Shown here: piece by piece, positions 1-64,000 of the stretch
Layout of the letters: every line of letters starts with the position of its first letter
How positions within the stretch are numbered: the stretch's first letter is position 1
Assembly: GCA_049718765.1 (NCBI GenBank)
Contig: JBNARI010000005.1
Span: forward strand, 3,999-67,998
Source of the DNA: Bacillota bacterium
Lineage (GTDB): Bacteria > Bacillota > Sulfobacillia > DUMF01
Direction: 5' to 3'
Length of the DNA stretch: 64,000 bases
Program-made: the position numbers and the translations under genes
The notes under the pieces: model-generated
Databases searched by the model: none
Told to the model about the DNA's origin: nothing
What the model saw: only the letters and a program-made list of their open reading frames with translations

Positions 1-253
1 ACATCGTACTGCCCTTGCCTTACTACCCTGGCAGCTTCCTCCACGTTGTCTGTGCTGGGCTCAAGCTCCACTTGGGAAAAGATCTCGTACTCCACCCCCT
101 CTTTCTTCATGATCGACACTACTTGCTCGGATACGCCAGCCTGTACGATACCTGGATCGCAGACCAGCAGGGCACGCTTTGTCCCCAGTCGCTTCAACTC
201 GTCGCCCAGGTTCTTGAGGGCTCCGACTCCCACATAGCAGACTCCTGGCATTA
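1..253 (-). CDS. Iron-containing alcohol dehydrogenase, N-terminal part; the gene runs off the window start
   Basis: Reverse translation from the ATG at 253 gives MTYPFVMPGVCYVGVGALKNLGDELKRLGTKRALLVCDPGIVQAG..., a typical Fe-ADH N-terminus. A GGAGG RBS sits 5 nt upstream. It lies 12 nt after the AOR stop and is absent from the ORF track because it has no stop in the window. Confidence 0.75.
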
Positions 254-265
254 CAAAGGGATAAG

Positions 266-2188
266 TCATGATCCTACCTCCTCAAACATGCAGAACTCAT
301 CAAGTCCCAGCTCAAGCAATTTCCACTTGTTAGGTACTCCCGTGTCGGGGGTCCAGCCTGCCATAGCGTAATACATGCGAACTGCCGTTTGAAATGTGTC
401 CTTATCCAAAGCGTTCTTGCCGTCAAGAGGCCCTCCCACGAAGGGACGGAAGAACAAGGATGGTAACCTGTCGTCGGCGTGGGAAATGCCATGGGTCAGG
501 TTGAAAAGCCTTGCCATTGTATTTACCCGTTCCCCTGCCTTGACCAGTTCCCAAAGGCTTGTCTCCCACCCCGTAGCAGCCTTTACCAAGTCTACCAGGT
601 AATTGATGGGAGTTACGCTTCTTGCCGCGTAACCGAAGATGCATACTCCAAGGCAGTCATACAAAGCATTGAGGAAGCTGGTGTAAAGCACCAACCTAAC
701 CTTCTTTGGGCCCAGATCCAAAGCCGGTACCGGTTCGATGATCCCAAGAGGAGCTATGGCGTGCAACCCAAGGCTGTCTTCTGCCACGAAGAACGGATCA
801 TGCTGAGCAAACCAGTGATCCGCACCGTTGGGGGCTAATGCAAACTGCAGCCCTAGTCCTGTTTTCACCCTTGGGTCGTGCATTGGTATTTCCTGATGCT
901 TTACGGTCAGCAGGAGCTCCTCAGAGCCCTTCCCCACGCGGGTAGCGAAGGCATCAGCTCCGTCGGCCAGAAACTTTCCGAAGCCCTGTCTGTGCGCAAT
1001 CTGCTCAATGAGAGGTAGAAGCACCTCTTCGTTCCCGAACTTGAGCTCCATTCCTCCAGTGTCTTCCTTGGAGATGAGCCCTTTTTCGTAACAGGCCATG
1101 GCGAATGAAATCACCATGCCAGTGGAAATCGTATCAATGGTGTATTTGTTACACAGTTCGTTGGCCTTCAGTATTAGCTTCAAGTTACTTATGCCGCAAT
1201 TGGAGCCCAAGGAGGCTAGGGTCTCGTACTCCGGTCCCCCGTACCGTCGTTCCACGTGGAGGCCATCTTCTTGCAACTCTACCACTCGTTTGCACCGGAT
1301 TGGGCAGGCGTGACACCCGCCTCGCTCCACAAGGAATTCAGACGTTAGGGCATCAGAACCAATTTGCTTCACTTCCTCAAACACGCCGGTGGACCAGTTC
1401 CGCGTGGGGAGCCAACCAGCCGCATTGTTGCTTTCCATTCCAAGGGGCGTTCCTCTATCGTGCAAAGCCCAACTTAAGGGGTGTTCTCGCCACGATTTGC
1501 CAATTGCCTGTGCAAGCTCGCCTATTTTCTGTCTGTCATGGACATCTACAGTCCGGGACCCTCGCACTGCTATGGCCTTCAAGTTCTTCGAGCCCATCAC
1601 GGCTCCCGTCCCGTTGCGGCCGTTGAAATGGGACAAATCGTTTGCAATCCCCGCGAATCTGACGAGGTTCTCTCCTCCCGGGCCAATAGCCACAATCCTC
1701 GCTCTTTCTTCGCCAACATCTTCCCTTATGAAATCCTCTGTTTCCCCGGTAGTGGCACCCCAGATCTTACTCGCATCTCTGATTTCGACTTTGTCGTCGC
1801 TAACCCAGAGGTAGACGGGGTGCTTTGCCCTGCCTGCAACCACTATTGCGTCGAAGCCACACCGTTTGAGTTCCGGTGCCCAGAACCCGCCAGCCTCGGA
1901 TTTTGCCAGCCCCCCTGTGAGTGGGGACTTCGAACACACCACATATCTTGGGGTGCAGGGAGATCCGGTACCAGCCAGTAGCCCTGCCGAGAATACCAGG
2001 ATGTTGTCGCTGGACAGTGGATCGCACTTGGCGGGCAAGAACCGTAGCAGGTAGTAAAGACCAAGCCCATATCCACCCAAATACGTTCTATAGAATTTCC
2101 CACCCGGTTCGAGTGCCTTGGCACTTCCTTCAGAAAGGTCCACCCACAAGACCTTTCCGCACATACCAGTCAGTTGCATTTGGTTCAC
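266..2188 (-). CDS. Aldehyde:ferredoxin oxidoreductase (tungsten-containing AOR family)
   Basis: 640-aa ORF with AOR-family hallmarks throughout, including the Fe-S-binding region CHACPIRC and the AOR N- and C-domains. Confidence 0.9.
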   Translation of the reverse strand: MNQMQLTGMCGKVLWVDLSEGSAKALEPGGKFYRTYLGGYGLGLYYLLRFLPAKCDPLSSDNILVFSAGLLAGTGSPCTPRYVVCSKSPLTGGLAKSEAGGFWAPELKRCGFDAIVVAGRAKHPVYLWVSDDKVEIRDASKIWGATTGETEDFIREDVGEERARIVAIGPGGENLVRFAGIANDLSHFNGRNGTGAVMGSKNLKAIAVRGSRTVDVHDRQKIGELAQAIGKSWREHPLSWALHDRGTPLGMESNNAAGWLPTRNWSTGVFEEVKQIGSDALTSEFLVERGGCHACPIRCKRVVELQEDGLHVERRYGGPEYETLASLGSNCGISNLKLILKANELCNKYTIDTISTGMVISFAMACYEKGLISKEDTGGMELKFGNEEVLLPLIEQIAHRQGFGKFLADGADAFATRVGKGSEELLLTVKHQEIPMHDPRVKTGLGLQFALAPNGADHWFAQHDPFFVAEDSLGLHAIAPLGIIEPVPALDLGPKKVRLVLYTSFLNALYDCLGVCIFGYAARSVTPINYLVDLVKAATGWETSLWELVKAGERVNTMARLFNLTHGISHADDRLPSLFFRPFVGGPLDGKNALDKDTFQTAVRMYYAMAGWTPDTGVPNKWKLLELGLDEFCMFEEVGS

Positions 2189-2227
2189 CTCTTCTGCACT
2201 TGTGTGTTAGACACAACCTTGATTCTT

Positions 2228-2488
2228 TCAGCCGCCCTCAAATGCGGGATAAATGTGAACGGTACATTCGGCAGGCAGCACACTGTCGCTAGTCACCACC
2301 TGGCCGTCGATTATTACAACCCCTACTGCACCAGACGGCAGCCCAAGGCGCCTCAGGAGATCTCCCACCGTTGTTCCCTCGGGTAAACCCTTGATCGCTA
2401 TGGTGTTGCCTTGGCGTTCTTCAAGAGCTCCAATTCGCTGCAAATACGAATGGATTGCTGGATGTAGCCATACGGTTAGACTAGCCAT
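2228..2488 (-). CDS. MoaD/ThiS-family small sulfur-carrier-like protein (start uncertain: 2488, 2536 or 2557)
   Basis: Beta-grasp-sized ORF ending in a C-terminal Gly-Gly (...HIYPAFEGG), directly upstream of AOR. The start was placed at the internal Met at 2488 because a sigma-54 promoter overlaps the upstream part of the ORF. Confidence 0.55.
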   Translation of the reverse strand: MASLTVWLHPAIHSYLQRIGALEERQGNTIAIKGLPEGTTVGDLLRRLGLPSGAVGVVIIDGQVVTSDSVLPAECTVHIYPAFEGG

Positions 2489-2535
2489 GGCACTCGCCAC
2501 TCCGTACAAGCCGGCCTCGTCAACCGCTAATTTCA

Positions 2536-2551
2536 TGCAAGATCTGTGCCT
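2536..2551 (-). promoter_or_regulatory. Sigma-54 (-24/-12) promoter for the MoaD-like/AOR/Fe-ADH transcript
   Basis: The minus strand reads AGGCAC-AGATC-TTGCA, against the consensus TGGCAC-N5-TTGCW. It lies 48 nt upstream of the proposed MoaD-like start and immediately downstream of a sigma-54 activator gene. Confidence 0.6.
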
Positions 2552-2711
2552 AAACAATCAGAACCTTCTATGCACCGGGGACTTTTCGGAAGGACAGAAC
2601 CTGTGGGTGACACAGAGAGTGGTGATGGCTCGAGAGTGTTCCAATTCGCTACAGACGTAGCGTAATAGGACAATGCTGCCTTTTCGAAGCTCGAGGTACT
2701 CCTGAAAGTCC

Positions 2712-4802
2712 TCAGTCCTTGGCAGCCTTATTCAGGTTATACCTCTTAATCTTACGATACAGTGTGGTGCGAGCAACTCCCAGTATTCTGGCTGCCTCAG
2801 AGAGATTCCCACCTGAGGCTCGAAGCGCGTTCATTATTGCTTCTACTTCCGCTCGGCTCAGTGCCCCACCACGCTGGAGGTTGGGCCCATGAGAGCCTGC
2901 GACATCCTTCAATTCGCCCAAACCAAGGGCTGTCATCACGTCTTCAACTTCTATTCTGCAACTAGCCCGGCTCATAGCAAGAATTGAGCATCTTTCTATT
3001 ACGTTTTCCAGCTCACGCACGTTTCCAGGCCACTTGTACCTGATCATGATGTCCAACGCTGGTTGAGGAATCTCTAGTTGCACTCCCAGTTGTTGCCCCA
3101 CCTTCGAGGCAAAGTGATGGGCAAGTATTGGAATGTCTTCAACTCTGGACCTTAACGGAGGTATGTTGATCGGGAACACATTGATGCGATAGTAAAGGTC
3201 TTCCCTGAAGCTGCCCTCCTGCACCTGTTGCCAAAGGTCCCTGTTTGTTGCACAGATTAGCCTCACGTTTATGGGAATCTCCCTCACGCCTCCAACCCTA
3301 ACAATTCGCTTTGACTGCAGCACGCGCATGAGCTTTGCCTGCATGTCTAAGGACATCGAGTTGACCTCATCTAGGAAGATCGTGCCACCTTCGGCCAGCT
3401 CGAATTTGCCAGGCTTGCCCCCTTTTTGGGCGCCAGTGAACGCACCCTCTTCATATCCAAACAATTCGCTTTCGATCAGCTCTCTGGGAACAGCTGCGCA
3501 GTTCAACGCCACGAAGGGACCGTTTCTGAAAGCGCTTTCGTTGTGAATTGCTTGAGCAAACAGTTCCTTGCCTGTGCCGCTCTCTCCCTGGAGCAGTATG
3601 GTAACAGGTAACTTTGCGGCTTGCCTTGCTAGATCCACTACTTTCTTGAACTGGTGACTGCGTCCAACCAAGTCATCAAAGGTAAAATATGCCTTGAACC
3701 CTGCAACATCTCTCACGAACCTGCGGGCATCGTCAAAATGCTTCAAGATACCTATGACGCCGCGCAGACCTTGGCTACTCATGACTGGTTCGAACGAACC
3801 CACGAACATGCGGTGTCCTTCCTTGACGCGCAAGGATATTTGCTGATTGGTTATCCGAACCCCCGTTCTCAGCACTTCTCTGAAGGGGTTGCTTTCCCCA
3901 AGGAGGCTATCGATCGGTTTCCCCAGCACCTCCCTGGGTTCAATGCCAAGGAAACGGGCTGCTGATCTGTTGAGAGTGGTAATTCGCCCTAGCGGGTCTA
4001 CCACCAAGAGACCGTCAGATACAGCGTGAATTACGTTATTCAAGTATTCATTTGATTCTTCAAGAGCGGCAATAAGCTGCCGTTGTTGCAGGCTTTGTTC
4101 AATCGCTTTGCCAATGGCAATTACCATTCCCAGCGTATGTTTGTGCATCAGTTTGTAATGACCAGCCATATTGATTACGCCTATGAAATTGCCCTGAGGG
4201 TCGAAAACTGGAGTGGCCGAACACGTCCAGTGGTGCAATGCCTTGGCATAGTGCTCAGGCCCCACAAGCTGTACAGGTTTCATTAGATGGGCTGCCAGAT
4301 TAATGGCGTTTGTTCCAGAGCAGTCCTCACTCCTACTCACACCAGGTGCGGAACCCCGCGCTGCTGCCTCCTGCAGAGTTTTTTCATCGCCGAATTGGGC
4401 AAGTAGAAACAGGTCCTTGTCGAACAGATCTACCCTGAAGCCTGAGCCGCTTATGCTCTCCACAAGAGTTTGAAGGAACGGAGTGGCGGTTTCTATCAAG
4501 AGCCTGTTGCGCTGCCTCCGTTCAGCAAGCTCTCTTGGACTCAGGCAGAAGCTTACGCGGGAACCGGGGTCAAGACCCCGCGCTTTGCACCGTTTCCAGG
4601 ACTCCAATACTTGTCTTGGCACAGCGGTTTCGTCCGAAACTGAGCCGGTACGCTGAAATTCCTCCCAAGCGCGTTTGGTGCGTTCGACCCTGAGTTCCAG
4701 CTTGCGGTATTCATCCAAGTACCATGCGTCAATTCTCGCCAGTGAGTCAGTGGCTGCAGCCAAATTGTCTGCAGCTTTGTGTGCGGATAGCCCTTGATTC
4801 AT
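2712..4802 (-). CDS. Sigma-54-dependent transcriptional activator (AcoR-like: GAF/PAS sensor, AAA+ sigma-54 interaction domain, Fis-type HTH)
   Basis: Contains GESGTGKE (Walker A), a GAFTGA-like loop (EEGAFTGAQKGGKPGKFE) and a C-terminal HTH (LSEAARILGVARTTLYRKIKRY). The start was chosen at the Met that has a GGGGGAA RBS, at 4802; the longest ORF extends to 4871. Confidence 0.85.
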   Translation of the reverse strand: MNQGLSAHKAADNLAAATDSLARIDAWYLDEYRKLELRVERTKRAWEEFQRTGSVSDETAVPRQVLESWKRCKARGLDPGSRVSFCLSPRELAERRQRNRLLIETATPFLQTLVESISGSGFRVDLFDKDLFLLAQFGDEKTLQEAAARGSAPGVSRSEDCSGTNAINLAAHLMKPVQLVGPEHYAKALHHWTCSATPVFDPQGNFIGVINMAGHYKLMHKHTLGMVIAIGKAIEQSLQQRQLIAALEESNEYLNNVIHAVSDGLLVVDPLGRITTLNRSAARFLGIEPREVLGKPIDSLLGESNPFREVLRTGVRITNQQISLRVKEGHRMFVGSFEPVMSSQGLRGVIGILKHFDDARRFVRDVAGFKAYFTFDDLVGRSHQFKKVVDLARQAAKLPVTILLQGESGTGKELFAQAIHNESAFRNGPFVALNCAAVPRELIESELFGYEEGAFTGAQKGGKPGKFELAEGGTIFLDEVNSMSLDMQAKLMRVLQSKRIVRVGGVREIPINVRLICATNRDLWQQVQEGSFREDLYYRINVFPINIPPLRSRVEDIPILAHHFASKVGQQLGVQLEIPQPALDIMIRYKWPGNVRELENVIERCSILAMSRASCRIEVEDVMTALGLGELKDVAGSHGPNLQRGGALSRAEVEAIMNALRASGGNLSEAARILGVARTTLYRKIKRYNLNKAAKD

Positions 4803-4946
4803 GTGGATTCCCCCAATACGCTTGGTTTCCACAAACGCCCTTTTGGGGTCAACCGCTGTTTGTCTTTCCATAACATTTCTACATCGCCTGCAGTAATCCT
4901 TTATCCTCGAAACCCCGTATGTTACTCTCTAAACGAGGGTGATAAC

Positions 4947-5549
4947 TTGGCTAAACTCAGCAGCAGGCAACAGCAAATAGTTGACTACATTAGGGAAAGC
5001 ATGGCTAAGCGCGGTTACCCGCCTTCAGTGCGGGAGATCTGCCGAGCCGTCGGACTTAAGTCCACATCAGCAGTGCACGCCCAGCTGAAAAGACTCGAAG
5101 CCATGGGGGTCCTGGTGCGGGACCGCTGGACCAAGAGGGCCATTCGCCTTGTTGAAGATGAAGGAGTCTCAAACTTGATTCCCCTCGTTGGGAAAGTAAC
5201 TGCAGGTTCCCCCGTGCTTGCAGTGGAAAACATCGAAGGTTACATGCCAGTCCCACGGGAACTGGGAGAAGCAGGTTCCCACTTCTTGCTCAGGGTCAAA
5301 GGAGATAGCATGGTCGGGGCGGGAATCATGGATGGAGACGTTCTGGTAGTGAGGCAACAGGATCACTGCCAAAGCGGGGACATCGCTGTAGTGCTCCTTG
5401 GGGATGAGGCAACTGTGAAGAGGGTAGTGTTCGACTCAGGCAGGGTGATCCTCCAACCGGAAAACCCAGCCTACGAAAAGATCGTTGTGTCCCCTGACCA
5501 GCAGTTCAAGGTGCTTGGCAAGGTGACCGGCTTGTTCAGGAAACTATAA
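4947..5549 (+). CDS. lexA: LexA repressor
   Basis: N-terminal winged HTH and the S24 peptidase motifs (KGDSM, cleavage-site region VAGSP...). A TTG start is preceded by a GAGGGTGA Shine-Dalgarno. The track ORF 4794..5549 carries an unlikely long N-terminal extension. Confidence 0.85.
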   Translation: MAKLSSRQQQIVDYIRESMAKRGYPPSVREICRAVGLKSTSAVHAQLKRLEAMGVLVRDRWTKRAIRLVEDEGVSNLIPLVGKVTAGSPVLAVENIEGYMPVPRELGEAGSHFLLRVKGDSMVGAGIMDGDVLVVRQQDHCQSGDIAVVLLGDEATVKRVVFDSGRVILQPENPAYEKIVVSPDQQFKVLGKVTGLFRKL

Positions 5550-6795
5550 CCTTGGCTGCTGCAATCACAGCCCAAATCCCGTGAGCGGCGCTGAGACCGC
5601 CCTGCAAGTACACTTCGTATGGCGCCATGACAGGGGCGTCTGCACTGAACTCTATGGAGCTTCCCTGCACGAAGGTGCCGGCGGCCATTGCCACCTCATG
5701 CTGGTATCCCGGCATTAGCCAGGGTTCAGGAGCAACGTGGGAGTCCACAGGCGATCGCGCCTGGACCTCGCGGAGAAACGCCAGCAACCGCTCCCTTGCC
5801 CCGAGCCCTATTGCCTGAATGATGTCTCCCCTGGGCTCGTCGAACTTTGGCCTCACTGGGAATCCCAGTAACTCGAACAACCTAGCACTGAAACACGCAG
5901 TGATTAAAGCCTGGCCAACGCACTGTGGTGCAATCCACAGGCCTTGATAAAAGTGCCTGTATCCAATGGGCGAAGGCCCCAAGTCCCTAGACCCAGGCAC
6001 AACTAGCCTGGCGGCAACTAGCTGTATCAATTCCTCCCTACCCACTATGTACCCGCCCGTCGGGGCAAGACCACCCCCAGGGTTCTTTATCAGGGAGCCA
6101 GCTACGAGGTCGGCGCCAACGTGGCTGGGTTCGAGCTCTTCCACGAACTCACCGTAGCAGTTGTCCACAATACAAACGGTCTTCTGGTTGACCCCCTTGA
6201 CCACACTGACCAGCCGGGCAATCTGGGCTACTGAAAGCGCGCGGCGCTGGCTGTATCCCCCAGACCTCTGGATAAACACTGCAGCCGCTCCAGACTCAAC
6301 TGCCCTCACCAGTTCCTCTTCGCCCCGCGCTTCACAGTAGCGCACACCGTAATCTGCAAGGCTGCCCCTCTGCCCGGTTAGCCCGATCACGCTTTTCACT
6401 GTTTCATATGGCTCGCCAAGTGCGCTAACCAGCAGATCTCCTGGACGACACACAGCGCCAAGGCATAACCCAATAGCATGAGTACCGGACACTATTTGGG
6501 GGCGCACCAGGGCAGCTTCTCCTCCAAAGGCGTCTGCCCAAACGGCCTCGAGCACTTCACGGCCCCTGTCTCCATACCCATAGCCCGTGGTAGGTGCAAA
6601 ATGTTCCGAACTTAGCCTGTGACGTTTAAACAGCTGGGTTATGCGAACCTGCCATTTTGCTGCCGTTGCTGTAATAGCTGAGACCACGGGTTGTACGTCT
6701 CTAGCAGCCTGGATAGCTGCCGCCCCAACAGTGGAATCCGGCCTAATTCCCAGCTCCTCAAGTAGAGTCCCTACCAGTTCTTCCACGAGATACAC
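5536..6795 (-). CDS. YnbB-family PLP-dependent enzyme (Cys/Met-metabolism PLP family, 'aluminium resistance protein' type)
   Basis: 419-aa ORF with a PLP fold-type I pattern similar to YnbB and methionine gamma-lyase-like proteins. Confidence 0.65.
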   Translation of the reverse strand: MYLVEELVGTLLEELGIRPDSTVGAAAIQAARDVQPVVSAITATAAKWQVRITQLFKRHRLSSEHFAPTTGYGYGDRGREVLEAVWADAFGGEAALVRPQIVSGTHAIGLCLGAVCRPGDLLVSALGEPYETVKSVIGLTGQRGSLADYGVRYCEARGEEELVRAVESGAAAVFIQRSGGYSQRRALSVAQIARLVSVVKGVNQKTVCIVDNCYGEFVEELEPSHVGADLVAGSLIKNPGGGLAPTGGYIVGREELIQLVAARLVVPGSRDLGPSPIGYRHFYQGLWIAPQCVGQALITACFSARLFELLGFPVRPKFDEPRGDIIQAIGLGARERLLAFLREVQARSPVDSHVAPEPWLMPGYQHEVAMAAGTFVQGSSIEFSADAPVMAPYEVYLQGGLSAAHGIWAVIAAAKVIVS

Positions 6796-6941
6796 CCTTC
6801 ACAAAAAAGAATTGGCCCTATGAGTGTGGCCTGCAAGGCACCTTTGGCACTGACCCGACACTTGCCTTGCGCCCTAAGTATGTGTATCTAACCCGAGCTT
6901 GGAGGGGCTGGTCCCAGACAGCTCCGTCCCCTCAGCCTGAG

Positions 6942-7970
6942 TCATATTGCGCGAATCTCCTGCCTCATGAACAGCACGTAAGAAGCTGCAAAGCAAAGCA
7001 GAGTAGCTGCAATCAAGCCTGTCACGTCCGGCCAGATCAAGAGCAGACTCTGACTGAGAGGCAACGGACCAGGAATTGCGCCCTCAAGCTGCTCGACAAG
7101 TATTGGGCCCAGGGCCCTCATGTGTGGGCTGAGCAACGTGGATGTGGCTTCGTAGTACAGGGTAGTAGGAGATAACCTGGAGAGAGCCATTTCTATTCTC
7201 TGGTGACGCAGCAACTCAAGCGCCGTCGGCTCAGACGGCAGCGGAACAACTGCATCAGCCACAAGCCCTGCAAGGAGCCTAGCAAACACGGTGAAGAAAA
7301 GCCAAGTTGCCATTCCAGCCAGCGCAGACGTGGCCGCCTGTCTGAAAACTATGGAGAACATGATTGAGACGCTAAGCCAGAAGGCTACATAAACAATCGT
7401 AAGCAGCACAAAGCAGACTACCCGCAGTATCTCTTCGCTGGAAGGCGGGATTCCAATTAGCTCTATGCCGAGCCCCGATACAAGCAACGTGAGAGCCACC
7501 AACGCAAGGCTTATCGCGCAAAGAGCTGCAAGGAACTTGCCGTTTATAACTGAGTCACGGTGGATAGGTTGTGAGAGGATGCGGCTCAAAGTACCCCGTG
7601 TCTGTTCGCCGTTGACAGAGTCGAAGCCAAGGGCAAGCCCCAGCAAGGGTCCCAAGAAGCCGAGGAAACTCAAGAACGAAGGAAGTGACCCTCCAGACGT
7701 GCTGAACAGCAGCAGGAATACAAATCCCTTCTCTACCGCCTCCATGGCCGACTCCCTGATGGTAGAAGCAGCCACGTACACGGCTGATAACCCAGTGACA
7801 GCCACCAAGCCAAGTAAGATCAACAAGCGCTTGCCCCCAAGGTGGTCGGCCAGCTCCTTGTGGGTTACAGCTCCAAGTCCACTGGCCCAGGCTGACGTGA
7901 CTTTGTTGATCCAGCTATTGTGCAAGGCCGCTTTGCCGCCTGCCCGAACACTCATTTCATGCGCATGCAT
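6942..7970 (-). CDS. ABC-2 family transporter permease
   Basis: 342 aa with six predicted TM helices, immediately downstream of the ABC ATPase. Confidence 0.7.
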   Translation of the reverse strand: MHAHEMSVRAGGKAALHNSWINKVTSAWASGLGAVTHKELADHLGGKRLLILLGLVAVTGLSAVYVAASTIRESAMEAVEKGFVFLLLFSTSGGSLPSFLSFLGFLGPLLGLALGFDSVNGEQTRGTLSRILSQPIHRDSVINGKFLAALCAISLALVALTLLVSGLGIELIGIPPSSEEILRVVCFVLLTIVYVAFWLSVSIMFSIVFRQAATSALAGMATWLFFTVFARLLAGLVADAVVPLPSEPTALELLRHQRIEMALSRLSPTTLYYEATSTLLSPHMRALGPILVEQLEGAIPGPLPLSQSLLLIWPDVTGLIAATLLCFAASYVLFMRQEIRAI

Positions 7971-7974
7971 GCCT

Positions 7975-8943
7975 TCAACCAGCCCTCCGATGGGTTTGCT
8001 CCTCGGCAGTCAAGAAATATCGCCGGTAGATCTCGTCGAGGCTCCGGCCCCTGACAGCCAAATGGAGGAGTGACGCTCCTGATTGGTATATGACTTTGGC
8101 CACCTCTCCCCTTGCATCGCTCATGCAGTGGAGAAGCAGGGTATCCCCAGCCTGTTCCACAGCGTCCACCCCAGCTATTCCTTTTAGGTTACGGATCAAC
8201 TCTTCAGTTGTGGGCTGAGCGCGCACCTCCAGAACGTAGGGTTCGTCTTTGAACAGCTGGGACGACAATTCCTCCACGCGCCCAAGCGCCACTATCTTTC
8301 CTCTCACGAAAATCCCCACTCGATCACACACTTGCTGCACTTGATGGAGCAAGTGTGAAGCAAGAAGCACCGTAACCTTCTCCTCTTTGCTCAGCTGGGT
8401 GATGAACTGAAGCATTTGCCTGACGCCCTCTGGGTCTATGCCCAGAGTTGGTTCATCAAGTATAACGATCCTCGGCTTCTTCACCAGTGCGTCGGCAAGA
8501 CCAAGGCGCTGGAGCATCCCTCTGGAGTATCCACCCGCCTTGCGGTCTGCCACTTCTGCCAAACCAACTCGCTCAAGTAACTCCTTCACCCGCTCCTCAG
8601 CCTGTTTGCGAGGGATACCGTTCAAGGCGGCAGTGTAAAGTAGGTTCTCCCTCCCGGTGAGGTCCTCGTAGAACCCTACTCTGTCTGGGAGGTAGCCGAC
8701 AACCTTCTTGACCCCAAGAGGATCCCTCGTGGGGTCCAACCCGACCACTTGCACCGAACCTTCCGAGGGCTCGGTGAGGCCTAGCAGCATCAAAATGGTG
8801 GTAGTCTTCCCAGCACCGTTTGGCCCGAGAAGGCCAAAGGTTTCTCCCTCGTAAATCTCCAAGTTGAGCCGGTCCACGGCCACAAAGGACCCATACCTCT
8901 TCACTAGGTCCCGGGTTCTGATTACCACGTTTCCCTGGTTCAT
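7975..8943 (-). CDS. ABC transporter ATP-binding protein (ABC-2/CcmA type)
   Basis: Walker [10 protein letters not shown], signature LSGGMQ-like ([12 protein letters not shown]) and Walker B ILDEPT. The start was taken at [18 protein letters not shown], which removes the apparent overlap with the upstream gene. Confidence 0.85.
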
Positions 8944-8945
8944 GG

Positions 8946-10121
8946 TTATCTCCGCCCGTATGTCTCGAATACCTTGTACACGCCGAGCACCACAACAAGG
9001 ACTATCCCGGCGCCCACAAGGCCCCATAACGTGGACACATGCACAGTCACGCGAAGTTCGGCGCTGTCGTACGCTTCAGGCGAGCTCACCGAAATTGAGG
9101 TCACGTAGTCGCCAGCAATGGCGCGACTGTCTGGCCGTATCTTGGCCACTACCTCTCGGGACTGCCCTGCAGGCAACACGTCAATCCTGTTGGGCTCAAA
9201 GGTAACCGCCCAGTTGCTGGGCGCACTTGAGGATAGGGTGAGGTCCCGCAAATCAGCGCTCCCCACGTTCTTGACAAGCAAGGTAACCGGACTTTCCCGG
9301 CCTGCCTCCGCCTTTGCGTTGAGCCTGCCGCTGGGAGTGGTAAGCTCCACCCCGTATGAACCCATTATGATGACTTTCAGCTCAGTTTGGGCCGACGTCT
9401 TGGCCGCAGTGGCAGCTACTTGAATCGGATACTCCCCAGCCTTTACCTGCCGTGGCGGCCTAACGTTAACCGTAATGCCCTCAGTGGTGTTCCCCTTGAC
9501 CGAAATCGAGGCTATCTGCTTGTCCTGATATGAGGGTTTAAAGGTGACCTGCCAACCCTGAGGCGCGTTGGCTGAGAGGCTATACATTTGGTCCTCCGTG
9601 CTATCGTTGACGAGGGTTATCCGAAACTCGTATTCAGCTTCGCTTGGACCACGCAGCACAGGATAGTCCACAACGAATCTGGTAGCTGATGGCGCCTGCG
9701 GGTCTATCTTGACCTCCAAGGGTAATAAGGCGTAATTCCCTCCCGAAGTTGCCCTCACGCTCAGCTTGTATGTTGCGGGTTTGACGTTTAAGGGCACTTT
9801 TGTTTCGAGAGTGAACGGCACAGATTCCCCAGGCAGCACCAGCACCTGGTGTACCTGTCGCCCTCCGCCTTTGATCACACTTTGCCAACCTTCCGGCGAG
9901 GAAGCAACTGTGAGTGACACCAAGCAAGGCGTGTCAAGAGTGTTTTTTACGTCTATGGAAAAGCTCACCACGTCTCCGGGCTTAGAGGTCACCCCCGGAT
10001 ACGGCGTAAACAGCACAAGCCCAGACTGAGCCAGCACAGCTCTGGGAGAGAGCAAACTCGTAACCAACAGTGCAACCATAGATGCCATCACAAGCACGTG
10101 TCTCGAGCGCGGTGCACGCAT
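8946..10121 (-). CDS. Secreted, membrane-anchored COG1470/NEW3-like three-repeat protein associated with the ABC-2 transporter
   Basis: Has an N-terminal signal peptide, three roughly 100-aa repeats with a beta-sandwich-like composition (...[22 protein letters not shown]..., ...[22 protein letters not shown]...) and a C-terminal TM helix. Confidence 0.6.
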
Positions 10122-10276
10122 GCGCTGTTACCTCCTGGTCTTTCGATTTACGTCACCCCATCAGGGATGAGGAATAAACCGCAATTAAGATGTTAGGACG
10201 CGTTGAAAAGTCCGTCAAGGCGTATACACCGCCAAGGCAACAGGGTACCCACTGAGTAGGCCACTCACGTAGCGGA

Positions 10277-10786
10277 CTAGACAAGACCAGCAAGGCGTTG
10301 GACCAGCTTCTTTAACCCTGAACCGCTGGCAGCTACAATCGGCACGACGGAACTTGTGCCAACTATCTTGCAAAGGCTCTTGAATCCCGTGGCTGCACCT
10401 GGAAGGTCCATCTTGTTGCATGCCACAAGGTAACGCTTGTGCAACGACGCATACCTGTACAGCAGCAGGTCTATCCCAGATTCTGTCCCGTTGAATCCCC
10501 TCTCCACTGACACCGCGCTTACCACATGCAGCACTAACCCAGCGGAAGCTAGGGCTTGGAGCGCCTGGGCAAGCTGGGACCTCTTGGTTGGATCGGAAGG
10601 TATCCATGGTACTAGACCTATAGTATCGACCAAGCTGAATTGCGTAACCCCTCTTCTCCCCCGGGCAACGCTCAGCTCGCACCTTTCAATTCCCCCAGGC
10701 ACTCTCTTCCCGTACATGGCGCAAAGCTTGACGAAAAGAGTGGTTTTCCCCACCCTAGGTCGGCCCACGATCACGCATTCCGTCAC
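10277..10786 (-). CDS. Small GTP-binding protein (EutP/PduV- or YihA-like P-loop GTPase); start approximate
   Basis: G1 GRPRVGKTT, G3 DTIG and G4 NKMD motifs. The track ORF extends into spoVK, so the start was moved to a GTG near the spoVK stop. Confidence 0.55.
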   Translation of the reverse strand: MTECVIVGRPRVGKTTLFVKLCAMYGKRVPGGIERCELSVARGRRGVTQFSLVDTIGLVPWIPSDPTKRSQLAQALQALASAGLVLHVVSAVSVERGFNGTESGIDLLLYRYASLHKRYLVACNKMDLPGAATGFKSLCKIVGTSSVVPIVAASGSGLKKLVQRLAGLV

Positions 10787-11700
10787 AAGCGCTCTACCTC
10801 CGCAACGGCGATGGTCATCAGTTCTTCTGGAGTGCAGTTCCCGCACTCCACAAGTCTCACCGCCTGATACCTAATTGCCCTTTCAACCATGTTGCGCACG
10901 GTCCTGGCGTTACCAGGAATAACCTCTGTGACGAGCTTCTGCTTTATCTTCTTTAGGAAAGCTTGGCGCGCTTCCGGGGTCATACGGTATTGCCTCGTGG
11001 CAAACATGATCTCAGCTATTTCCAGCAGCTCCTCTGCGGTGTAGTCTGGAAAGTCCAGCTGAATGGGAAACCTGGAGCGGAGACCGGGATTGCATGTTAG
11101 GAACTTGGCCATTTCCTCTTTATATCCTGCAAGAATCAACACTAGCTCGTCCCGGTGGTCCTCCATGGACTTCACGAGCACGTCTATGCATTCCCGGCCA
11201 AAGTCCTTCTCTCCGCCCCTTGCGAGAGAGTACGCCTCATCTATGAAAAGCACTCCGCCCAGCGCTCGATGCACCTGCTCCCTGGTTTTCTGGGCAGTGT
11301 GGCCAATGTATTCTCCAACCAAATCGGCACGTTCCACTTCAACGACGTGCCCCTTCTTCAGTATTCCCAGCTCCTTGAACATTCGACCAAGTACCCTGGC
11401 AACTGTGGTCTTCCCAGTGCCTGGATTCCCAGAGAATATCATGTGGAGGGACATTGGCTGACAAGTTAGGCCAAACCTGGCCCGACGACGCTGCACTTCT
11501 ATGTACGCGTAGAGCTCCGCCACGAGCTCCTTTATTTCCTTCAGCCCCACCAGCTGATTTAGTTCCTGGAGACATTGGCTGATGGGTGGCACTTTCTCCC
11601 CCATGGTAGCGCTTTCTGCTCCAAGGAGCTGTAATGCTCGGGCGGGAGAAATGGCCCCCTGTGCCACCTGTGCCAGGATCTCGGGCGTAGACTGGCGCAT
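10783..11700 (-). CDS. spoVK: Stage V sporulation protein K (SpoVK-type AAA+ ATPase)
   Basis: Near-identical motifs to B. subtilis SpoVK (GNPGTGKTTVAR, RADLVGEYIGHTAQKTRE, GGVLFIDEAYSLARGGEKDFG, NPGLRSRFPI). The start was placed at MRQSTPE, which has a GGGGGA RBS. Confidence 0.85.
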   Translation of the reverse strand: MRQSTPEILAQVAQGAISPARALQLLGAESATMGEKVPPISQCLQELNQLVGLKEIKELVAELYAYIEVQRRRARFGLTCQPMSLHMIFSGNPGTGKTTVARVLGRMFKELGILKKGHVVEVERADLVGEYIGHTAQKTREQVHRALGGVLFIDEAYSLARGGEKDFGRECIDVLVKSMEDHRDELVLILAGYKEEMAKFLTCNPGLRSRFPIQLDFPDYTAEELLEIAEIMFATRQYRMTPEARQAFLKKIKQKLVTEVIPGNARTVRNMVERAIRYQAVRLVECGNCTPEELMTIAVAEVERL

Positions 11701-11850
11701 TGGGCGTCCCCCAGTTCCCCCATTGTACGCAGGGAGGAGGTTGCCTGTGACTTTGGAGCCATGGGCGGGAGGCACCAGCAGGATTCTGGCATTTTGTATA
11801 GAACGGCATTCATTGGAGTGCAACAGTGCGCGGCGCGGGGTGAGTGGGAA

Positions 11851-12624
11851 TTGAAGGAACTCGGTGAGATTTTAAGAAGAGCCAGGGAAGCAAAGGGCAT
11901 TTCCCTGCAGCAGGCGGAACAAGACACCAGGATCCGTAAGCTCCACCTGTGCAACATTGAAAAGGGAGAACCCACCCCAGGCCTTGACCCATCCTACTTC
12001 AGGCTGTTCGTTAAGACTTACGCAGATTACCTGGGGCTGGAAGGCTCAAGGCTGCTAATTCAATACCTGGGCTCAGCCCCTTGTACCGACACGGCGCCTG
12101 TAGCTGCCATGCAACCCCAAGTGGTACGCCAGCCCCTGGTGAGACGCCCAAGAGGGTCACGATTGTGGAGTGCTGCCCTTGTTGTGCTGGTAGTCTTGAC
12201 GTGCTGTGCAGTGGTGCTGCAGCTCACCCGCCCTCGCCAGGCGGTGGCCCCGCAACAAGCGCCACCAGAACCCGCACCGGCTAGCCCTCCAATTTCACCC
12301 ATAAGCCAGCCCCAAGTACGCCTTGTGGAGAAAACTGGGGTAACCAGCGTGTATGAGGTGGAAGCCGAGCCAATACAAGTTGAAATTGCAATTAGCAGTG
12401 ATCTTCCAGAAGACAAAGAATGCTGGATTAGCTTGACCGCTGATGGAAAAGAAATGTACCAGGGCATCCTGTCAGTGGGCAGCTCGCTCCAAGCAACTGC
12501 CACCAAGGAAGTGAGGGTGAGGTCAGGCAAACCGTGGATGACTGCGCTCAGCGTGAACGGAGTTGAGGTTGGGCGCATGGGTGAGCTGGGACCACCCAGG
12601 AACGTGGTGGTGCGCGCCAAGTGA
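11851..12624 (+). CDS. rodZ: RodZ-like cytoskeleton protein (XRE HTH, TM segment, Pro/Ala-rich linker, C-terminal DUF4115)
   Basis: HTH region LGEILRRAREAKGISLQQAEQDTRIRKLHLCNIEKGE, one TM helix (LWSAALVVLVVLTCCAVVL), a PAPxPP linker and a beta-rich C-domain. A TTG start with RBS is proposed; the track ORF starts at 11761. Confidence 0.7.
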   Translation: MKELGEILRRAREAKGISLQQAEQDTRIRKLHLCNIEKGEPTPGLDPSYFRLFVKTYADYLGLEGSRLLIQYLGSAPCTDTAPVAAMQPQVVRQPLVRRPRGSRLWSAALVVLVVLTCCAVVLQLTRPRQAVAPQQAPPEPAPASPPISPISQPQVRLVEKTGVTSVYEVEAEPIQVEIAISSDLPEDKECWISLTADGKEMYQGILSVGSSLQATATKEVRVRSGKPWMTALSVNGVEVGRMGELGPPRNVVVRAK

Positions 12625-12635
12625 TAGATGGCAAG

Positions 12636-13436
12636 TCACGAAGCGCACAGCAGCTTCACCGCTTCGAGCACGCCCAGGTAGTGGGGATTTCGAGCCACGT
12701 AACGGGCGCAAGCCTTTAGGGGTTCACAGGAGTTGGCAACCGCTACTCCGAACCCTGCGCTCGCCACCATTCCAACGTCGCCAAGCCCATCACCCACCGC
12801 GATTACCTCTTCCATGGGCACTTCCAGCACCTGAACCAGGTGATGCAGCCCATCCCTCTTGGACGCGCCCTTAGCCCGGATTTCCACCATGTGAGGGAGC
12901 ACCCGCTCCACTTCGGCAACATCGCTGTAACCCTGCATGAGCTGTTGGCTTAGAGCACCTATCACCTCAGGTTTGCCACGTACGGCGAGTACCCTGACTC
13001 CTTGATCCGCCACAATCAGCGGGCAAGTAACCTCGAACTCCATCCCCAAGGCAGAGCTGTACCTGTTGACGCTCTCAGAGGCACTGCTTGCAAATGCCTT
13101 CTGGTGAGTGAAGGCAACCACATCCACTTCAGCGGGAAGGCTAGCGATTACCTCGCGAATCACAACAGGACCCAGTGTTAAGTCGCGCCAGACGCGTCCT
13201 TGAGTATCGCAAATGGTTGCGCCACCTGCGCACACGAAAGGCGCAACGATTCCTAGAGCCTTGGCTACCCACAGGGTCGCAGGATAAGCCCTGCCCGTAG
13301 CCAAGGTTACTTCCAATCCGTTTGCACGAGCCAATGACACTGCTTGAAACGCCTCAGGCTCAATTCGGTGAGTTGGGCCTAGTAACGTGCCATCTATGTC
13401 GGCCACAAGCAGCCTGTACATTGCAGTTGCCTCCAA
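12636..13436 (-). CDS. Cof-type HAD-IIB phosphatase
   Basis: DIDGTL motif at the N-terminus and GDGxGD near the C-terminus (AVGDGLGD), typical of the Cof subfamily. Confidence 0.8.
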   Translation of the reverse strand: MEATAMYRLLVADIDGTLLGPTHRIEPEAFQAVSLARANGLEVTLATGRAYPATLWVAKALGIVAPFVCAGGATICDTQGRVWRDLTLGPVVIREVIASLPAEVDVVAFTHQKAFASSASESVNRYSSALGMEFEVTCPLIVADQGVRVLAVRGKPEVIGALSQQLMQGYSDVAEVERVLPHMVEIRAKGASKRDGLHHLVQVLEVPMEEVIAVGDGLGDVGMVASAGFGVAVANSCEPLKACARYVARNPHYLGVLEAVKLLCAS

Positions 13437-14363
13437 TCATCCCTTGTTGAACAGCCCTTCAACGCTAAGGTACCTTTCGCCTCCGTCAGGCAACATTACC
13501 AGCACGCGCCTACCCACGCCAAGCTCTTGGGCCACCTTAACCGCCGCAGCCAAGGCCGCTCCCGATGAAATGCCCGCGATAAGACCCTCAGTGATGGCAA
13601 GCTCCCTGCACGTGCAAAAGGCTTCTTCAGAAGTCACCGTGACGATTTGGTCCACCAGGGAAAGTTCAAGCACCTTGGGCACGAAGCCTGCGCCTATGCC
13701 CTGTATGCGATGAGGGCCTGGCTTACCTCCAGACAGTACGGACGATTCTGCAGGCTCCACTGCAACCACTTGTACCCGGGGCACCACTTGCTTCAGTACC
13801 CTAGCCACGCCGGTTATGGTACCACCGGTTCCCACACCAGCCACAAATGCGTCCAGTTCCCCCTGGGTTGCCCGAAGAATTTCCACTGCAGTGGTGCTTT
13901 CGTGGGCTTTGGGGTTGGCCGGGTTTTCAAACTGGAAGGGCATGAAGTATTCTGGGTGGCGCTCTTTGATCTCCAGGGCCTTTTCCACGGCCCCTCTCAT
14001 TCCAGAGGCGGCAGGCGTCAGCACGAGCTGTGCTCCGTACGCGCGCAGCAGCTGCCTTCTTTCCACACTCATGCTCTCGGGCATTGTGAGTACCAGGTGG
14101 TACCCCCGGGAGGCTGCTATCATCGCCAACGCAATGCCCGTATTGCCTGAGGTGGCTTCTATGATGGTCGCACCTTCCCTCAACAAGCCTTTCTCTTCTG
14201 CGTCCTTTATCATCCACAAGGCTGCCCTATCCTTCACGCTTCCTCCAGGGTTGAACCATTCTAGCTTTGCCATGATTTCGGCTCGCTCACCGGGTCTGAA
14301 GCGAGAAAGCCTGACCACGGGAGTATTGCCAATGAGCTTTGTCACATCAGCAGGGACAGTCAT
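13437..14363 (-). CDS. cysK: Cysteine synthase A (O-acetylserine sulfhydrylase)
   Basis: PLP-binding Lys motif (NPGGSVKDR) and the GTGGT loop, 308 aa, immediately downstream of cysE. Confidence 0.9.
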
Positions 14364-15037
14364 GCCTTTTCTCCTTCCTTAAGCCACACCAGTTCCAGTT
14401 GGCTTTTTAGCTCGTTCAGCTCGCGCTCCAAGGCAGCCAGCCTTGCGCTGAGCGAATCGATGGCTTTTCCCACGGGGTCGGGGAGCACATCGTGGCGCAA
14501 GTCCACCTCATCTACCCTCACGCCCTCCCTCTTCACAATCCTGCCAGGTACACCAACAACCGTGGAGTATGGTGGCACTTCCCTCAATACAACAGCACCT
14601 GCGCCTACCTTAGAGTACCTGCCAACTTTAAAGGATCCTAATACCTTTGCTCCAGCAGCAAGCACAACTCCTTCTTCTACAGTGGGATGTCGTTTCCCTT
14701 TCTCCTTACCGGTCCCCCCCAAGGTAACCCCCTGATAGATAGTGACGTTGTCGCCCACTTCAGCAGTTTCTCCAATCACCACACCCATGCCATGGTCTAT
14801 GAAAACGCCCTTTCCAATCTTTGCTCCTGGGTGGATTTCTACGCCAGATATGAAGCGACCAAACTGCGAAACCATTCGCGCGAGCAAGAAGAGCTTCCTG
14901 TTGTATAGCCAGTGGGCTAACCTGTGAATTATTAGCGCATGGACCCCTGGGTAACACAACAGCACCTCAATGGCACTCTTGGCAGCTGGATCCCGCTCAA
15001 TGGCCGCTTTTATGTATGACCTTGTGTACTCAAACAT
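14360..15037 (-). CDS. cysE: Serine O-acetyltransferase
   Basis: Hexapeptide-repeat left-handed beta-helix ([31 protein letters not shown]) and the SAT N-terminal domain. The start was taken at MFEYTRSY; the track ORF is extended. Confidence 0.85.
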
Positions 15038-15376
15038 AGGCCCTGTCTCCCCCAGTGCGCGGTATCTTTGTTGAGAGTGCACTAAATAAGAAGCGCCGCC
15101 TCGTCACAGAGACGGCGCCGCCGTGGTCCCACTCTGCTTCGGAAGAGCGCAAGCATGGACCTGCCCTTCCCTCTTCCCTAATAACTACACGCTGTAACGG
15201 GCGCTCCCGTGAAAACCTACTCCCAGCGGTTTCGGCCTCAAGCTCAAAGGCGCACCCCAGCACCAATCACCCAGGCACACTCCCACCTGTTCTGTGCCCT
15301 CTCTTGGAGCGACCGAAGGTGTGGGCTTCCCCGTCATCGCCTTCGCACCCAGGTTGCTTCCCAGGATACCACCTTT
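15038..15376 (-). ncRNA. Putative T-box leader with factor-independent terminator upstream of cysE-cysK
   Basis: On the minus-strand RNA, AGAGUGGGACCACGGCGG resembles the T-box antiterminator (consensus GGGUGGNACCGCGG). It overlaps the 5' arm of a 10-bp GC-rich hairpin (GCGCCGUCUC/GAGGCGGCGC, 15093..15118) followed by UUCUUAUUU. An AGAGAG motif and UGC triplets occur upstream. The leader fills the entire 340-nt gap. Confidence 0.45.
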
Positions 15377-16060
15377 TCATGGCTTCGTCAACCGTTTGAC
15401 GTTCTCGTCTGCGAGGAAGTCCCGCAAGAAGCTATCCACATGGGCGTGCACTGCAGCTTCAGCTTTGTGTCCGTCGCCCATCTGAATCAACCTGAATATC
15501 TCCCAGTGCTCAGCCAAACTCCTCTGTAACCTCCCGGGTATCCCAAAGAGCAAGTTGTAAAATCTCTCCTCGTGGTCGCTCAGGTTGCCTAGAATTGCCT
15601 CAAGCCGTCTGTTTCGTACAGCATGAACCAGAGCCCTGTGAAACTGTTTGCCGAGCTCTCTGCACTGGGCTTCTTTCGACTGTGCTAGTGCCTCTTCCGC
15701 CTGCCTAAGCAACTGTTCCAGCGCTTGAAGGTCATCCTGGGACATGCTTTGGGCAGCTACTCGTGCAGCAAAGCCCTCCAGCACACCCCTGAGCTGGTAT
15801 ACTTCGCGAACGTCTTCCCTGGAAATCGGAGCAACGTAAAACCCCTTATATGGGTAGAAAACCACAAGCCCCTCCTTTTCCAATCTCCTAAGGGCGTCCC
15901 TCACAGGTGTCTTGGAAACACCAAGTTGCTGGGCAATGGCAGTCTCCACCAGGGGCTGCTCTGGAGAAAGGGAAAGGCTAAGGATGGCTTTTTTTATCCG
16001 TTGGTACGCCTGGTCCGTCAGCAACTGAGCACCAGGGAGCGGATCCAAAGACCCCAACAA
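15377..16060 (-). CDS. GntR-family transcriptional regulator with FCD (FadR C-terminal) domain
   Basis: N-terminal wHTH (LVETAIAQQLGVSKTPVRDALRRLEKEGLV) and a C-terminal helical FCD domain. Confidence 0.8.
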   Translation of the reverse strand: MLGSLDPLPGAQLLTDQAYQRIKKAILSLSLSPEQPLVETAIAQQLGVSKTPVRDALRRLEKEGLVVFYPYKGFYVAPISREDVREVYQLRGVLEGFAARVAAQSMSQDDLQALEQLLRQAEEALAQSKEAQCRELGKQFHRALVHAVRNRRLEAILGNLSDHEERFYNLLFGIPGRLQRSLAEHWEIFRLIQMGDGHKAEAAVHAHVDSFLRDFLADENVKRLTKP

Positions 16061-16070
16061 TCAGAACACC

Positions 16071-17663
16071 TCACCTAAGCCTGTATGCGCTCGGGTCCAC
16101 AATTGCTTGCACCAAAGTGAGTTGCCTGTGTTCAAGCCACTGGGCAACTGCGCTTTCAACTTGCTGGGGCGTTTCAGCCACCATGCCCTTGGCACCGAGA
16201 CCTTCTGCCACCTTTGAAAGGTCAACCCCTTTTAAGGATACTCCGTAATGGGGCAATCCCCTTCTTTCTTGGCTCATGGCAATAAGGCTCAAGCAGCCGT
16301 CGCACATCACCACGACTAACAAGCCCAGCCCAAGCCTGGCCGCCGTCTCCAGTTCACCCACGTACATGCCGAAGCCGCCATCGCCAATTACTGCCACCAC
16401 GTGGCGGTCTGGATAGACGAGTTGAGCTGCCATGGCGGCTGGCAGGCCGTAGCCCATAGAGGAAAGACCGTTCGACACTAGGAAGCTGTTGGGCAAATAG
16501 GTGGTCCACAGCTGTCCCATGAGGAACTTGTGGGCCCCCACATCGCAGCTCGCAATTGTGTCTTTTGGGGCCATCCTACGTACCACATCTACAACTTCCC
16601 AAGGAGCCATGCCCTGAGCTTTGCGCCTTACCAGGCCACACAGCTGTTTGCTGTGCTCGGCAATGGACTCAATGGGCCACTTGGCCGCCGGGCCTACCGC
16701 TTCCCTCAAAGCGCCCAAAGTAAGACCAATGTGGCCTACTAACTCCTCCTCCGCGTGGTAGAACTCGTCAACGTTGGGCAAAGCATCTACGTGGACCACT
16801 GGCGCTCCAAAAGTCCACGGCTTGTCCAGTTCCACCACGTCCAGTCCGCAGCACACAATGCAGTCCGCCGATTCAATTAGCCTGAGCACCAGTTCGTCGC
16901 CCAACATTTCGAGCACACCTGCAAACAAAGGGTGGTCTTCCCCGATGATACCCTTGGCCTTAGGAGCTACCACCACTGGCGCCTGAATTTGCTCTGCAAA
17001 TCTAGCCAATTCCTTTCCGGCATTGGCCCTCAGCGCGCCGATTCCAGCTAGTACCACTGGGCGGTTGGACCGCCCGATCAGGTGCGCTGCCCTGGACACC
17101 GCTTCTGCAGGTGCACCACTCATGAGGTCCCTAGGTCGAACTCTCGAGCAGTGCGAAGGAGCCTTTGCCTCCGCCTTTGCCAAGTTGCTTGGGAGGCAAA
17201 GGTGCACAGGGCCAGGCCTCTCACACAACGCAGTCCTCACCGCTTTTAGGGCTATGTCTCCAGCGCTGGCTGGCTCCACGGTCACGCTCCACTTCACGAT
17301 GGGCCTGTAAAATGCGTTAAGGTCCATCACTTGGTGGGTGGCAATTGCTGCGCGGGTTATTGTAATCTGCCCAGTAATCGCGATTAGTGGATCTCTGTCC
17401 ATCCAAGCGTTGGCGATTCCAGTTGCCATGTTTGCTGCCCCAGGGCCCAGCGTGGAAACACACACTCCTGGAATCCCTGTGAGCTGTCCGGTAACCCCAG
17501 CCGCAAATGCGGCTGCATTCTCATGCCTGGTGAGGATGAACTGGATGCCTTCTTTCCTGGCTTCGTCCAGGAACTCCACCACTTCCCCTCCAGGGTAACC
17601 AAACATGTAGCGAACCCCTGCTGCCTTCAGCACCTGCGCAATGGTTGCTGCCACACTAGCCAC
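16071..17663 (-). CDS. Thiamine-pyrophosphate enzyme of the acetolactate synthase/benzoylformate decarboxylase superfamily (about 530 aa; specific substrate unknown)
   Basis: TPP-binding GDG-X24-27-NN-like motif (IGDGGFGMYVGELETAARLGLGLLVVVMCDG) and Pyr/PP domain architecture. Confidence 0.75.
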   Translation of the reverse strand: MASVAATIAQVLKAAGVRYMFGYPGGEVVEFLDEARKEGIQFILTRHENAAAFAAGVTGQLTGIPGVCVSTLGPGAANMATGIANAWMDRDPLIAITGQITITRAAIATHQVMDLNAFYRPIVKWSVTVEPASAGDIALKAVRTALCERPGPVHLCLPSNLAKAEAKAPSHCSRVRPRDLMSGAPAEAVSRAAHLIGRSNRPVVLAGIGALRANAGKELARFAEQIQAPVVVAPKAKGIIGEDHPLFAGVLEMLGDELVLRLIESADCIVCCGLDVVELDKPWTFGAPVVHVDALPNVDEFYHAEEELVGHIGLTLGALREAVGPAAKWPIESIAEHSKQLCGLVRRKAQGMAPWEVVDVVRRMAPKDTIASCDVGAHKFLMGQLWTTYLPNSFLVSNGLSSMGYGLPAAMAAQLVYPDRHVVAVIGDGGFGMYVGELETAARLGLGLLVVVMCDGCLSLIAMSQERRGLPHYGVSLKGVDLSKVAEGLGAKGMVAETPQQVESAVAQWLEHRQLTLVQAIVDPSAYRLR

Positions 17664-17677
17664 TCACTTCACCCTCC

Positions 17678-17989
17678 CTATTCGTTAAGGGGTTTGATTT
17701 CAAAAAGCACCGTTCCTCCCGACGTATGGGGTGGACCTGGGTCCACGCACTGCCAAAGCCTGCCATCAAGCCCCAGGTGGGCGTAGTCCACACCCATCCT
17801 CGCTGCAAATACCGCCGGGTAGAGGGAACAGAAAGCGTAACCACAGATCGGTCCCGACTCTTCCTTGGACACGTTGGCGCCTCGCAGCACAATCTTGTCC
17901 CCTACTCTTATGCCTGCCGCACAGTGCCCTCTAACCTCGCGAGCCACAATCTCCACGTCCCGCGCAATCTCCGCAACCTGTTTCACCAT
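17678..17989 (-). CDS. Small conserved protein, TIGR04076-like (about 100 aa)
   Basis: The pattern C..G..VGD.IVL....GPICGYA....YP.VFA...G........W.C.DPG.....GG.VLFEIK resembles TIGR04076-family proteins. It sits between the TPP enzyme and tctA. Confidence 0.4.
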   Translation of the reverse strand: MVKQVAEIARDVEIVAREVRGHCAAGIRVGDKIVLRGANVSKEESGPICGYAFCSLYPAVFAARMGVDYAHLGLDGRLWQCVDPGPPHTSGGTVLFEIKPLNE

Positions 17990-18001
17990 GCAATCCTCCC
18001 T

Positions 18002-19480
18002 TCACGCCTGGGATTCCCTTTGCCTCCTTGCCATGAACGCCGCTGTAACCACAGTCAGACAAAGCAAGGCCGCGCTTATTGGCCTGGTTACGAACACCGT
18101 CCATGAGCCCTGGGACAGTATGAGTGACTGGCGCACTGCGTTTTCAATCATTGGGCCCAAAATCAGCGCAAGCACGATTGGAACCACAGGAAACCCGTAC
18201 TTTTCCATGACGTACCCAAGCACCCCGAAGGCAATTGCAAACATCACCTGCAAGGTGGACCCGGACTCAGCGAACGCCCCTATCACGGAAAACACTGCCA
18301 CTATTGATACAAGGTACTCCTTGCGGATCGAAGCTATCAGCGTAATTGGCTTTATGAGCAGGAAACCTATGGCCAGCATGATAATGTTGGCGAGGATCAT
18401 CCCGGCAAAAATGGGGTAAACGACCTCAGGGTGCTCCTTGAACAACATTGGACCCGGCTGCAGCCCTTGCACTGTTAAAGCTCCAAGCAACACTGCAGTG
18501 ACAGCGTCCCCTGGGATTCCCAGGGTAAGCATGGGAATCATGGCACCTCCTGTGACCCCGTTGTTGGCTGCTTCTGGCGCGGCAACTCCTTCCAAGATCC
18601 CAGTGCCGAACAGCTCAGGGTTTTTGGAACTGCGGCGAGCTTCACCATAAGCCATGAACGCAGCAATGGTCCCGCCAGCACCAGGCAGGATTCCTACCCA
18701 CGTGCCGATCAGGCTGCTCTTCAGCCCAATCCGGACTATTCTCTTAATCTCGTCCCAATTGGGGAGAACGCTGCCAATGTTGCGCACTATTTCGCGCTGG
18801 GCGGGAGGAGTCTCCACCAATCTGAACACCTCAGCAATAGCGAAGAATCCTATGACTGCCGGCAAGAAGGGAATTCCTCCAGACAGCTCAAGGCTTCCAA
18901 AAGTGAAGCGAGGCACCGGAAGTATGGGGTCCATTCCAATTGTTGAAAGGAGTAACCCGAATACCGCAGAAACCGCGCCCTTTAAAAGCGACTTTCCGGA
19001 CACTGCAAACACTGCAGTCAAGCCAAACACGCCCACTGCAGCGTATTCCACCGGGGAAAACGCCAGGGCAAACCTGGCAAGGGGCGGAGAAAGGAACACC
19101 ATGATTGCAGCAGAAACAAGCCCGCCCAAAGTAGAAGCCAACAGCGCTGTGCCAATTGCCTTTCCAGCCTTGCCTTGTTTGGCCATGGGATATCCGTCCA
19201 GCACGGTGGCCGCTGCAGCAGGCGTCCCAGGTGCCCTGATTGTGATTGCGGTGATGGAACCACCGTACATGCCCCCGCAGTAAATGGCGATAAGCAATAA
19301 GAGGGCAGGTACTGGGTCCAGGTTCATGGTGAAAGGTATGAGCAGTGCAATGGCCAAAGTTGCGGTGAGCCCTGGCACGGCCCCGAAAACAATACCTATC
19401 ACGGACCCGAGCACCATGATCAGGAAGTTGGAAGGTCGAAACACAGCTTCCAAGGCCATTATCAATTGGTCAGGCAACAA
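18002..19480 (-). CDS. tctA: Tripartite tricarboxylate transporter large permease TctA
   Basis: 492 aa, polytopic membrane protein with TctA-family repeats. Confidence 0.85.
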   Translation of the reverse strand: MLPDQLIMALEAVFRPSNFLIMVLGSVIGIVFGAVPGLTATLAIALLIPFTMNLDPVPALLLLIAIYCGGMYGGSITAITIRAPGTPAAAATVLDGYPMAKQGKAGKAIGTALLASTLGGLVSAAIMVFLSPPLARFALAFSPVEYAAVGVFGLTAVFAVSGKSLLKGAVSAVFGLLLSTIGMDPILPVPRFTFGSLELSGGIPFLPAVIGFFAIAEVFRLVETPPAQREIVRNIGSVLPNWDEIKRIVRIGLKSSLIGTWVGILPGAGGTIAAFMAYGEARRSSKNPELFGTGILEGVAAPEAANNGVTGGAMIPMLTLGIPGDAVTAVLLGALTVQGLQPGPMLFKEHPEVVYPIFAGMILANIIMLAIGFLLIKPITLIASIRKEYLVSIVAVFSVIGAFAESGSTLQVMFAIAFGVLGYVMEKYGFPVVPIVLALILGPMIENAVRQSLILSQGSWTVFVTRPISAALLCLTVVTAAFMARRQRESQA

Positions 19481-19498
19481 GTTCTACCCCCTCCCGCG

Positions 19499-19978
19499 CT
19501 ACCTGAAAAGAACACCCGCAGGCAGCGACGCATGAAGCAAGTACGAGAATACCATGTAGACCACAACCATTATGAGGCAAGAGCTCAACGCTGCAGACTT
19601 TATGTTGGGTCGCTCCTGCGCCATTAGGGTGAGCGTGGCAGCATACAGGAACGTTGATAGCATGAAACCCAATAAATGAATGGTGTAGTAGTATACTACA
19701 GACAGCAGTACCACCTGCGGTACCGTTACTGCGCTGCGCCGGTTTCTCACACTGGCCTTTGGGGCATGTTCGGCCTTTGATGGGGCTCTCAAACTGAGCC
19801 CCATCAAGGCTGCTCCCAATAGAGCCAGGAGGCCTGCACAAACCCTAGGAAAGAAGCTGGGTCCTGCAAGTTTCACTTCAAACGCGGGCAGTCCCCCACT
19901 TGAAACCCAGAACAGCAGCGCTATTCCAATGGCCAACAGTCCTCCAATCGTGTCAGGATTCAGTGCGTTTCGCCTCAC
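19499..19978 (-). CDS. tctB: Tripartite tricarboxylate transporter small subunit TctB
   Basis: 159 aa with 4 TM helices, in the position between tctC and tctA. Confidence 0.7.
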   Translation of the reverse strand: MRRNALNPDTIGGLLAIGIALLFWVSSGGLPAFEVKLAGPSFFPRVCAGLLALLGAALMGLSLRAPSKAEHAPKASVRNRRSAVTVPQVVLLSVVYYYTIHLLGFMLSTFLYAATLTLMAQERPNIKSAALSSCLIMVVVYMVFSYLLHASLPAGVLFR

Positions 19979-20006
19979 GGTGGGAGCCCCTCTTTCACCA
20001 GAGCGG

Positions 20007-20999
20007 TCATTGCTTGCCAGTAAGGTTCAGGTCTTTGACTACTTGCTGAACCCTGGGATACAGACTATCGAGGAACGCCTTGAAACTCGCTGCGTCCCTA
20101 AAGAAGGGATCGTATTTTGCCTTGGTTGCTGCATCCATGAACTCAGGATTCTTGTACGCCTTGACGAAGGCGTCTTCCAGGACCTTCTTAACGTCTGATG
20201 GAACCCCTTTGGGAACGGCAATGGCCCTCCACGACTCATACACTACGTCGTAACCCAACTCCTTGAGGGTAGGAACGTCGGGATAGTCAGGCATACGCTT
20301 CTCAGCCGTCACTGCCAGAAGCCTGATAGTGCCCTGCTTGATGTGCTGGTCAGCCAGGGAAATGGTATTCATCTGTGCATCAATGTGCTTTCCAAGGAGC
20401 GCAGCGTTGAGGTCAGGGGAGCCCTTGAACGGGACTATCGAGAACTTCGCACCAGAGGCCTTTTCCAGTAATGCCACTGCCTGGTGGAACACCCCTCCCA
20501 GAGGAGTAGTGCCCATCTTGACCGTTTCCGGTTTGGCTTTAGCTGCATCGATTAGGTCTTTCAGTGACTTGTACGGGCTATCCCCGTGTACCATGATTCC
20601 AAAGGGCTGCGCTGTGAACTGGAGCAGGTACTCGAAGTCGTCATACTTTACCGGCGAAGTGCCCATCGCCTGGTTGGTCAATATGTCGAACGTCACAAGG
20701 CAAATAGTGTAGCCGTCCTTCTTGGCACTGGCAGCCTGAGCCCAACCAAGGGCTCCATTGGAACCTGCAACGTTTATGGGAGTGATGCCCACGCCTAGCT
20801 CCTTCTCGGCGTACTTTGCAATGAGTCTGGCGGCAAGGTCCGATGCCCCTCCAGCAGGCCAGGGGATTATCATCTCAATGGGTTTGGTGGGGAACTTATT
20901 GACTTGACTTCCAGAACAACCCGCAACTGTCACCAACAAGAATGCACTCAATAACACCGCGGCCATGCGTCGCGCCACAAGCGCCCTTTCCTTGGTCAT
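20007..20999 (-). CDS. tctC: Tripartite tricarboxylate transporter substrate-binding lipoprotein TctC (Bug family)
   Basis: Lipobox (VTVAGCSGS) and a Bug/TctC periplasmic binding fold. Confidence 0.8.
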   Translation of the reverse strand: MTKERALVARRMAAVLLSAFLLVTVAGCSGSQVNKFPTKPIEMIIPWPAGGASDLAARLIAKYAEKELGVGITPINVAGSNGALGWAQAASAKKDGYTICLVTFDILTNQAMGTSPVKYDDFEYLLQFTAQPFGIMVHGDSPYKSLKDLIDAAKAKPETVKMGTTPLGGVFHQAVALLEKASGAKFSIVPFKGSPDLNAALLGKHIDAQMNTISLADQHIKQGTIRLLAVTAEKRMPDYPDVPTLKELGYDVVYESWRAIAVPKGVPSDVKKVLEDAFVKAYKNPEFMDAATKAKYDPFFRDAASFKAFLDSLYPRVQQVVKDLNLTGKQ

Positions 21000-21029
21000 G
21001 TTGACAGTACCCCCCTTTTGAACAATAAA

Positions 21030-21332
21030 TTATACCATCTTGCTCAGAGCTTCTTCCCCGGACATGCCCTCTACCACTCCAAGCTCCCTGGCAGCAGCTG
21101 TCACCCCGTCAACCTTTGCGGTGAGAATATCCTCAGGAGAGGAGACACCCGTCACTCTAGCAGCCACAATCTTGCGGTCCTTGTGGAGTCCATCCAACCT
21201 GACCACGTCCAGAAGCCCGCACATCACATATCCCTTGGGTGCCACTGCAACCAACAGGTTTGTCTTGGGAAGCGCAAGGGAAATGCCCACGCAAATGGTG
21301 TCCCCAACTCTCAGGGGCACCATGGAAATCAT
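21030..21332 (-). CDS. DUF1805 (YunC-like) protein
   Basis: 100 aa with a pattern shared with YunC/DUF1805 (LPKTNLLVAVAPKGYVMCGLLDV...EGMSGEEAL). Confidence 0.6.
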   Translation of the reverse strand: MISMVPLRVGDTICVGISLALPKTNLLVAVAPKGYVMCGLLDVVRLDGLHKDRKIVAARVTGVSSPEDILTAKVDGVTAAARELGVVEGMSGEEALSKMV

Positions 21333-21584
21333 TGGCTCACCTCCTTGGCAAAATGCTAAACAATTCTAGATCTAATATCTTGCGTACAATGACTATTTCT
21401 CCTTTGGACCTCAAACTCCTGCTCCAAAATGAGCCTGGAATGTGGTCTGTGGAGTACCAACAGCCCCTGTCGCCTGCTCACGCAAACATACGGAAGCGGC
21501 CCAAAACAGTGTGCACTACGTGCTGAGGCTTAGCCCATCTGGGGCCATTCAGGGCAGTTGGGAGTGTGGGGTCCAGTCATAAAG

Positions 21585-21613
21585 CGGGGGATGGCGTCTG
21601 TCGCCATCCCCCG
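21585..21613 (-). terminator. Intrinsic terminator after the sugar-binding protein gene
   Basis: Perfect 12-bp inverted repeat cgggggatggcg/cgccatcccccg with a 5-nt loop, followed on the minus-strand RNA by CUUUAUGAC. Confidence 0.6.
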
Positions 21614-21624
21614 TTCTCAGGGTA

Positions 21625-22770
21625 TCAGCTAGTTGGTATCTTCCAGCCTGCAGGAGGTCTCGATACCCCTTCGAAATTGAAGGTGTCCACGTTGGATTTG
21701 TCTACAATAGTGAGGGGAGTCCAGTACTGTTTCAGCAGCTGGTCCGCTTTGCCTTGGAGCGTCCAAATGGCAGCCCTCACGCCCCACCTGCCCATTATGG
21801 TGGAAGACTGCACCACTGTTGCGGTAATGCGTCCGTCGCGGATGGCCTTAATGCAATCGTCCTGGGAGTCAGTGGTAGTGACCACGATCTTCCCAGCCTT
21901 GCCCGCAGCAGCGATGGCCTGGGCTGCACCCACACCCAGGAAATCGCTTCCAGTGAACACCCCGTCGATTTGTTTGTAGGCCTGCAGGGCGTCCTCCATT
22001 TCCTTCATGCCCGCCGCCGGATCAGAATCCAGGAACCTTTCTGCGATGATCTTTATGTTGGGGCAGTTTTGCTGCATGTAATCCTTGAACCCCTTGGCCC
22101 TGTACATTGCCCAGGTTGTGCCGGCAGGCCCATCCAACATGAGCACGTTGCCCTTGCCGTTTAGCTTCTTGGCCATGTACTCAGCATGCATTCGCCCAAT
22201 CTGCTCGTCGTCAGAACGAATCCTGGTGACTACTTTCTCGTTCTTGGTCATCACGTTCACGTTGATTACAGGGATGCCCGCCTTTGCCGCGCTGTCCACC
22301 ACCGGAACTGTGCCTTCTAGGTTCACGGCAACCAGGATGATGGCGTCCACGGGCATCGCAATGAGGTCTTCCACCTGTTTGACCTGGCGCTCCAAGTTGG
22401 CGTAGCCTCCAGCTTCAAACAGCACAACTTTGGCCCCGTACTTGGCAGCTTCGTCGAAATAGCCATAAGCCTGGGCGACGAAGTGCGGATTGGCCAGGTG
22501 TGGCAAGGCTACTCCTATGGTATACTGCTTGTCGGGTTTGGGCGGCTCCGGCATTTCTCGAGAATCGCCTGGTTTGGAATATTCGTAGGCCCGGGCGATC
22601 TTGGGGTCCTTTGCCGGGGCCTCCTGCTTCTTGGGAGCCTCGGTTTGGGCTGGCTTTGAGGTTGTGCAACCCGAAGTAGCCACCAACACGAGCGCAAGTG
22701 CAACACACAGCCACACAAGCTTGTACCGACGCACTTTTCCATACCTCCTTTTCCTGATGACCACGAACAA
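21625..22770 (-). CDS. Sugar ABC transporter substrate-binding lipoprotein (ribose/galactose-binding family), intact
   Basis: Lipobox LVATSGC and a periplasmic binding protein type I fold (...VVTTTDSQDDCIKAIRDGRITATV...), 381 aa. Confidence 0.8.
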   Translation of the reverse strand: MFVVIRKRRYGKVRRYKLVWLCVALALVLVATSGCTTSKPAQTEAPKKQEAPAKDPKIARAYEYSKPGDSREMPEPPKPDKQYTIGVALPHLANPHFVAQAYGYFDEAAKYGAKVVLFEAGGYANLERQVKQVEDLIAMPVDAIILVAVNLEGTVPVVDSAAKAGIPVINVNVMTKNEKVVTRIRSDDEQIGRMHAEYMAKKLNGKGNVLMLDGPAGTTWAMYRAKGFKDYMQQNCPNIKIIAERFLDSDPAAGMKEMEDALQAYKQIDGVFTGSDFLGVGAAQAIAAAGKAGKIVVTTTDSQDDCIKAIRDGRITATVVQSSTIMGRWGVRAAIWTLQGKADQLLKQYWTPLTIVDKSNVDTFNFEGVSRPPAGWKIPTS

Positions 22771-22823
22771 GCGATCAGTGAGCCCAAGCGTGCGACTGCA
22801 CCCGCAAAGTCATTACCACCCCC

Positions 22824-23622
22824 TTACGCTACCTGAGGTTTCTCTTGTTCAATGTGTTTGGCGTTACCGCAGCCAGTTGCCAATGATTTGCCATGAGCAG
22901 CACGCCGAAAAACGTGTCCACCATTGTGCCTTCGCCTCCCTTCAGGCTTGTGCCGCCAATTACAGCTGGTGCCACCGACTCCGCTGAAACAATAGGCGAC
23001 TATCTTGTATCTGGCCACGTTGATCCCTGAAACAAATGTGGCTTCCTCGTTGCCGCCGATCGCGTAAAGGTATCTGCCTGCCACGGTCCATGTAAGGAAC
23101 ACGTACCCCACTCCAAACTCCCAACCAGGCGAAAGAGTCCGGAAGGCCCGTTACCGGCATGCCATTGGTATATGTGAATGCGGCTCCTCGCAAGAAAGAC
23201 AGCCCGCCCATGGTCACTATGAACGCAGGCAGCTTCAGGTACGCCACTAGGGAGCCTTGCACCATGCCAATTGCAAGCCCCAAGGCTAACGCCACCACAA
23301 TGCCAAAGGCGATGCCCCGGCTTACGATTCGGGTGGCAGCCACAACGCACATGAGGCCCAGCACTGATCCCTGTGACAAGTGCACGCCACCGGTGAGGAT
23401 CACCATGGTCTGCACCACCGAGGCAATAGCCAGGATCGACGTCTGCCTGGCCATGTTGGTAAGGTTGGAGGATATGCAGAAGTTTGGGTTGATCGAGCCA
23501 AAGCACAGGGACCAAAATAGTATCGCAGCTGGAAGTGCTGCCTTGTTCCACGACAACCCTCCCATCCACCGCCGGCGCGCCACTTCAGGTTCCACCACTC
23601 CAATCACCCCTGTAGCCAGCAT
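22824..23622 (-). pseudogene. Sugar ABC permease (RbsC-like) disrupted by frameshifts
   Basis: Permease sequence is spread over three overlapping reading frames: 22960..23622, 23000..23569 and the C-terminal piece 22824..23111 with a [11 protein letters not shown] motif. There is no single intact ORF. Confidence 0.7.
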
Positions 23623-23624
23623 TC

Positions 23625-24606
23625 ACCATAGTTTCTACTCCCAAGGCGTAGTTCAGGATTCGTTCCTGGCTGGCCCTGGCAGTTTCCATCTCGGCCACCA
23701 TCCTGGCAGCCCTCATCACGTAAATCCTGAGCTCGGAGGAGATCATCGGGATGCCGGCACCGTTGGCCACCAACTCGTTCATGAGCTGATACACTTCCAC
23801 CTTTGGGCCCACGTCGGTCCCCCTAGTTGGTTCGTCGAAGATGAACACATCAGATCAGGCGCATAGCCACCTTGCAAGAACCACTTTTTGCTGGTTTCCT
23901 CCGCTCAAGTGGAGCACTTTCTGGAATAAGCTGGGCGTCCTCATGTTCATCCTACAAAGCTACCCGCAACCTCCAATTCCTTACCCAAGCTCACCAGGCC
24001 TCTTGAGCACAACTGACCCAGGGAAGCAAGGGTGACGTTGTCCTTCACCGACATGGTGAGCACAAGGCCATGCACTTTCCTTTCCTCTGGCAGGAAGGCA
24101 ATGCCAAGACTGATTGCCTCCTGGGGCAAGAGATTGTCACCTACTTTCCCTCCAGTAGTTCTGCCCAGGCCGAATAGGGTCCTCGCCGGCTCAGTTCTTC
24201 CAGTGCCAACGAACCCAGCTGGATCCAACTCCGTTTCAAGCATCCCCAGCTGATCCTGGCTCTGCCTGAGTAGTTGAGTCCAGTTCATGAAAGCCAGTTT
24301 GCCCACTTTCACTCGGGGCTCCATGCCAAGGAAAACCTTCTCGGCAACGCTCAGGTAAGGCACGAGATTGAACTCCTGGCATATAGTGGCTATCTCGAGC
24401 TTTTAGGCATGGCAAGGGTCCTGGATCTCCACCTCCTGCCCGCACACCTTGATCGTGTCGGCATCCTTCCTGTACACCCCAGACAAAACCTTGATGAGGG
24501 TCGACTTCCCTGCGCCGTTTTCTCCCACCAGGACGTGAGCTTCAAAATCAGCGCTGTTCAGGGCCACAACTCCCTTTGCCTCGATGAGTGCCTGCTCTTA
24601 CATGGC
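23625..24606 (-). pseudogene. Sugar ABC ATPase (RbsA-like, duplicated ABC domains) disrupted by nonsense and frameshift mutations
   Basis: The N-terminal Walker A (GENGAGKS) is preceded by an immediate in-frame stop after the ATG. An in-frame stop lies between the LSGGNQQKV signature (about 23900) and Walker B (IFIFDEPT, about 23840). The fragments 23947..24363 and 23585..23848 are in different frames. Confidence 0.75.
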
Positions 24607-24783
24607 ATACAACAAGACTCAGGCTAACTCCCTTGCTGATCAAGAGGGCAGAAAGTTGCAGGATGTGTTACGAGATGCCTACTACGTGCGGTCCGTTGTC
24701 GAGTCATGCGGGTTTCGCGTCTCTGCGGCGACCGGTCAACAAGTTGCACTGATCTGCAAATCTGCAACGGATTATGGTCTGAC

Positions 24784-25539
24784 CTATTCTAGACAGCGTA
24801 AAGCTCCAGCCATCAGTGGTGCACCTTCATCGACTACTTTGTCGAAAACGGTCTCTACTTCGGACAGGTGCATTGCCATGGCGTTCCTAGCCTTGTCCGG
24901 ATTCCGTTCCGCAATGTACTCCAAGATACGGCTGTGATGCTCAATCGAGGACTGCTTGATAGTCGGGCACTCCTCCACAAGCCTCGAGTGGGCTTCAGCC
25001 AGCAGGTGTCTCACTGCAGCAAACAATTCGTACAAGACGCGGTTTCTGGCCGCACTGGCTATGCCCATGTGAAACTTGAGGTCAGCTTCGATAAACCGTG
25101 AAACGTCTGTTTCAATGGATGCCTTCATGTTGGCGATGGCGTCACTCAGGCACCCAATGTCCTCTGGGGTTCGCCGGACAGCCGCAAGGGCAGCGAACTC
25201 CAGTTCCAGTAACCTGCGGGCCTCTAGCAATTCCCTGAAGGTCATGTTCTCAAGTATTGCCCTGTAGCGCAAGGGTTCTACAAGGGACTGCCCACAGCTG
25301 CTAACGAACGTGCCTTCTGGGTTCCTCGAGACCAGTCCAGCAGCAGCAAGGCCCTTGAGCGCTTCGCGCACAGACGACCTTCCCACCCCAAGTCGCCTAG
25401 CCAGCTCGTGCTCTGGAGGGAGTTTATCCCCTTTGCGCAGCGCTCCTTCCTCTATGAGGCGCTTAATCTCCTCCATCACTGCGTCGGCTACAGTGCTCTT
25501 CTTTATTCTGTGCAAACCTTTCTCCGAGTTTGGGTGCAT
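24784..25539 (-). CDS. GntR/FadR-family transcriptional regulator
   Basis: wHTH (LPPEHELARRLGVGRSSVREALKGL) plus an FCD domain. It lies upstream of, and co-oriented with, the decayed sugar operon. Confidence 0.8.
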   Translation of the reverse strand: MHPNSEKGLHRIKKSTVADAVMEEIKRLIEEGALRKGDKLPPEHELARRLGVGRSSVREALKGLAAAGLVSRNPEGTFVSSCGQSLVEPLRYRAILENMTFRELLEARRLLELEFAALAAVRRTPEDIGCLSDAIANMKASIETDVSRFIEADLKFHMGIASAARNRVLYELFAAVRHLLAEAHSRLVEECPTIKQSSIEHHSRILEYIAERNPDKARNAMAMHLSEVETVFDKVVDEGAPLMAGALRCLE

Positions 25540-25653
25540 TGGCGGATCCTCTGTTGTCGGTATTATCTGATTGTCTCATAGTTCGACATCTTTGGGAAAA
25601 CTCCTTCCCCCTGAAGGAAATGATCACCTTTCCAGAGAACTAAATGAAGTGGA

Positions 25654-26358
25654 ATGCGTTGCCTAAGAAAGCTCGTCAAAATCATACCGGTGGTAGTAAC
25701 CATGTACCTGTGTGCCGGGCTGACTTTGCCAGTTCAAGCCCGAGCTGCAGCAGCTTCCCTCAAGGCCGGCGCCAGGGGCCCAGACGTAGTTTCACTCCAG
25801 CAAGGCTTGCAGGTATTGGGGTACTATAGGGGGCCAATTGACGGGATCTTTGGGGCTGGAACTGCCGACGCAGTCAAGTCATTCCAACGGCAGCATGGGC
25901 TAGTTGTTGACGGCGTGGCTGGTTCCAACACCTTGTCTGCCCTGGGGCGCGCCATGGCTGCTGCTTCCGGCTCCCGATACCCGGCTGACTCTGCCCAGCT
26001 CATAGTGACCACTGCAAAGAGTCTGCTTGGGGTGAAATACAGTTGGGGAGGCCACACTCCCAAAGGGTTTGACTGCTCTGGCTTTGCCTATTACGTGGTA
26101 AACGCTGCCGGGGTCCCTTTCCCCAGGGACATACAATCCCAGTTTAAGTGTGGCATTGCCGTGGAACGCCGGGAGCTAATGCCCGGAGACCTGGTGTTCT
26201 TTACCACCTACGCACCTGGACCCTCCCATGTGGGGATTTACCTGGGCGATGGGGAATTCATCCACGCGTCCTCAGCCAGGGGCCAGGTGGTCATTACGCC
26301 CCTAACCAAGCAGTACTATGCAAAGCGATTCATTGGAGCCCGGAGGCCTGCTAAATGA
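25654..26358 (+). CDS. Secreted NlpC/P60 peptidoglycan hydrolase with N-terminal PG-binding domain
   Basis: Signal peptide, a PG_binding_1-like region (GARGPDVVSLQQGLQVLGYY...) and the catalytic Cys-His of NlpC/P60 (YSWGGHTPKGFDCSGF ... HVGIYLGDGEFIHAS). Confidence 0.85.
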   Translation: MRCLRKLVKIIPVVVTMYLCAGLTLPVQARAAAASLKAGARGPDVVSLQQGLQVLGYYRGPIDGIFGAGTADAVKSFQRQHGLVVDGVAGSNTLSALGRAMAAASGSRYPADSAQLIVTTAKSLLGVKYSWGGHTPKGFDCSGFAYYVVNAAGVPFPRDIQSQFKCGIAVERRELMPGDLVFFTTYAPGPSHVGIYLGDGEFIHASSARGQVVITPLTKQYYAKRFIGARRPAK

Positions 26359-27151
26359 CGCCCCTTTCCACTAGTTCCTGGATGAGTTGGCTCATGGTAA
26401 GCCCAGCTTTTTCACGAATGACAACTTCTGCCCGCCAGTCGTAAGGAGTGGGCTCCATGTTTATGATGGCAAGCCTTCCGGCCAGCCTAGGGAGGTACGC
26501 AGCAGGCGCGACCTGAAGGCTAGAACCAATCACCAGCATGAAGTCAGAGCGGTTGGCTTCCTCCACAGCTTCCGCAAACGCAGGCGGCATTGGGTCTCCG
26601 AACAGCACCACGTCTGGCCTCATCTTGCCCCCGCATTCGCACCTGGGAGGAACTTCCCCAGCCTTGGCCTTCTCAGCTAGCTTACAGAAGGGGAACTTGC
26701 GCCCACATTCCATACACGTGGCTTCCCTCAGGTGACCGTGCACTTCGATTACCCTTCTTGAGCCTGCCTTCTGGTGCAAGCTGTCTATGTTCTGAGTGAT
26801 CACTGCCTTCAACAATCCTGCTTGTTCCAACCGTGCCAGAGCCTTGTGTGCCTCGTTGGGCTCAACTTCCGTGAAAGCCCCCAACAAAGAAAGTCCTGTG
26901 GTGTAAAAAAGGTCTGGCCTGTATTCAAGGGCATCAGCCGAAAGCACTTCCATGGGATCCACCTCTTCCCAAAGGCCAGTACCCCTGCCCCGGAAGTCAG
27001 GCAGGCCGCTTTCAGTGGACACTCCGGCACCAGTGAGCACTACGAAATGGTTTGCCGAACAAACCAGATCCGCCAGGCGCGACACGTTGGGATTCCCTGC
27101 AACTACCATTCTAGCTCTTGCACCTCCAAGCACCCCGGCGGCCCTCACCAT
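26351..27151 (-). CDS. Sir2-family NAD-dependent protein deacylase
   Basis: GAGVSTESGLPDFRG, a zinc ribbon (CMECG...CECGG) and the Rossmann fold. The start was moved to MVRAAG, which removes a 200-nt overlap with the upstream transporter. Confidence 0.8.
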   Translation of the reverse strand: MVRAAGVLGGARARMVVAGNPNVSRLADLVCSANHFVVLTGAGVSTESGLPDFRGRGTGLWEEVDPMEVLSADALEYRPDLFYTTGLSLLGAFTEVEPNEAHKALARLEQAGLLKAVITQNIDSLHQKAGSRRVIEVHGHLREATCMECGRKFPFCKLAEKAKAGEVPPRCECGGKMRPDVVLFGDPMPPAFAEAVEEANRSDFMLVIGSSLQVAPAAYLPRLAGRLAIINMEPTPYDWRAEVVIREKAGLTMSQLIQELVERGVI

Positions 27152-28560
27152 GGGGCAAAGCCCAGGGCAGGCCATAGGGCTGCGGATATGGCCGAAGTAA
27201 CCACCACTGACACCAGGCTCAAGGCTAAGCCGGGTGCAAACAAGTCCCTGTTCTGCAACTTGCCCGTTGAATATACGGTAAGGTTTGGCAGGTTCTGGGT
27301 AACCAGCACGAACCCGTAGAAGGAAGCAACCCCGGCAAGCATGCACATCCCCACAGCGTTGTGTCCAGTGGAAACCGACAAGGAAACCAGCAGGGGCATG
27401 GTAGTGGCAATCACAGTCAGGCTGCTGGTCATGAGCAGGTGGTACAACACCAGGGCAGAGCTAATGAGAAGCGCACCAACGAATGGAGTGAACAGGCTGG
27501 CCCGGAGAGCATCGGATGCAAAGAGAGCTCTGGAAAGGTAGGCCGCGGCTCCACTGGAGTTGAGGGCATTGCTCAGTGACACCGATGCCCCTACGAGCAG
27601 CACAATATCCCAGCTTATGTTAAGAAGCTTGCGCCATTCGGCCACCCCTATGCCTGGTGCTGCTAAAAGCAATACCCCTAGTGCGGCCGGCAGGGAAGAG
27701 TGCCAGCCAGTAATCGGCTCGGCTGCCCACAACCCCACCACCAGGGCAAGCACTGCCAGGCACTTCTTCTCCTGGGTGCTGACCTTGCCCATACGCTGCA
27801 GTTCAGCTGTGAGAAGTTTCTTGAGTTGGAGGGAAGCAGACGCAGGCACCTTGCACAGCTGACCCAGCACAAGCCAGGTACACCCCAGGAGCGCTACGGT
27901 CAAGGGCACCCCCACTTTCAGCCAGTCCCAATAGCTAATGGTTACTCCAGTTAAGGTCCTGAACAGATCCACGGCGAACACGTTGGAGACAGCTGCAGTG
28001 AGGGTAGTGAGTCCAGTCACTGTGCCACCGTACGCAAGACCCAGGAGCATCGTCTTGGTGAACCGTTCACCAAGGCCCAACCTTTCCGCCTCATCAGTAA
28101 GGCTCTGGACAAGGGGAAGCAGAAGTGCAGTACGCACCCCATAGCCAGGAATCGCAAAGCTGAGCACCAGCTGCACCAGGAAAAGGCCTAAAAGCCAGCC
28201 TTTCGGCGTTGGGGGAAACTTGCCCATGACTGCAAAAGCCAGCCGCTTCCCCACTGGCGTTTGGTTCACCGCTTCCGCAATCATAAACCCCAAAGTTATG
28301 AGGAAGACTGATGGTGAGGCCATGCCTGCCAAGGATTCTTCAAGGCTACACGTGCCGCTCAGGCACAGGGTGAGGATTATGGCGATGGACGACATTGTTA
28401 CCGGGATTGCCTCAGTAAGCCAGAGTATCAGGGCTCCAAGGCAAATTCCCACCACCTTGATGCCCTTTAGGGAAAGCTCCGCAGGCGCAAACTTTGCCCA
28501 GATTGCCACCGACAGTAGAATCGCAACAGCGCAGACAAGCAGCTTCTTTGCTGAAGCCAT
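27145..28560 (-). CDS. DASS/SLC13-family anion (di/tricarboxylate or sulfate) transporter
   Basis: 471 aa, polytopic, with inverted-repeat topology and conserved SNxxxV hairpin-tip-like motifs (LSNALNS). Confidence 0.7.
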   Translation of the reverse strand: MASAKKLLVCAVAILLSVAIWAKFAPAELSLKGIKVVGICLGALILWLTEAIPVTMSSIAIILTLCLSGTCSLEESLAGMASPSVFLITLGFMIAEAVNQTPVGKRLAFAVMGKFPPTPKGWLLGLFLVQLVLSFAIPGYGVRTALLLPLVQSLTDEAERLGLGERFTKTMLLGLAYGGTVTGLTTLTAAVSNVFAVDLFRTLTGVTISYWDWLKVGVPLTVALLGCTWLVLGQLCKVPASASLQLKKLLTAELQRMGKVSTQEKKCLAVLALVVGLWAAEPITGWHSSLPAALGVLLLAAPGIGVAEWRKLLNISWDIVLLVGASVSLSNALNSSGAAAYLSRALFASDALRASLFTPFVGALLISSALVLYHLLMTSSLTVIATTMPLLVSLSVSTGHNAVGMCMLAGVASFYGFVLVTQNLPNLTVYSTGKLQNRDLFAPGLALSLVSVVVTSAISAALWPALGFAPW

Positions 28561-29111
28561 CAGAACTCCACCGACTCCAGGGCCGGCACACCGTTGTAGT
28601 AGTGGTGCTTGACCAGGCGCATTTCGGTAACTGTGTCGGCTGCTTCAATGATCTCGGGACGCGCGTACCTTCCCGTGAGCACCACATGGGTGGCTGGGTT
28701 TCTGTTATTGATCAAGCGGAGCACTCTTTCTATGGGCACCAGGCCATAATCGATAGCCACGTTTATCTCATCCAAAACAACAATATGATATTGTCCCGAC
28801 GCCACAGATTCCTCGGCGAGGGCAAGGCCTTCTGCGGCAAGCCTAATGTCGTCGGGATGAGGCTTGTCCCGGGAAACGAAACAGTCCCGGCCTGACTTCA
28901 CCACTTTGATTTCGGGAATCCGCTCAGCAGCTAGCACTGCTTCGCCGTACTTGTTCCCTGACCCCTTCATGAACTGAATGACCAGGCTCTTTTTGCCATG
29001 TCCTGCAGCGCGCATACAAAGGCCGAAGGCAGCAGTGGTCTTCCCCTTGCCATCCCCCGTGTACACAATGCATAGGCTTGTCCTTTTCCCTTTTTCCACC
29101 GCATTTTTCAC
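28560..29111 (-). CDS. Cob(I)yrinic acid a,c-diamide adenosyltransferase (CobO/BtuR type)
   Basis: P-loop YTGDGKGKTTAAFG and the CobA/CobO fold. A GTG start overlaps the upstream TGA stop (GTGA), indicating translational coupling. Confidence 0.8.
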   Translation of the reverse strand: MKNAVEKGKRTSLCIVYTGDGKGKTTAAFGLCMRAAGHGKKSLVIQFMKGSGNKYGEAVLAAERIPEIKVVKSGRDCFVSRDKPHPDDIRLAAEGLALAEESVASGQYHIVVLDEINVAIDYGLVPIERVLRLINNRNPATHVVLTGRYARPEIIEAADTVTEMRLVKHHYYNGVPALESVEF

Positions 29112-30619
29112 CGTCCCTGTGGGTACGTTGCTGGAATAACGTGGGCAGTTAAGCTGGCTTGGTCCCAAGAAATGGACCACCCAACCGCCTCCACAAACGC
29201 CCTAACGGGCACCATTACACGTGAGTTAGCTATGGTGACGGGACCCGGAGTTTCCGCTCGCTTTCCGCCAACCATTATATAACACTCGCCAACGGGTACC
29301 CATGCCTGAACCTCCCCCGAGGAACACTTCACCTGCCAACTCCCGGGATCCCAGTCAACCACAAAACCCATGGCCTGAGCAAGGGTTCGCAATGGCGCGT
29401 ACATAACCTGACCCCAAAGGTAGATCGGAGCTTCGGGGTCCACCACCTGCCTGCCCTGGACCGTTATACCCGGTCTGCCCAGGGTTACTGCCTGGTCAAC
29501 CAACGGTACGATCACGGTTCGGCCACAGGCCAGGGCTCCGGACGCAAATTGTGACGTGAATCCCTTTTCCCAAACAAGGTGTCCGCTTACGGCGTCCAAA
29601 GCAAGCACTTTGCCGCAGGACGCAGCTTCCCAGTACAGCGTAACCACCAATTCGGGCTCTTGGCCCAAAGAGATTCCAATCACGTTGGGGTAAAACGTTG
29701 CTTTCCTCTTGCCCACTTTGGTTACCAGGGCTTCGCCAGTCCATTGCCACTTGAGGTCACCGGTAGCAGCGTCCAGCGCAACCACCCTCCCCTGGCTCCC
29801 CGCATAAAGCGTATCGTGACACACAAGCATCGAGCCCCACCTTGAGCTAAAGCTGTCACGGAACCGCCATAACGGCTGTCCGGAATCGGTATCCAAAGCC
29901 CACACTGAGCCAGCCTCGTCTGACGAAGTGATGGCGAATAGGGTATCTCCCTGCACTTGGATATACCCTCCTGACCAGCCCTCAAGCTGTGCAAGCAACC
30001 GCACTTGGCCAGTAGCTGCTGTAATGGCGTATACCCTGGCGCGCCCAGTTCCGCCGCCAGCCGTTACCACATACACTGTGTCCCCCGTGGCCACCGGGGG
30101 GCCACCAGGAAGGTCACCTAGGCTTGCCTTCCACATAGTGGCACCAGTAACGGCCAGCAAGGCATACGCAGTGCCACTCTGGCCAATTACGTAAATGTTC
30201 TTGCTGTCAAAGGCTGGGTCACAAACCACAGGGTCACCCAGGTCCGTTTCCCAGTTCACCGCTCCCGTAAAAGAGTCAAGACAGGTGACCTTACCCTGGT
30301 CGGTGCCAAAGACGATGCTTCCTCCCAGCACCGCAAAACCTCCGCGCACAATGCCATGACTGTTGACTCGCCAGACCACTTGCCCAGTCTGGAGCTGCAC
30401 CGCAAGTACCTCGCCACTGCGCAGCGACATGAACAATGTGTCTTGGCAAACCCCAGGATTGGAACGCACTTGAAGTTGGGCTTCTATACCCCATCGCCTC
30501 ACTACCCATTCCACCCCAGGCGACGCTGCATGGGTCCAGCCTGGCACACCCAACCCGATAACAAAACTGCAAGCCAACAGAAGAACAGACACCGCTGTCC
30601 CAACCATATGATGGAACAT
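29108..30619 (-). CDS. Secreted PQQ-repeat beta-propeller protein with C-terminal copper-amine-oxidase-N-terminal-like (cell-wall-associated) domain
   Basis: Signal peptide; repeated ...G.V.A.D..TG...W motifs (ALDAVSGHLVWE, ALDAATGDLKWQW, ALDTDSGQPLWRF). The C-terminal 100 aa resemble the Cu_amine_oxidN1 'stalk' domain. Confidence 0.65.
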   Translation of the reverse strand: MFHHMVGTAVSVLLLACSFVIGLGVPGWTHAASPGVEWVVRRWGIEAQLQVRSNPGVCQDTLFMSLRSGEVLAVQLQTGQVVWRVNSHGIVRGGFAVLGGSIVFGTDQGKVTCLDSFTGAVNWETDLGDPVVCDPAFDSKNIYVIGQSGTAYALLAVTGATMWKASLGDLPGGPPVATGDTVYVVTAGGGTGRARVYAITAATGQVRLLAQLEGWSGGYIQVQGDTLFAITSSDEAGSVWALDTDSGQPLWRFRDSFSSRWGSMLVCHDTLYAGSQGRVVALDAATGDLKWQWTGEALVTKVGKRKATFYPNVIGISLGQEPELVVTLYWEAASCGKVLALDAVSGHLVWEKGFTSQFASGALACGRTVIVPLVDQAVTLGRPGITVQGRQVVDPEAPIYLWGQVMYAPLRTLAQAMGFVVDWDPGSWQVKCSSGEVQAWVPVGECYIMVGGKRAETPGPVTIANSRVMVPVRAFVEAVGWSISWDQASLTAHVIPATYPQGR

Positions 30620-31052
30620 GAGCGTCTCTCCTTCCTACGTGAGGATAGAGATCAATAGGTCAACCTTGGAACTCAGCCTGGTGCTGTATGACAAGGATTG
30701 GTATACTTTCCCGTGTGCCCTGGGCAAGCCAGCCACCCCTACCCCCGCTGGCAATTGGGCAATAAGAGAAAAAGTGGTCAACCCGTCCTGGGAAGTCCTG
30801 GGCAGCCACTGGATGGGCCTCAACATTCCCAACGGCAACTACGGTATCCACGGGACGAACGCGCCATGGTCCATTGGCCATTACATATCCAACGGATGCA
30901 TCAGGTTGCTCAACCAACACATCGAGTTCCTCTTCCCGTTAGTGCCAATCGGTACGCCCTTCACTCCAATACTCATGCCACGAGTCCTCTGGTCTTACCT
31001 TCTTGCCACAAAACCAAAGCTCGCATTCGGGGTATTGCTCCGCCAGTCCTAA
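30618..31052 (+). CDS. L,D-transpeptidase (YkuD domain)
   Basis: Catalytic motif HGT...SNGCIRL (HGTNAPWSIGHYISNGCIRL). Confidence 0.8.
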   Translation: MSVSPSYVRIEINRSTLELSLVLYDKDWYTFPCALGKPATPTPAGNWAIREKVVNPSWEVLGSHWMGLNIPNGNYGIHGTNAPWSIGHYISNGCIRLLNQHIEFLFPLVPIGTPFTPILMPRVLWSYLLATKPKLAFGVLLRQS

Positions 31053-31153
31053 AAGCAGCATTTGCAAGTACTTCTGAGCCATCTGCTTCAATTCGCCGGC
31101 GTCCGGACGCCCCCTTGCACAGCCACTTTTATCCACGAAGGATATCTCCACTC

Positions 31154-32038
31154 TCACTGCAATGACCTGCCTCCCATAGCCCTCTTATTCTTTGGCGATC
31201 GCAAGAAGAACACCGACACTGTTCCAGGACCCACGTGGCTACCAATGGTGGCCCCGATTTGGGAAATAAGGAAATGCTTGGTGCCAAACCGCTCCTCGAT
31301 TGCCTGTTTAAGGGACATGCAAAGCTCCACGTTGTCGGCGTGGTTCAAGCCAATCACCTGTGAAGACAGGTTCTCGCCCCTTTCTTCCATCACCTCAAGC
31401 ATCTTGTTAAGAATACCTTTCTTGCCCCTCACTTTGTCCAAAGGTACTATTGCGCCGTCCTCAAACTGGAGAATCGGGTGTACGTTAAGGATAGTACCTA
31501 CAGCAGCCGCAGCTGGAGAAATGCGTCCGCCTTTCTTGAGCATTTCTAGGGATCCCACCGCAAATATGTGCTCCATGTGGTCACGCATAAAGGTCACCCT
31601 CTCCACGATACGCTCCATGCTCGCACCTTCCCGAGCCATCACGGCTGCTTCCTTTACGATGAGCCCTTCTCCAACTGAAGCGGCTTTAGAGTCCACCACG
31701 GTGATCCGCTCGGGATCCACAGTGTCCCTTGCCACGCACGCGGATTGGTAAGTGCCGCTCAGTTTGGACGAAAAACAAATGCACAATACAGCGTACCCCT
31801 GGGCAATTGCCTGGCGGAACTGCCTAGCGAAATCAGAGGGCGGGATTTGGGCTGTTTTGGGTAACACAGGGGATTTCTTGAGTTTGGCGTAAAACTCTGA
31901 AGGGCTAATGGTAACTCTATCGTAATAAGTCTCGTCCCCAAAGCTCACCGCCATGGGCACCATATCAACGCCCAAAGCGTTCAAGTAGTCCCTGTCAAGG
32001 TCACACGTGCTATCCGTAATCACCTTTATGCTGGTCAT
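31154..32038 (-). CDS. DegV-family fatty-acid-binding protein
   Basis: N-terminal ITDSTCDL motif, EDD-fold, 294 aa. Confidence 0.85.
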   Translation of the reverse strand: MTSIKVITDSTCDLDRDYLNALGVDMVPMAVSFGDETYYDRVTISPSEFYAKLKKSPVLPKTAQIPPSDFARQFRQAIAQGYAVLCICFSSKLSGTYQSACVARDTVDPERITVVDSKAASVGEGLIVKEAAVMAREGASMERIVERVTFMRDHMEHIFAVGSLEMLKKGGRISPAAAAVGTILNVHPILQFEDGAIVPLDKVRGKKGILNKMLEVMEERGENLSSQVIGLNHADNVELCMSLKQAIEERFGTKHFLISQIGATIGSHVGPGTVSVFFLRSPKNKRAMGGRSLQ

Positions 32039-32176
32039 GGCGTCCCTGGAGCCCGGCCTCCTTTATCACACAATCTCAAGTACACCCATTATAATCCAAC
32101 CGCGTGTGGCAAGCACCTACCGTGTAATAACCCAGATTCCCACGGATATATGTTTCACCAGGACGTTTGGGAAGGG

Positions 32177-33622
32177 ATGCGCTTGCTGAGGGCAGCCATT
32201 TACTGTAGGGTTTCCACCGATGAACAAGCTCGGGATGGCCTGTCCATCGCGGCACAGCGAAAGCTGCTTCTGGACTACGCATCCGCACACAACATGGAAG
32301 TTGTTGCAGAGTACGTGGACGAAGGCGCGTCCGGTAGAACCGCAGCTAGGCCCCAATTCCAGCTCATGATAAAAGCAGCTCGCTCCCAACCCAGGCCATT
32401 CGATGTCATACTGGTCCATAAGACGGACCGTTTCGCCAGAAACCGAGAAGACGCTATCGTTTACAAGGCCTTGCTGCGCAGGGAATGCGGCGTGCACGTG
32501 GTGTGCGCGTCAGAGCAATTCGACGACACGCCCACAGGACGTTTGCTCGAAGGCCTCATGGAGGTGGTGGCCGAGTTCTTCTCCCTCAACCTGTCCCAGG
32601 AAGTGCATAAGGGTATGAAGGAAAAGGCATTGCGCGGAGGCAAAGCCCTCGGAAAGCTGCCCTTTGGATACCGAACTGAACCCGACGGCACAATTGGGGT
32701 GGTGCCTGAACAGGCAGAAGTGGTCAGGCTCATATTCCAGCAATACGCCACAGGAGACTGGAGTCTGGCCCAACTAGCTCGCGAGCTTAAAGCCAAATAT
32801 GGCCGCTTTGGCTTAAGGTGGTCCACTGCCACGCTTCGCAACATGATTAGGAACCGCTTCTACGTTGGTTGCCTTGTGTGGAACGTGAGGAAGGGCCGCG
32901 GAGGCCAAAGGACATGGCGCACTCCAAACGAATGGGTAGTGGTGGAAGACTCCCACCCTGCCATCATTCAGCCAGACGTTTACCAAAAGGCAAACCAGGT
33001 GCTGTCCCAGAGGGCCCGTCGCAGGGGCCGCAATCCCCAGCAAGATTATGCCTTAAAGGGGCTCGCCTTTTGCATGGACTGCGGCAGCTCCATGTGTTCT
33101 AACACCTTGCCCCATCACGCCCGGCAGCTTTCGTGTTCCGGCTACCATAACCACAAAGGTTGCTACTACAATCACATTCCAATGGGGCTTGCTGAAGCTG
33201 CCGTGGTTTCCGCGCTGCGGGACCTGTTGGCAGGCTTCTTCGGCCTGGACCACTTGACAATCGCGGAACGGCAGGAGACCGTGGAGCCCGCACTGGCGAA
33301 CCCTAGCAAAACCGAGGCCCAACTGAAGCGCCAGTTTGAACTGTACGTGGCAGGAGCCATAACTGTCGAGCAGTTCACACAGTACCTACAGGCGGAACGC
33401 TCTGGAATCGCCGCCCAGCCGGCCCAGGGGAGCACATCCTCGGGGCAACAAAATGGTCAGTCGAGATTGGCAGAAGTTACTGCAAGAGCCAAAGCCATAC
33501 TGGAACTCATGGACGACCCAGAACTGCCAGCTCAGGTGAGGCGCAATGCGCTCAAGAAAGTGATATACCGCGTTGAGTGGTCCCGCAGACAGGACGTGCT
33601 GCAAATCACCTTCGTCGTGTGA
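32177..33622 (+). CDS. Large serine recombinase (resolvase N-domain, recombinase domain, zinc ribbon, coiled coil)
   Basis: AAIYCRVSTDEQ (catalytic Ser), DRFARN, the recombinase-domain motifs and a zinc ribbon (CMDCGSSM...CSGYHNHKGC). SpoIVCA/SprA-like. The start was chosen at the Met with a GGAAGGG RBS. Confidence 0.9.
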   Translation: MRLLRAAIYCRVSTDEQARDGLSIAAQRKLLLDYASAHNMEVVAEYVDEGASGRTAARPQFQLMIKAARSQPRPFDVILVHKTDRFARNREDAIVYKALLRRECGVHVVCASEQFDDTPTGRLLEGLMEVVAEFFSLNLSQEVHKGMKEKALRGGKALGKLPFGYRTEPDGTIGVVPEQAEVVRLIFQQYATGDWSLAQLARELKAKYGRFGLRWSTATLRNMIRNRFYVGCLVWNVRKGRGGQRTWRTPNEWVVVEDSHPAIIQPDVYQKANQVLSQRARRRGRNPQQDYALKGLAFCMDCGSSMCSNTLPHHARQLSCSGYHNHKGCYYNHIPMGLAEAAVVSALRDLLAGFFGLDHLTIAERQETVEPALANPSKTEAQLKRQFELYVAGAITVEQFTQYLQAERSGIAAQPAQGSTSSGQQNGQSRLAEVTARAKAILELMDDPELPAQVRRNALKKVIYRVEWSRRQDVLQITFVV

Positions 33623-33727
33623 TTATCTCAAACACAGGTACTCCGGTATTCATTTACGGGGAATACGGCAGCGAGACATGACCTCAGCCCTGCTTCATGC
33701 TACAGTTGACAGCAGTACCATTTCCGA

Positions 33728-35869
33728 TCACTGACGATCTTGGCGCCTCCTGCTACCAAACAGTTGGTCGTACTCTGATAGCTTGATCTTCACTTCCCTG
33801 GGCTTAGACCCATCGTATGGCCCAATAAATCCTCGCTTTTCCATTGCGTCTATAAGGCGCGCTGCCCTGGCGTAGCCGATTGGCAATTTCCTTTGAAGCA
33901 AGGACACAGACGCTTGACCAGCCTCAATCACTGCCCGCACCGCCTGGGGAAACAGAGGGTCGTCCTCATCCACTTTGTCTTGGGAAGTACTGATGTCCAA
34001 CTCAGACACATCCACCTTGTATTCTGGCTTCGCCTGATCACGCAAGTAGCCCACCAGCTGCTCCACTTCACGGTCAGACACGAATGCACCCTGAGCCCTG
34101 ATGGGCTTGGGCGCGCCCAGGGGCATGAAAAGCATGTCCCCGCGGCCAAGCAGCTTCTCAGCCCCAGCTGTGTCTAGAATAGTCCGCGAGTCGACCTGTG
34201 ACGACACGGCAAATGCTATCCTCGATGGAATGTTAGCCTTTATCGTACCCGTGATCACGTCTACCGATGGCCGCTGCGTGGCAACCACCAGGTGTATGCC
34301 AGCTGCCCGTGCCATTTGAGCCAACCTGAATATGGCGTCTTCCACGTCTACGGGAGCAACCATCATCAAGTCTGCAAGCTCGTCGATGACCACCACTATG
34401 TACGGCATGAAATCCTTTTCCCCGGCCACCTGGTTATACCTGGCAATGTCCCTAACTCCGGCCTGAACGAACATACGGTACCTGTTCTCCATTTCCTGAA
34501 CAACCCAGCGCAAGCAGCCAGCCGCCTTACGGGGATCTGTGACTACTGGCGCCAGCAGGTGGGGGATCCCGTCGTACACCGAAAGCTCCACCATCTTGGG
34601 ATCGATCATCACGAACTTCAGCTCGGAAGGAGTAGCCTTATACAACAGGCTGCAGATTATGCAGTTGAGACACACGCTCTTGCCCGATCCCGTAGCCCCA
34701 GCTATGAGCAAATGGAGCAGCTTGTCCAAGTCAGACACCACTGGCCTCCCAGAAATCTCCTTTCCAAGCGCCACCGTAAGCTTTGAAGTGGAAGACCTGA
34801 ATTCCTCGGAGGCAAGTATGTCCCTCAAGTGAACCACGGCAATCTCTTTGTTGGGTACCTCGATACCTACCACTGACTTGCCGGGAACAGGCGCCTCTAT
34901 GCGCACGTTGGGTGCAGCAAGGCTCAGGGCAATGTCGTTTGCTAGTGCCACTATCGTGGAGACCTTCACGCCAGGTGCTGGTTGAACTTCAAACCTGGTC
35001 ACGGAGGGTCCCTGGGATACGTCCACAACCCTGGCACTCACGCCAAAGCTGGCAAGGGTTTGTTCCAAGAGCTGCTTCTTGTCGTCGGCGTTCTTCTCAG
35101 CCTTGGGAGGTCTTACCTTGTACTTTTGCAGCAAGCTCAGGGGCGGCAGCCTGTATCCAAGATCGGCCCCTACCGTCAGCTGTCTTGTGGCTGGCTGGCG
35201 TTCTTCCGGCTCCGGTATGCGTTGCTCGGGCACCTCGGAGGGTTTAGAGCTCGTCGCCCCATTCTGACCTATCTGCTCTTGAGGCTCTTTGGAGTTCTCC
35301 TTTTCCGGTGCAACGTAATCAGCGATAGCAGTCACAGTTTCCCGGTAAACCTCACTCAGCCAATGACCTGCGCGGCCCAACAGGTTTGCAGGCGACACAC
35401 CGAAGGCAAGGGGCAGTGACGCTACAACCCCGGTCAAGAGCACCAACCACCTGCCAGCGAACCCAAACACCTTGCCCAAAGTGAAAGCCACTCCCCCACC
35501 AATAACGCCCGCACCCTGACCTGCAAGGGCTGCCCGTAGCTCAGAGCCGGGCTCACACACGACGCTGTGGATGGCCCCAGTCACGCTTGCAACAAGCACC
35601 AAAGCTCCCGCAACCCTGCTCCAGTCCAGCCTCTTGCCAGGGTATGCCATCATCCACACACCTGTGGCCAGCAGGCCAAAAGGAATAAGAAACCAAGTGC
35701 GCTCCCCAAGCATGAGGTTCATGGCCTTCTTCAGGTACACCCCAGCCCAGCCTGAAGTTTCCGGGCTGTGGCTTGCTCCGGCCAACAGCGCATAACATCC
35801 AAGGCAAAACAGGCCAATTCCCAGCGCTTCCCTTACAAGTTTCCCAGCCAGTGTGCGCTCGCGCTCCAC
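33728..35869 (-). CDS. ftsK: DNA translocase FtsK/SpoIIIE
   Basis: N-terminal 4 TM helices, a Pro/Glu-rich linker, an ATPase core (GATGSGKS, Walker B VVIDELAD) and a C-terminal gamma wHTH. Confidence 0.9.
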
Positions 35870-35887
35870 GTCAACTCCACTCCTAAC

Positions 35888-36676
35888 TCAGAGCCAGACA
35901 AATACGAGGCCCACGCACAAGCAATACCAGCCGAAGCTCCTCAGGCTGCGCTTTTTCAACCAGCCGACTAACGCCCCAATGGATACGTAACCGCTGATGG
36001 CAGAGGAGACGAGGCCAATTGCGAGAGCTAGGGGTTCTACTCCCAGGGTGCCTTGACCATGCCAAAGACGCAGGAGCTTCAAGGCACCAGCGCCTCCCAC
36101 CACAGGTATTGCCAGTAAAAAGCTGAATTTGGCAGCAGCTTCCCTGGAGAGTCCACGCAGCACTCCAGCGGATATGGTAGATCCAGACCTGGACACGCCA
36201 GGCAACAGGGCAACGCTTTGGGCAAGGCCAACCCATAACGCGTCCGCAGCTGACACCCTAGCTCGCCTTGGCCCGTTGTGGGCACGTCCCAGGCTCCCTA
36301 AAAGCATGAGCGTACCCCCTATCAAGAACCCCACGCCGACCGACCGCATCGAAGCAAACGCTGACTCAACTGATGCTTCTGCAGCAACCCCAACTATTGC
36401 TGCGGGAACGGACCCGATAACAATTGCCAAGGCCAAATGTCTTTGTTCCCTGCGGTCAGGGTCAAGTAACCCCAGCAGCAGGTCTGCCAATTCCCTGCGG
36501 TAGTATGCAAGCACCGCAACGAGGGTGCCCATGTGTAGCGCTATCTCAAACGATGCTCCAGGAGGCTTGACACCCAGCAGGTGCTCCAGCACAGCCAAAT
36601 GTCCCGAGCTGGATACAGGTATGAACTCCGTGACGCCCTGAATCAGACCCAACAAAGCTGCTTGTCCAATCGACAT
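35888..36676 (-). CDS. uppP: Undecaprenyl-diphosphatase
   Basis: BacA/UppP family with the SRSG motif (PGVSRSGSTISAG) and 8 TM helices. Confidence 0.85.
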   Translation of the reverse strand: MSIGQAALLGLIQGVTEFIPVSSSGHLAVLEHLLGVKPPGASFEIALHMGTLVAVLAYYRRELADLLLGLLDPDRREQRHLALAIVIGSVPAAIVGVAAEASVESAFASMRSVGVGFLIGGTLMLLGSLGRAHNGPRRARVSAADALWVGLAQSVALLPGVSRSGSTISAGVLRGLSREAAAKFSFLLAIPVVGGAGALKLLRLWHGQGTLGVEPLALAIGLVSSAISGYVSIGALVGWLKKRSLRSFGWYCLCVGLVFVWL

Positions 36677-36679
36677 GGC

Positions 36680-38359
36680 TCAGTATTTCCCCAACACAGC
36701 ATTGGCAATATTAACAGCGTGATCACCCACCCTTTCAAGGTTACTGATGAGGTCCAGGTAAATCACGCCCGAAGCAGGATAGCACTTGCCTTCGTTGAGG
36801 CGTTTGATGTGCCCCTTTCTGAGTTTTTTCTCCATGTCGTCGACAATGTCATCCAGTTCTGCAATTGTTGCAGCTTCCGCGCTGTCATTTTGCTCAAACG
36901 CCTTAATGGATTTCTTGAGGGTGTTCAGCACGAGACTGTACATTTCTGTGAGCTCCTTCATCGCTTCGTCGCTGAAGGGCAACCGTTCCTCTCTCTTGTA
37001 TACCCCCAGCTCCGCAATGCTTTGGGCGTGATCGCTAATGCGCTCAAGATCATCGACGGCGTGAATCAACGAAGTGAGCATCCTTGTTTGCTCGTCTGAC
37101 AGCTTGACCTGAGCCACTTTGGCCAAGTACTCATTGATGGCCGATTCAAGCTGGTCTACCAGCTCCTCCTGCTTGGATATGCGGTCAACGTCAACCCTCT
37201 TTTGGTCAAGGAACAAGGCCATACTGGTGACCACGTTGTCCGTGGCGATTTCCGCCATGCGCAGCGCTTCCTTCTTTGCGTGGGCAAGAGCAAGCGAGGG
37301 AGTCTTCAGCAACCTTGCGTCCAGGTAGCGGGGCCCAAATTCTATTGCCTGCTCAGCCCCTGGCATTAGGCGTGTAACCAAATTCACAAACTGGCTGAAG
37401 AGAGGCGTCAGCAGAATCGTGGTGCCAACGTTGAAAGCGGTGTGAGCGTTTGCTACCTGGCGAGCTGCGGTGGATCCAAGCATAGATGCAAGGTGTGTAA
37501 AAGGGCTAAGGAAGATAAGAAACACAACGTTACCAATCACGTTGAACAAGAGGTGGGCCAGAGCTGCCCGTCGAGCTGCAACCGAAGTGCCAATAGAAGC
37601 CAGAAGCGCAGTGACGCACGTGCCGATGTTTGCCCCAAGGATGACGGGTACAGCCTCCCGCACAGTCATTATGCCCTGGGACGCCATGGTTACGAGGAGG
37701 CTGGTAGTAACGCTTGACGACTGAATGATTGCGGTAAAGAGAGCTCCACTCAAAACTCCGAGTACCGGAACATTTCCAAACGAGGTGATTATGCTGGTAA
37801 AGGTGGGAGATTGCTTGAGGGGAGCCACAGCTTCCCCCATTAAGTCAATTCCCAGGAAGAGAATCCCGAAACCGAGTAACCCTTGACCGAAGTTCTTTTG
37901 AGCCCTTGTCCTCCCCAAGAAGCTCAACCCAAAACCAATCCCAATTGCGGGTAAGGCATACGCTCCGAGCTTGAAGGCGACCAGCTGGGCGGTGATGGTC
38001 GTACCGATGTTTGCCCCCATTATCACCCCAACTGCTTCCCTGAGGCTCATGAGCCCCGCGTTCACCAAACCTACTACCATCACTGTAGTAGCGCTGGACG
38101 ATTGGATTAGCGCAGTGACCACCGTTCCTACCACGATGCCCTTGGCAGGAGTCTTGGTAAGGAACTCGAGCGTTCGTCGGAGTTTGTCACCACCTGCCTT
38201 CTGGAGGGCCTCACTCATCATCTGCATTCCCAGCAGGAAGAGGCCCAGGCCCCCTAGGAGGCCGAAAACAATGGACTTGGCCACCAAGTCACCCCCAATT
38301 CTCTTCTCCCTTTGCACCGGAATCGCCCATAAGATTATAGCACACCGGTCGGAGCCCAC
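36680..38359 (-). CDS. Na+/phosphate cotransporter (NptA-like) with C-terminal PhoU-like domains
   Basis: Duplicated QSSS(A/V)TT repeats (IQSSSATTVMVVGL, IQSSSVTTSLLV) and two PhoU repeats at the C-terminus. Confidence 0.8.
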   Translation of the reverse strand: MGSDRCAIILWAIPVQREKRIGGDLVAKSIVFGLLGGLGLFLLGMQMMSEALQKAGGDKLRRTLEFLTKTPAKGIVVGTVVTALIQSSSATTVMVVGLVNAGLMSLREAVGVIMGANIGTTITAQLVAFKLGAYALPAIGIGFGLSFLGRTRAQKNFGQGLLGFGILFLGIDLMGEAVAPLKQSPTFTSIITSFGNVPVLGVLSGALFTAIIQSSSVTTSLLVTMASQGIMTVREAVPVILGANIGTCVTALLASIGTSVAARRAALAHLLFNVIGNVVFLIFLSPFTHLASMLGSTAARQVANAHTAFNVGTTILLTPLFSQFVNLVTRLMPGAEQAIEFGPRYLDARLLKTPSLALAHAKKEALRMAEIATDNVVTSMALFLDQKRVDVDRISKQEELVDQLESAINEYLAKVAQVKLSDEQTRMLTSLIHAVDDLERISDHAQSIAELGVYKREERLPFSDEAMKELTEMYSLVLNTLKKSIKAFEQNDSAEAATIAELDDIVDDMEKKLRKGHIKRLNEGKCYPASGVIYLDLISNLERVGDHAVNIANAVLGKY

Positions 38360-38379
38360 CTTTGCTCCATCCGGTGCGG

Positions 38380-40038
38380 CTATACCTCTACGATAATGGG
38401 CAGTATCATGGGACGACGCCCTGTCTTTTCGTACAGGAACCTGCTCAAGGTCTCCTTTACCGTTGACTTAATTGCACTCCAGTCTGTCACTTTCCTAGCG
38501 CTGCAAGAAGACAACACCGCGCGCACCCGCTCCTTGGACTCTTCCAGCAGCTCTTCGGACTCTCTCACGTACACGAAACCTCTGGACACTATGTCTGGGC
38601 CTGATATCAGCTGAGACGTTTCGGTGTCGAGGCCAACTACCACGATAACAATGCCGTCCTCTGCAAGCTGCTTCCTGTCCCTCAAAACTACCGTCCCGAC
38701 GTCTCCAACTCCCAAGCCATCCACCAGCACGTTGCCAGCAGTAACCCTACCCGCCAAGCGTGCGTCATTGCTTGTGAGCTCGAGCACGCTGCCGTTTTCA
38801 CCCAGAAAGATGTTCTCTAAGGCAATGCCTACTTCCCTGGCAAGCCTGGCGTGGTGCACCAGGTGCCTGAATTCCCCGTGCACTGGCATGAAGAACCTGG
38901 GCTTAACCATGTTGAGCACCATCTTCAGCTCTTCCTGACTGGCATGGCCTGAAACGTGTACCATCGCGGAGGGCTCGTACACTACGTTGGCCCCCCGCCT
39001 GTACAAGTTGTCTATGGTTCTAGTCACCATGGTTTCGTTACCAGGCACCGGCGTGGCTGCAATGAGCACCACATCTCCAGGCTCGATCCTCACTTTCCTG
39101 TGGTCATCGTTGGCAATCCGCGTAAGTGCCGACATCGGTTCCCCCTGGGAGCCAGTGGTTAGGATTACCACTTTGGACCTGGGCAGCAGGTCAAGCTGGT
39201 CTACGTCCATGAGTAATCCAGGTGGTACCTTCAGGTACCCCAGTTCCATGGCAACTTGAACAACCAGTTCCATACTTCGACCTACCACGCCAACTCTACG
39301 GCCATTGGCAGCAGCAGCGTCGATTGCCTGTTGGATTCGGGGAAGATGGCTGGCAAAGGAAGCCACCAGCACTCGACCCGATGCCTCAGCCATGATTTTG
39401 TTGAGGGTCTTGCCCACCACTTTTTCGGAAGGAGTGTAGCCAGGCTTGTCGGCGTTGGTGCTGTCAGACAAAAGTAGCAACGTTCCCTTGGCCCCAAATT
39501 CAGCCAGCTTGTGGAAATCCGTCACCTGTCCGTCAACTGGTGTCTGGTCAAGCTTGAAGTCGCCCATGTGCACAATGGTACCCACTGGAGTGTGAATGCC
39601 AAGCCCGGCACAATCTGCAGCGCTGTGGTTCACCCTAAAGAATTCCACCTTGAAAGCTCCGCATTTCACACTCTGTCCAACGCCAACCACTCTGGCGTCA
39701 AAGGTACCCCAATCCCCCTGGTCCGCAGTTTTGGCCCTTGCCAGACCCAGGGTCAACCTGGTACCGTACACAGGCACGTCAAGGGATCGAAGCACATGGG
39801 GCAAAGCTCCAATGTGGTCTTCGTGACCATGGGTGAGGAAAATGCCCTTCACCTTGTGTTTGTGTTCCAGCAAGAAAGAAATATCTGGAATCACGAAATC
39901 CACGCCTAGCATTTCTGACTCGGGGAAAGCCAAACCAGCATCAATAACGATTATTTCGTCACCAAACTCAATGGCGGTCATGTTCTTGCCAATTTCGCCC
40001 AAACCGCCCAAGGGAATTACCCTTACCCTTTCCGCCAT
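38380..40038 (-). CDS. rnj: Ribonuclease J
   Basis: Metallo-beta-lactamase motif HGHEDHIG, a beta-CASP domain and the RNase J C-terminal domain; 552 aa. Confidence 0.9.
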   Translation of the reverse strand: MAERVRVIPLGGLGEIGKNMTAIEFGDEIIVIDAGLAFPESEMLGVDFVIPDISFLLEHKHKVKGIFLTHGHEDHIGALPHVLRSLDVPVYGTRLTLGLARAKTADQGDWGTFDARVVGVGQSVKCGAFKVEFFRVNHSAADCAGLGIHTPVGTIVHMGDFKLDQTPVDGQVTDFHKLAEFGAKGTLLLLSDSTNADKPGYTPSEKVVGKTLNKIMAEASGRVLVASFASHLPRIQQAIDAAAANGRRVGVVGRSMELVVQVAMELGYLKVPPGLLMDVDQLDLLPRSKVVILTTGSQGEPMSALTRIANDDHRKVRIEPGDVVLIAATPVPGNETMVTRTIDNLYRRGANVVYEPSAMVHVSGHASQEELKMVLNMVKPRFFMPVHGEFRHLVHHARLAREVGIALENIFLGENGSVLELTSNDARLAGRVTAGNVLVDGLGVGDVGTVVLRDRKQLAEDGIVIVVVGLDTETSQLISGPDIVSRGFVYVRESEELLEESKERVRAVLSSCSARKVTDWSAIKSTVKETLSRFLYEKTGRRPMILPIIVEV

Positions 40039-40320
40039 CCTTTCCTCTCCTATCTAGTTCTACTGATCTCATGTGCGTTCGCTTCTTGCATTGTGCAAGG
40101 CACACCCAGCGCCTGCAGGCGCCAGCCGAGTATTAAGGAATTGCACAATAAGCACGGCTGCCCCACTTGAAGCCTCACTTGTATTGCATACAATCCTTCT
40201 TAGGCTCGGGCATCCACTTTATTATACCGGATTGACACGGAGGGTCGGCTACCTCTACCTTTTGGACCTAGGCACGCAGTCAAAGCGCCCTTCCTGTCAT
40301 AAGACGGCAGGGCATTTGCA

Positions 40321-40360
40321 CACAAAAACTGCCCGTGGGTTTCTTGTCCCTCGGGCAGTT
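40321..40360 (-). terminator. Intrinsic terminator downstream of the stress-protein gene (within the rnj 5' leader region)
   Basis: Inverted repeat aactgcccg/cgggcagtt (9 bp) followed on the minus-strand RNA by UUUUUGUG. Confidence 0.55.
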
Positions 40361-40377
40361 GGCGTTGGGCATCTCTG

Positions 40378-40851
40378 TTAACGGGTCTCTACGTCCTGAG
40401 CTCCATTCCGCCTAAACACGTTTGCAGCGTCGTTCACTTTGTCTGGTGACGATTTCACGACTGCCAGTATATCTCCCTGTTTGACCCTATCCTCGTAGTA
40501 TCGGCCTCTTTCCTCTGGAATTCCCAAGTCGATCAGGCTGCCCGCAATGCCACCCCCAACTGCGCCAGTGATTGCCCCTGCGATCGGCCCCGCTGCAATC
40601 ACCGGTCCAATTCCCGGGATGGCCAAGGCACCGGCTCCAGCCAAAAGCCCAGCAAGCCCTCCAAGCACGCCTCCAGTGTAAGCTCCTTCAGAAAGGTCCT
40701 GTCCTCCTCTGTCCCTGTCGCTGTGCAATCTGTCTTCCCTCGAGACCACGCTTATTTCTTCGCCGGTCAACCCCCTTTTCTGGAGCTCAGTAACTGCCCT
40801 TTCCGCCTGGCTTCGGGAGTTGAACACTCCAATCAAAGTTTGTGCTTCCAC
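40378..40851 (-). CDS. General stress protein, YflT/GsiB-like with glycine-zipper membrane segment (DUF1269-like)
   Basis: N-terminal ...GVFNSRSQAERAVTELQKRGL..., a central Gly-zipper (GGVLGGLAGLLAGAGALAIPGIGPVIAAGPIAGAITGAVGGGIAGSL) and a C-terminal stress-protein-like region. Confidence 0.6.
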   Translation of the reverse strand: MEAQTLIGVFNSRSQAERAVTELQKRGLTGEEISVVSREDRLHSDRDRGGQDLSEGAYTGGVLGGLAGLLAGAGALAIPGIGPVIAAGPIAGAITGAVGGGIAGSLIDLGIPEERGRYYEDRVKQGDILAVVKSSPDKVNDAANVFRRNGAQDVETR

Positions 40852-40917
40852 CTGACGACCTCCCCTGGAATTGTTCTACCTTCAAGGGCTTATTATCCCA
40901 CGCAAGCTGAAGGCATA

Positions 40918-41217
40918 TTAGCGTTTGCCACTGTTACCCGTGGGAACCAGAGGCTGCAAAGCCGCCAGACACAAGGCAAGCACCGCAATTGGATCCACCT
41001 GAGCACCGGCAAGCCAAACTCGTTTGGGCACCTCTAGGTCCAAGAACGAACACAGGGCAGTGAGGGAAATGTAGATGCCGCCGGCCACTGCCACCAATTG
41101 CTTGATTGCGATGGAGTAGGGTGACTCAGCGGCCTCACCCATGAGCTTGGCCTTGGGTAAGCGCAAAATCACCCCCGCCCCTACTGGAACCAGCCACAGC
41201 AACAGACCCAACACCAA
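40918..41217 (-). CDS. Small hypothetical membrane protein (3 predicted TM helices)
   Basis: 99-aa hydrophobic ORF in an intergenic position with no recognisable family. Confidence 0.35.
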   Translation of the reverse strand: MVLGLLLWLVPVGAGVILRLPKAKLMGEAAESPYSIAIKQLVAVAGGIYISLTALCSFLDLEVPKRVWLAGAQVDPIAVLALCLAALQPLVPTGNSGKR

Positions 41218-41282
41218 AATCCCTCCTAAGTAGCGCTTATGCGCCGCCTAGGGGGGATATACCGTCCCGCTAAATCCAGGAC

Positions 41283-41483
41283 CTATTTCTTGCCTTCATC
41301 TGAAAGCCGGGACCTCATGTACCTCACAATGAGCGCGTCAAGCTTTTGGCTAATGTCCAGGGCTGCTTGTACGTTCCACGAGTCGAGTCCGTTCTTGATG
41401 GTACCGTGCAGTCGTTCCCGCAAGTTCTCCATTTCCCATACCAAGACTGTTTCGCTAAAGGACTGGTTCTTTCTCAAGCCCAA
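41283..41483 (-). CDS. Spo0E-family sporulation regulatory protein (aspartyl-phosphate phosphatase-like)
   Basis: 66 aa, helical, with a Spo0E-like SQxLD motif (DISQKLDALIVRYM). Confidence 0.5.
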   Translation of the reverse strand: MGLRKNQSFSETVLVWEMENLRERLHGTIKNGLDSWNVQAALDISQKLDALIVRYMRSRLSDEGKK

Positions 41484-41606
41484 CGCACCTCGGTATTGGC
41501 AATCTTATGTCAGATTCTAACACTTCGTGGCCCCCAAGCCTAGCACTTTCGTTCGGCAGGTTTCGACTTCACGTGCGGGGACATACTAAGCGCCGGAGGT
41601 GCAGCG

Positions 41607-42050
41607 TTGACCAGTCACTTCATTGCAATGTTGGTAGCAGCGTCGAGCGGAGCAGCCATGGCTTTCCAAGGCGCCTTAAACGCTGCACTGGCCAAAAGGC
41701 TTGGCGTGGTGGGCGCTTCGCTCGTGGTGCACGCTGTGGGCTTGGCTACGCTGGTGCCAGCCCAGCTGACAATTGCTGCTGTCCGCAAGACAGCACCTCT
41801 CGGCGATTTCCCATGGTACCTCTCATTGGGCGGGGTAGTGGGCGCCTTCTTAATTGCAGCGGTGGCCTTTGCAGTGTCTAGCGCTGGCACCGTTGCAGCA
41901 ACCACCGGCATAGTCACTGCTCAAGTGTTGACAGCTGCAGCTCTGAGCCATTTCGGCTTACTTGGGCTAAAGCAGGTGCCTTTTACTGGGTTCAAGCTCG
42001 TTGGGGTAGCACTCATTGCCGCTGGCACTTGGATAGTGCTTCGAAACTGA
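41607..42050 (+). CDS. DMT-superfamily small membrane transporter (DUF606/YdcZ-like)
   Basis: 147 aa with 4-5 TM helices and an Ala/Gly-rich composition typical of DUF606. Confidence 0.55.
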   Translation: MTSHFIAMLVAASSGAAMAFQGALNAALAKRLGVVGASLVVHAVGLATLVPAQLTIAAVRKTAPLGDFPWYLSLGGVVGAFLIAAVAFAVSSAGTVAATTGIVTAQVLTAAALSHFGLLGLKQVPFTGFKLVGVALIAAGTWIVLRN

Positions 42051-42051
42051 A

Positions 42052-42408
42052 TCACTCCCCCACATATCCCTGCTTTTGGGACAGGCCCAATTGCCTCCTG
42101 AAGTTTTCGGCGTTTTTTTCAACGTAGGCCTGGTAAATCTCGTCAGGCTCCACTCCAAGGGCAAGACACAGGCTCAAGAAGAAATGCAACACGTCGGCAA
42201 GCTCGTCAAGTACCCGTTCCTTAGAGACTTCGGTTTTGCGCTTCCACCACTTGTATCCGGTTTCGTCCAGCAACTCCATCACTTCGTGCATCAAGGCCAG
42301 AGCGTTCTTCTCCACCCACACGTCCTTGGGGAAGTCCAACCCCCATTTCTCTCGGATCATCTGGTTGAGCTGCTCCTGCAGTTTGAACATGTGGTTTAGT
42401 CTGTCCAC
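42052..42408 (-). CDS. Dimeric dUTPase / MazG-like nucleotide pyrophosphohydrolase (all-alpha NTP-PPase)
   Basis: Motifs LALMHEVMELLDETGYKWWK and DELADVLHFFLSL, characteristic of the dimeric dUTPase/DUF550 family. Confidence 0.7.
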   Translation of the reverse strand: MDRLNHMFKLQEQLNQMIREKWGLDFPKDVWVEKNALALMHEVMELLDETGYKWWKRKTEVSKERVLDELADVLHFFLSLCLALGVEPDEIYQAYVEKNAENFRRQLGLSQKQGYVGE

Positions 42409-43660
42409 CTAAATCCCACCCTCACCACCGTTACCATCCACCGGCCCAATGGCCGCCAGTGCGAGCCTGCCGTTGCCGAAAAGCATTCCAGCTACCCGTC
42501 GCACATCTTCCAGGGTTACGCTCTCCAACCGGCGGATTACTTCCTCAATCCCCACAACCCTGCCTAATGCCAGCTCAGACCTACCAAGCCTGATCATTCG
42601 CGAACTGGTGCTTTCCAGGGCCAGCACCACGCTGCCTTTAGCCTGGCTTTTGGCATGCCTTAGCTCTTCCCAGCTGATGCCGTCCGAAGCGATCGTTCTG
42701 AGGTGTTTCAGTACGAGTTCTACAACGTACGCAGCGTTCTTAGGACTGACGCCTGCATACACCCCAAACAGGCCCGCATCTGAAAAGGAAGCCTGATAGG
42801 AATAAATGGAATATGCCAAGCCCTTTTCTTCTCGGATCTCTTGGAACAGCCTAGAACTTGCGCCGCCCCCCAACGCGGAGCTTATCACGTGAAGTACGTA
42901 GCTCTCCGGATGCTCCACGGGGAAGCCAGGAGCGCCAAGACAAATGTGTACCTGTTCCGTTTGCTTCGTCTTCACTTTCCTCTCTAGTCGGGTCACTGGG
43001 GGATCAAAGGTCCTTGGGCGTCTGCCCGTAGGCTTCCAATCCCCAAAGTACCTGTGAACCAGTTCTATCACTTGCTCGTGAGTTGTGTTTCCGGCCACCG
43101 CAAGCACAGCGTTGTCAGGCGCATATGTAGCGCTATAGTAGTCCAGAATCTGGTTTCGGCCAATGGCCGTGATAGTGTCCCGTTCTCCAAGCACGCTTCT
43201 GCCAAGCGGATGGTCTGCCCAGCACGCCTCAAGCAAGAGGTCATGCACCTGCTCGTCGGGGGTGTCCTCGTACATGGCTATCTCCTCAAGGATAACTCCT
43301 CTTTCCATTTCAATGTGCTCAGGCTTGAACGTTGGCTCCATAAGCATGTCGGCAAGCACGTCGAAAGCAATGGGCAAATGCTCATCCAACACCTTGGCGT
43401 AAAAGCAAGTGCTTTCCTTGGTGGTAAAAGCGTTGAGCTGCCCCCCCAACGCTTTCCACCTCAAGGGCAATTTGACGGGCCGATCGCCGTCGCGTCCCCT
43501 TGAATAAAAGGTGCTCAATGAAGTGAGTTATCCCGCCCAACCCTTCGGGTTCGTGGCGGGATCCAGCACCCACCCATATTCCAACTGAAACAGATCTAAC
43601 GAACGGTATGCTTTCGGTGACAACTCGCATACCGCCAGGCCCAATCTCCTTGGTTACCAA
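42409..43660 (-). pseudogene. M16-family zinc peptidase (YmxG/MlpA-like) interrupted by a +1 frameshift at a C7/G7 homopolymer
   Basis: The N-terminal fragment (HFIEHLLFKGT...ESVGG) and the C-terminal fragment (QLNAFTTKESTCFYAKVLDEH...) lie in different frames. The junction maps exactly to the poly-C tract at 43441..43447, and six rather than seven C would restore ...ESVGGQLNAFT.... Confidence 0.8.
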
Positions 43661-44502
43661 AGCTTCGCCTCCCTGGCGCGTTTCAACGCCTGTAAGTTCT
43701 TGTGGTTCGACGTGTGGTCGTCAACAGGTGTTTCCAGTATAAAGGGCACGTCCCGTAGCTCGGGCCAGTGAAGCAGTATGCTGAAGGCCGCCAGGCCGAT
43801 CTTGCCTTCCCCAATGTGCTGGTGCCTGTCAAGCCTCGAACCCAGCTCGCCCACAGAGTCGTTGGCATGGACCAGCTTGAGTCCGGCAATCCCCACAGCA
43901 CTGTCTATTTCGCCTAGAAGCCGCTCCACACCTTCGGGGTTCCTGATCTCGTATCCAGCAGCGAACGCGTGACACGTGTCTAGGCATGCACCAACGCTAT
44001 AGGAGGTAAGCTCTACCACCTTTGAGATCTCGTCCCAGCGGAAGCCAAGCTCGGCCCCCTGACCTGCACTGTTCTCAAGCAACAGCATCACTTGGCCAAC
44101 GTCTCCTGCCTGGTCGAAGGCAGCCTGAACCGCCCGGGCTATCCTCCTGTATGAGTCATTCCCCGATGGCCCATGGCCTATGTGGGTAACCACGTAGGCT
44201 GCTCCGAGCTCCTTTGCCCTCACCAGATCCAGGGCAAGGGTCTCAACAGAGTAACCCCGGGTGCGGTCGTCCTCAGACGCAAGGTTCACGAAATAAGGCA
44301 CATGCACCACAAGAGGGCCAACAGAGCTAGAGCTCAGGATGTGGCCCATTTGCTCCACGTCAGAAGGTTCCAGGGATCTCGGTTTGCCTCCCCTGGGACT
44401 CCTTGAGAACACCTGTACTGTCTCGCAGCCCAAAGCCACGGCCTCCCTGGCCATTGCTGCGAACCCCTTGCCAATGGACAAATGGGCACCAACCTTGCTC
44501 AT
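43654..44502 (-). CDS. nfo: Endonuclease IV (deoxyribonuclease IV)
   Basis: TIM-barrel AP-endonuclease family 2 motifs ([18 protein letters not shown]); 282 aa. Confidence 0.85.
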
Positions 44503-46670
44503 CTCTTCTTGCCTTCGCTCCTGTAGTCGTGGGGCCGCTTGGGCGAAGCCTCCTCTGTAGCGCGCTTCCTGGAAAGATTGATCCGGCCCATGTTGTCTAT
44601 CTCTATCACCTTCACCAAGGTCTCGTCGCCAACGTTGAGCACATCTTCAACCCGCCTTACTCGTTCCGAGGAAAGTTCCGAAAGCCTCACCAGGCCTTCT
44701 TTCCCTGGCAAGATCTCCACGAATGCTCCAAAGTTGGTTATCCTGGTCACCTTGCCAAGGAACACATCTCCTACTGAGATCTCTTTGGTGAGCGCAGCTA
44801 TCATCTTGGTAGCTTTCTGAGCTCCCTCTGAATCGTTGCTGGCAATATAGATCGTGCCGTCTGGCTGAATGTCTATCTTCGTGGATGTCTCGGCAATGAT
44901 CTTGTTGATCATCTTGCCGCCCGGACCAATCACCTCGCGGATCTTCTCCGGGTCTATTTGCATAACCACAATCCTGGGCGCCCATCGAGAGAGCTCAGGC
45001 CTGGGCTCAGGGATTGCTTCTCTCATCTTGTCCAATATGAACAGCCTGGCCTCCCTGGCCTGCTTTAGAGCTCTTTCCAGAATTCCAGCATCCACTCCAG
45101 GAATCTTGATGTCCATTTGAAGTGCAGTTATACCTTCCCTCGTGCCTGCAACTTTGAAGTCCATGTCACCAAGTGCGTCTTCCATTCCTTGAATGTCAGT
45201 TAGCACCTCTATGTGGTTGCCTTCCTTAATAAGCCCCATGGCAATGCCAGCCACTGGCGCCCTGATTGGCACGCCAGCATCCATAAGGGCAAGGGTACTG
45301 CCGCACACTGAAGCCATGGACGTTGAGCCGTTGGACTCTAGCACGTCTGACACAACCCTGATGGTGTAAGGGAAACTGGACTCGGGGGGTATAACCGGAA
45401 GCAAGGCGCGCTCCGCCAGGGCGCCATGACCGATCTCCCGCCTGCCAGGTCCCCTGAGAGTACGCACTTCGCCCACTGTGAAAGGCGGCATGTTGTAATG
45501 GTGGATATAGCGCTTGTACTCCTCCACGTACACGGTATCAAGCTCCTGCACTTCGGAGAAGGCCCCCAAGGTAGCAACGCTCAGCACTTGGGTTTGGCCC
45601 CTAGTGAACAGCGCAGACCCGTGAGTCCTAGCCAGGACCCCAACTTCGCAATGGATTGGGCGTATCTGCTCTGGGGAGCGACCATCAGGCCTGACTTTAT
45701 CCTTTATTATTGCCGTCCTGACAAGGGACTTTAGCACAGATTTCAGGGCTGCCAGGGTCTCTAACTCCTTCTCTGGGAACCTTTCTGCCATAACTTCCAG
45801 GGTGCGTTTCTCGATCTCATCTATCGCCGCCTCCCGCGCCAGCTTGTCAGGGGCTTTGAGCGCCTGGGCCAGGGGCTCTTCCGCAAACTGCTTCACCGCA
45901 TCGTATAGTTCTGGCGGCACCTCGAACACTGGGAACTTGGCCTTGGGCTTTCCCACTGCCGCCTGGATCTGCTCTTGGAACTCCACCAGGCGCTTAATTT
46001 CCTCGTGGCCCAGCATGATGGCTTCGATCATGGTGGACTCGGGCACTTGGTCAGCGCCAGCTTCTACCATTAACACTGCATTTTTGGTGCCAGCAACGGT
46101 CAACTTGAGCTGGCTCTTAGCCGCCTGCTCCTGGGTTGGGTTGACCACAAGCTTCCCGTCAACCAACCCAACCTCCACCGCGCCGATGGGCCCGCCGAAA
46201 GGAATTTCTGAGATGGCCAACGCGGTTGAAGCGCCGAGGATACCTGCAATTTCTGGTGGGTTATCATGGTCCACAGAAAGTATGGTGATAATGATCTGTA
46301 CGTCGTTCCTGAAACCTTCAGGAAACAGGGGTCGCAGGGGCCTGTCAGTGAGGCGCGCCATAAGTATGGCCTTTTCAGGAGGGCGCCCCTCCCTGCGGGT
46401 CCAGCTTCCTGGAATCCGCCCCACAGCGTACAGCCTTTCCTCCACGTCCACCGTCAGCGGAAAGAAATCTACTCCCTCTCGGGGCTCCGGAGCACAACAA
46501 CACGTCACAAGCACATTTGTGTCCCCATACCGCACCAATGCGGCACCGGCAGCCTGTTTGGCCATCTTGCCCACTTCAATCACAAGCCTGCGACCGCTCA
46601 GCGGGTACTCGAAAGTGCGGTACCCTGGGAACAGCAAAGCCGAACTACCACCCGAACTTAGCAGGTTCAC
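44499..46670 (-). CDS. pnp: Polynucleotide phosphorylase
   Basis: Two RNase PH domains, KH and S1 domains. The start is approximate: a GTG with an AGGAGG RBS downstream of the rpsO terminator. The track ORF start at 46730 lies inside the terminator hairpin. Confidence 0.9.
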
Positions 46671-46700
46671 TACGAGACTCCCTCCTGACCCCCATCTGGC

Positions 46701-46724
46701 AAAACGCGCTCCTCTCGGGAGCGC
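46701..46724 (-). terminator. rpsO intrinsic terminator / pnp leader hairpin
   Basis: 7-bp stem gcgctcc/ggagcgc with a 5-nt loop, followed by GUUUUGCC on the minus-strand RNA, 19 nt after the rpsO stop. Confidence 0.6.
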
Positions 46725-46742
46725 TTCCATTTCAACCTGTTG

Positions 46743-47006
46743 CTACTTGCGCAATCCAAGCCTTTCCACCACCTGAGCGTAACGCTCGGGTTCAGTCCTC
46801 TCCAGGTATTGGAGCAGCGCGCGTCTGTGGCCCACCATCTTAAGCAATCCCCTTCTGGAATGGAAATCCTTCCTGTGTACCTTAAGGTGTTCAGTTAGCT
46901 GCTCAATGCGCGCCGTAAGTAAAGCTATCTGCACCTCGGGCGACCCAGTGTCTTGAGGATGCCTCTGAAAGGACTGTATGATTTCCTTCTTGTTGGCAAC
47001 TGCCAA
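46743..47006 (-). CDS. rpsO: 30S ribosomal protein S15
   Basis: 87 aa with highly conserved S15 sequence (...[42 protein letters not shown]...). Confidence 0.95.
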
Positions 47007-47138
47007 GTGCTACACCTCCATACGTTATTTATTCTACTCGCTTGCCAAGAAAGTCGTTGGAGGCACTCGGCTTTCCTCGCAAGCGTTGTCACTGCTTGAT
47101 TCTACCATACGGGACTTGCGGTGTGAACAGCAACAACT

Positions 47139-48068
47139 TTAGCTCGAGCTGGAATAAAGCTTGTTGACCACAGCTATGTCGTGCTGAATTTGCCTTGCCA
47201 GAGCCCCAGCGTCGGCAAAAGCACGTTGCGGTCTCAGCCACTTCTTGAAACGCACTTCCACTGGAGTCCCGTAAAGCCAACCAGAGAAGCCGAGCACATG
47301 CACCTCCAGCAGTTCTGCGTTGGACCTAAACGTTGGCCTGGGTCCAAAGTTGGCCACCCCCAGCCATTTTCCTCCACTGACCATCACTTCCACCGCATAA
47401 ACGCCCCTGCGGGGCATAGTGATACCCTCAGGCCATATTAGGTTGGCTGTTGGGAAACCAATGGTCCTGCCCCTGCCGTCTCCCTCTTCGACCCTAGCTT
47501 CAACGCTAAAGGGCCTTCCAAGAAACTTTTCCGCACAATCCATTTGCCCACGCTTTATCAAATCCCTCACCAAACTGCTGGACACCACTTGCCCGTCAGC
47601 CACTACGGGCTCAACAACGTGAACTGAGATGCCTTTGGAGGAGCACAGCCTCATCAAGTCTCTGGCTGTGCCCGCAGCCCCACACCCAAAGGTGAAATTG
47701 AATCCAACAAACACTGCTGCTGCATTGAGCTCCCCTGCCACAACTTGGTCCACAAACCCTTCTGGGGTCATGCTCCCAAGCTGCTGGTCGAATTCCCTCA
47801 CGCACACCAAGTCAACCCCCAGGCCCCTCAAGAGCTCTACCCTTTTCTCCAGAGTGGTTATCCTCTCCACCTTACGCTTTGGACTAAGCACTTCCAGAGG
47901 GTGGGGGTCGAAGGTGAGCACCAAGCTCTTTAGGCGCTGCTGCCGGGAGTACTCCACCAGCCGCCTGATGATCTCTTGGTGACCAACATGCACCCCGTCA
48001 AAGAAACCTATTGCCAACGCACATTCAGCCCCGGCCGCAACCACCTGCACACCTCCGCACAGCTTCAT
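47139..48068 (-). CDS. ribF: Bifunctional riboflavin kinase / FAD synthetase
   Basis: FAD synthetase N-domain (GFFDGVHVGH) and riboflavin kinase C-domain (GRTIGFPTANL). The start was moved to MKLCGG, which removes the overlap with truB. Confidence 0.9.
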   Translation of the reverse strand: MKLCGGVQVVAAGAECALAIGFFDGVHVGHQEIIRRLVEYSRQQRLKSLVLTFDPHPLEVLSPKRKVERITTLEKRVELLRGLGVDLVCVREFDQQLGSMTPEGFVDQVVAGELNAAAVFVGFNFTFGCGAAGTARDLMRLCSSKGISVHVVEPVVADGQVVSSSLVRDLIKRGQMDCAEKFLGRPFSVEARVEEGDGRGRTIGFPTANLIWPEGITMPRRGVYAVEVMVSGGKWLGVANFGPRPTFRSNAELLEVHVLGFSGWLYGTPVEVRFKKWLRPQRAFADAGALARQIQHDIAVVNKLYSSSS

Positions 48069-48961
48069 GATAGTACCTTTTCCACTCGAATCATTCCCTT
48101 GCAGACAACTCCAATGGCGAATACCTCGCCACCCTCCCCGCACAGCAGCACACTGGTCCCATCAGGGAAGTCAACCCGGGCGCGCGGCGAGTTGCCGTTC
48201 CGGACCCTCCTGGTGTCGTCAGCGTGCAAAAGCACCCGTGGCATGTATTGTAGGGCCGAGTCAATGCCCACCAGGTAACCCCTGAGGCCAGTGCCAGGAA
48301 GGCAGGCTTCAAGCTCTTCTAATGGCACCGACTGGTCCACGTGGAAGTCACCCACAGCCACCCGTACCAGGAACGACACAAACCCACCGCATCCAAGCTC
48401 CTCTCCAAGGTCGCGGCACAGGCTTCGCACGTAAGTGCCACTGGAACATCGAATCTGAAAAACCCCTCTGGCAAAACGGCCTGGAAGGAAACTGAGCAGT
48501 TGGAACTGATCCACCCTTACCAAGCGCGTAGGCAACTCAGCCTGCTGGCCCCTGCGAGCAAGGCGGTACGACCTTTCCCCTTCAACAGAAACCGCACTGA
48601 AAACTGGGGGCTTTTGTGAGAAGACCCCCCTGAAGAGTCCCAGTTTTTCCTGTACGTGCTCCTCAGTCAAGCCTTCTGCCCCAGGTGCATACAGCACCTT
48701 CCCCTTCACGTCATCGGTGTCGGTGCGCGCCCCAAAGGTAAACTCAGCGCGGTAAACCTTGTCCAAGTTGCTCACATAATCTGCCAGCCTCGTAGCACGC
48801 CCAAGGCACAAAACGAGCACCCCTGTTGCCGCTGGGTCCAGGGTGCCCGTATGCCCGACTTTGGTACCAGGAGGCGCAAGCTTGCGCACCTTAGCAACGA
48901 CCTGGTGTGAGGTAAGTCCCACTGGTTTGAGCACGTTTATGAACCCGCTGAGTCCTTTCAT
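48065..48961 (-). CDS. truB: tRNA pseudouridine(55) synthase
   Basis: Catalytic motif GHTGTLDPAATGVL and a PUA-like C-terminus. Confidence 0.9.
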   Translation of the reverse strand: MKGLSGFINVLKPVGLTSHQVVAKVRKLAPPGTKVGHTGTLDPAATGVLVLCLGRATRLADYVSNLDKVYRAEFTFGARTDTDDVKGKVLYAPGAEGLTEEHVQEKLGLFRGVFSQKPPVFSAVSVEGERSYRLARRGQQAELPTRLVRVDQFQLLSFLPGRFARGVFQIRCSSGTYVRSLCRDLGEELGCGGFVSFLVRVAVGDFHVDQSVPLEELEACLPGTGLRGYLVGIDSALQYMPRVLLHADDTRRVRNGNSPRARVDFPDGTSVLLCGEGGEVFAIGVVCKGMIRVEKVLS

Positions 48962-49953
48962 AATCCCAAGACTGCAGCCACCCTGTCCACCACCACCCTC
49001 ACCACGTGTTCCAACTTTTGGCTGGTAATGGTACAGCCTGAAGCTCTAGGGTGGCCACCACCACCGAACTCCTCCGCCAGCTTGGCCACATCCACGTGCT
49101 TGCGGGAGCGAAAACCTACTTTAATTGAACCACCGGGCGTTTCCCGGAAAACAATCCCCACTTCCACCCCTCTAACAGACCTGGCGTAGTTCACAAGACC
49201 CTCTGATTCTTCCTCGGAGGCCCCTACTTTAGCCATCTCGTCCAAACTCAGGGTTATCCACGCAATCTTGCCACTCGGGTGGAGCTGCAGGTTGCCCAAA
49301 GCTACCCCCAGCAGTCTGAGGCTGCTTACTGACTTAGTTTCATACACATGTTCCGAAACCTCGTCGGGCTTGGCTCCGCTTTTGACTAGCTCTGATGCCA
49401 CTTCAAGGCAGCGGGCAGTTGTGTTGGAATAGCGGAAACTGCCCGTGTCTGTGCATACCGCAGTGTAAAGACAAGTGGCAACTGCTGGAGAAAGCTCACA
49501 GCCCATGGCCTTTATTAGGTAGAAAACCATTTCCCCCACCGACGAGGCAGTCGTGTCTACCCACCATATGTGGCCGAACCGCGTATTGGAAACGTGGTGA
49601 TCGATGTTAATCACAGTATGTGCAACCTGCAGAAGCTCCTCGCTTCCACGGCTTCTGGACATTTCGCCACAGTCGACCAGCACCGCGCAGCACCCCCGCG
49701 CGAATCCCAGGGGCACCTCCTCCGGCAAAAGCACTTCGGCTGCACCAGGCAGAAACCTGTACACTTCGGGAACCCCGTCTGCAGAAACCACAAACACCTG
49801 TTTACCTACCTGCCTGAGAACGGCAGCCAAAGCTAAAGAGCTTCCAATGGTATCACCGTCGGGCACCTCATGGGTGAAAACCAGAAACCGGGTGTTTTTT
49901 GCAATTTCCTCCACTATTTCCCGAATATACGTGGCATCAAGAGGTGCTGGCAT
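48958..49953 (-). CDS. nrnA: DHH-family bifunctional oligoribonuclease / pAp phosphatase NrnA
   Basis: DHH motifs (DHH at ...NIDHHVSN) and a DHHA1 domain (GGGHPRASG). Confidence 0.8.
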   Translation of the reverse strand: MPAPLDATYIREIVEEIAKNTRFLVFTHEVPDGDTIGSSLALAAVLRQVGKQVFVVSADGVPEVYRFLPGAAEVLLPEEVPLGFARGCCAVLVDCGEMSRSRGSEELLQVAHTVINIDHHVSNTRFGHIWWVDTTASSVGEMVFYLIKAMGCELSPAVATCLYTAVCTDTGSFRYSNTTARCLEVASELVKSGAKPDEVSEHVYETKSVSSLRLLGVALGNLQLHPSGKIAWITLSLDEMAKVGASEEESEGLVNYARSVRGVEVGIVFRETPGGSIKVGFRSRKHVDVAKLAEEFGGGGHPRASGCTITSQKLEHVVRVVVDRVAAVLGL

Positions 49954-50296
49954 TCTGATCTCCCTTTATTTGGTTGAGTATCTTGGATATTTCCACACCC
50001 TTTTCAATGGATTCATCCAGCTTGAACGAGATTTCCGGGGCATGGTAAATGCCCAGACGCCTAGTCACCTCGCTGCGAATGAAACCACAAGCACTTTTCA
50101 GCCCTTCCATAGTCTTTTTCTTTTGCTCATCTCCTCCCAGGACGCTCACAAACACCTTGGCGTGAGCCAAATCGCTGGAAAGCTCAACTCTAGTCACGCT
50201 GCAAAAGCCAATCCTGGGATCCTTCAGTTCCCGCTGGATCATTAGGGATATTTCTTCCTTCATGGCTTCAGCGAGTCTCTCCGCACGCATGGCCAT
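49937..50296 (-). CDS. rbfA: Ribosome-binding factor A
   Basis: 119 aa, KH-like fold, conserved RbfA sequence (...VTRVELSSDLAHAKVFVSV...). Confidence 0.9.
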   Translation of the reverse strand: MAMRAERLAEAMKEEISLMIQRELKDPRIGFCSVTRVELSSDLAHAKVFVSVLGGDEQKKKTMEGLKSACGFIRSEVTRRLGIYHAPEISFKLDESIEKGVEISKILNQIKGDQNASTS

Positions 50297-50310
50297 AGGT
50301 TATCCCCCGC

Positions 50311-50598
50311 TTAAACTATTCTAATGTTGTAGCTTGCAACATCGCCGTCGTGATTGTGCTCAATCCATTTTAGGACGTCTTCCAGAACCTGCTGTAACAG
50401 TTGCTTGTCACTGGATACAGTTGCTACGCCCAACGCACTCAGGCTGTAAGAGTCCAGATAGCCCACTTCGGCCACCCCAACGTTGTACCTGTGCCTGATT
50501 CTGTCCAGCAGGCTCTTGACGACCCTTCTCTTACCCTTCAGTGACTCGTTACACGGAATCGTGATTATTACTTCCAGGCTCCCTATGAACAACCTCAA
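50311..50598 (-). CDS. DUF503 protein (YlxP-like)
   Basis: 95 aa, at the conserved position between infB and rbfA. Confidence 0.75.
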   Translation of the reverse strand: MRLFIGSLEVIITIPCNESLKGKRRVVKSLLDRIRHRYNVGVAEVGYLDSYSLSALGVATVSSDKQLLQQVLEDVLKWIEHNHDGDVASYNIRIV

Positions 50599-52872
50599 TC
50601 AAGACGCGCGGACTTCTTCTATGCTGTAAACCTCCAGCGCGTCGCCCTCCTTTATGTCCTGGAACCGGTCAAGGCCCACCCCGCACTCGTACCCTGCAGG
50701 CACTTCCTTTACGTCTTCCTTGAACCTCTTAAGCGAGGCAATTTGCCCATCATATACCACCACGCCGTCCCTTATCACCCGCACGTTCATGTCCTTGATC
50801 ACTTTACCTTCGGTCACGTAGCAGCCCGCTACAGTGCCCACCTTGGGCACCCTGAATGTGGCTCTCACCTCTGCCCTGCCGTGGACCACTTCCTGCTTCT
50901 TAGGCTTGATCAGGCCCTTCGCGGCGCTCTCGATGTCGTCGATCAGCTCATATATCACTTTGTAGGTGCGCACTTCTATCCTGTGCTGCTCCGCTGCCTT
51001 GGCGGCATTGGCGTCAGGTCTTACGTTAAACCCCACAATGATTGCGTGGGAGGCAGCGGCAAGCATCACGTCGTTCTCAGTGATGCCACCAACCGCAGCG
51101 TGAATGACGTTCACCTTAACACCATGCACATCTACCTTGCTCAGGGCCTGCTTCACCGCTTCTATCGAGCCCTGCACGTCTGCCTTCACAATAACGTTGA
51201 GCTCGGTCACTTCGCCTTCCTTGGCCTTATCAACCAGCTCCTCCAGGCTCACCCTGTGGAATGCAAGGAACTGTTGCTCACGAGCCTTCTTGGCGCGAAG
51301 CTCGGCTACTTCCTTGGCCACCTTTTCAGACTCCACTACCTGCAGCACGTCCCCTGCCCCTGGCACGCTCGCCAGCCCAATCACTTCCACAGGTACCGAA
51401 GGCCCCGCGTGCTTGATGCGCCGTCCCTTGTCGTCCATCATGGCGCGCACCCTACCGTATGTTGTACCACATACTATGGCATCGCCCACGTTCAGGGTGC
51501 CCCCTTGGACCAGCACGGTGGCGACTGGACCTCTGCCCTTGTCAAGCCTGGCTTCTATGACCACCCCGTGTGCCTTCTTGTCGGGGTTTGCCTTGAGCTC
51601 CAACATGTCCGCCACAAGCAATACCATCTCCAAGAGCTGGTCCAGGTTGGTCCTTTGTCTGGCAGAAACCGGCACACAAATAACGTCACCACCCCAGTCC
51701 TCTGGAACTAGCCCAAGCTCTGCAAGTTGGCCCTTCACCCTGTCAGGTTTGGCAGTGGGCTTATCGATTTTGTTCAACGCCACGATTATAGGTACCTTGG
51801 CTGCGCGAGCATGGTTTATTGCCTCAACAGTCTGGGGCATGACCCCGTCGTCAGCAGCCACTACCAGCACCGCAATATCGGTCACCTTGATCCCCCTTGC
51901 CCTCATGGCTGTAAAGGCCTCGTGGCCGGGGGTGTCAAGGAAAACGATCTTCCTGCCGTTCACCTCAACCGTGGACGCGCCAATGTGCTGGGTAATCCCT
52001 CCAGCCTCCTGAGCAGTAACCCTCGTTTGGCGAATTGCGTCCAGCAGCGACGTCTTACCGTGATCCACGTGACCCATCACGGTGACAACCGGCGGACGAG
52101 GTTTGAGCTTATCAGGAGGATCAGGCGCATTTAGTTCCTGGCGAAGTTTCTCCTCCAAGCTCAGCTCAGGCTGTTTTTGGACCACCTCGAAGCCCAGCTC
52201 TGCAGTAACGACTGCCGCCGTGTCCGCATCCAGGGTTTGGTTAATGGTTGCCATAACCCCAAGGGACATGAGCTTCTTGATGAGCTGAGTTACTGGAATC
52301 CCCGTCTTTTGGGCAAGCTCCTTCACTGTCAGAGAACCCTCGATTGTAACGCTCTTCGGCCTTTCCTCGACTGCCGCCTTCTGAGCTTGGAGCGTCTTTG
52401 GAACTCCCGCTGGGCGAGCTGGCATCGCAGGCCGGGTTTGTCGTACAGTTACCTGTTTCTGAGCAGCAGGCATCGGGGCCGCTGCAGCACCACTTCGCAC
52501 GTTTCCAGGCTTACCTGGCTGGACGCTGATAGTGCTGCTCCGAGCATCGACTGACCGGCCCCCAGGCTGACCCTTCTTTTGCTGTTGCGCTTGTTGGGAG
52601 GCTTGCTGCTGCACGTGTTGTTGAGTCTGCTGCTGTTGCGCCCCACGTGCCTCAGAGGGTGCAGGGCGCGGCTTAGCCTGTTTTGCTTCCCTCTTTTGTT
52701 CTGCCTTCTTTTTGCCTGCCACTGTATCCTTTACCAGCTGCACGGCTTCCGAGGAGAGGGTGCTCATGTGGTTCTTCACTTGTATCCCTGCATGGGCCAG
52801 CACGTGAATTACGGTCTTGGAGCTGATCCCAAGTTCCCTGGCCAGCTCGTAAACTCTAATCTTGTCAGACAT
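50599..52872 (-). CDS. infB: Translation initiation factor IF-2
   Basis: GTPase domain ([21 protein letters not shown]) and the C-terminal beta-barrels. The start was taken at [14 protein letters not shown]. Confidence 0.95.
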
Positions 52873-53161
52873 TTTGGCCACCCCCTTTGGCAACTTCCAT
52901 TACCCTCGCTTGAAGTTGCTCTACCAAGTCGGGGGGCATATCTACCTCCAGCGCCTTGGAAAGCCTTGCCGACTTCACTGCTTCCATTAGGCAAGAGCCA
53001 GAAGCACAAATGTATGCGCCTCTGCCTGACTTCTTGCCCGTGGGATCCACCACTACTTGGCCGTCAGGCATCCGAACCACTCGGATGAGTTCCCGTTTGG
53101 GCTTCCTTGCCCCACAGCCGACGCAACTTCTAATTGGCACTTTCCTTTGCTTCACGATCAC
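52865..53161 (-). CDS. YlxR-family (DUF448) RNA-binding protein
   Basis: RSCVGCG...KxELIR motif ([20 protein letters not shown]). Confidence 0.85.
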
Positions 53162-54228
53162 ACCTGCTTCCCTAGCCCGGCTTCTTCAGATTCCCTGACC
53201 ACCTGGCTCTCGCTCCTTATGTCTACCTTCCATCCCGTGAGCTTAGCGGCAAGCCTTGCGTTTTGCCCTTCCTTGCCTATGGAAAGGGACAGCTGGTTGT
53301 CTGGTACCACAACCCGCGCAACGCGTGTGACGGGATCGCAGGTAACTGAAATCACCTTCGCGGGGCTCAATGCGTTGGCAATGAACTTTTCAGGCTGTTC
53401 ATCCCAACGAACCACATCAATCTTTTCTCCCCGCAGCTCGTTGACTATGTTTTGTATGCGCAGTCCCTTGGGACCAACTACAGCTCCCACTGGGTCAACG
53501 TTGGGGTCCCTGGCTCGTACCGCCACTTTCGATCTGGTTCCAGGTTCCCTCACAATGCCCTTTATTTCCACGATGCCCTCGTGTACTTCTGGCACCTCCA
53601 GCTCAAGCAGCCTCTTGAGCAGACCTGGGTGGGTTCTAGAAATGCTCACCTGAGGGCCCTTTGTTGTGCGCTTCACTTCCAGGATATAAACCTTGATCCT
53701 GTCGCCGTGCTCTAATTTCTCTGAAGGGATTTGCTCGTTGGGCGGCAGCAACGCCTCGAGCCGACCCAAGTCCACAACCACGTTCTTGCTGTCGGCTCTC
53801 TGAACAGTCCCAGTGACGATGTCCCCTTCCTTGCTGGAAAACTCTTCGTAAATCACACCGCGCTCCGCCTCTCTGATCCGCTGGAGCACCACCTGTTTGG
53901 CAGTCTGAGCGGCAATCCTGCCGAAGTTACGGGGAGTGACTTCCGTTTCCACAACGTCTCCCGGCTTGTAAGCAGGGGACATCTTCCTGGCCTCATCCAG
54001 GGAAATCTCTGTCCTGGGATCCTTCACCTGCTCCACCACTGTGCGTCTGGAGAACACCTTTACTTCTCCCGATTCCCTGTCCATCCTTATGCGCACGTTT
54101 TGAGCAGTGCCGAAGTTCCTTTTATAAGCGGAAATGAGAGCGGCTTCAATTGCCTGAATCAGCACCTCTTTGTCTATTCCCTTTTCCCGCTCAAGGTCAT
54201 CTAAAGCTTTTATCAAGTCCTCGCTCAT
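53158..54228 (-). CDS. nusA: Transcription termination/antitermination factor NusA
   Basis: N-terminal domain, S1 and two KH domains. The start was taken at MSEDLIKALDDL. Confidence 0.95.
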   Translation of the reverse strand: MSEDLIKALDDLEREKGIDKEVLIQAIEAALISAYKRNFGTAQNVRIRMDRESGEVKVFSRRTVVEQVKDPRTEISLDEARKMSPAYKPGDVVETEVTPRNFGRIAAQTAKQVVLQRIREAERGVIYEEFSSKEGDIVTGTVQRADSKNVVVDLGRLEALLPPNEQIPSEKLEHGDRIKVYILEVKRTTKGPQVSISRTHPGLLKRLLELEVPEVHEGIVEIKGIVREPGTRSKVAVRARDPNVDPVGAVVGPKGLRIQNIVNELRGEKIDVVRWDEQPEKFIANALSPAKVISVTCDPVTRVARVVVPDNQLSLSIGKEGQNARLAAKLTGWKVDIRSESQVVRESEEAGLGKQV

Positions 54229-54728
54229 GGGTGCCGCCCCTCTTCGAACATTGAAATGTCGTCTATGTCGTCTTTGAGCCTCACAGAACAAACGCCCCTT
54301 CGGTCGAAGTGGCGAAGCTCACCGCTGGATTCTTCCACAATTGAAATGGTGTCAGGGTCACAAGCATCCAGCCGGCCAACGAACTTCTTGGCCCCGTAAA
54401 ACTCCTTGTAGGTCCTGACCTCTACCCTCCGCCCCTTAAAAGCGGCGAACTCCCTGTCCCGTTTGAGTTTCCGGTTAAGGCCAGGTGAAGACACTTCCAG
54501 GTAATAGGTCTCTTGGATCGGGTCCACCTGGTCAAGGAGTTGCTCAAGCTGTCTGGACACGAGCTCACAGTCATCCAGGGTAACGCCCCCAGGTTTGTCC
54601 AGGGTTACCCGCAGGATTCTCCTCCCGCCCTCTTTGACCAGCTCTACGTCGACAAGGGTTAGGCAAGCGGCGTCCGCTATGGGTTGCGCCAGCTGGAATA
54701 CAGTGTCCTCAATCTCGCGAACACCCAT
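54225..54728 (-). CDS. rimP: Ribosome maturation factor RimP
   Basis: Conserved RimP N-terminus (...LVDVELVKEGGRRILRVTLDKPGGVTLDDCE...). Confidence 0.9.
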   Translation of the reverse strand: MGVREIEDTVFQLAQPIADAACLTLVDVELVKEGGRRILRVTLDKPGGVTLDDCELVSRQLEQLLDQVDPIQETYYLEVSSPGLNRKLKRDREFAAFKGRRVEVRTYKEFYGAKKFVGRLDACDPDTISIVEESSGELRHFDRRGVCSVRLKDDIDDISMFEEGRHP

Positions 54729-54740
54729 AACAATCCCCTA

Positions 54741-54775
54741 CTTCTTCAAACAAAGAGTGGGTGTTAAACCCACTC
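54741..54775 (-). terminator. Hairpin plus U-tract in the rimP-nusA-infB leader (terminator/attenuator)
   Basis: Perfect 8-bp inverted repeat gagtgggt/acccactc with a 5-nt loop, followed on the minus-strand RNA by UUUGUUUGAAG, 26 nt upstream of the rimP start. Confidence 0.5.
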
Positions 54776-54862
54776 CCAAATCGACCACAGTTTACCGTTA
54801 ACCTGCTCAGGCTTAGTATACCACCAACTGGCAGGAACCATCAAGCAACGCTTGGACGCAAT

Positions 54863-55726
54863 CTAGCCCGCCAATTCCAGTACCTTCACCGCTAACAACG
54901 GGTCACCAATTGGGAACAAATGGACGCTTCTTCCCAGGCGACGAATTTGGGATATGAGTTCTGCACCAATCTTCAGTCCCTCGTTGGGCGACCCCTTGAG
55001 CATCCGTTCTTCTACCTCTTTGGGAATCACAATTCCAGGCACTTTGGCCTTCAGGTAATTCATGCTCTTGCTGCTTTTCAATGGGAGCACCCCGTAGAGT
55101 ACCTTCAAGCCTAAACCTTCGGCTATCCTGTGGAACTGTTCCACGACCTCAACGTCGAATACTGGCTGGGTCTGAGCAAACCTGGCACCGGCCTCCACCT
55201 TAGCCTTAAGCTTTGCCAGCTCCACGTCAGAGCTCACAACTGCGTTGGGATTGACAGCAACCCCAATGAAGAATTGGGTTGGGCAGTCCAGGGGCCTACC
55301 GGCATAACACAAACCCTGGTTGAGCTTGCTGGCCAGCGCAACCAGCCCAGTAGAGTCCACCTCATACACCGGCATGGCACTTGCATGATCTCCCCGTTCT
55401 GGCCTATCTCCAGACAGCGCCAGCAGGTTCTTAACCCCCAACGCCGCAGCTCCAAGCAGTTCCGCCTGTAGCCCCAACACATTTCGGTCCCTGCAAGTAA
55501 GGTGGAACACCGTTTCAACCCCCAGCACCTCCTGAACCAGGTGGGCAAGGGCAATCGGGCTCATCCTGAGATTCGCCATAGGGCAATCCGCAACGTTGAT
55601 CGCATCAACATATCCCTGAAGGCACCTTACTTGCTCCAGCGTGGGTGTGGGATTCCACCCTCGGGGTGGGTCAACTTCCACAGTGACAGTGAACTTGCCG
55701 TTGTTCAGCTTGCACCGAAGGTCCAC
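54863..55726 (-). CDS. metF: 5,10-methylenetetrahydrofolate reductase
   Basis: TIM-barrel MTHFR family, 287 aa, immediately downstream of metH. Confidence 0.85.
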   Translation of the reverse strand: MDLRCKLNNGKFTVTVEVDPPRGWNPTPTLEQVRCLQGYVDAINVADCPMANLRMSPIALAHLVQEVLGVETVFHLTCRDRNVLGLQAELLGAAALGVKNLLALSGDRPERGDHASAMPVYEVDSTGLVALASKLNQGLCYAGRPLDCPTQFFIGVAVNPNAVVSSDVELAKLKAKVEAGARFAQTQPVFDVEVVEQFHRIAEGLGLKVLYGVLPLKSSKSMNYLKAKVPGIVIPKEVEERMLKGSPNEGLKIGAELISQIRRLGRSVHLFPIGDPLLAVKVLELAG

Positions 55727-55731
55727 CGCTC

Positions 55732-58137
55732 TTACTCTCCTTCTTCCAGCCCTTGCTTTGAGCCGCCAGTTATTGATAACACCAGTTCAGCCGCTCCTGC
55801 AGCGTCTTTGGCGTATCCGTCTGCGCCAATAGATACGGCGTATTCTTGGGTGAGCACTCCGCCACCCACGATAACCTTCTTGTTGGGCCAGCGAGCCTTC
55901 ACAGCTCTGACAGTGCGTTCCATTGCAGGAAGGGTGGTGGTCATGAGCGAGCTTAGGCCAACCACGTCAGCCGAAGATGCCGCGTCTACAATTGCAGCTA
56001 TCGGAACGCTTTTCCCTAGATCAACCACCTGGAAGCCCCTGCTTTCCAGCACCGCGCATACTATGTTCTTGCCCACGTCGTGGATGTCCCCTTCAACTGT
56101 GGCCATGGCAACCCTGGCCCTCTTTCGAAGGGACGTCCCAAGCCTGGGCCTCAGCACTTCAAGACATTTCTTTGCAGCTTCTGCTGCAAGGAGCAGATTC
56201 GGAATAAAGAACACCCTCTGCTCAAATAGCCTACCAGCTTCCTCCATTGCCCTGGTAACGCCACTTTCAAGCACCTCTATCGGGCTCAAGCCGGCTTCAA
56301 GCGCTCCCATCACCCACTGCACCGCAGCCTCGCCGTTCCCGTCCAGCACCGCCTGGCGCAGCCGCCCCATAGGGTCGCTGGCCTCTTGGGAACGGTCGAC
56401 TGGCGCAGCCATAGCCTTAATGTAGCCCTGGCAGCCTGGATCTCGAGCCGCCAGTAGTGCCCCCGTCACCAGCGCTTGCTGTATTTCAGGTGAACAGGGG
56501 TCAGCAATTGGGGCGTCCAGTCCAGCACTGCATGCAGCAGTGAGGAATGCCCCGTTGAGCACTGGCCTTGAAGGTAGACCATGGGATATGTTGCTTATTC
56601 CTGCACAAGTGAGTAAACCCTGGCGGTGCAATTCCTTAATACACCCCAGGCACTTCTCTGCCGCAAAGGGATCTGTGGAAAGGGGAGTTACTGCTGGGTC
56701 AACCAGCACTAACTGCCGTGGCACCCCAACCCCCTCAAGTTTGGAGAGCATATCCCGCACCAATGAGAGCCTTCCCTCCACACTGTCGGGAACCCCCTGG
56801 GTTGTGCTGGGCAATACCACAACCGCTGCGCCAAAACGCTTTGCCAACCTTGCGCCGACGCTGAACAGGGGCTCTTCCAGCCGTAACGAGTTCAGAACTG
56901 GCCTCCCTCTGAACTCCTTCAGCCCCGCTTCGAGCGCTTGGAGGTGCGAAGAGTCTATGAAGCACGGACCATCCCAGACGCCTTGCACAGCGTGAACCAG
57001 CGAACGCATCAGGCTAGCGTGGTCCTGCCCTGGAATGTCGGCAGCCAAGTCAAGGGCCACAGCTCCACACTTGACTTGCTGCCTTGCCTCGGTCATCACA
57101 AGTTCAAACTTTTTTGACACCATGTCTTGCCTGAGGGCCCGTTTCCTGGCAGGATTTATCCTTTCCCCGACGATCACAGGAGACCCGAGCAGTTCCAACC
57201 TGGCAGCCCTGCCTGAACCGCAAATCTGCAGGGCTTCTCCAGTTGTGGATTGAGCCTGTTCCCTTGCTTCAATGTCCATGCGCTTAGCCAAACTCTCACC
57301 CAAACCCCTAATGTGCTCAGGTGTGGAACCGCAACACCCACCGATGAGCGACGCCCCAAACTCCACGAGCTTCGCTGTAGCAGTCCACCACGCTTGTGGG
57401 TCTTTCCATTCGTTCTTTCCCGGAACGCCAGCATTGGGCCGCGCAATCAGCGGTACCCGGCTCATCCTCCTCATCCTAGCAATCACGGCCGCAAGCTGAT
57501 CAGGACCAGTTGAACAGTTTGCACCCACCGCCAGGGCGCCAAGGGACTCAAGGGTAATGGCGGCGCACTCGGGGGATACCCCCATGGTGGTGCTCCCACC
57601 CTCGAAAGTCATGGTGCAGGCCACTGGCAAGCCCTCGTCGCGGCATGCCAGCACTGCCGCCTTGGCTTCGAGCAAGTCCGACATGGTCTCCACCAGTACC
57701 CCATCGGCGCCTGATTCCGCCAGGGCCCGTGCTTGCTCTCGGTACGCCTCGTAGGCCGCGTCAAAACAAATTGGTCCCACAGGGCTCATTAGCTGACCCG
57801 TTGGGCCCATGGAAGCAAGCACCGTCACATCGGACCTGCCTTCTTCCTGGCATGCCCTGCGGGCAAGCTGCACAGCAGCCACGTTAAGGGCCCTTGTTTT
57901 CCCCTCATGCCCAGTCAGGGACAGCTTCAAGGGGTTTGCACCGAACGTGTTGGCAAGCAGCACCTTTGCCCCAGCTCGAAGGTAGAGCCTGTGTACTGTA
58001 CACACATGCTCAGGCAACTCGAGATTGGCCAGCTCAACAGGCTCACCTGGGCGCACTAACCCAACTAGCATCGTGCCCATGGCCCCGTCCATCAGCACCG
58101 GACGTGAGCGGGAAACTTCAATCACTCGCTCTATCAC
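55732..58137 (-). CDS. metH: Cobalamin-dependent methionine synthase lacking the reactivation domain (Hcy-binding, pterin-binding and B12-binding modules)
   Basis: Hcy S-methyltransferase domain, pterin-binding TIM barrel, a B12 cap and the DxHxxG motif (GDIHDVGKNIV); 801 aa. Confidence 0.9.
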   Translation of the reverse strand: MIERVIEVSRSRPVLMDGAMGTMLVGLVRPGEPVELANLELPEHVCTVHRLYLRAGAKVLLANTFGANPLKLSLTGHEGKTRALNVAAVQLARRACQEEGRSDVTVLASMGPTGQLMSPVGPICFDAAYEAYREQARALAESGADGVLVETMSDLLEAKAAVLACRDEGLPVACTMTFEGGSTTMGVSPECAAITLESLGALAVGANCSTGPDQLAAVIARMRRMSRVPLIARPNAGVPGKNEWKDPQAWWTATAKLVEFGASLIGGCCGSTPEHIRGLGESLAKRMDIEAREQAQSTTGEALQICGSGRAARLELLGSPVIVGERINPARKRALRQDMVSKKFELVMTEARQQVKCGAVALDLAADIPGQDHASLMRSLVHAVQGVWDGPCFIDSSHLQALEAGLKEFRGRPVLNSLRLEEPLFSVGARLAKRFGAAVVVLPSTTQGVPDSVEGRLSLVRDMLSKLEGVGVPRQLVLVDPAVTPLSTDPFAAEKCLGCIKELHRQGLLTCAGISNISHGLPSRPVLNGAFLTAACSAGLDAPIADPCSPEIQQALVTGALLAARDPGCQGYIKAMAAPVDRSQEASDPMGRLRQAVLDGNGEAAVQWVMGALEAGLSPIEVLESGVTRAMEEAGRLFEQRVFFIPNLLLAAEAAKKCLEVLRPRLGTSLRKRARVAMATVEGDIHDVGKNIVCAVLESRGFQVVDLGKSVPIAAIVDAASSADVVGLSSLMTTTLPAMERTVRAVKARWPNKKVIVGGGVLTQEYAVSIGADGYAKDAAGAAELVLSITGGSKQGLEEGE

Positions 58138-58139
58138 CG

Positions 58140-58745
58140 CTAATCCCCTCGCTCTGGTTCAGCTGGAAACAGGGGGATGATCCCCAGCACCGATTTGCGT
58201 GGCAACAGCAGCCCTTCAGACCTAACCTGTATCCCCAGCTCCCAACCGTGGGAGTCTTGGAGCAAGACGTGATTTGCCTCAAGGGGCCAGCCCGAATACC
58301 CAGGGCTCAACCGGAACTTGGCAATGAGTCCCCTTTGCCTTGCCTCTCGGCCCACTTCCAGCTGCACGCGGCGCGCCACCGCCTCTGCACCTGCCGAACC
58401 CCACGCATCCGTCACTGCAGCAAGGGCATGGCTTTCGCTCAGGAACAGTTGGGAAATCACCTTGTCCACGTCGGCACCCAAGGTGGCTGAAAAACAGACC
58501 AGGTGCACAGCTCCCCGAACGCGCTCCTTGATTTTTTCGGAGAGCTTGTACCTGACGGGATCCACCTCGCACCAAGAGAAACTCCCAGCAGGGCGCGCAG
58601 CTCCTTCCACAAGCGCCAGCCCTTCCCTCAGCAAGCCCTCAACCGCTTCACTGAGAAGGCTTACGCCCTGCCTGTAACCTAAGTAGCGCAATGCCTCTGA
58701 CCTGTTCACTTGGATTTCTTGCCACTGCAGCTTCAGGATCGCCAT
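58140..58745 (-). CDS. Stand-alone methionine synthase activation (AdoMet-binding reactivation) domain protein
   Basis: 201 aa matching the MetH C-terminal activation domain (...LRYLGYRQG...). The start overlaps the polC stop by 13 nt. Confidence 0.75.
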   Translation of the reverse strand: MAILKLQWQEIQVNRSEALRYLGYRQGVSLLSEAVEGLLREGLALVEGAARPAGSFSWCEVDPVRYKLSEKIKERVRGAVHLVCFSATLGADVDKVISQLFLSESHALAAVTDAWGSAGAEAVARRVQLEVGREARQRGLIAKFRLSPGYSGWPLEANHVLLQDSHGWELGIQVRSEGLLLPRKSVLGIIPLFPAEPERGD

Positions 58746-61700
58746 AGGCTCATTTGACTAGTTTCTGGCACACCCGCAAGGCATCCTTCCGCCCTGAGCA
58801 GTTCAATCAGGCTCTTGGACAGCTTGGTGCGAGCTTTGAACTCCTCAATTGAGCCGAAGGGTTTCTCCCCCCGGGCCGAAGCAATGGTGGACGCAGCTGC
58901 TGTGCCAAGGCCCGGGATTGCCACAAGGGGTAGCCGTATTCCGTTGGGTTCTATTATACACTTCCAGGGATGCGAAACGTATATGTCCACAGGAAGGAAC
59001 TGAACGCCCCTTGCAGCCATTTCCTGAGCAACCTCGAGCAACATTTGGGTTTCCTTTTCCTTCGCGGACGCCTCGCTGCCCTTGGAAGCAATCTCCTCGC
59101 ACTTGCGCGCCCAAATCCTGGGGCCACCCTTGAGCAAGGTGTAGTCAAGGGCATCCGAGTGGAGGCTGAAGTACATTGCGTAGAAAGCCTTGGGATGATG
59201 CACCTTGAAATAAGCAATCCTGAAACACATCATTACGTAGGCCACTGCGTGTGCCTTAGGGAACATGTACTTGATCTTCTTGCAGGACTCAATGTACCAA
59301 CCAGGAACGCCTGCTTCTCGCATGGCGGCTTCATGTTCTGGTAACAAACCCTTCCCCTTGCGGACGTTTTCCATAATGGCAAAGGCCTGGCTTGGCTCGA
59401 GGCCCTTCGAGATGAGAAAGGTCATGATGTCGTCCCTAGTGCAAATCACTTCCCCTAACCTTGCAATCCCCTGCTTGATCAAATCCCTAGCATTGCCCAA
59501 CCAAACGTCTGTACCGTGGGACAGGCCAGATATCCTGACCAAGTCCGCAAAGCACTGGGGTCTAGTTTCCACGAGCATTTGCCTGACGAACTTGGTGCCA
59601 AACTCGGGTATGCCTAACGTGCCAACTTCCACCGAGTAACTCCCGTTTAAGTTGAGGGGTTCAGGACTCGAAAATAGCTTCAAAGTCATGGGGTCATTGA
59701 AAGGGACGGTCAATGGGTCGATCCCTGTGTACTCGTGCAGCAACTTCAGGGCAGTGGGGTCATCGTGGCCCAAAATGTCCAGCTTCACGAGGCGGCTGGA
59801 TATGGACTCATAATCGAAATGGGTTGTCACCACTCCCGATTCCCTGTCATCTGCGGGGTACTGTACGGGAGTGAACTCGAGCACATCGCATCCGGCAGGC
59901 ACAATCATTACCCCGCCTGGGTGCTGGCCCGTGGTGCGCTTGACCCCTGTTATTCCCCGGGCGAGACGTTCGACCTCTGCCTTCCTCAGCACCAGGCCCT
60001 TAGACTCAGCGTAAGCCCGAACCAAGCCGTAGGCGGTCTTGTCTGCCACAGTTGCAATTGTGCCGGCCCTGAAGACGTTCCCCCGCCCCAGCAGCTCCTC
60101 TGCGTACCTGTGAATGGTGGATTGGATCAGCCCCGAGAAATTCAAGTCGATGTCGGGCACTTTGTCTCCCTTGAACCCCATAAACACCTCAAAAGGAATG
60201 TCATGGCCATCGCCAAGCATCTGGGCCCCGCATCGGGGACACTGCTTCGGTGGAAGGTCGAAGCCCGACCCGTGGCTAGAATTTGGAAACTCTGAGTACT
60301 TGCACTGAGGGCACAGGTAGTGAGGAGGCAGCGGGTTCACCTCTGTGATTCCAGTGAGCCTGGCCACCAGCGAAGATCCCACTGAACCCCTGGAGCCAAC
60401 TAGGTAACCTTCTTCCACAGACTTGTGCACCAGCTTCTGGGCAATCAGGTATATAACGCTGAAACCGTGCTTCTGGATGGCGTCAAGTTCCTTCTCAAGC
60501 CTTTGGCGCACTGGTTCAGGCAACGGCGACCCGTAAAGTTTCTCCCCCTCTTCCCTGGCTAGCTGCGCAATCATTTGGTCCGCGTTTTCAATCTTGGGAG
60601 CATGTAAGCCCCTTGGAACGGGCTCCACCGCTTGAACCATTTCCGCCACCGCCGCAGGACCGTCAATCACCACTTGCCGTGCCAATGCTTCACCCAGGTA
60701 GCTGAACTCTTCCAGCATTTCTTGGGTGGTGCGAAGGTATAGGGGTGCGGGCTGCTCCGCGTGGTCGTTCCCCCTGCTCGCCATGAGCACCTCTCTGTAA
60801 ACGCCTTCTTGGGGTTCCAGGAAGTGGACATCACAGGTGGCCACGACAGGTACTCCTAGTGCCATGGCCAGCTCCACGATGGTTCGGTTTATTTGACGGA
60901 GCTCGTCTTCGTCGCGCACTTTGCCCTCGCCCACGAGGAAGCTGTTGTTTGCCACCGGCTGGATTTCCAAGTAGTCGTAAAACCCTGCAATTTCCTTCAA
61001 TTGCACCAGGCCTTTCCCTTGGAGTATGGCCTGGTAAAGCTCCCCCGCCTGGCATGCAGAACCTACTAGCAGGTGAGACCTGTTGTCCTGGAGCAAGGCA
61101 CGGGGAATCCTTGGCACCCTGTGAAAGAAGCGCAAGTGGGACTCGGACACCAACCTGTAGAGCTGACGCAAACCCTCCTTGTCCCTTGCCAACAATATGA
61201 CGTGGTGAGGCTTCTGGTCTCGCCAGTTGTCATCTACAAGGTAGCCCTCTACGCCGAATATCAGCTTTATGCCGGTACGCTCGGCCTCTTCGAAAGCACC
61301 AGGGAAAGCCTGCACCACACCATGATCTGTAATGGCCACGCAACGGTGCTGCCACGCAGAAAGCAGGTTGAACAACTTGGGTATTGCCACAACAGAATCC
61401 ATAGCTGACATTACAGTGTGCAAGTGGAGCTCCACCCTTTTCTTTTGGCATGTGTCCTTCCTGAAATGGGCCTCCACATTGCGCACACGTTCCGCAACGC
61501 AAACGGCTTCCCCTTCGTACTTGTCCTCCACAATTGTGCCGGATACCTCTACCCAGCCCCCCTCTTGCAAGTCAACTTTCTCAGCCGCGGAACCCGGCAA
61601 CACCTTGACAAACACGGTATCCGACCCGTCTGTGAGGCCGAACCGCACAGCCCTCTTGCCATTCCGGAACGGCACTTCCGTGGGGAAAAGCACCATGCCC

Positions 61701-62221
61701 CTGAGGGTGGCCTGCATTCCCACCTTGAGGTCCTGCACCCTGCACGCCGGGGCACCGCAGTTCTCCTGGACGTGCACTTTCCACTGACCACCCATCACTC
61801 GCTTCAAGCAACTTTCAACGCACTCCAGCAAGTCGTGCTGATCCAAGAACTCGGTAGGAACTCCCGCTTTGGGCTTCAAGTGCACTGTTCCCAGGTCAAA
61901 TTCAGCGTCGCACTTGGAAAGCACGTCTCCCAGCACTGGGTTTTGGCCTTGAACAAGCTCGACCACTCGGCGCCACAGCTCTTGGACGTTTTCCCACACT
62001 GGCTCTACCTGCGCAGTACACATGCGGCACAGCACGCGGAGGAGCCCGTCCACTTCTTGGGATGTAGGCTTATCCCAGGAAATCAGGTGGACCCTCCATT
62101 TGCCTGTCGGGTCCACCTCTATGCCCCGCAGCCACAGGGCCGCACGTTCCATGGTTTCCCTGGGACAGCCGGCAAGTTCTGAAAGGCGCGCCATGTCCGG
62201 ACGCACTAACACCGACGCCAA
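58733..62221 (-). CDS. polC: DNA polymerase III alpha subunit, PolC type, apparently without the inserted 3'-5' exonuclease domain
   Basis: PolC N-domain and OB fold, PHP domain (HLHTVMSAMDSV, ITDHGVVQAF), the PolC zinc finger (CPQCKYSEF...CPRCG) and polymerase core (GSRGSVGSSLVA, DIDLNF). The exonuclease insertion expected after GVEGYLVDD is absent; length is 1162 aa. Confidence 0.9.
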   Translation of the reverse strand: MASVLVRPDMARLSELAGCPRETMERAALWLRGIEVDPTGKWRVHLISWDKPTSQEVDGLLRVLCRMCTAQVEPVWENVQELWRRVVELVQGQNPVLGDVLSKCDAEFDLGTVHLKPKAGVPTEFLDQHDLLECVESCLKRVMGGQWKVHVQENCGAPACRVQDLKVGMQATLRGMVLFPTEVPFRNGKRAVRFGLTDGSDTVFVKVLPGSAAEKVDLQEGGWVEVSGTIVEDKYEGEAVCVAERVRNVEAHFRKDTCQKKRVELHLHTVMSAMDSVVAIPKLFNLLSAWQHRCVAITDHGVVQAFPGAFEEAERTGIKLIFGVEGYLVDDNWRDQKPHHVILLARDKEGLRQLYRLVSESHLRFFHRVPRIPRALLQDNRSHLLVGSACQAGELYQAILQGKGLVQLKEIAGFYDYLEIQPVANNSFLVGEGKVRDEDELRQINRTIVELAMALGVPVVATCDVHFLEPQEGVYREVLMASRGNDHAEQPAPLYLRTTQEMLEEFSYLGEALARQVVIDGPAAVAEMVQAVEPVPRGLHAPKIENADQMIAQLAREEGEKLYGSPLPEPVRQRLEKELDAIQKHGFSVIYLIAQKLVHKSVEEGYLVGSRGSVGSSLVARLTGITEVNPLPPHYLCPQCKYSEFPNSSHGSGFDLPPKQCPRCGAQMLGDGHDIPFEVFMGFKGDKVPDIDLNFSGLIQSTIHRYAEELLGRGNVFRAGTIATVADKTAYGLVRAYAESKGLVLRKAEVERLARGITGVKRTTGQHPGGVMIVPAGCDVLEFTPVQYPADDRESGVVTTHFDYESISSRLVKLDILGHDDPTALKLLHEYTGIDPLTVPFNDPMTLKLFSSPEPLNLNGSYSVEVGTLGIPEFGTKFVRQMLVETRPQCFADLVRISGLSHGTDVWLGNARDLIKQGIARLGEVICTRDDIMTFLISKGLEPSQAFAIMENVRKGKGLLPEHEAAMREAGVPGWYIESCKKIKYMFPKAHAVAYVMMCFRIAYFKVHHPKAFYAMYFSLHSDALDYTLLKGGPRIWARKCEEIASKGSEASAKEKETQMLLEVAQEMAARGVQFLPVDIYVSHPWKCIIEPNGIRLPLVAIPGLGTAAASTIASARGEKPFGSIEEFKARTKLSKSLIELLRAEGCLAGVPETSQMSLWRS

Positions 62222-62243
62222 CTCGAAGCACTCCCCGTTGGTT

Positions 62244-62870
62244 TCAGCCCTTTTGCACAGTTTTGAGGATGTCCAGATACATCTTCAGGCGAGCCTGCAA
62301 GCCCTTGGCAAAGCCCATCTTTTCTTCCTTCATCAGGTGGCTTACACCTTTCAGTGGCACCTCCACTACCTTGAGCCCTGCAGCCCGCGCGTACCTAGTG
62401 AGCGCAATCTCCACCCCGAACCTGGTGATCTCAATCTCTGAAAGCTGGCATAGCAATTCCCTTCGAACTGCCCGTTGCCCGGAGAGGAATGGTGCAATTG
62501 TCTGAGCTAGGTCCGTGGCAGCCCTGCCCCGCTCAAACACCCCAAGGGTCATTTCGGCTTCGCCGTTTATTACCGGCTCAGCAAGGGCGCTAACGTGATG
62601 GGGTTCTAAACCAATCAAGTCAGCGTCAAGGAACACCACGGGGTCCCCATGGGTGTTCCTCACTCCGTGCATCATAGCTGCACCTTTTCCCATGTTGCGG
62701 CTCAGCCTCAGCACCTTTGCGCCAGCAGCTCTGGCAACAGCTGAGGTGCGGTCCTCTGAACCATCGTCAACCACCACCACCTCGCAAACCCCTGGAGCTG
62801 CCCAAGCAGCACGCACTACAGCCCCAACGGTCTTCTCTTCATTGAAGGCAGGAACGATCACACAGAACAA
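62244..62870 (-). CDS. Family 2 glycosyltransferase (short, GpgS/DPM-synthase-like)
   Basis: GT-A fold N-terminus (CVIVPAFNEE, VVVDDGSED) and a DAD motif (FLDADL). Confidence 0.75.
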   Translation of the reverse strand: MFCVIVPAFNEEKTVGAVVRAAWAAPGVCEVVVVDDGSEDRTSAVARAAGAKVLRLSRNMGKGAAMMHGVRNTHGDPVVFLDADLIGLEPHHVSALAEPVINGEAEMTLGVFERGRAATDLAQTIAPFLSGQRAVRRELLCQLSEIEITRFGVEIALTRYARAAGLKVVEVPLKGVSHLMKEEKMGFAKGLQARLKMYLDILKTVQKG

Positions 62871-63923
62871 TCAACCTTCCCCCAGTTCCTCCGCTAGTTC
62901 TGCCAACGCCTTGGCCGCCTCCTCTTCTGGAACAACTGCAACCTCCCGTCCCCTGGCGAAGAGCACCGCTCGGCCAACCCCGCAGGCTATCCCAACGTCA
63001 GCATGTCTGGCTTCGCCAGGACCATTGACAGCACACCCCATGACGGCCACCCGCAAGGGCCTCTTCACGTGGGCAAGACGCCGCTCCACCTCTGCCACAA
63101 TGGCTGGCAAATTCACGTGGCACCGCCCGCAAGTGGGGCAGCTGATTATTTCAACGCCAGGAACGGGCTGACCGCAAGCCCTGAGGATCTCGTAGGCCAC
63201 CCTTACCTCCTCCACTGGGTCCCCGGTCAGGCTGACTCTAACAGTATCTCCAATGCCCTCGAGCAGAAGCGCCCCAATGCCAACGGCTGACTTCACAACC
63301 CCAGCCCTGCCGGCACCCGCCTCAGTCACACCCACGTGGAGCGGGTAGGGAATTCTGCTCGCGGCCAACCTGTATGCCTTTACCGTGTCAGCCACAGAGG
63401 ACGACTTCAACGACACAACCAGGTTGTCAAAGCCAAGGTCTTCTATGAATTTTATCCACTCTTGGCAGCTTTCCACCATAGCTTCAGCAGTGGGGCCACC
63501 ATGCCTTTCCAGCACCGACCGCTCCAATGAGCCGCTGTTAATCCCAAGCCTGATGGGCACGCCAAAGCGGGAGGCAGCAGCTATGACTTTCTCCATGGCG
63601 CCCTTGCCCCCAATGTTGCCAGGGTTAACCCTAACCTTGTCCACACCAGCCCGGATTGCCTCAACCGCAAGATCCGGGTCGAAATGAACGTCCGCCACCA
63701 GGGGTACGTCAGTACGTTCCCGTATGGCCTTCAGCGCTCCCACAGTGGACCTGTTGGGCAAGGCAACCCTCACAATTTGGGCACCCGCCCCATGAATTGC
63801 TGCAATTTGCCTGAGCGTTGCCTCTATATCATCGGTGGGTGTCTTGGCCATCCCTTGGACCACTACAGGATTGTCGCCCCCGATCCTGACGCCTCGCACA
63901 ACCACGCTTTTTTGCGAGCCCAT
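62871..63923 (-). CDS. ispG: 4-hydroxy-3-methylbut-2-enyl diphosphate synthase (flavodoxin)
   Basis: GcpE family with its C-terminal 4Fe-4S cysteines (CPTCGRC...GCAVNGPGE); 350 aa. Confidence 0.9.
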   Translation of the reverse strand: MGSQKSVVVRGVRIGGDNPVVVQGMAKTPTDDIEATLRQIAAIHGAGAQIVRVALPNRSTVGALKAIRERTDVPLVADVHFDPDLAVEAIRAGVDKVRVNPGNIGGKGAMEKVIAAASRFGVPIRLGINSGSLERSVLERHGGPTAEAMVESCQEWIKFIEDLGFDNLVVSLKSSSVADTVKAYRLAASRIPYPLHVGVTEAGAGRAGVVKSAVGIGALLLEGIGDTVRVSLTGDPVEEVRVAYEILRACGQPVPGVEIISCPTCGRCHVNLPAIVAEVERRLAHVKRPLRVAVMGCAVNGPGEARHADVGIACGVGRAVLFARGREVAVVPEEEAAKALAELAEELGEG

Positions 63924-63930
63924 CCTGCCT

Positions 63931-64000
63931 CACATCCCTAGCCTTTCTATGTCCCTCACAAGTATTACGGCTCCCGCGGCAATCAGCAGTATGAAACCCA
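63931..64000 (-). CDS. rseP: RseP/RasP site-2 zinc metalloprotease, C-terminal end (partial)
   Basis: Reverse translation gives ...GFILLIAAGAVILVRDIERLGM*, which matches the RasP C-terminus (...GFALL..L....NDIQR..). The stop lies 8 nt before the ispG start. Confidence 0.6.

What the first reader, a model, noticed from the sequence alone, without database searches (positions are those of the whole stretch)
32039..33727. Orphan SpoIVCA/SprA-like large serine recombinase between degV and ftsK/spoIIIE
A complete 482-aa large serine recombinase (catalytic Ser in AIYCRVSTDEQ, zinc ribbon, C-terminal coiled coil) sits alone, divergent from degV and convergent with ftsK. There are no phage, plasmid or transposon genes on either side. 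In spore-formers such recombinases usually live inside intervening elements (skin, SP-beta-like) that are excised from sporulation genes in the mother cell, or they mark integrated elements. Here the gene is isolated, which suggests one of three things. It may be a minimal intervening element. It may be the remnant of a decayed element whose cargo is the neighbouring cell-wall and cobalamin genes. Or it may be a recombinase acting on a distant site. The flanking intergenic regions contain short imperfect inverted repeats (gtgtgatt...aacacag near 33615 and cacacaatctcaagtac near 32065), but I could not define convincing att sites by eye.
Basis: partly seen in the sequence, partly recalled or inferred. 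Interest (0 to 1): 0.6.

Follow-up and report, generated by a model that had tools for sequence, protein, structure and literature searches.

The report
Mini recombinase element splitting a ykuD gene
The "orphan" recombinase is the integrase of a tiny 2.7-kb inserted element (small ORF, degV, recombinase) that splits a ykuD-type cell-wall L,D-transpeptidase gene, and precise excision, probably in the sporulating mother cell, would restore that gene.

Summary
Window 32177-33622 (+) encodes an intact large serine recombinase (LSR), divergent from degV and convergent with ftsK. It is not isolated, and degV is not a chromosomal neighbour.

Two relatives without the LSR share the wider gene order. 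They carry one intact YkuD+PG_binding_1 L,D-transpeptidase gene next to ftsK, and no degV. In the window that gene is split:
- The 5' part is 30618-30955.
- The 3' remnant is 33642-33681, directly after the LSR stop.
- Between them lies a 2686-bp element: orfX (72 aa), degV and the LSR.

Both junctions share the core GGTACNCC. The rebuilt attP is dyad-symmetric about the same AC dinucleotide in three genomes. Joining at AC gives in-frame composite genes of 125, 128 and 194 aa.

The split persists across three lineages whose synonymous sites are saturated. The 5' half (dN/dS about 0.04), the 3' remnant (variation only at third codon positions) and the LSR (about 0.1) all remain constrained.

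orfX homologues accompany every LSR locus fetched from the closest (47-62% identity) group, so orfX is a candidate directionality factor.

Best reading: a minimal skin/SPbeta/gin-type intervening element in a new target gene. Sporulation-specific excision is inferred, not shown. It is a new member of a known kind, of moderate interest.

The parts
30618..30955 (+). 5' segment of the split ykuD-type L,D-transpeptidase gene, from the ATG to the crossover AC. As annotated, the ORF runs on to 31052 through an unconserved element-encoded tail (FTPILMPRV...).
   Evidence: It is 66-70% identical to the intact outgroup YkuD proteins up to ...PLVPIGTP, then diverges. It contains the catalytic motif HGT...SNGCIRL. 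Pfam YkuD covers profile positions 3-143 of 146. dN/dS is 0.04 against L001. NCBI annotates it as a 144-aa L,D-transpeptidase, MGB9866890.1.
30932..30977 (+). attL, about 46 bp. The core GGTACGCC is at 30951-30958 and the inferred crossover dinucleotide AC is at 30954-30955.
   Evidence: attL shares its core with attR. The rebuilt attB and attP are dyad-symmetric about this AC.
30956..33641 (.). The intervening element, 2686 bp: orfX, degV and the LSR.
   Evidence: The boundaries come from alignment to intact outgroup genes and from the shared core. The equivalent elements are 2740 bp in L001 and 2746 bp in L002. Outgroups L167 and L169 have neither the LSR nor degV at this place.
30939..31157 (-). 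orfX, a 72-aa conserved small ORF and candidate recombination directionality factor. Its start overlaps the degV stop by 4 nt. Its last 4-5 codons read across attL.
   Evidence: It is conserved in L001 (49% identity) and L002 (34%). Homologues lie at most 1.4 kb upstream of the LSR, on the opposite strand, in the sister loci L003/L004, L005 and L006/L007. It has no Pfam, PHROG or NCBIfam match. The NCBI record appears not to annotate it, judging from the accession numbering.
31154..32038 (-). degV (DegV/FakB-type fatty-acid-binding protein), the cargo gene of the element.
   Evidence: Pfam DegV E = 2.5e-93; TIGR00762. It lies between attL and attR. It is absent from this locus in the outgroups. 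dN/dS is 0.045.
32039..32176 (.). Divergent degV/LSR control region, with a palindromic ATTATAAT at 32088-32095.
   Evidence: CATTATAA(T/C)C is invariant in the window, L001 and L002. The region is highly similar between the window and L001 even though synonymous sites are saturated.
32177..33622 (+). Large serine recombinase, 481 aa (alternative start at ATG 32150). It is the element's integrase/excisionase.
   Evidence: It forms a clade with the syntenic P0002 and P0003. dN/dS is 0.11.
33618..33663 (+). attR, about 46 bp. The core GGTACTCC is at 33637-33644 and the crossover AC is at 33640-33641. It begins at the LSR stop codon.
   Evidence: The pattern occurs once in the window and none is expected by chance.
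33642..33681 (+). 3' segment of the split ykuD gene. Together with the AC contributed by attL it encodes the end of the composite protein, ...(T)PVFIYGEYGSET*. It supplies the last strand of the YkuD domain. The PG_binding_1 domain has been lost in this lineage.
   Evidence: The coding block is conserved in the window, L001 and L002, and all variable columns are third codon positions. It matches GTPVxIxGxY in all 117 intact homologues listed. It aligns to the C-terminal strand of B. subtilis YkuD, PDB 1Y7M. In L002/L165 it continues into an intact PG_binding_1 domain.

Best explanation
Shown from sequence:
- A 2686-bp element (window 30956-33641) sits inside a ykuD-type L,D-transpeptidase gene. 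It carries orfX, degV and a large serine recombinase.
- It is inserted at the codons for Gly-Thr-Pro, just before the last beta-strand of the catalytic domain.
- The LSR gene ends at the right junction (attR). orfX ends across the left junction (attL).
- The two junctions are direct repeats of GGTACNCC, with the crossover most likely at AC.
- Joining them deletes the element as a circle carrying a dyad-symmetric attP. It leaves an in-frame composite gene of 125 aa, ending ...PLVPIGTPVFIYGEYGSET.

Inferred from conservation:
- The arrangement was inherited vertically and is still used. The LSR, both gene halves and the att arms have stayed intact across three lineages with saturated synonymous divergence.

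Inferred by analogy with skin/sigK, SPbeta/spsM and gin/gerE:
- Excision is confined to a terminal cell, the sporulating mother cell. This fits because B. subtilis ykuD belongs to the sigma-K regulon.
- The LSR catalyses excision and a small directionality factor triggers it. orfX is the candidate.
- The spore genome keeps the element.
- Excision would also remove degV from the mother-cell chromosome.
For: 1. Outgroups L167/L168 and L169 share the order RNase J-TepA-YlzJ-(NaPi)-UppP-FtsK ... PQQ-CobA. (L169 lacks the Na/Pi-PhoU gene.) They carry one intact YkuD+PG_binding_1 gene convergent with ftsK, and no LSR or degV.
2. The window, L001 and L002/L165 carry a YkuD-only 5' ORF and, just after the LSR stop, the continuation of the same protein.
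3. Virtual excision is in frame in all three genomes, giving 125, 128 and 194 aa. The L002 composite regains YkuD plus PG_binding_1.
4. The composite matches GTPVxI in all 117 other homologues. Only the three split copies diverge after GTP. The best PDB match is B. subtilis YkuD, aligned through its C-terminal strand.
5. The rebuilt attP is symmetric about the same AC in 10, 13 and 17 of 22 positions. The background mean is 5.5, sd 2.07, maximum 15.
6. pS is 0.63-0.87 between the genomes. Even so, ykuD-5' has dN/dS 0.04 and the LSR 0.11. In the 3' block all variable columns are third codon positions, and L001 has an in-frame stop just upstream of it, so it cannot be an independent ORF there.
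7. The LSR tree and its divergence track the host genes.
8. A profile of orfX hits every LSR locus fetched from the 47-62% identity group and none of the 80 distant LSR loci.
9. B. subtilis ykuD is assigned to the sigma-K regulon (PMC517825). Known intervening elements use an LSR plus a 53-72-aa RDF (PMC5595907, PMC10747680, PMC6957869).
10. The window encodes SpoVK-like and Spo0E-like genes.
Against: - Excision was not observed. No composite (excised) form is in the protein database. The attB/attP pattern searches of metagenome and viral contigs found nothing.
- The insertion lies only 3 profile positions from the end of the YkuD domain. The 5' ORF alone might therefore be active, and its conservation does not by itself require excision.
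- The 3' block overlaps the expected B' half-site. Part of its conservation could be at the DNA level.
- Sporulation ability of the host is unproven. tepA and ylzJ are missing at this locus in the window and L001. SpoVK scores just under its cut-off, 405 against 423 bits.
- No sigma-K or sigma-E promoter could be assigned. The -10-like boxes look sigma-A-like.
- orfX has no detectable similarity to any described family.
- Only three lineages are known.
Confidence: 0.6

Rival explanations
1. Fixed fossil insertion. The element inserted once in the common ancestor and no longer excises. The 5' ORF works as a slightly truncated L,D-transpeptidase with an element-encoded tail, and the LSR is retained for another reason or by chance.
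For: The insertion is only 3 profile positions from the end of the YkuD domain. No excised form is seen in any database. The PG_binding_1 domain was lost in the window/L001 lineage.
Against: Synonymous sites are saturated, yet the LSR keeps all catalytic residues with dN/dS 0.11. The 3' remnant varies only at third codon positions, although in L001 it has no start codon and an in-frame stop lies upstream. The element-encoded tails of the 5' ORF are not conserved. attP symmetry is kept in all three genomes. L002 keeps a complete PG_binding_1 domain in the 3' half.
Confidence: 0.15
2. Active excision that is not tied to sporulation. It would be stress-induced or stochastic, with re-integration, acting as a phase switch of the transpeptidase C-terminus or of degV dosage in vegetative cells.
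For: The -10-like boxes upstream of ykuD, degV and the LSR resemble sigma-A boxes (TATGAT, TATAAT). tepA-ylzJ are missing at this locus in the window and L001. The yin element is excised in a growth-phase-dependent manner and found excised at all time points (PMC10747680).
Against: A 2.7-kb circle without replication genes would be lost from dividing cells. Vertical persistence through deep divergence fits excision in a terminal cell better. The B. subtilis homologue is in the sigma-K regulon. SpoVK-like and Spo0E-like genes are present.
Confidence: 0.15
3. Independent recent insertions of a mobile mini-element at the same hot-spot in three genomes, rather than vertical inheritance.
For: The attB sequence is conserved in relatives because it is coding. 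The sister LSRs sit in mobile-looking contexts with ParM-like, reverse transcriptase and defence genes.
Against: The LSR, degV and orfX diverge in step with FtsK, UppP and RNase J, with the same branching order. Gene content and order are identical in all three. No near-identical copies exist elsewhere in 5.8 billion proteins.
Confidence: 0.05
4. Domesticated recombinase acting on a distant target, such as an invertible promoter or another intervening element. The local junction similarity would be coincidental.
For: None specific. Most of the genome is not visible here.
Against: Both att sites flank the gene, and excision restores a reading frame in three genomes. No inverted-repeat-flanked segment stands out in the window.
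Confidence: 0.03

Closest known systems
gin element in gerE of Bacillus cereus ATCC10987 (GirC LSR + GirX RDF; PMC5595907)
   Same: It is a non-phage element that splits a small late mother-cell gene. A short overlapping core lies at both junctions. An LSR plus a roughly 6.5-kDa factor carry out excision.
   Different: gin has 31 genes and three recombinases, a low-GC island signature and a strain-level distribution. The window element has 3 genes in 2.7 kb, host-like GC, and is fixed across three deeply diverged lineages. The target gene also differs (ykuD-type ldt against gerE).
skin element in sigK (SpoIVCA + Skr) and SPbeta in spsM (SprA + SprB) of Bacillus subtilis (PMC4191935, PMC5499854, PMC6957869)
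   Same: They share the 'SSR unit' layout attL-rdf...int-attR. The integrase gene abuts one junction. The target is a mother-cell gene, and the element is passed on vertically through the spore.
   Different: skin and SPbeta are a defective and an active prophage; SPbeta is 134 kb (PMC6957869). Here nothing phage-like remains and the only cargo is degV. Orthology of this LSR to SpoIVCA or SprA was not tested. Excision here changes only the C-terminal end of the protein: 11 residues in the window, about 80 with a PG-binding domain in L002.
Cyanobacterial heterocyst elements (fdxN element/XisF; cited in PMC6957869)
   Same: An LSR-mediated developmental excision from a gene in a terminally differentiating cell. 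XisF is among the best NCBIfam matches.
   Different: The XisF model scores 117 bits against a cut-off of 375, so this LSR is not an XisF equivalog. The phylum, the target and the developmental programme all differ.
B. subtilis YkuD (PDB 1Y7M), a sigma-K-dependent spore L,D-transpeptidase
   Same: It is the best solved-structure match to the composite protein (E = 2.5e-18). The alignment includes the final strand, VPNGTRVTI against VPIGTPVFI. The catalytic HG...GCIR motif is shared.
   Different: B. subtilis YkuD has an N-terminal LysM domain. This family has a C-terminal PG_binding_1 domain (outgroups, L002) or none (window, L001). Expression timing in this organism is unknown.

Membership tests
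Large serine recombinase (serine integrase) | N-terminal resolvase-type catalytic domain with the nucleophilic serine | tested here: met
   PF00239 E = 2.3e-33. R11 and S13 in AIYCRVS are invariant in 50 homologues.
Large serine recombinase (serine integrase) | Recombinase domain, zinc ribbon and an embedded coiled-coil | tested here: met
   PF07508 and PF13408 both match. The AF2 model has a helical hairpin at residues 376-445. Foldseek top hits are full-length serine integrases, E about 1e-22. phrog_95 'integrase' E = 2.5e-108.
Large serine recombinase (serine integrase) | att sites of about 40-50 bp with imperfect dyad symmetry about a non-palindromic central dinucleotide | tested here: met
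   The rebuilt attP is symmetric about AC in 10, 13 and 17 of 22 positions in three genomes, against a background of 5.5 +/- 2.1. The cleavage position itself is inferred.
Sporulation-gene intervening element (skin/SPbeta/vfbin/gin/yin type) | The element interrupts a protein-coding gene, and precise excision restores the reading frame | tested here: met
   In-frame composites of 125, 128 and 194 aa in three genomes match intact orthologues.
Sporulation-gene intervening element (skin/SPbeta/vfbin/gin/yin type) | The element encodes its own site-specific recombinase next to a junction | tested here: met
   The LSR stop codon is 18 nt from the attR crossover.
Sporulation-gene intervening element (skin/SPbeta/vfbin/gin/yin type) | A small recombination directionality factor is encoded in the element | tested here: inconclusive
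   orfX (72 aa) is in the size range of Skr (64 aa), CD1234 (53 aa) and GirX. It co-occurs with every LSR locus fetched from the closest group. It has no sequence match to anything described. Its interaction with the LSR was not tested.
Sporulation-gene intervening element (skin/SPbeta/vfbin/gin/yin type) | The target is a mother-cell-expressed sporulation gene | tested here: inconclusive
   B. subtilis ykuD is in the sigma-K regulon (PMC517825), and the composite's best PDB match is YkuD. No sigma-K or sigma-E promoter could be assigned here.
Sporulation-gene intervening element (skin/SPbeta/vfbin/gin/yin type) | The host forms endospores | tested here: inconclusive
   The window has SpoVK-like (405 bits, cut-off 423) and Spo0E-like genes. 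YlzJ and TepA are present in L002 and the outgroups but not in the window or L001. Most of the genome was not visible.
Sporulation-gene intervening element (skin/SPbeta/vfbin/gin/yin type) | Excision occurs during sporulation, in the mother cell only | not testable with these tools
   This needs cultures or raw reads. Database searches for the joined forms found nothing.
XisF / CcrB equivalogs (NCBIfam) | Score at or above the curated cut-off | tested here: not met
   CcrB scores 132.6 against 900; XisF scores 117.2 against 375.
   No SpoIVCA or SprA sequence was compared. The nearest relatives are unnamed MAG recombinases.
YkuD L,D-transpeptidase (the split target gene) | Complete YkuD domain with the catalytic His and Cys motif | tested here: met
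   The motif HGTNAPWSIGHYISNGCIRL is present. The composite covers PF03734 positions 3-146 of 146; the 5' ORF alone covers 3-143.

The most novel reading that the evidence does not exclude
This is an ancient, vertically inherited 'bare recombination unit' (attL-orfX-degV-LSR-attR, 2.7 kb). It has been kept as a programmed DNA rearrangement across at least three deeply diverged lineages of an uncultured Bacillota group. Each sporulation, excision in the mother cell would do two things. It would complete a spore-wall L,D-transpeptidase gene, and it would delete the degV/FakB-type gene from the mother-cell chromosome, making it a two-way developmental switch. orfX would found a new RDF family for this LSR group.
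Probability: 0.4. Interest if true: 0.7.

Novelty: new member of a known kind. Interest (0 to 1): 0.55.

Why it matters
- It would add a new target gene, a ykuD-type L,D-transpeptidase, to a short list. The papers read name sigK, spsM, spoVFB, spoVR, gerE, yabG and kamA.
- It is far smaller than the described elements whose sizes I read (the 31-gene gin, the 134-kb SPbeta). It matches the 'SSR unit' that Suzuki et al. proposed as the selectable core of such elements.
- The element has co-diverged with its host through saturating divergence. That gives a natural test of whether selection for gene reconstitution alone can maintain an integrase, its att sites and a putative RDF.
- In practice it offers a compact LSR with predicted attB and attP sequences and a candidate cognate RDF. 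These are the components wanted for serine-integrase genome engineering.
- It also flags an annotation problem. Public records call the 5' fragment an 'L,D-transpeptidase' and apparently miss orfX.

Tried and rejected
- Self-alignment of 22-44 kb and of the whole window found only chance-level direct and inverted repeats. The true core is too short (5-8 bp) to be found this way.
- Base composition is flat and there are no tRNA genes, so there is no island signature.
- An FtsK scan of GTDB genomes returned mostly distant phyla and no close relative. None had an LSR next to ftsK.
- A degenerate DNA pattern for the conserved 3' block found nothing in JGI metagenomes or IMG/VR.
- An LSR-profile scan of metagenomes returned only relatives of at most 43% identity (one 149-residue fragment reached 59%). 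None of them has an orfX homologue.
- I first read the conserved block after the LSR stop as a small peptide, an RDF, or a frameshift extension of the LSR. I rejected this because L001 has an in-frame stop upstream of it and because it matches the end of intact YkuD proteins.
- The idea that the neighbouring cell-wall and cobalamin genes are cargo was rejected on synteny with element-free relatives.
- phmmer of orfX against 1.8 billion representatives found only the L001 orthologue and one spurious repeat protein.
- The sigma-70 and terminator scan of the element was at or below chance.
- Sigma-K and sigma-E motif matching by eye was inconclusive.
- The sequences just downstream of the sister LSR genes show no obvious shared att motif.
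Full report
**1. The observation**

Window 32150-33622 (+) is a 490-aa ORF. From ATG 32177 it is 481 aa and identical to NCBI protein MGB9866892.1 from a 'Bacillota bacterium' MAG, on an 85-kb contig. It has the three Pfam domains of a large serine recombinase (LSR) and the AIYCRVSTDEQ motif. An AlphaFold2 model (pLDDT 85.9) shows a C-terminal helical hairpin. Its best matches are full-length serine integrase structures.

degV (31154-32038, -) is divergent from it and ftsK (33728-35869, -) is convergent with it. The rest of the window is ordinary Firmicute core: polC, nusA, infB, ribF, pnp, an M16 peptidase, RNase J, a Na/Pi-PhoU gene, uppP and ftsK on one side, and PQQ/CuAO-N, cobA, DASS, SIR2 and NlpC/P60 on the other. 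No phage or plasmid genes were found. There is no tRNA gene, no compositional step and no long repeat.

**2. Relatives**

The two nearest LSR homologues sit in exactly the same slot with the same neighbours.
- P0002 is 62% identical (locus L001, Logan SRR6986904).
- P0003 is 49% identical by BLASTP, or 53% over the re-called full-length protein (locus L002, a biogas metagenome). The same organism appears as L165, GCA_012840015.1.

The next homologues (47% and below) lie in unrelated, mobile-looking contexts. In a neighbour-joining tree the three syntenic LSRs form a clade. Their divergence scales with that of the flanking genes.

**3. The clue**

A block of about 36 nt immediately after the LSR stop is conserved in all three genomes. 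It is found nowhere else in the window or in the 84 loci fetched up to that point. All nine variable columns are third codon positions, so the block is coding (TGTPV[F/L]IYGEYG). In L001, however, an in-frame TGA lies two codons upstream of it. It therefore cannot be the start of its own gene there.

**4. The resolution**

Two more distant relatives keep the same wider gene order but have no LSR and no degV. These are L167/L168 (FtsK 57% identical) and L169 (56%). L169 differs from the others in lacking the Na/Pi-PhoU gene. Convergent with ftsK, each has a single intact gene for a YkuD + PG_binding_1 L,D-transpeptidase of 203 or 222 aa.

Aligning these proteins to the window shows the split.
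- Residues up to ...SNGCIRLLNQHIEFLFPLVPIGTP are encoded at 30618-30959. After that point the ORF reads into unconserved sequence.
- The continuation, GTPVFIYGEYG..., is the block after the LSR.

All 117 other homologues listed continue GTPVxI.G.Y after the catalytic motif. Only the three split copies diverge after GTP.

The gene is therefore split by a segment containing, in order:
- a 72-aa ORF on the minus strand, here called orfX (30939-31157);
- degV;
- the LSR.

**5. Junctions**

Both junctions carry GGTACNCC in direct orientation. attL is at 30951-30958 and attR at 33637-33644. Comparing attL with attR in the three genomes leaves GG, AC or CC as possible identical crossover dinucleotides.

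Only AC is the centre of dyad symmetry of the rebuilt attP in all three genomes. The scores are 10/22, 13/22 and 17/22 complementary positions. Across the three loci the background is 5.5 +/- 2.07, with no value above 15.

Joining at AC removes 2686 bp in the window, 2740 bp in L001 and 2746 bp in L002. It yields in-frame composites of 125, 128 and 194 aa.
- The L002 composite regains both Pfam domains.
- The window composite covers the whole YkuD profile.
- The window composite aligns to B. subtilis YkuD (PDB 1Y7M) through its last strand.

In the window/L001 lineage the PG_binding_1 domain has been lost. Several intact family members are also YkuD-only proteins with similar short tails.

**6. 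Is the arrangement still in use?**

Synonymous sites are saturated between the three genomes (pS 0.63-0.87). Constraint nevertheless persists:

| Gene or segment | Result |
|---|---|
| ykuD-5' | dN/dS 0.04 |
| degV | dN/dS 0.045 |
| LSR | dN/dS 0.11 |
| 3' block, window vs L001 | no non-synonymous change |
| 3' block, vs L002 | one conservative F/L change |

The element-encoded tails of the 5' ORF are not conserved. A dead insertion would not preserve the integrase, the symmetric attP arms and a start-less 3' coding remnant through this much divergence. I infer that precise excision still reconstitutes the gene.

**7. orfX**

orfX overlaps the degV stop by 4 nt in the window and L001. It ends just across attL. 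It is conserved at 49% and 34% identity.

Homologues of 58-66 aa lie at most 1.4 kb upstream of the LSR, on the opposite strand, in the sister loci L003/L004, L005 and L006/L007. A profile built from these sequences finds no others among all the loci held, including 80 distant LSR loci.

orfX matches nothing in Pfam, PHROGs, NCBIfam or 1.8 billion representative proteins. Its size and its linkage to the LSR fit a recombination directionality factor. Comparable factors are Skr (64 aa), CD1234 (53 aa), the 72-aa yin candidate and GirX (6.5 kDa). This assignment is a hypothesis.

**8. When would it excise?**

This step is inferred.
- B. subtilis ykuD belongs to the sigma-K (late mother-cell) regulon (PMC517825).
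- Almost all intervening elements described in sporulation genes sit in mother-cell-specific genes and are excised there, so the spore keeps them (PMC4191935, PMC5595907, PMC6957869).
- A 2.7-kb circle with no replication function could only persist vertically if excision were confined to a terminal cell or were rare.

The window encodes a SpoVK-like AAA protein, just under the TIGR02881 cut-off, and a Spo0E-like ORF. Relatives carry tepA and ylzJ, but the window and L001 lack them at this locus. I could not assign sigma-K or sigma-E promoters.

**9. Comparison with known systems**

The layout is the 'SSR unit' attL-rdf...int-attR of skin, SPbeta and gin. Here it is stripped to the unit itself plus one cargo gene.

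No paper in the searchable library links ykuD or an L,D-transpeptidase with an intervening element. The targets named in the papers read are sigK, spsM, spoVFB, spoVR, gerE, yabG and kamA. The LSR is not an XisF or CcrB equivalog. Orthology to SpoIVCA or SprA was not tested.

**10. Verdict**

- The structural claim is an LSR element with defined att sites splitting ykuD, with degV and orfX inside it. I hold this at about 0.9.
- That the element is still excised to rebuild the gene: about 0.75.
- That this happens in the sporulating mother cell with orfX as the RDF: about 0.5.

'Orphan' and 'between degV and ftsK' were not. This is a new member of a known kind, notable for its minimal size, new target gene, non-phage cargo and deep vertical persistence.

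Noticed in passing
window 33642-33727; L002 11431-11712: In the window and L001 the 3' half of the split gene has lost its PG_binding_1 domain, so the composite ends 11-14 residues after the junction. In L002/L165 the 3' half keeps the whole domain. Gene callers there annotate it as a separate 93-aa ORF whose ATG overlaps the LSR stop.
   Followed up: yes
window 36680-40038 vs L002 16419-17334, L167 6518-7463: tepA (ClpP-like) and ylzJ, which are spore-former-associated genes, lie near RNase J in L002, L167 and L169. They are absent from this position in the window and L001. This raises the question of whether this sub-lineage has a reduced sporulation gene set.
   Followed up: partly
window 32088-32095: A perfectly palindromic ATTATAAT lies in the degV/LSR divergent intergenic region. 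It reads as a TATAAT -10 box on both strands. It is conserved in all three genomes, and the flanking 50 nt are nearly identical between the window and L001 even though synonymous sites are saturated.
   Followed up: partly
window 30605-30620: CATATGAT sits 5 nt upstream of the ykuD ATG and no Shine-Dalgarno sequence is present. L001 is the same, and L002 has TATAAT at the same spacing. This suggests a leaderless mRNA. The outgroup L167 has the same box about 35 nt upstream, followed by a GGAGG leader. The box overlaps the divergent PQQ gene's start.
   Followed up: no
window 10783-11823 (-) and 41301-41456 (-): A SpoVK-like AAA+ gene (TIGR02881, 405 bits against a cut-off of 423) and a Spo0E-like small ORF (42% identical to the Pfam-annotated one in L165).
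   Followed up: partly
L003 3294-3473, L005 8638-8835, L006 8892-9065: orfX homologues (58-66 aa) lie next to the 47%-identical sister LSRs. Those sit in mobile-looking contexts with ParM-like, reverse transcriptase, AAA and defence-like genes. The targets and att sites of these elements were not worked out.
   Followed up: partly
window 30939-31157: orfX appears to be unannotated in the public record. The accessions for the ykuD-5' fragment and the LSR differ by two (MGB9866890.1 and MGB9866892.1), leaving room only for DegV. The 5' fragment is annotated as a complete 'L,D-transpeptidase'.
   Followed up: partly
L005 (GCA_050260105.1): An LSR 47% identical to the window's comes from a MAG labelled 'Ignavibacteriales bacterium'. 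A Bacillota-like FtsK (P0126, 54% identical) carries the same label. This may be mis-binning or mislabelling.
   Followed up: no
window 25654-26358 (+): A separate PG_binding_1 + NlpC/P60 cell-wall hydrolase gene lies beside SIR2 and is conserved in all relatives. Its PG_binding_1 domain is the closest paralogue of the domain lost from the split gene.
   Followed up: no

Follow-up and report, generated by a model that had tools for sequence, protein, structure and literature searches.

A PolC-type DNA polymerase III of a Bacillota bacterium that has an intact PHP metal site and no integral DEDDh exonuclease

PolC replicases without the integral exonuclease (hereafter, exo-less PolCs) have been described by Timinskas et al. 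(NAR 2014, online 2013; PMC3919608), who reported that 6% of PolCs have no Exo insertion. All of these proteins came from PolC+DnaE1 genomes of Clostridia and Negativicutes, where they made up 16%, and one Thermotogae genome carried an extra exo-less copy. The PHP metal site of exo-less PolCs was found to be conserved in the same study, and proofreading by the PHP domain alone has already been hypothesised for them in print. The study of Akashi & Yoshikawa 2013 did not address exo-less PolC.

Here, we focused on the polC gene in a 64-kb stretch of DNA (64,000 nucleotides; hereafter, the window) from a MAG of a Bacillota bacterium. The ORF encodes 1162 aa counting its TTG start, which is preceded at 9 nt by a GGGGAG Shine-Dalgarno sequence, and the product was 100% identical to the NCBI protein P0001, titled 'MAG: PolC-type DNA polymerase III [Bacillota bacterium]', whose model starts 3 codons downstream (1159 aa). 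The sequence itself is new, the nearest relative having 79% identity and named species about 55%. The features of the gene are as follows.

58733..62221, minus strand: polC, exo-less PolC-type DNA polymerase III alpha (ORF list, translation, NCBIfam equivalogs)
61760..62128, minus strand: PolC-specific N-terminal domain, diverged, residues ~32-154 (HMM match, 42 bits)
61487..61708, minus strand: OB domain, residues 172-245, N-terminal to PHP (weak Pfam match, 3F2B alignment, AF2)
60662..61432, minus strand: PHP domain, uninterrupted, residues ~264-520, with nine metal ligands (Pfam PHP, 1.6e-27)
61205..61228, minus strand: 8-residue linker NWRDQKPH, residues 332-339, at the exonuclease insertion site (DNA and translation)
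60230..60313, minus strand: zinc finger CPQC...CPRC, with C637, C640, C661 and C664 (sequence)
59330..60574, minus strand: polymerase core (palm, thumb, fingers), residues 550-964, with catalytic D690, D692 and D815 (Pfam)
58769..59008, minus strand: tandem helix-hairpin-helix (HhH) domain, residues 1072-1151 (Pfam HHH_6, 5e-14)
58742..58756, minus strand: C-terminal beta-clamp-binding-type motif QMSLW, residues 1156-1160 (sequence)

The product scored well above the cut-offs of both NCBIfam PolC equivalogs, with 1388.5 bits for NF001688 (cut-off 873; match split in two stretches) and 1300.6 bits for TIGR01405 (cut-off 1043.45), and far under the own cut-offs of all DnaE models. All modules were present: the N-terminal domain, OB, PHP, zinc finger and polymerase core, which the initial annotation had listed, and also HhH and the clamp motif. 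Pfam found PHP, DNA_pol3_alpha (1.7e-54), DNA_pol3_finger (2.3e-24) and HHH_6. The N-terminal domain had no match to Pfam NI/NII and was recognised (42 bits, E=3.5e-15, Z=1) by an HMM made from this region of 113 further PolCs, from which the query and its close relatives were left out. The OB assignment combines a Pfam tRNA_anti-codon match under the cut-off (E=3e-4) with an alignment to G. kaustophilus PolC 3F2B that begins at residue 172 and a beta-barrel at 169-248 in the AF2 model; its position N-terminal to PHP is the PolC topology, whereas in DnaE the OB is C-terminal. In an alignment of 45 exo-less PolCs (residue numbers one lower than ORF numbering), all four zinc-finger cysteines, the catalytic aspartates and the PDIDLN and KLDILGHDD motifs were invariant. 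The Q of the clamp-type motif was also invariant and the L-F nearly so, the query having W instead of F. We take QMSLW to be the clamp motif by its likeness to the known PolC QxxLF motif.

No counterpart of the DEDDh exonuclease was detected in this protein. The linker NWRDQKPH replaces the ~200-residue domain of canonical PolC, and the junction reads GVEGYLVDD-NWRDQKPH-HVILLARDKEG in a single continuous frame. PF00929 had no match in the product even at E<=1, in the same Pfam analysis that found PHP. The listed stretch of the NF001688 match joined query residues 332-1160 to profile positions 608-1444, and in the alignment with the full-length PolC 9QPC the blocks ended at 432 and resumed at 632, so about 200 residues were skipped. 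In the multiple alignment, the insert columns held 220-225 residues in exo-containing proteins versus 21-41 in exo-less ones. A custom HMM built from 56 exo-containing homologs gave nothing at maximum sensitivity in the six frames of the window (best E=1.8), and the Exo I/II/III motifs (DxE, NxxxD, HxxxxD) in an RNase-T fold were found neither in the ORF nor in the whole window. In the AF2 model (mean pLDDT 87.5), the junction was built as a strand (318-328), a short loop and a second strand (338-344) with pLDDT of 88-93. The best structural match was 3F2C/3F2B, the G. kaustophilus PolC crystallised with its exonuclease deleted by design (target-normalised TM 0.89), the full-length 9QPC was matched more poorly (0.75), and no DEDD fold was among the structural matches. 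The claims of the initial annotation that the exonuclease is absent, that only 8 residues stand in its place and that this is not a frameshift artefact were thus borne out, the architecture being the same in relatives. In canonical PolC the DnaQ-like domain is inserted in a PHP-domain loop; here that domain would have been removed cleanly, with a loop of 8 residues in its place and every other PolC module retained.

Since the PolC-group features were found and the integral DEDDh exonuclease was absent, the product is by its sequence a member of the PolC group and of its exo-less sub-variant. We hold this architecture and classification to be close to certain.

The initial annotation regarded such a PolC as unusual for Firmicutes, and this did not stand, given the published examples (PMC3919608) and the frequency among the homologs we profiled. 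Among the 120 best homolog clusters, 64 were exo-less, and among 80 species-level loci 18 were; the loci came from a genome-contig scan that returned relatives of at most 57% identity. The exo-less clusters included isolates of Thermanaeromonas, Heliorestis, Methylomusa and Thermoclostridium. Cultured species with an exo-less PolC include Thermanaeromonas toyohensis, Heliorestis convoluta, Sporomusa ovata and Thermoclostridium stercorarium. The exo-less PolC is a known, ordinary variant, common in clostridia-like or anaerobic Firmicutes. In a neighbour-joining (NJ) tree of the 120 homologs the exo-less proteins did not form one clade, with a minimum of 9 state changes (gains or losses); this is a quick distance tree, and the exact number is not relied on. 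No residues separated exo-less from exo-containing PolCs at strict thresholds, and six weak ones did at loose thresholds. The complete linker NWRDQKPH was common only to the query and its two closest relatives.

The genomic context was largely that of the canonical chromosomal polC, as the initial annotation had proposed, but a GT2 glycosyltransferase gene separates ispG from polC, a met cluster of three genes (a 201-aa ORF, a metH-like gene and MTHFR) intervenes between polC and rimP, and rseP lies past the end of the window and was seen only in the relative L081. The locus of this relative, which encodes a 79%-identical exo-less PolC, agreed with the window in every gene from ispG through infB and continued upstream to tsf and rseP, both past the window end. 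Pfam detected no dnaE among the ten largest other ORFs of the window or the polC neighbours that were scanned. An Rfam scan of the window returned nothing.

The 201-aa ORF lies directly downstream of polC, overlaps its stop and had no family match in Pfam or NCBIfam. As a candidate split-off DnaQ it was rejected: its match was 1J6R (E=4.5e-8), the MetH reactivation-domain protein that stands alone in T. maritima, which places the ORF in the neighbouring metH-metF cluster rather than in replication.

These data also bear on whether the gene could be an assembly artefact with a deletion, a pseudogene or a paralogue beside a full-length PolC elsewhere. The source is a MAG of which 64 kb were seen, and the extra Thermotogae copy is a precedent for a paralogue (PMC3919608). 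Against this, the ORF was continuous with all motifs intact, the junction NWRDQKP recurred in relatives of 79% and 73% identity whose assemblies are independent, the synteny was that of the canonical polC locus, and dozens of exo-less orthologs were found, some in complete isolate genomes. We consider an artefact or paralogue very improbable.

To describe the PHP site, we verified the ligand positions in an alignment with Taq Pol III alpha (2HPI) and with 3E0D, the D->N PHP mutant of that enzyme. All nine ligands (HHDHEHCDH) were present in the query: H266, H268, D275, H300, E325, H340, C390, D464 and H466. The pLDDT of the domain was mostly 84-97 and fell to 69 at residues ~481-490. The set was complete in 64 of 64 exo-less clusters and in all 17 complete exo-less loci; the exo-containing loci that deviated from it (n=9) were all Bacilli with D->N. 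Judged by sequence identity, the PHP domain and the polymerase core are about equally conserved: to P0002 the values are 83% and 91%, and to the exo-less proteins as a whole 57% and 65%, respectively.

What the site does may be suggested by related enzymes. The PHP exonuclease of Mtb DnaE1 requires these nine residues (PMC5636811). HHDHEH[C/H]DH serves as the criterion of an active PHP in PMC12926913, which classes the PHP of Clostridia PolC as 'active'. In C. thermocellum PolC, the change C669Y at the residue equivalent to C390 gave a ~30-fold mutator (10.1101/2021.07.30.454558); this could be indirect if the change disturbs the structure of the neighbouring exo domain or of the polymerase. 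The G. kaustophilus PolC has 8 of the 9 ligands and reportedly no PHP exonuclease activity (PMC5636811), therefore intact ligands are necessary but may not be sufficient. No biochemical assay of an exo-less PolC was found in the literature searched.

As an observation on the site itself, only 14 residues lie between E325 and H340. The corresponding loop, which lines the substrate groove, has 29 residues in Mtb DnaE1, and this shortness speaks against PHP proofreading in the query, as does the lack of exo-less-specific residues, which might have been a sign of adaptation to PHP-only editing.

The initial annotation had offered two ways to make up for the missing domain, a trans-acting DnaQ or reduced fidelity, and left out the option that we find best supported, the PolC's own PHP domain with its nine intact ligands. 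The trinuclear metal centre of this domain would edit the products of PolC in the 3'-5' direction, as it does in Mtb DnaE1 and Thermus Pol III alpha, and the enzyme would probably work in a PolC+DnaE1 replisome like those of other clostridia-type Firmicutes. By this analogy, we lean towards PHP-domain proofreading as the mechanism in exo-less PolC. We slightly favour the broader idea that PHP is the sole cis-acting proofreader in exo-less lineages and that the canonical DnaQ insert is a redundant add-on, its repeated shedding being suggested by the ~9 transitions in the NJ tree.

Alternatively, a separately encoded DnaQ/epsilon-like DEDDh exonuclease could dock on PolC and proofread in trans, which is the mode of E. 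coli DnaE1. Bacterial proteomes average more than 3 stand-alone DnaQ homologs (PMC12926913), so a candidate is probably somewhere in the genome, of which only 64 kb were seen. However, no DEDDh-like ORF was found in any frame of the window, and the 18 exo-less species loci had none in the 10 kb on either side of polC; across the 80 related loci, the custom exonuclease HMM matched only inside exo-containing polC genes. The epsilon-binding patch, moreover, belongs to DnaE1 and is not known for PolC (PMC3919608). We therefore regard proofreading in trans as quite doubtful.

A further possibility is that PolC has become a lower-fidelity or subsidiary polymerase, with a DnaE1 that has an intact PHP doing the bulk of accurate replication and mismatch repair cleaning up, so that loss of the exonuclease domain is tolerated. 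Timinskas et al. raised this possibility (PMC3919608), and the many gains or losses of the insert in the NJ tree suggest that the domain has been repeatedly dispensable. The query nevertheless retains its canonical locus and the full set of catalytic, zinc-finger, HhH and clamp-type motifs, with an identity to its ortholog of 79% overall and 91% in the polymerase core, which argues for an essential, constrained enzyme; nor is strict retention of the PHP ligands expected under relaxed fidelity. A subsidiary PolC thus seems unlikely, and it is compatible with PHP proofreading, the two not being exclusive. Overall, the explanation we judge reasonably probable is that an uncultured Bacillota bacterium has this ORF as its true chromosomal PolC, a natural exo-less variant of the kind already described, in which the PHP domain would proofread.

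As a discovery the architecture has little weight, having been published in 2013/2014 and being visible in database annotations. The question it raises is how a PolC replicase without DEDDh maintains fidelity, with PHP, help from DnaE1 and a trans-acting exonuclease as candidates. The query and other naturally exo-less PolCs whose PHP site is perfect would be good material for tests of PHP proofreading in the PolC family, and would also be useful for asking which polymerase replicates bulk DNA in PolC+DnaE1 organisms. If PHP is indeed the sole cis proofreader, PolC editing would resemble that of mycobacterial DnaE1.

Compared with known systems, the query is closest to the exo-less PolCs of Clostridia and Negativicutes (PMC3919608), with the same architecture without the Exo insertion, the nine conserved PHP ligands, the junction flanks GxEGYLVD...YHxILLA and an origin in a lineage of Firmicutes (Bacillota) that is akin to Clostridia-type organisms. 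There is no difference in kind, only its own sequence and linker. With Mtb DnaE1 (PMC5636811) and Thermus Pol III alpha (Stano et al. 2006) it shares the nine-residue trinuclear site and the absence of an integral DEDDh domain from the polymerase chain. It differs in polymerase group (PolC versus DnaE1), its PHP activity is putative, and its E and H ligands are separated by a much shorter loop, of 14 residues versus 22 in Taq and 29 in Mtb. With canonical PolC (B. subtilis; G. kaustophilus 3F2B; 9QPC) it shares the N-terminal domain, OB, PHP, zinc finger, Pol III core, HhH and clamp-type motif, and the ispG...polC...rimP-nusA-infB neighbourhood; identity to the G. kaustophilus enzyme is 50%, at the target-normalised TM of 0.89. 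The canonical enzyme carries the ~200-aa DEDDh exonuclease, which the query does not, and position D464 is D in the query and N in the Bacilli enzymes. The query is in effect the natural counterpart of the engineered delta-Exo construct with which G. kaustophilus PolC was crystallised.

The PolC encoded in the window (1162 aa, hereafter the query) lacks the DnaQ-like DEDDh exonuclease that exo+ PolCs carry as an insert in the PHP domain. The following features of the locus are discussed.

58733..62221, minus strand: polC ORF, 1162 aa, real and continuous
58742..58756, minus strand: clamp-binding-type motif QMSLW at the C-terminus of the query (Q-x-x-L-F in relatives)
54863..58745, minus strand: methionine/folate cluster of three genes between polC and rimP (201-aa ORF, MetH-like, MTHFR)
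62244..62870, minus strand: GT2-family glycosyltransferase, 208 aa, between ispG and polC (closest NCBIfam family glucosyl-3-phosphoglycerate synthase, far below the cut-off)

The start codon of polC is TTG with GGGGAG 9 nt upstream. NCBI lists the identical protein, already annotated as "PolC-type DNA polymerase III", with a start three codons further on. The junction reads GVEGYLVDD-NWRDQKPH-HVILLARDKEG in an unbroken frame. The initial annotation had proposed that the exonuclease is missing, and the profile search, the Geobacillus kaustophilus alignment and the inspection of a close relative that it suggested all agreed with this. Pfam models for PHP (264-414), DNA_pol3_alpha, the finger domain and HHH_6 matched the query (OB was sub-threshold), and PF00929 (RNase_T/DnaQ) had no match even at E<=1. 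The query gave an end-to-end alignment with 3F2B, a G. kaustophilus PolC from which the exonuclease had been removed by design for crystallisation. The alignment to full-length PolC (9QPC) stopped at residue 432 and restarted at 632, thus ~200 residues are absent from the query. An HMM of the insert, made from 56 exonuclease-containing homologs and with the expected FVVFDLETTG, AHNASFD and HHRAVDDA motifs in its consensus, was searched at maximum sensitivity against six frames of the 64-kb window and gave nothing better than E=1.8; the window holds neither a remnant nor a relocated copy of the domain.

The query is firmly within the PolC equivalogs, scoring 1388 bits for NF001688 (cut-off 873; matched in two stretches, the listed one placing query 332-1160 on profile 608-1444) and 1300 bits for TIGR01405 (cut-off 1043). 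All other PolC modules are retained. Residues 32-154 scored 42 bits against an HMM made from the N-terminal domains of other PolCs, and OB precedes PHP, the order of PolC and unlike that of DnaE. The cysteines of the Cys4 zinc finger (C637, C640, C661 and C664) and the catalytic Asp residues of PDIDLN and KLDILGHDD do not vary across 45 aligned exo-less PolCs. The QMSLW motif ends in W, at a position that is F in at least 90% of exo-less relatives. A confident AlphaFold2 model based on the 45-sequence alignment (mean pLDDT 87.5, pTM 0.72) has two strands (318-328 and 338-344) joined by a short loop at the junction (pLDDT 88-93). Among solved structures the model comes closest to the delta-Exo G. 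kaustophilus PolC (3F2C/3F2B; target-normalised TM 0.89, 50% identity), and no DEDD fold was among its structural matches.

The gene order on the same strand (ispG, GT2 glycosyltransferase, polC, 201-aa ORF, metH-like, MTHFR, rimP, nusA, infB) is that of a canonical chromosomal polC locus. A metagenomic relative with a 79% identical PolC (L081) has exactly this order, extended upstream by tsf-pyrH-frr-uppS-cdsA-dxr-rseP, and its junction reads NWRDQKPY. Given that synteny and junction are conserved in independent assemblies, it is very unlikely that the exo-less gene is an artefact or a paralogue.

The relative also keeps the glycosyltransferase in the same position and the same met cluster between polC and rimP. 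The MetH-like protein (801 aa) has Hcy, pterin and B12 domains without the activation domain. The 201-aa ORF had no family match in Pfam or NCBIfam and matched 1J6R, the stand-alone MetH reactivation-domain protein of T. maritima (E=4.5e-8), thus MetH is split in this cluster. The 13-nt overlap between the start of the ORF and the stop of polC (58733-58745) is suggestive of co-transcription or translational coupling with polC. Leaders and riboswitches often lie near ribosomal-protein and met genes; an Rfam scan of the window (1..64000) found no family at the gathering score (no tRNA, rRNA, riboswitch or leader), including around these genes.

The insert was absent from 64 of the 120 best homolog clusters, whose insert columns hold 21-41 residues vs 220-225 in the 56 exo+ proteins. 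Exo-less isolates with complete genomes include Thermanaeromonas toyohensis, Heliorestis convoluta, Methylomusa anaerophila, Anaeroselena agilis and Thermoclostridium stercorarium, and Limnochordia and Syntrophomonadaceae MAGs also belong to this set. A scan with one genome per species found 18 exo-less loci among the best 80, including Thermosyntropha, Dehalobacterium, Desulfitispora and several Lachnospiraceae. With these frequencies, and the variant being described by Timinskas et al. (PMC3919608), the initial wording "unusual" was too strong.

A quick NJ tree, computed after masking the insert, required at least nine changes of state, thus the exo-less forms do not make up a single clade but are scattered. 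Both groups share the flanks GxEGYLVD ... YHxILLxKN, indicating clean excisions. Two homologs stood apart. A Firmicutes-type polC without the exonuclease, 52% identical to the query, lies on contig JBLNBO010000054.1, from a MAG labelled "Ignavibacteriales bacterium"; PolC is not known from that phylum, so the contig is probably mis-binned. A protein of 1865 aa (P0004, ENA contig of 27,484 bp) with exo, NI and OB domains exceeds canonical PolC by ~400 residues and could be a fusion or gene-calling run-through.

Repeated exonuclease losses would fit the possibility, raised by Timinskas et al. (PMC3919608), that PolC is relaxed or subsidiary and DnaE1 the main replicase; however, every catalytic and PHP residue is strictly kept, which argues against loosened constraint. 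A DnaQ homolog may instead proofread for PolC in trans, for which the genome, seen over 64 kb only, leaves room, but neither the window nor the related loci lend support, as no DnaQ-like ORF was found within 10 kb of polC in the 18 exo-less loci. The initial annotation had offered a trans-acting DnaQ-like proofreader or reduced fidelity, and had left out the PHP domain, whose nine metal ligands are intact.

These ligands (H266, H268, D275, H300, E325, H340, C390, D464 and H466; HHDHEHCDH) were verified by aligning the query with Taq Pol III alpha (2HPI) and its PHP mutant 3E0D, whose D->N mutations fall in the columns of D275 and D464. All nine are retained by 64/64 exo-less clusters and by 17/17 complete species loci of the exo-less type, and conservation of the PHP domain is roughly that of the polymerase core. 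The sole deviations among exo+ loci were nine D->N cases, all in Bacilli and shared by G. kaustophilus PolC and 9QPC. They affect the eighth ligand (HHDHEHCNH) in 9/9 retrieved Bacilli loci (L053, L060, L063, L066, L068, L072, L073, L076 and L080); every clostridia-type PolC, exo-less or exo+, keeps D there, a clean class-level split. The PHP proofreading exonuclease of M. tuberculosis DnaE1 has a trinuclear zinc centre made up of these nine residues, and the PHP of G. kaustophilus PolC, in which one of them is replaced, is reportedly inactive (PMC5636811). Venclovas and colleagues used the nine-residue motif as the criterion for an "active" PHP and classed that of clostridial PolC as active (PMC12926913). 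Based on the intact, conserved ligands and this literature, we favour proofreading in cis, in which the PHP domain of the exo-less PolC would act as the proofreader within a PolC+DnaE1 replisome. Caveats are the following: the E325-H340 loop at the former insertion site has 14 residues vs 29 in M. tuberculosis DnaE1, and no residues separating exo-less from exo+ PolCs were found.

The exo-less PolC itself is already known. Timinskas et al. found such PolCs only in Clostridia and Negativicutes, bar one extra copy in Thermotogae, and all in PolC+DnaE1 genomes (16% there without the internal exonuclease), with all nine PHP positions strongly conserved in the PolC group (PMC3919608). The query is one further member of this variant.
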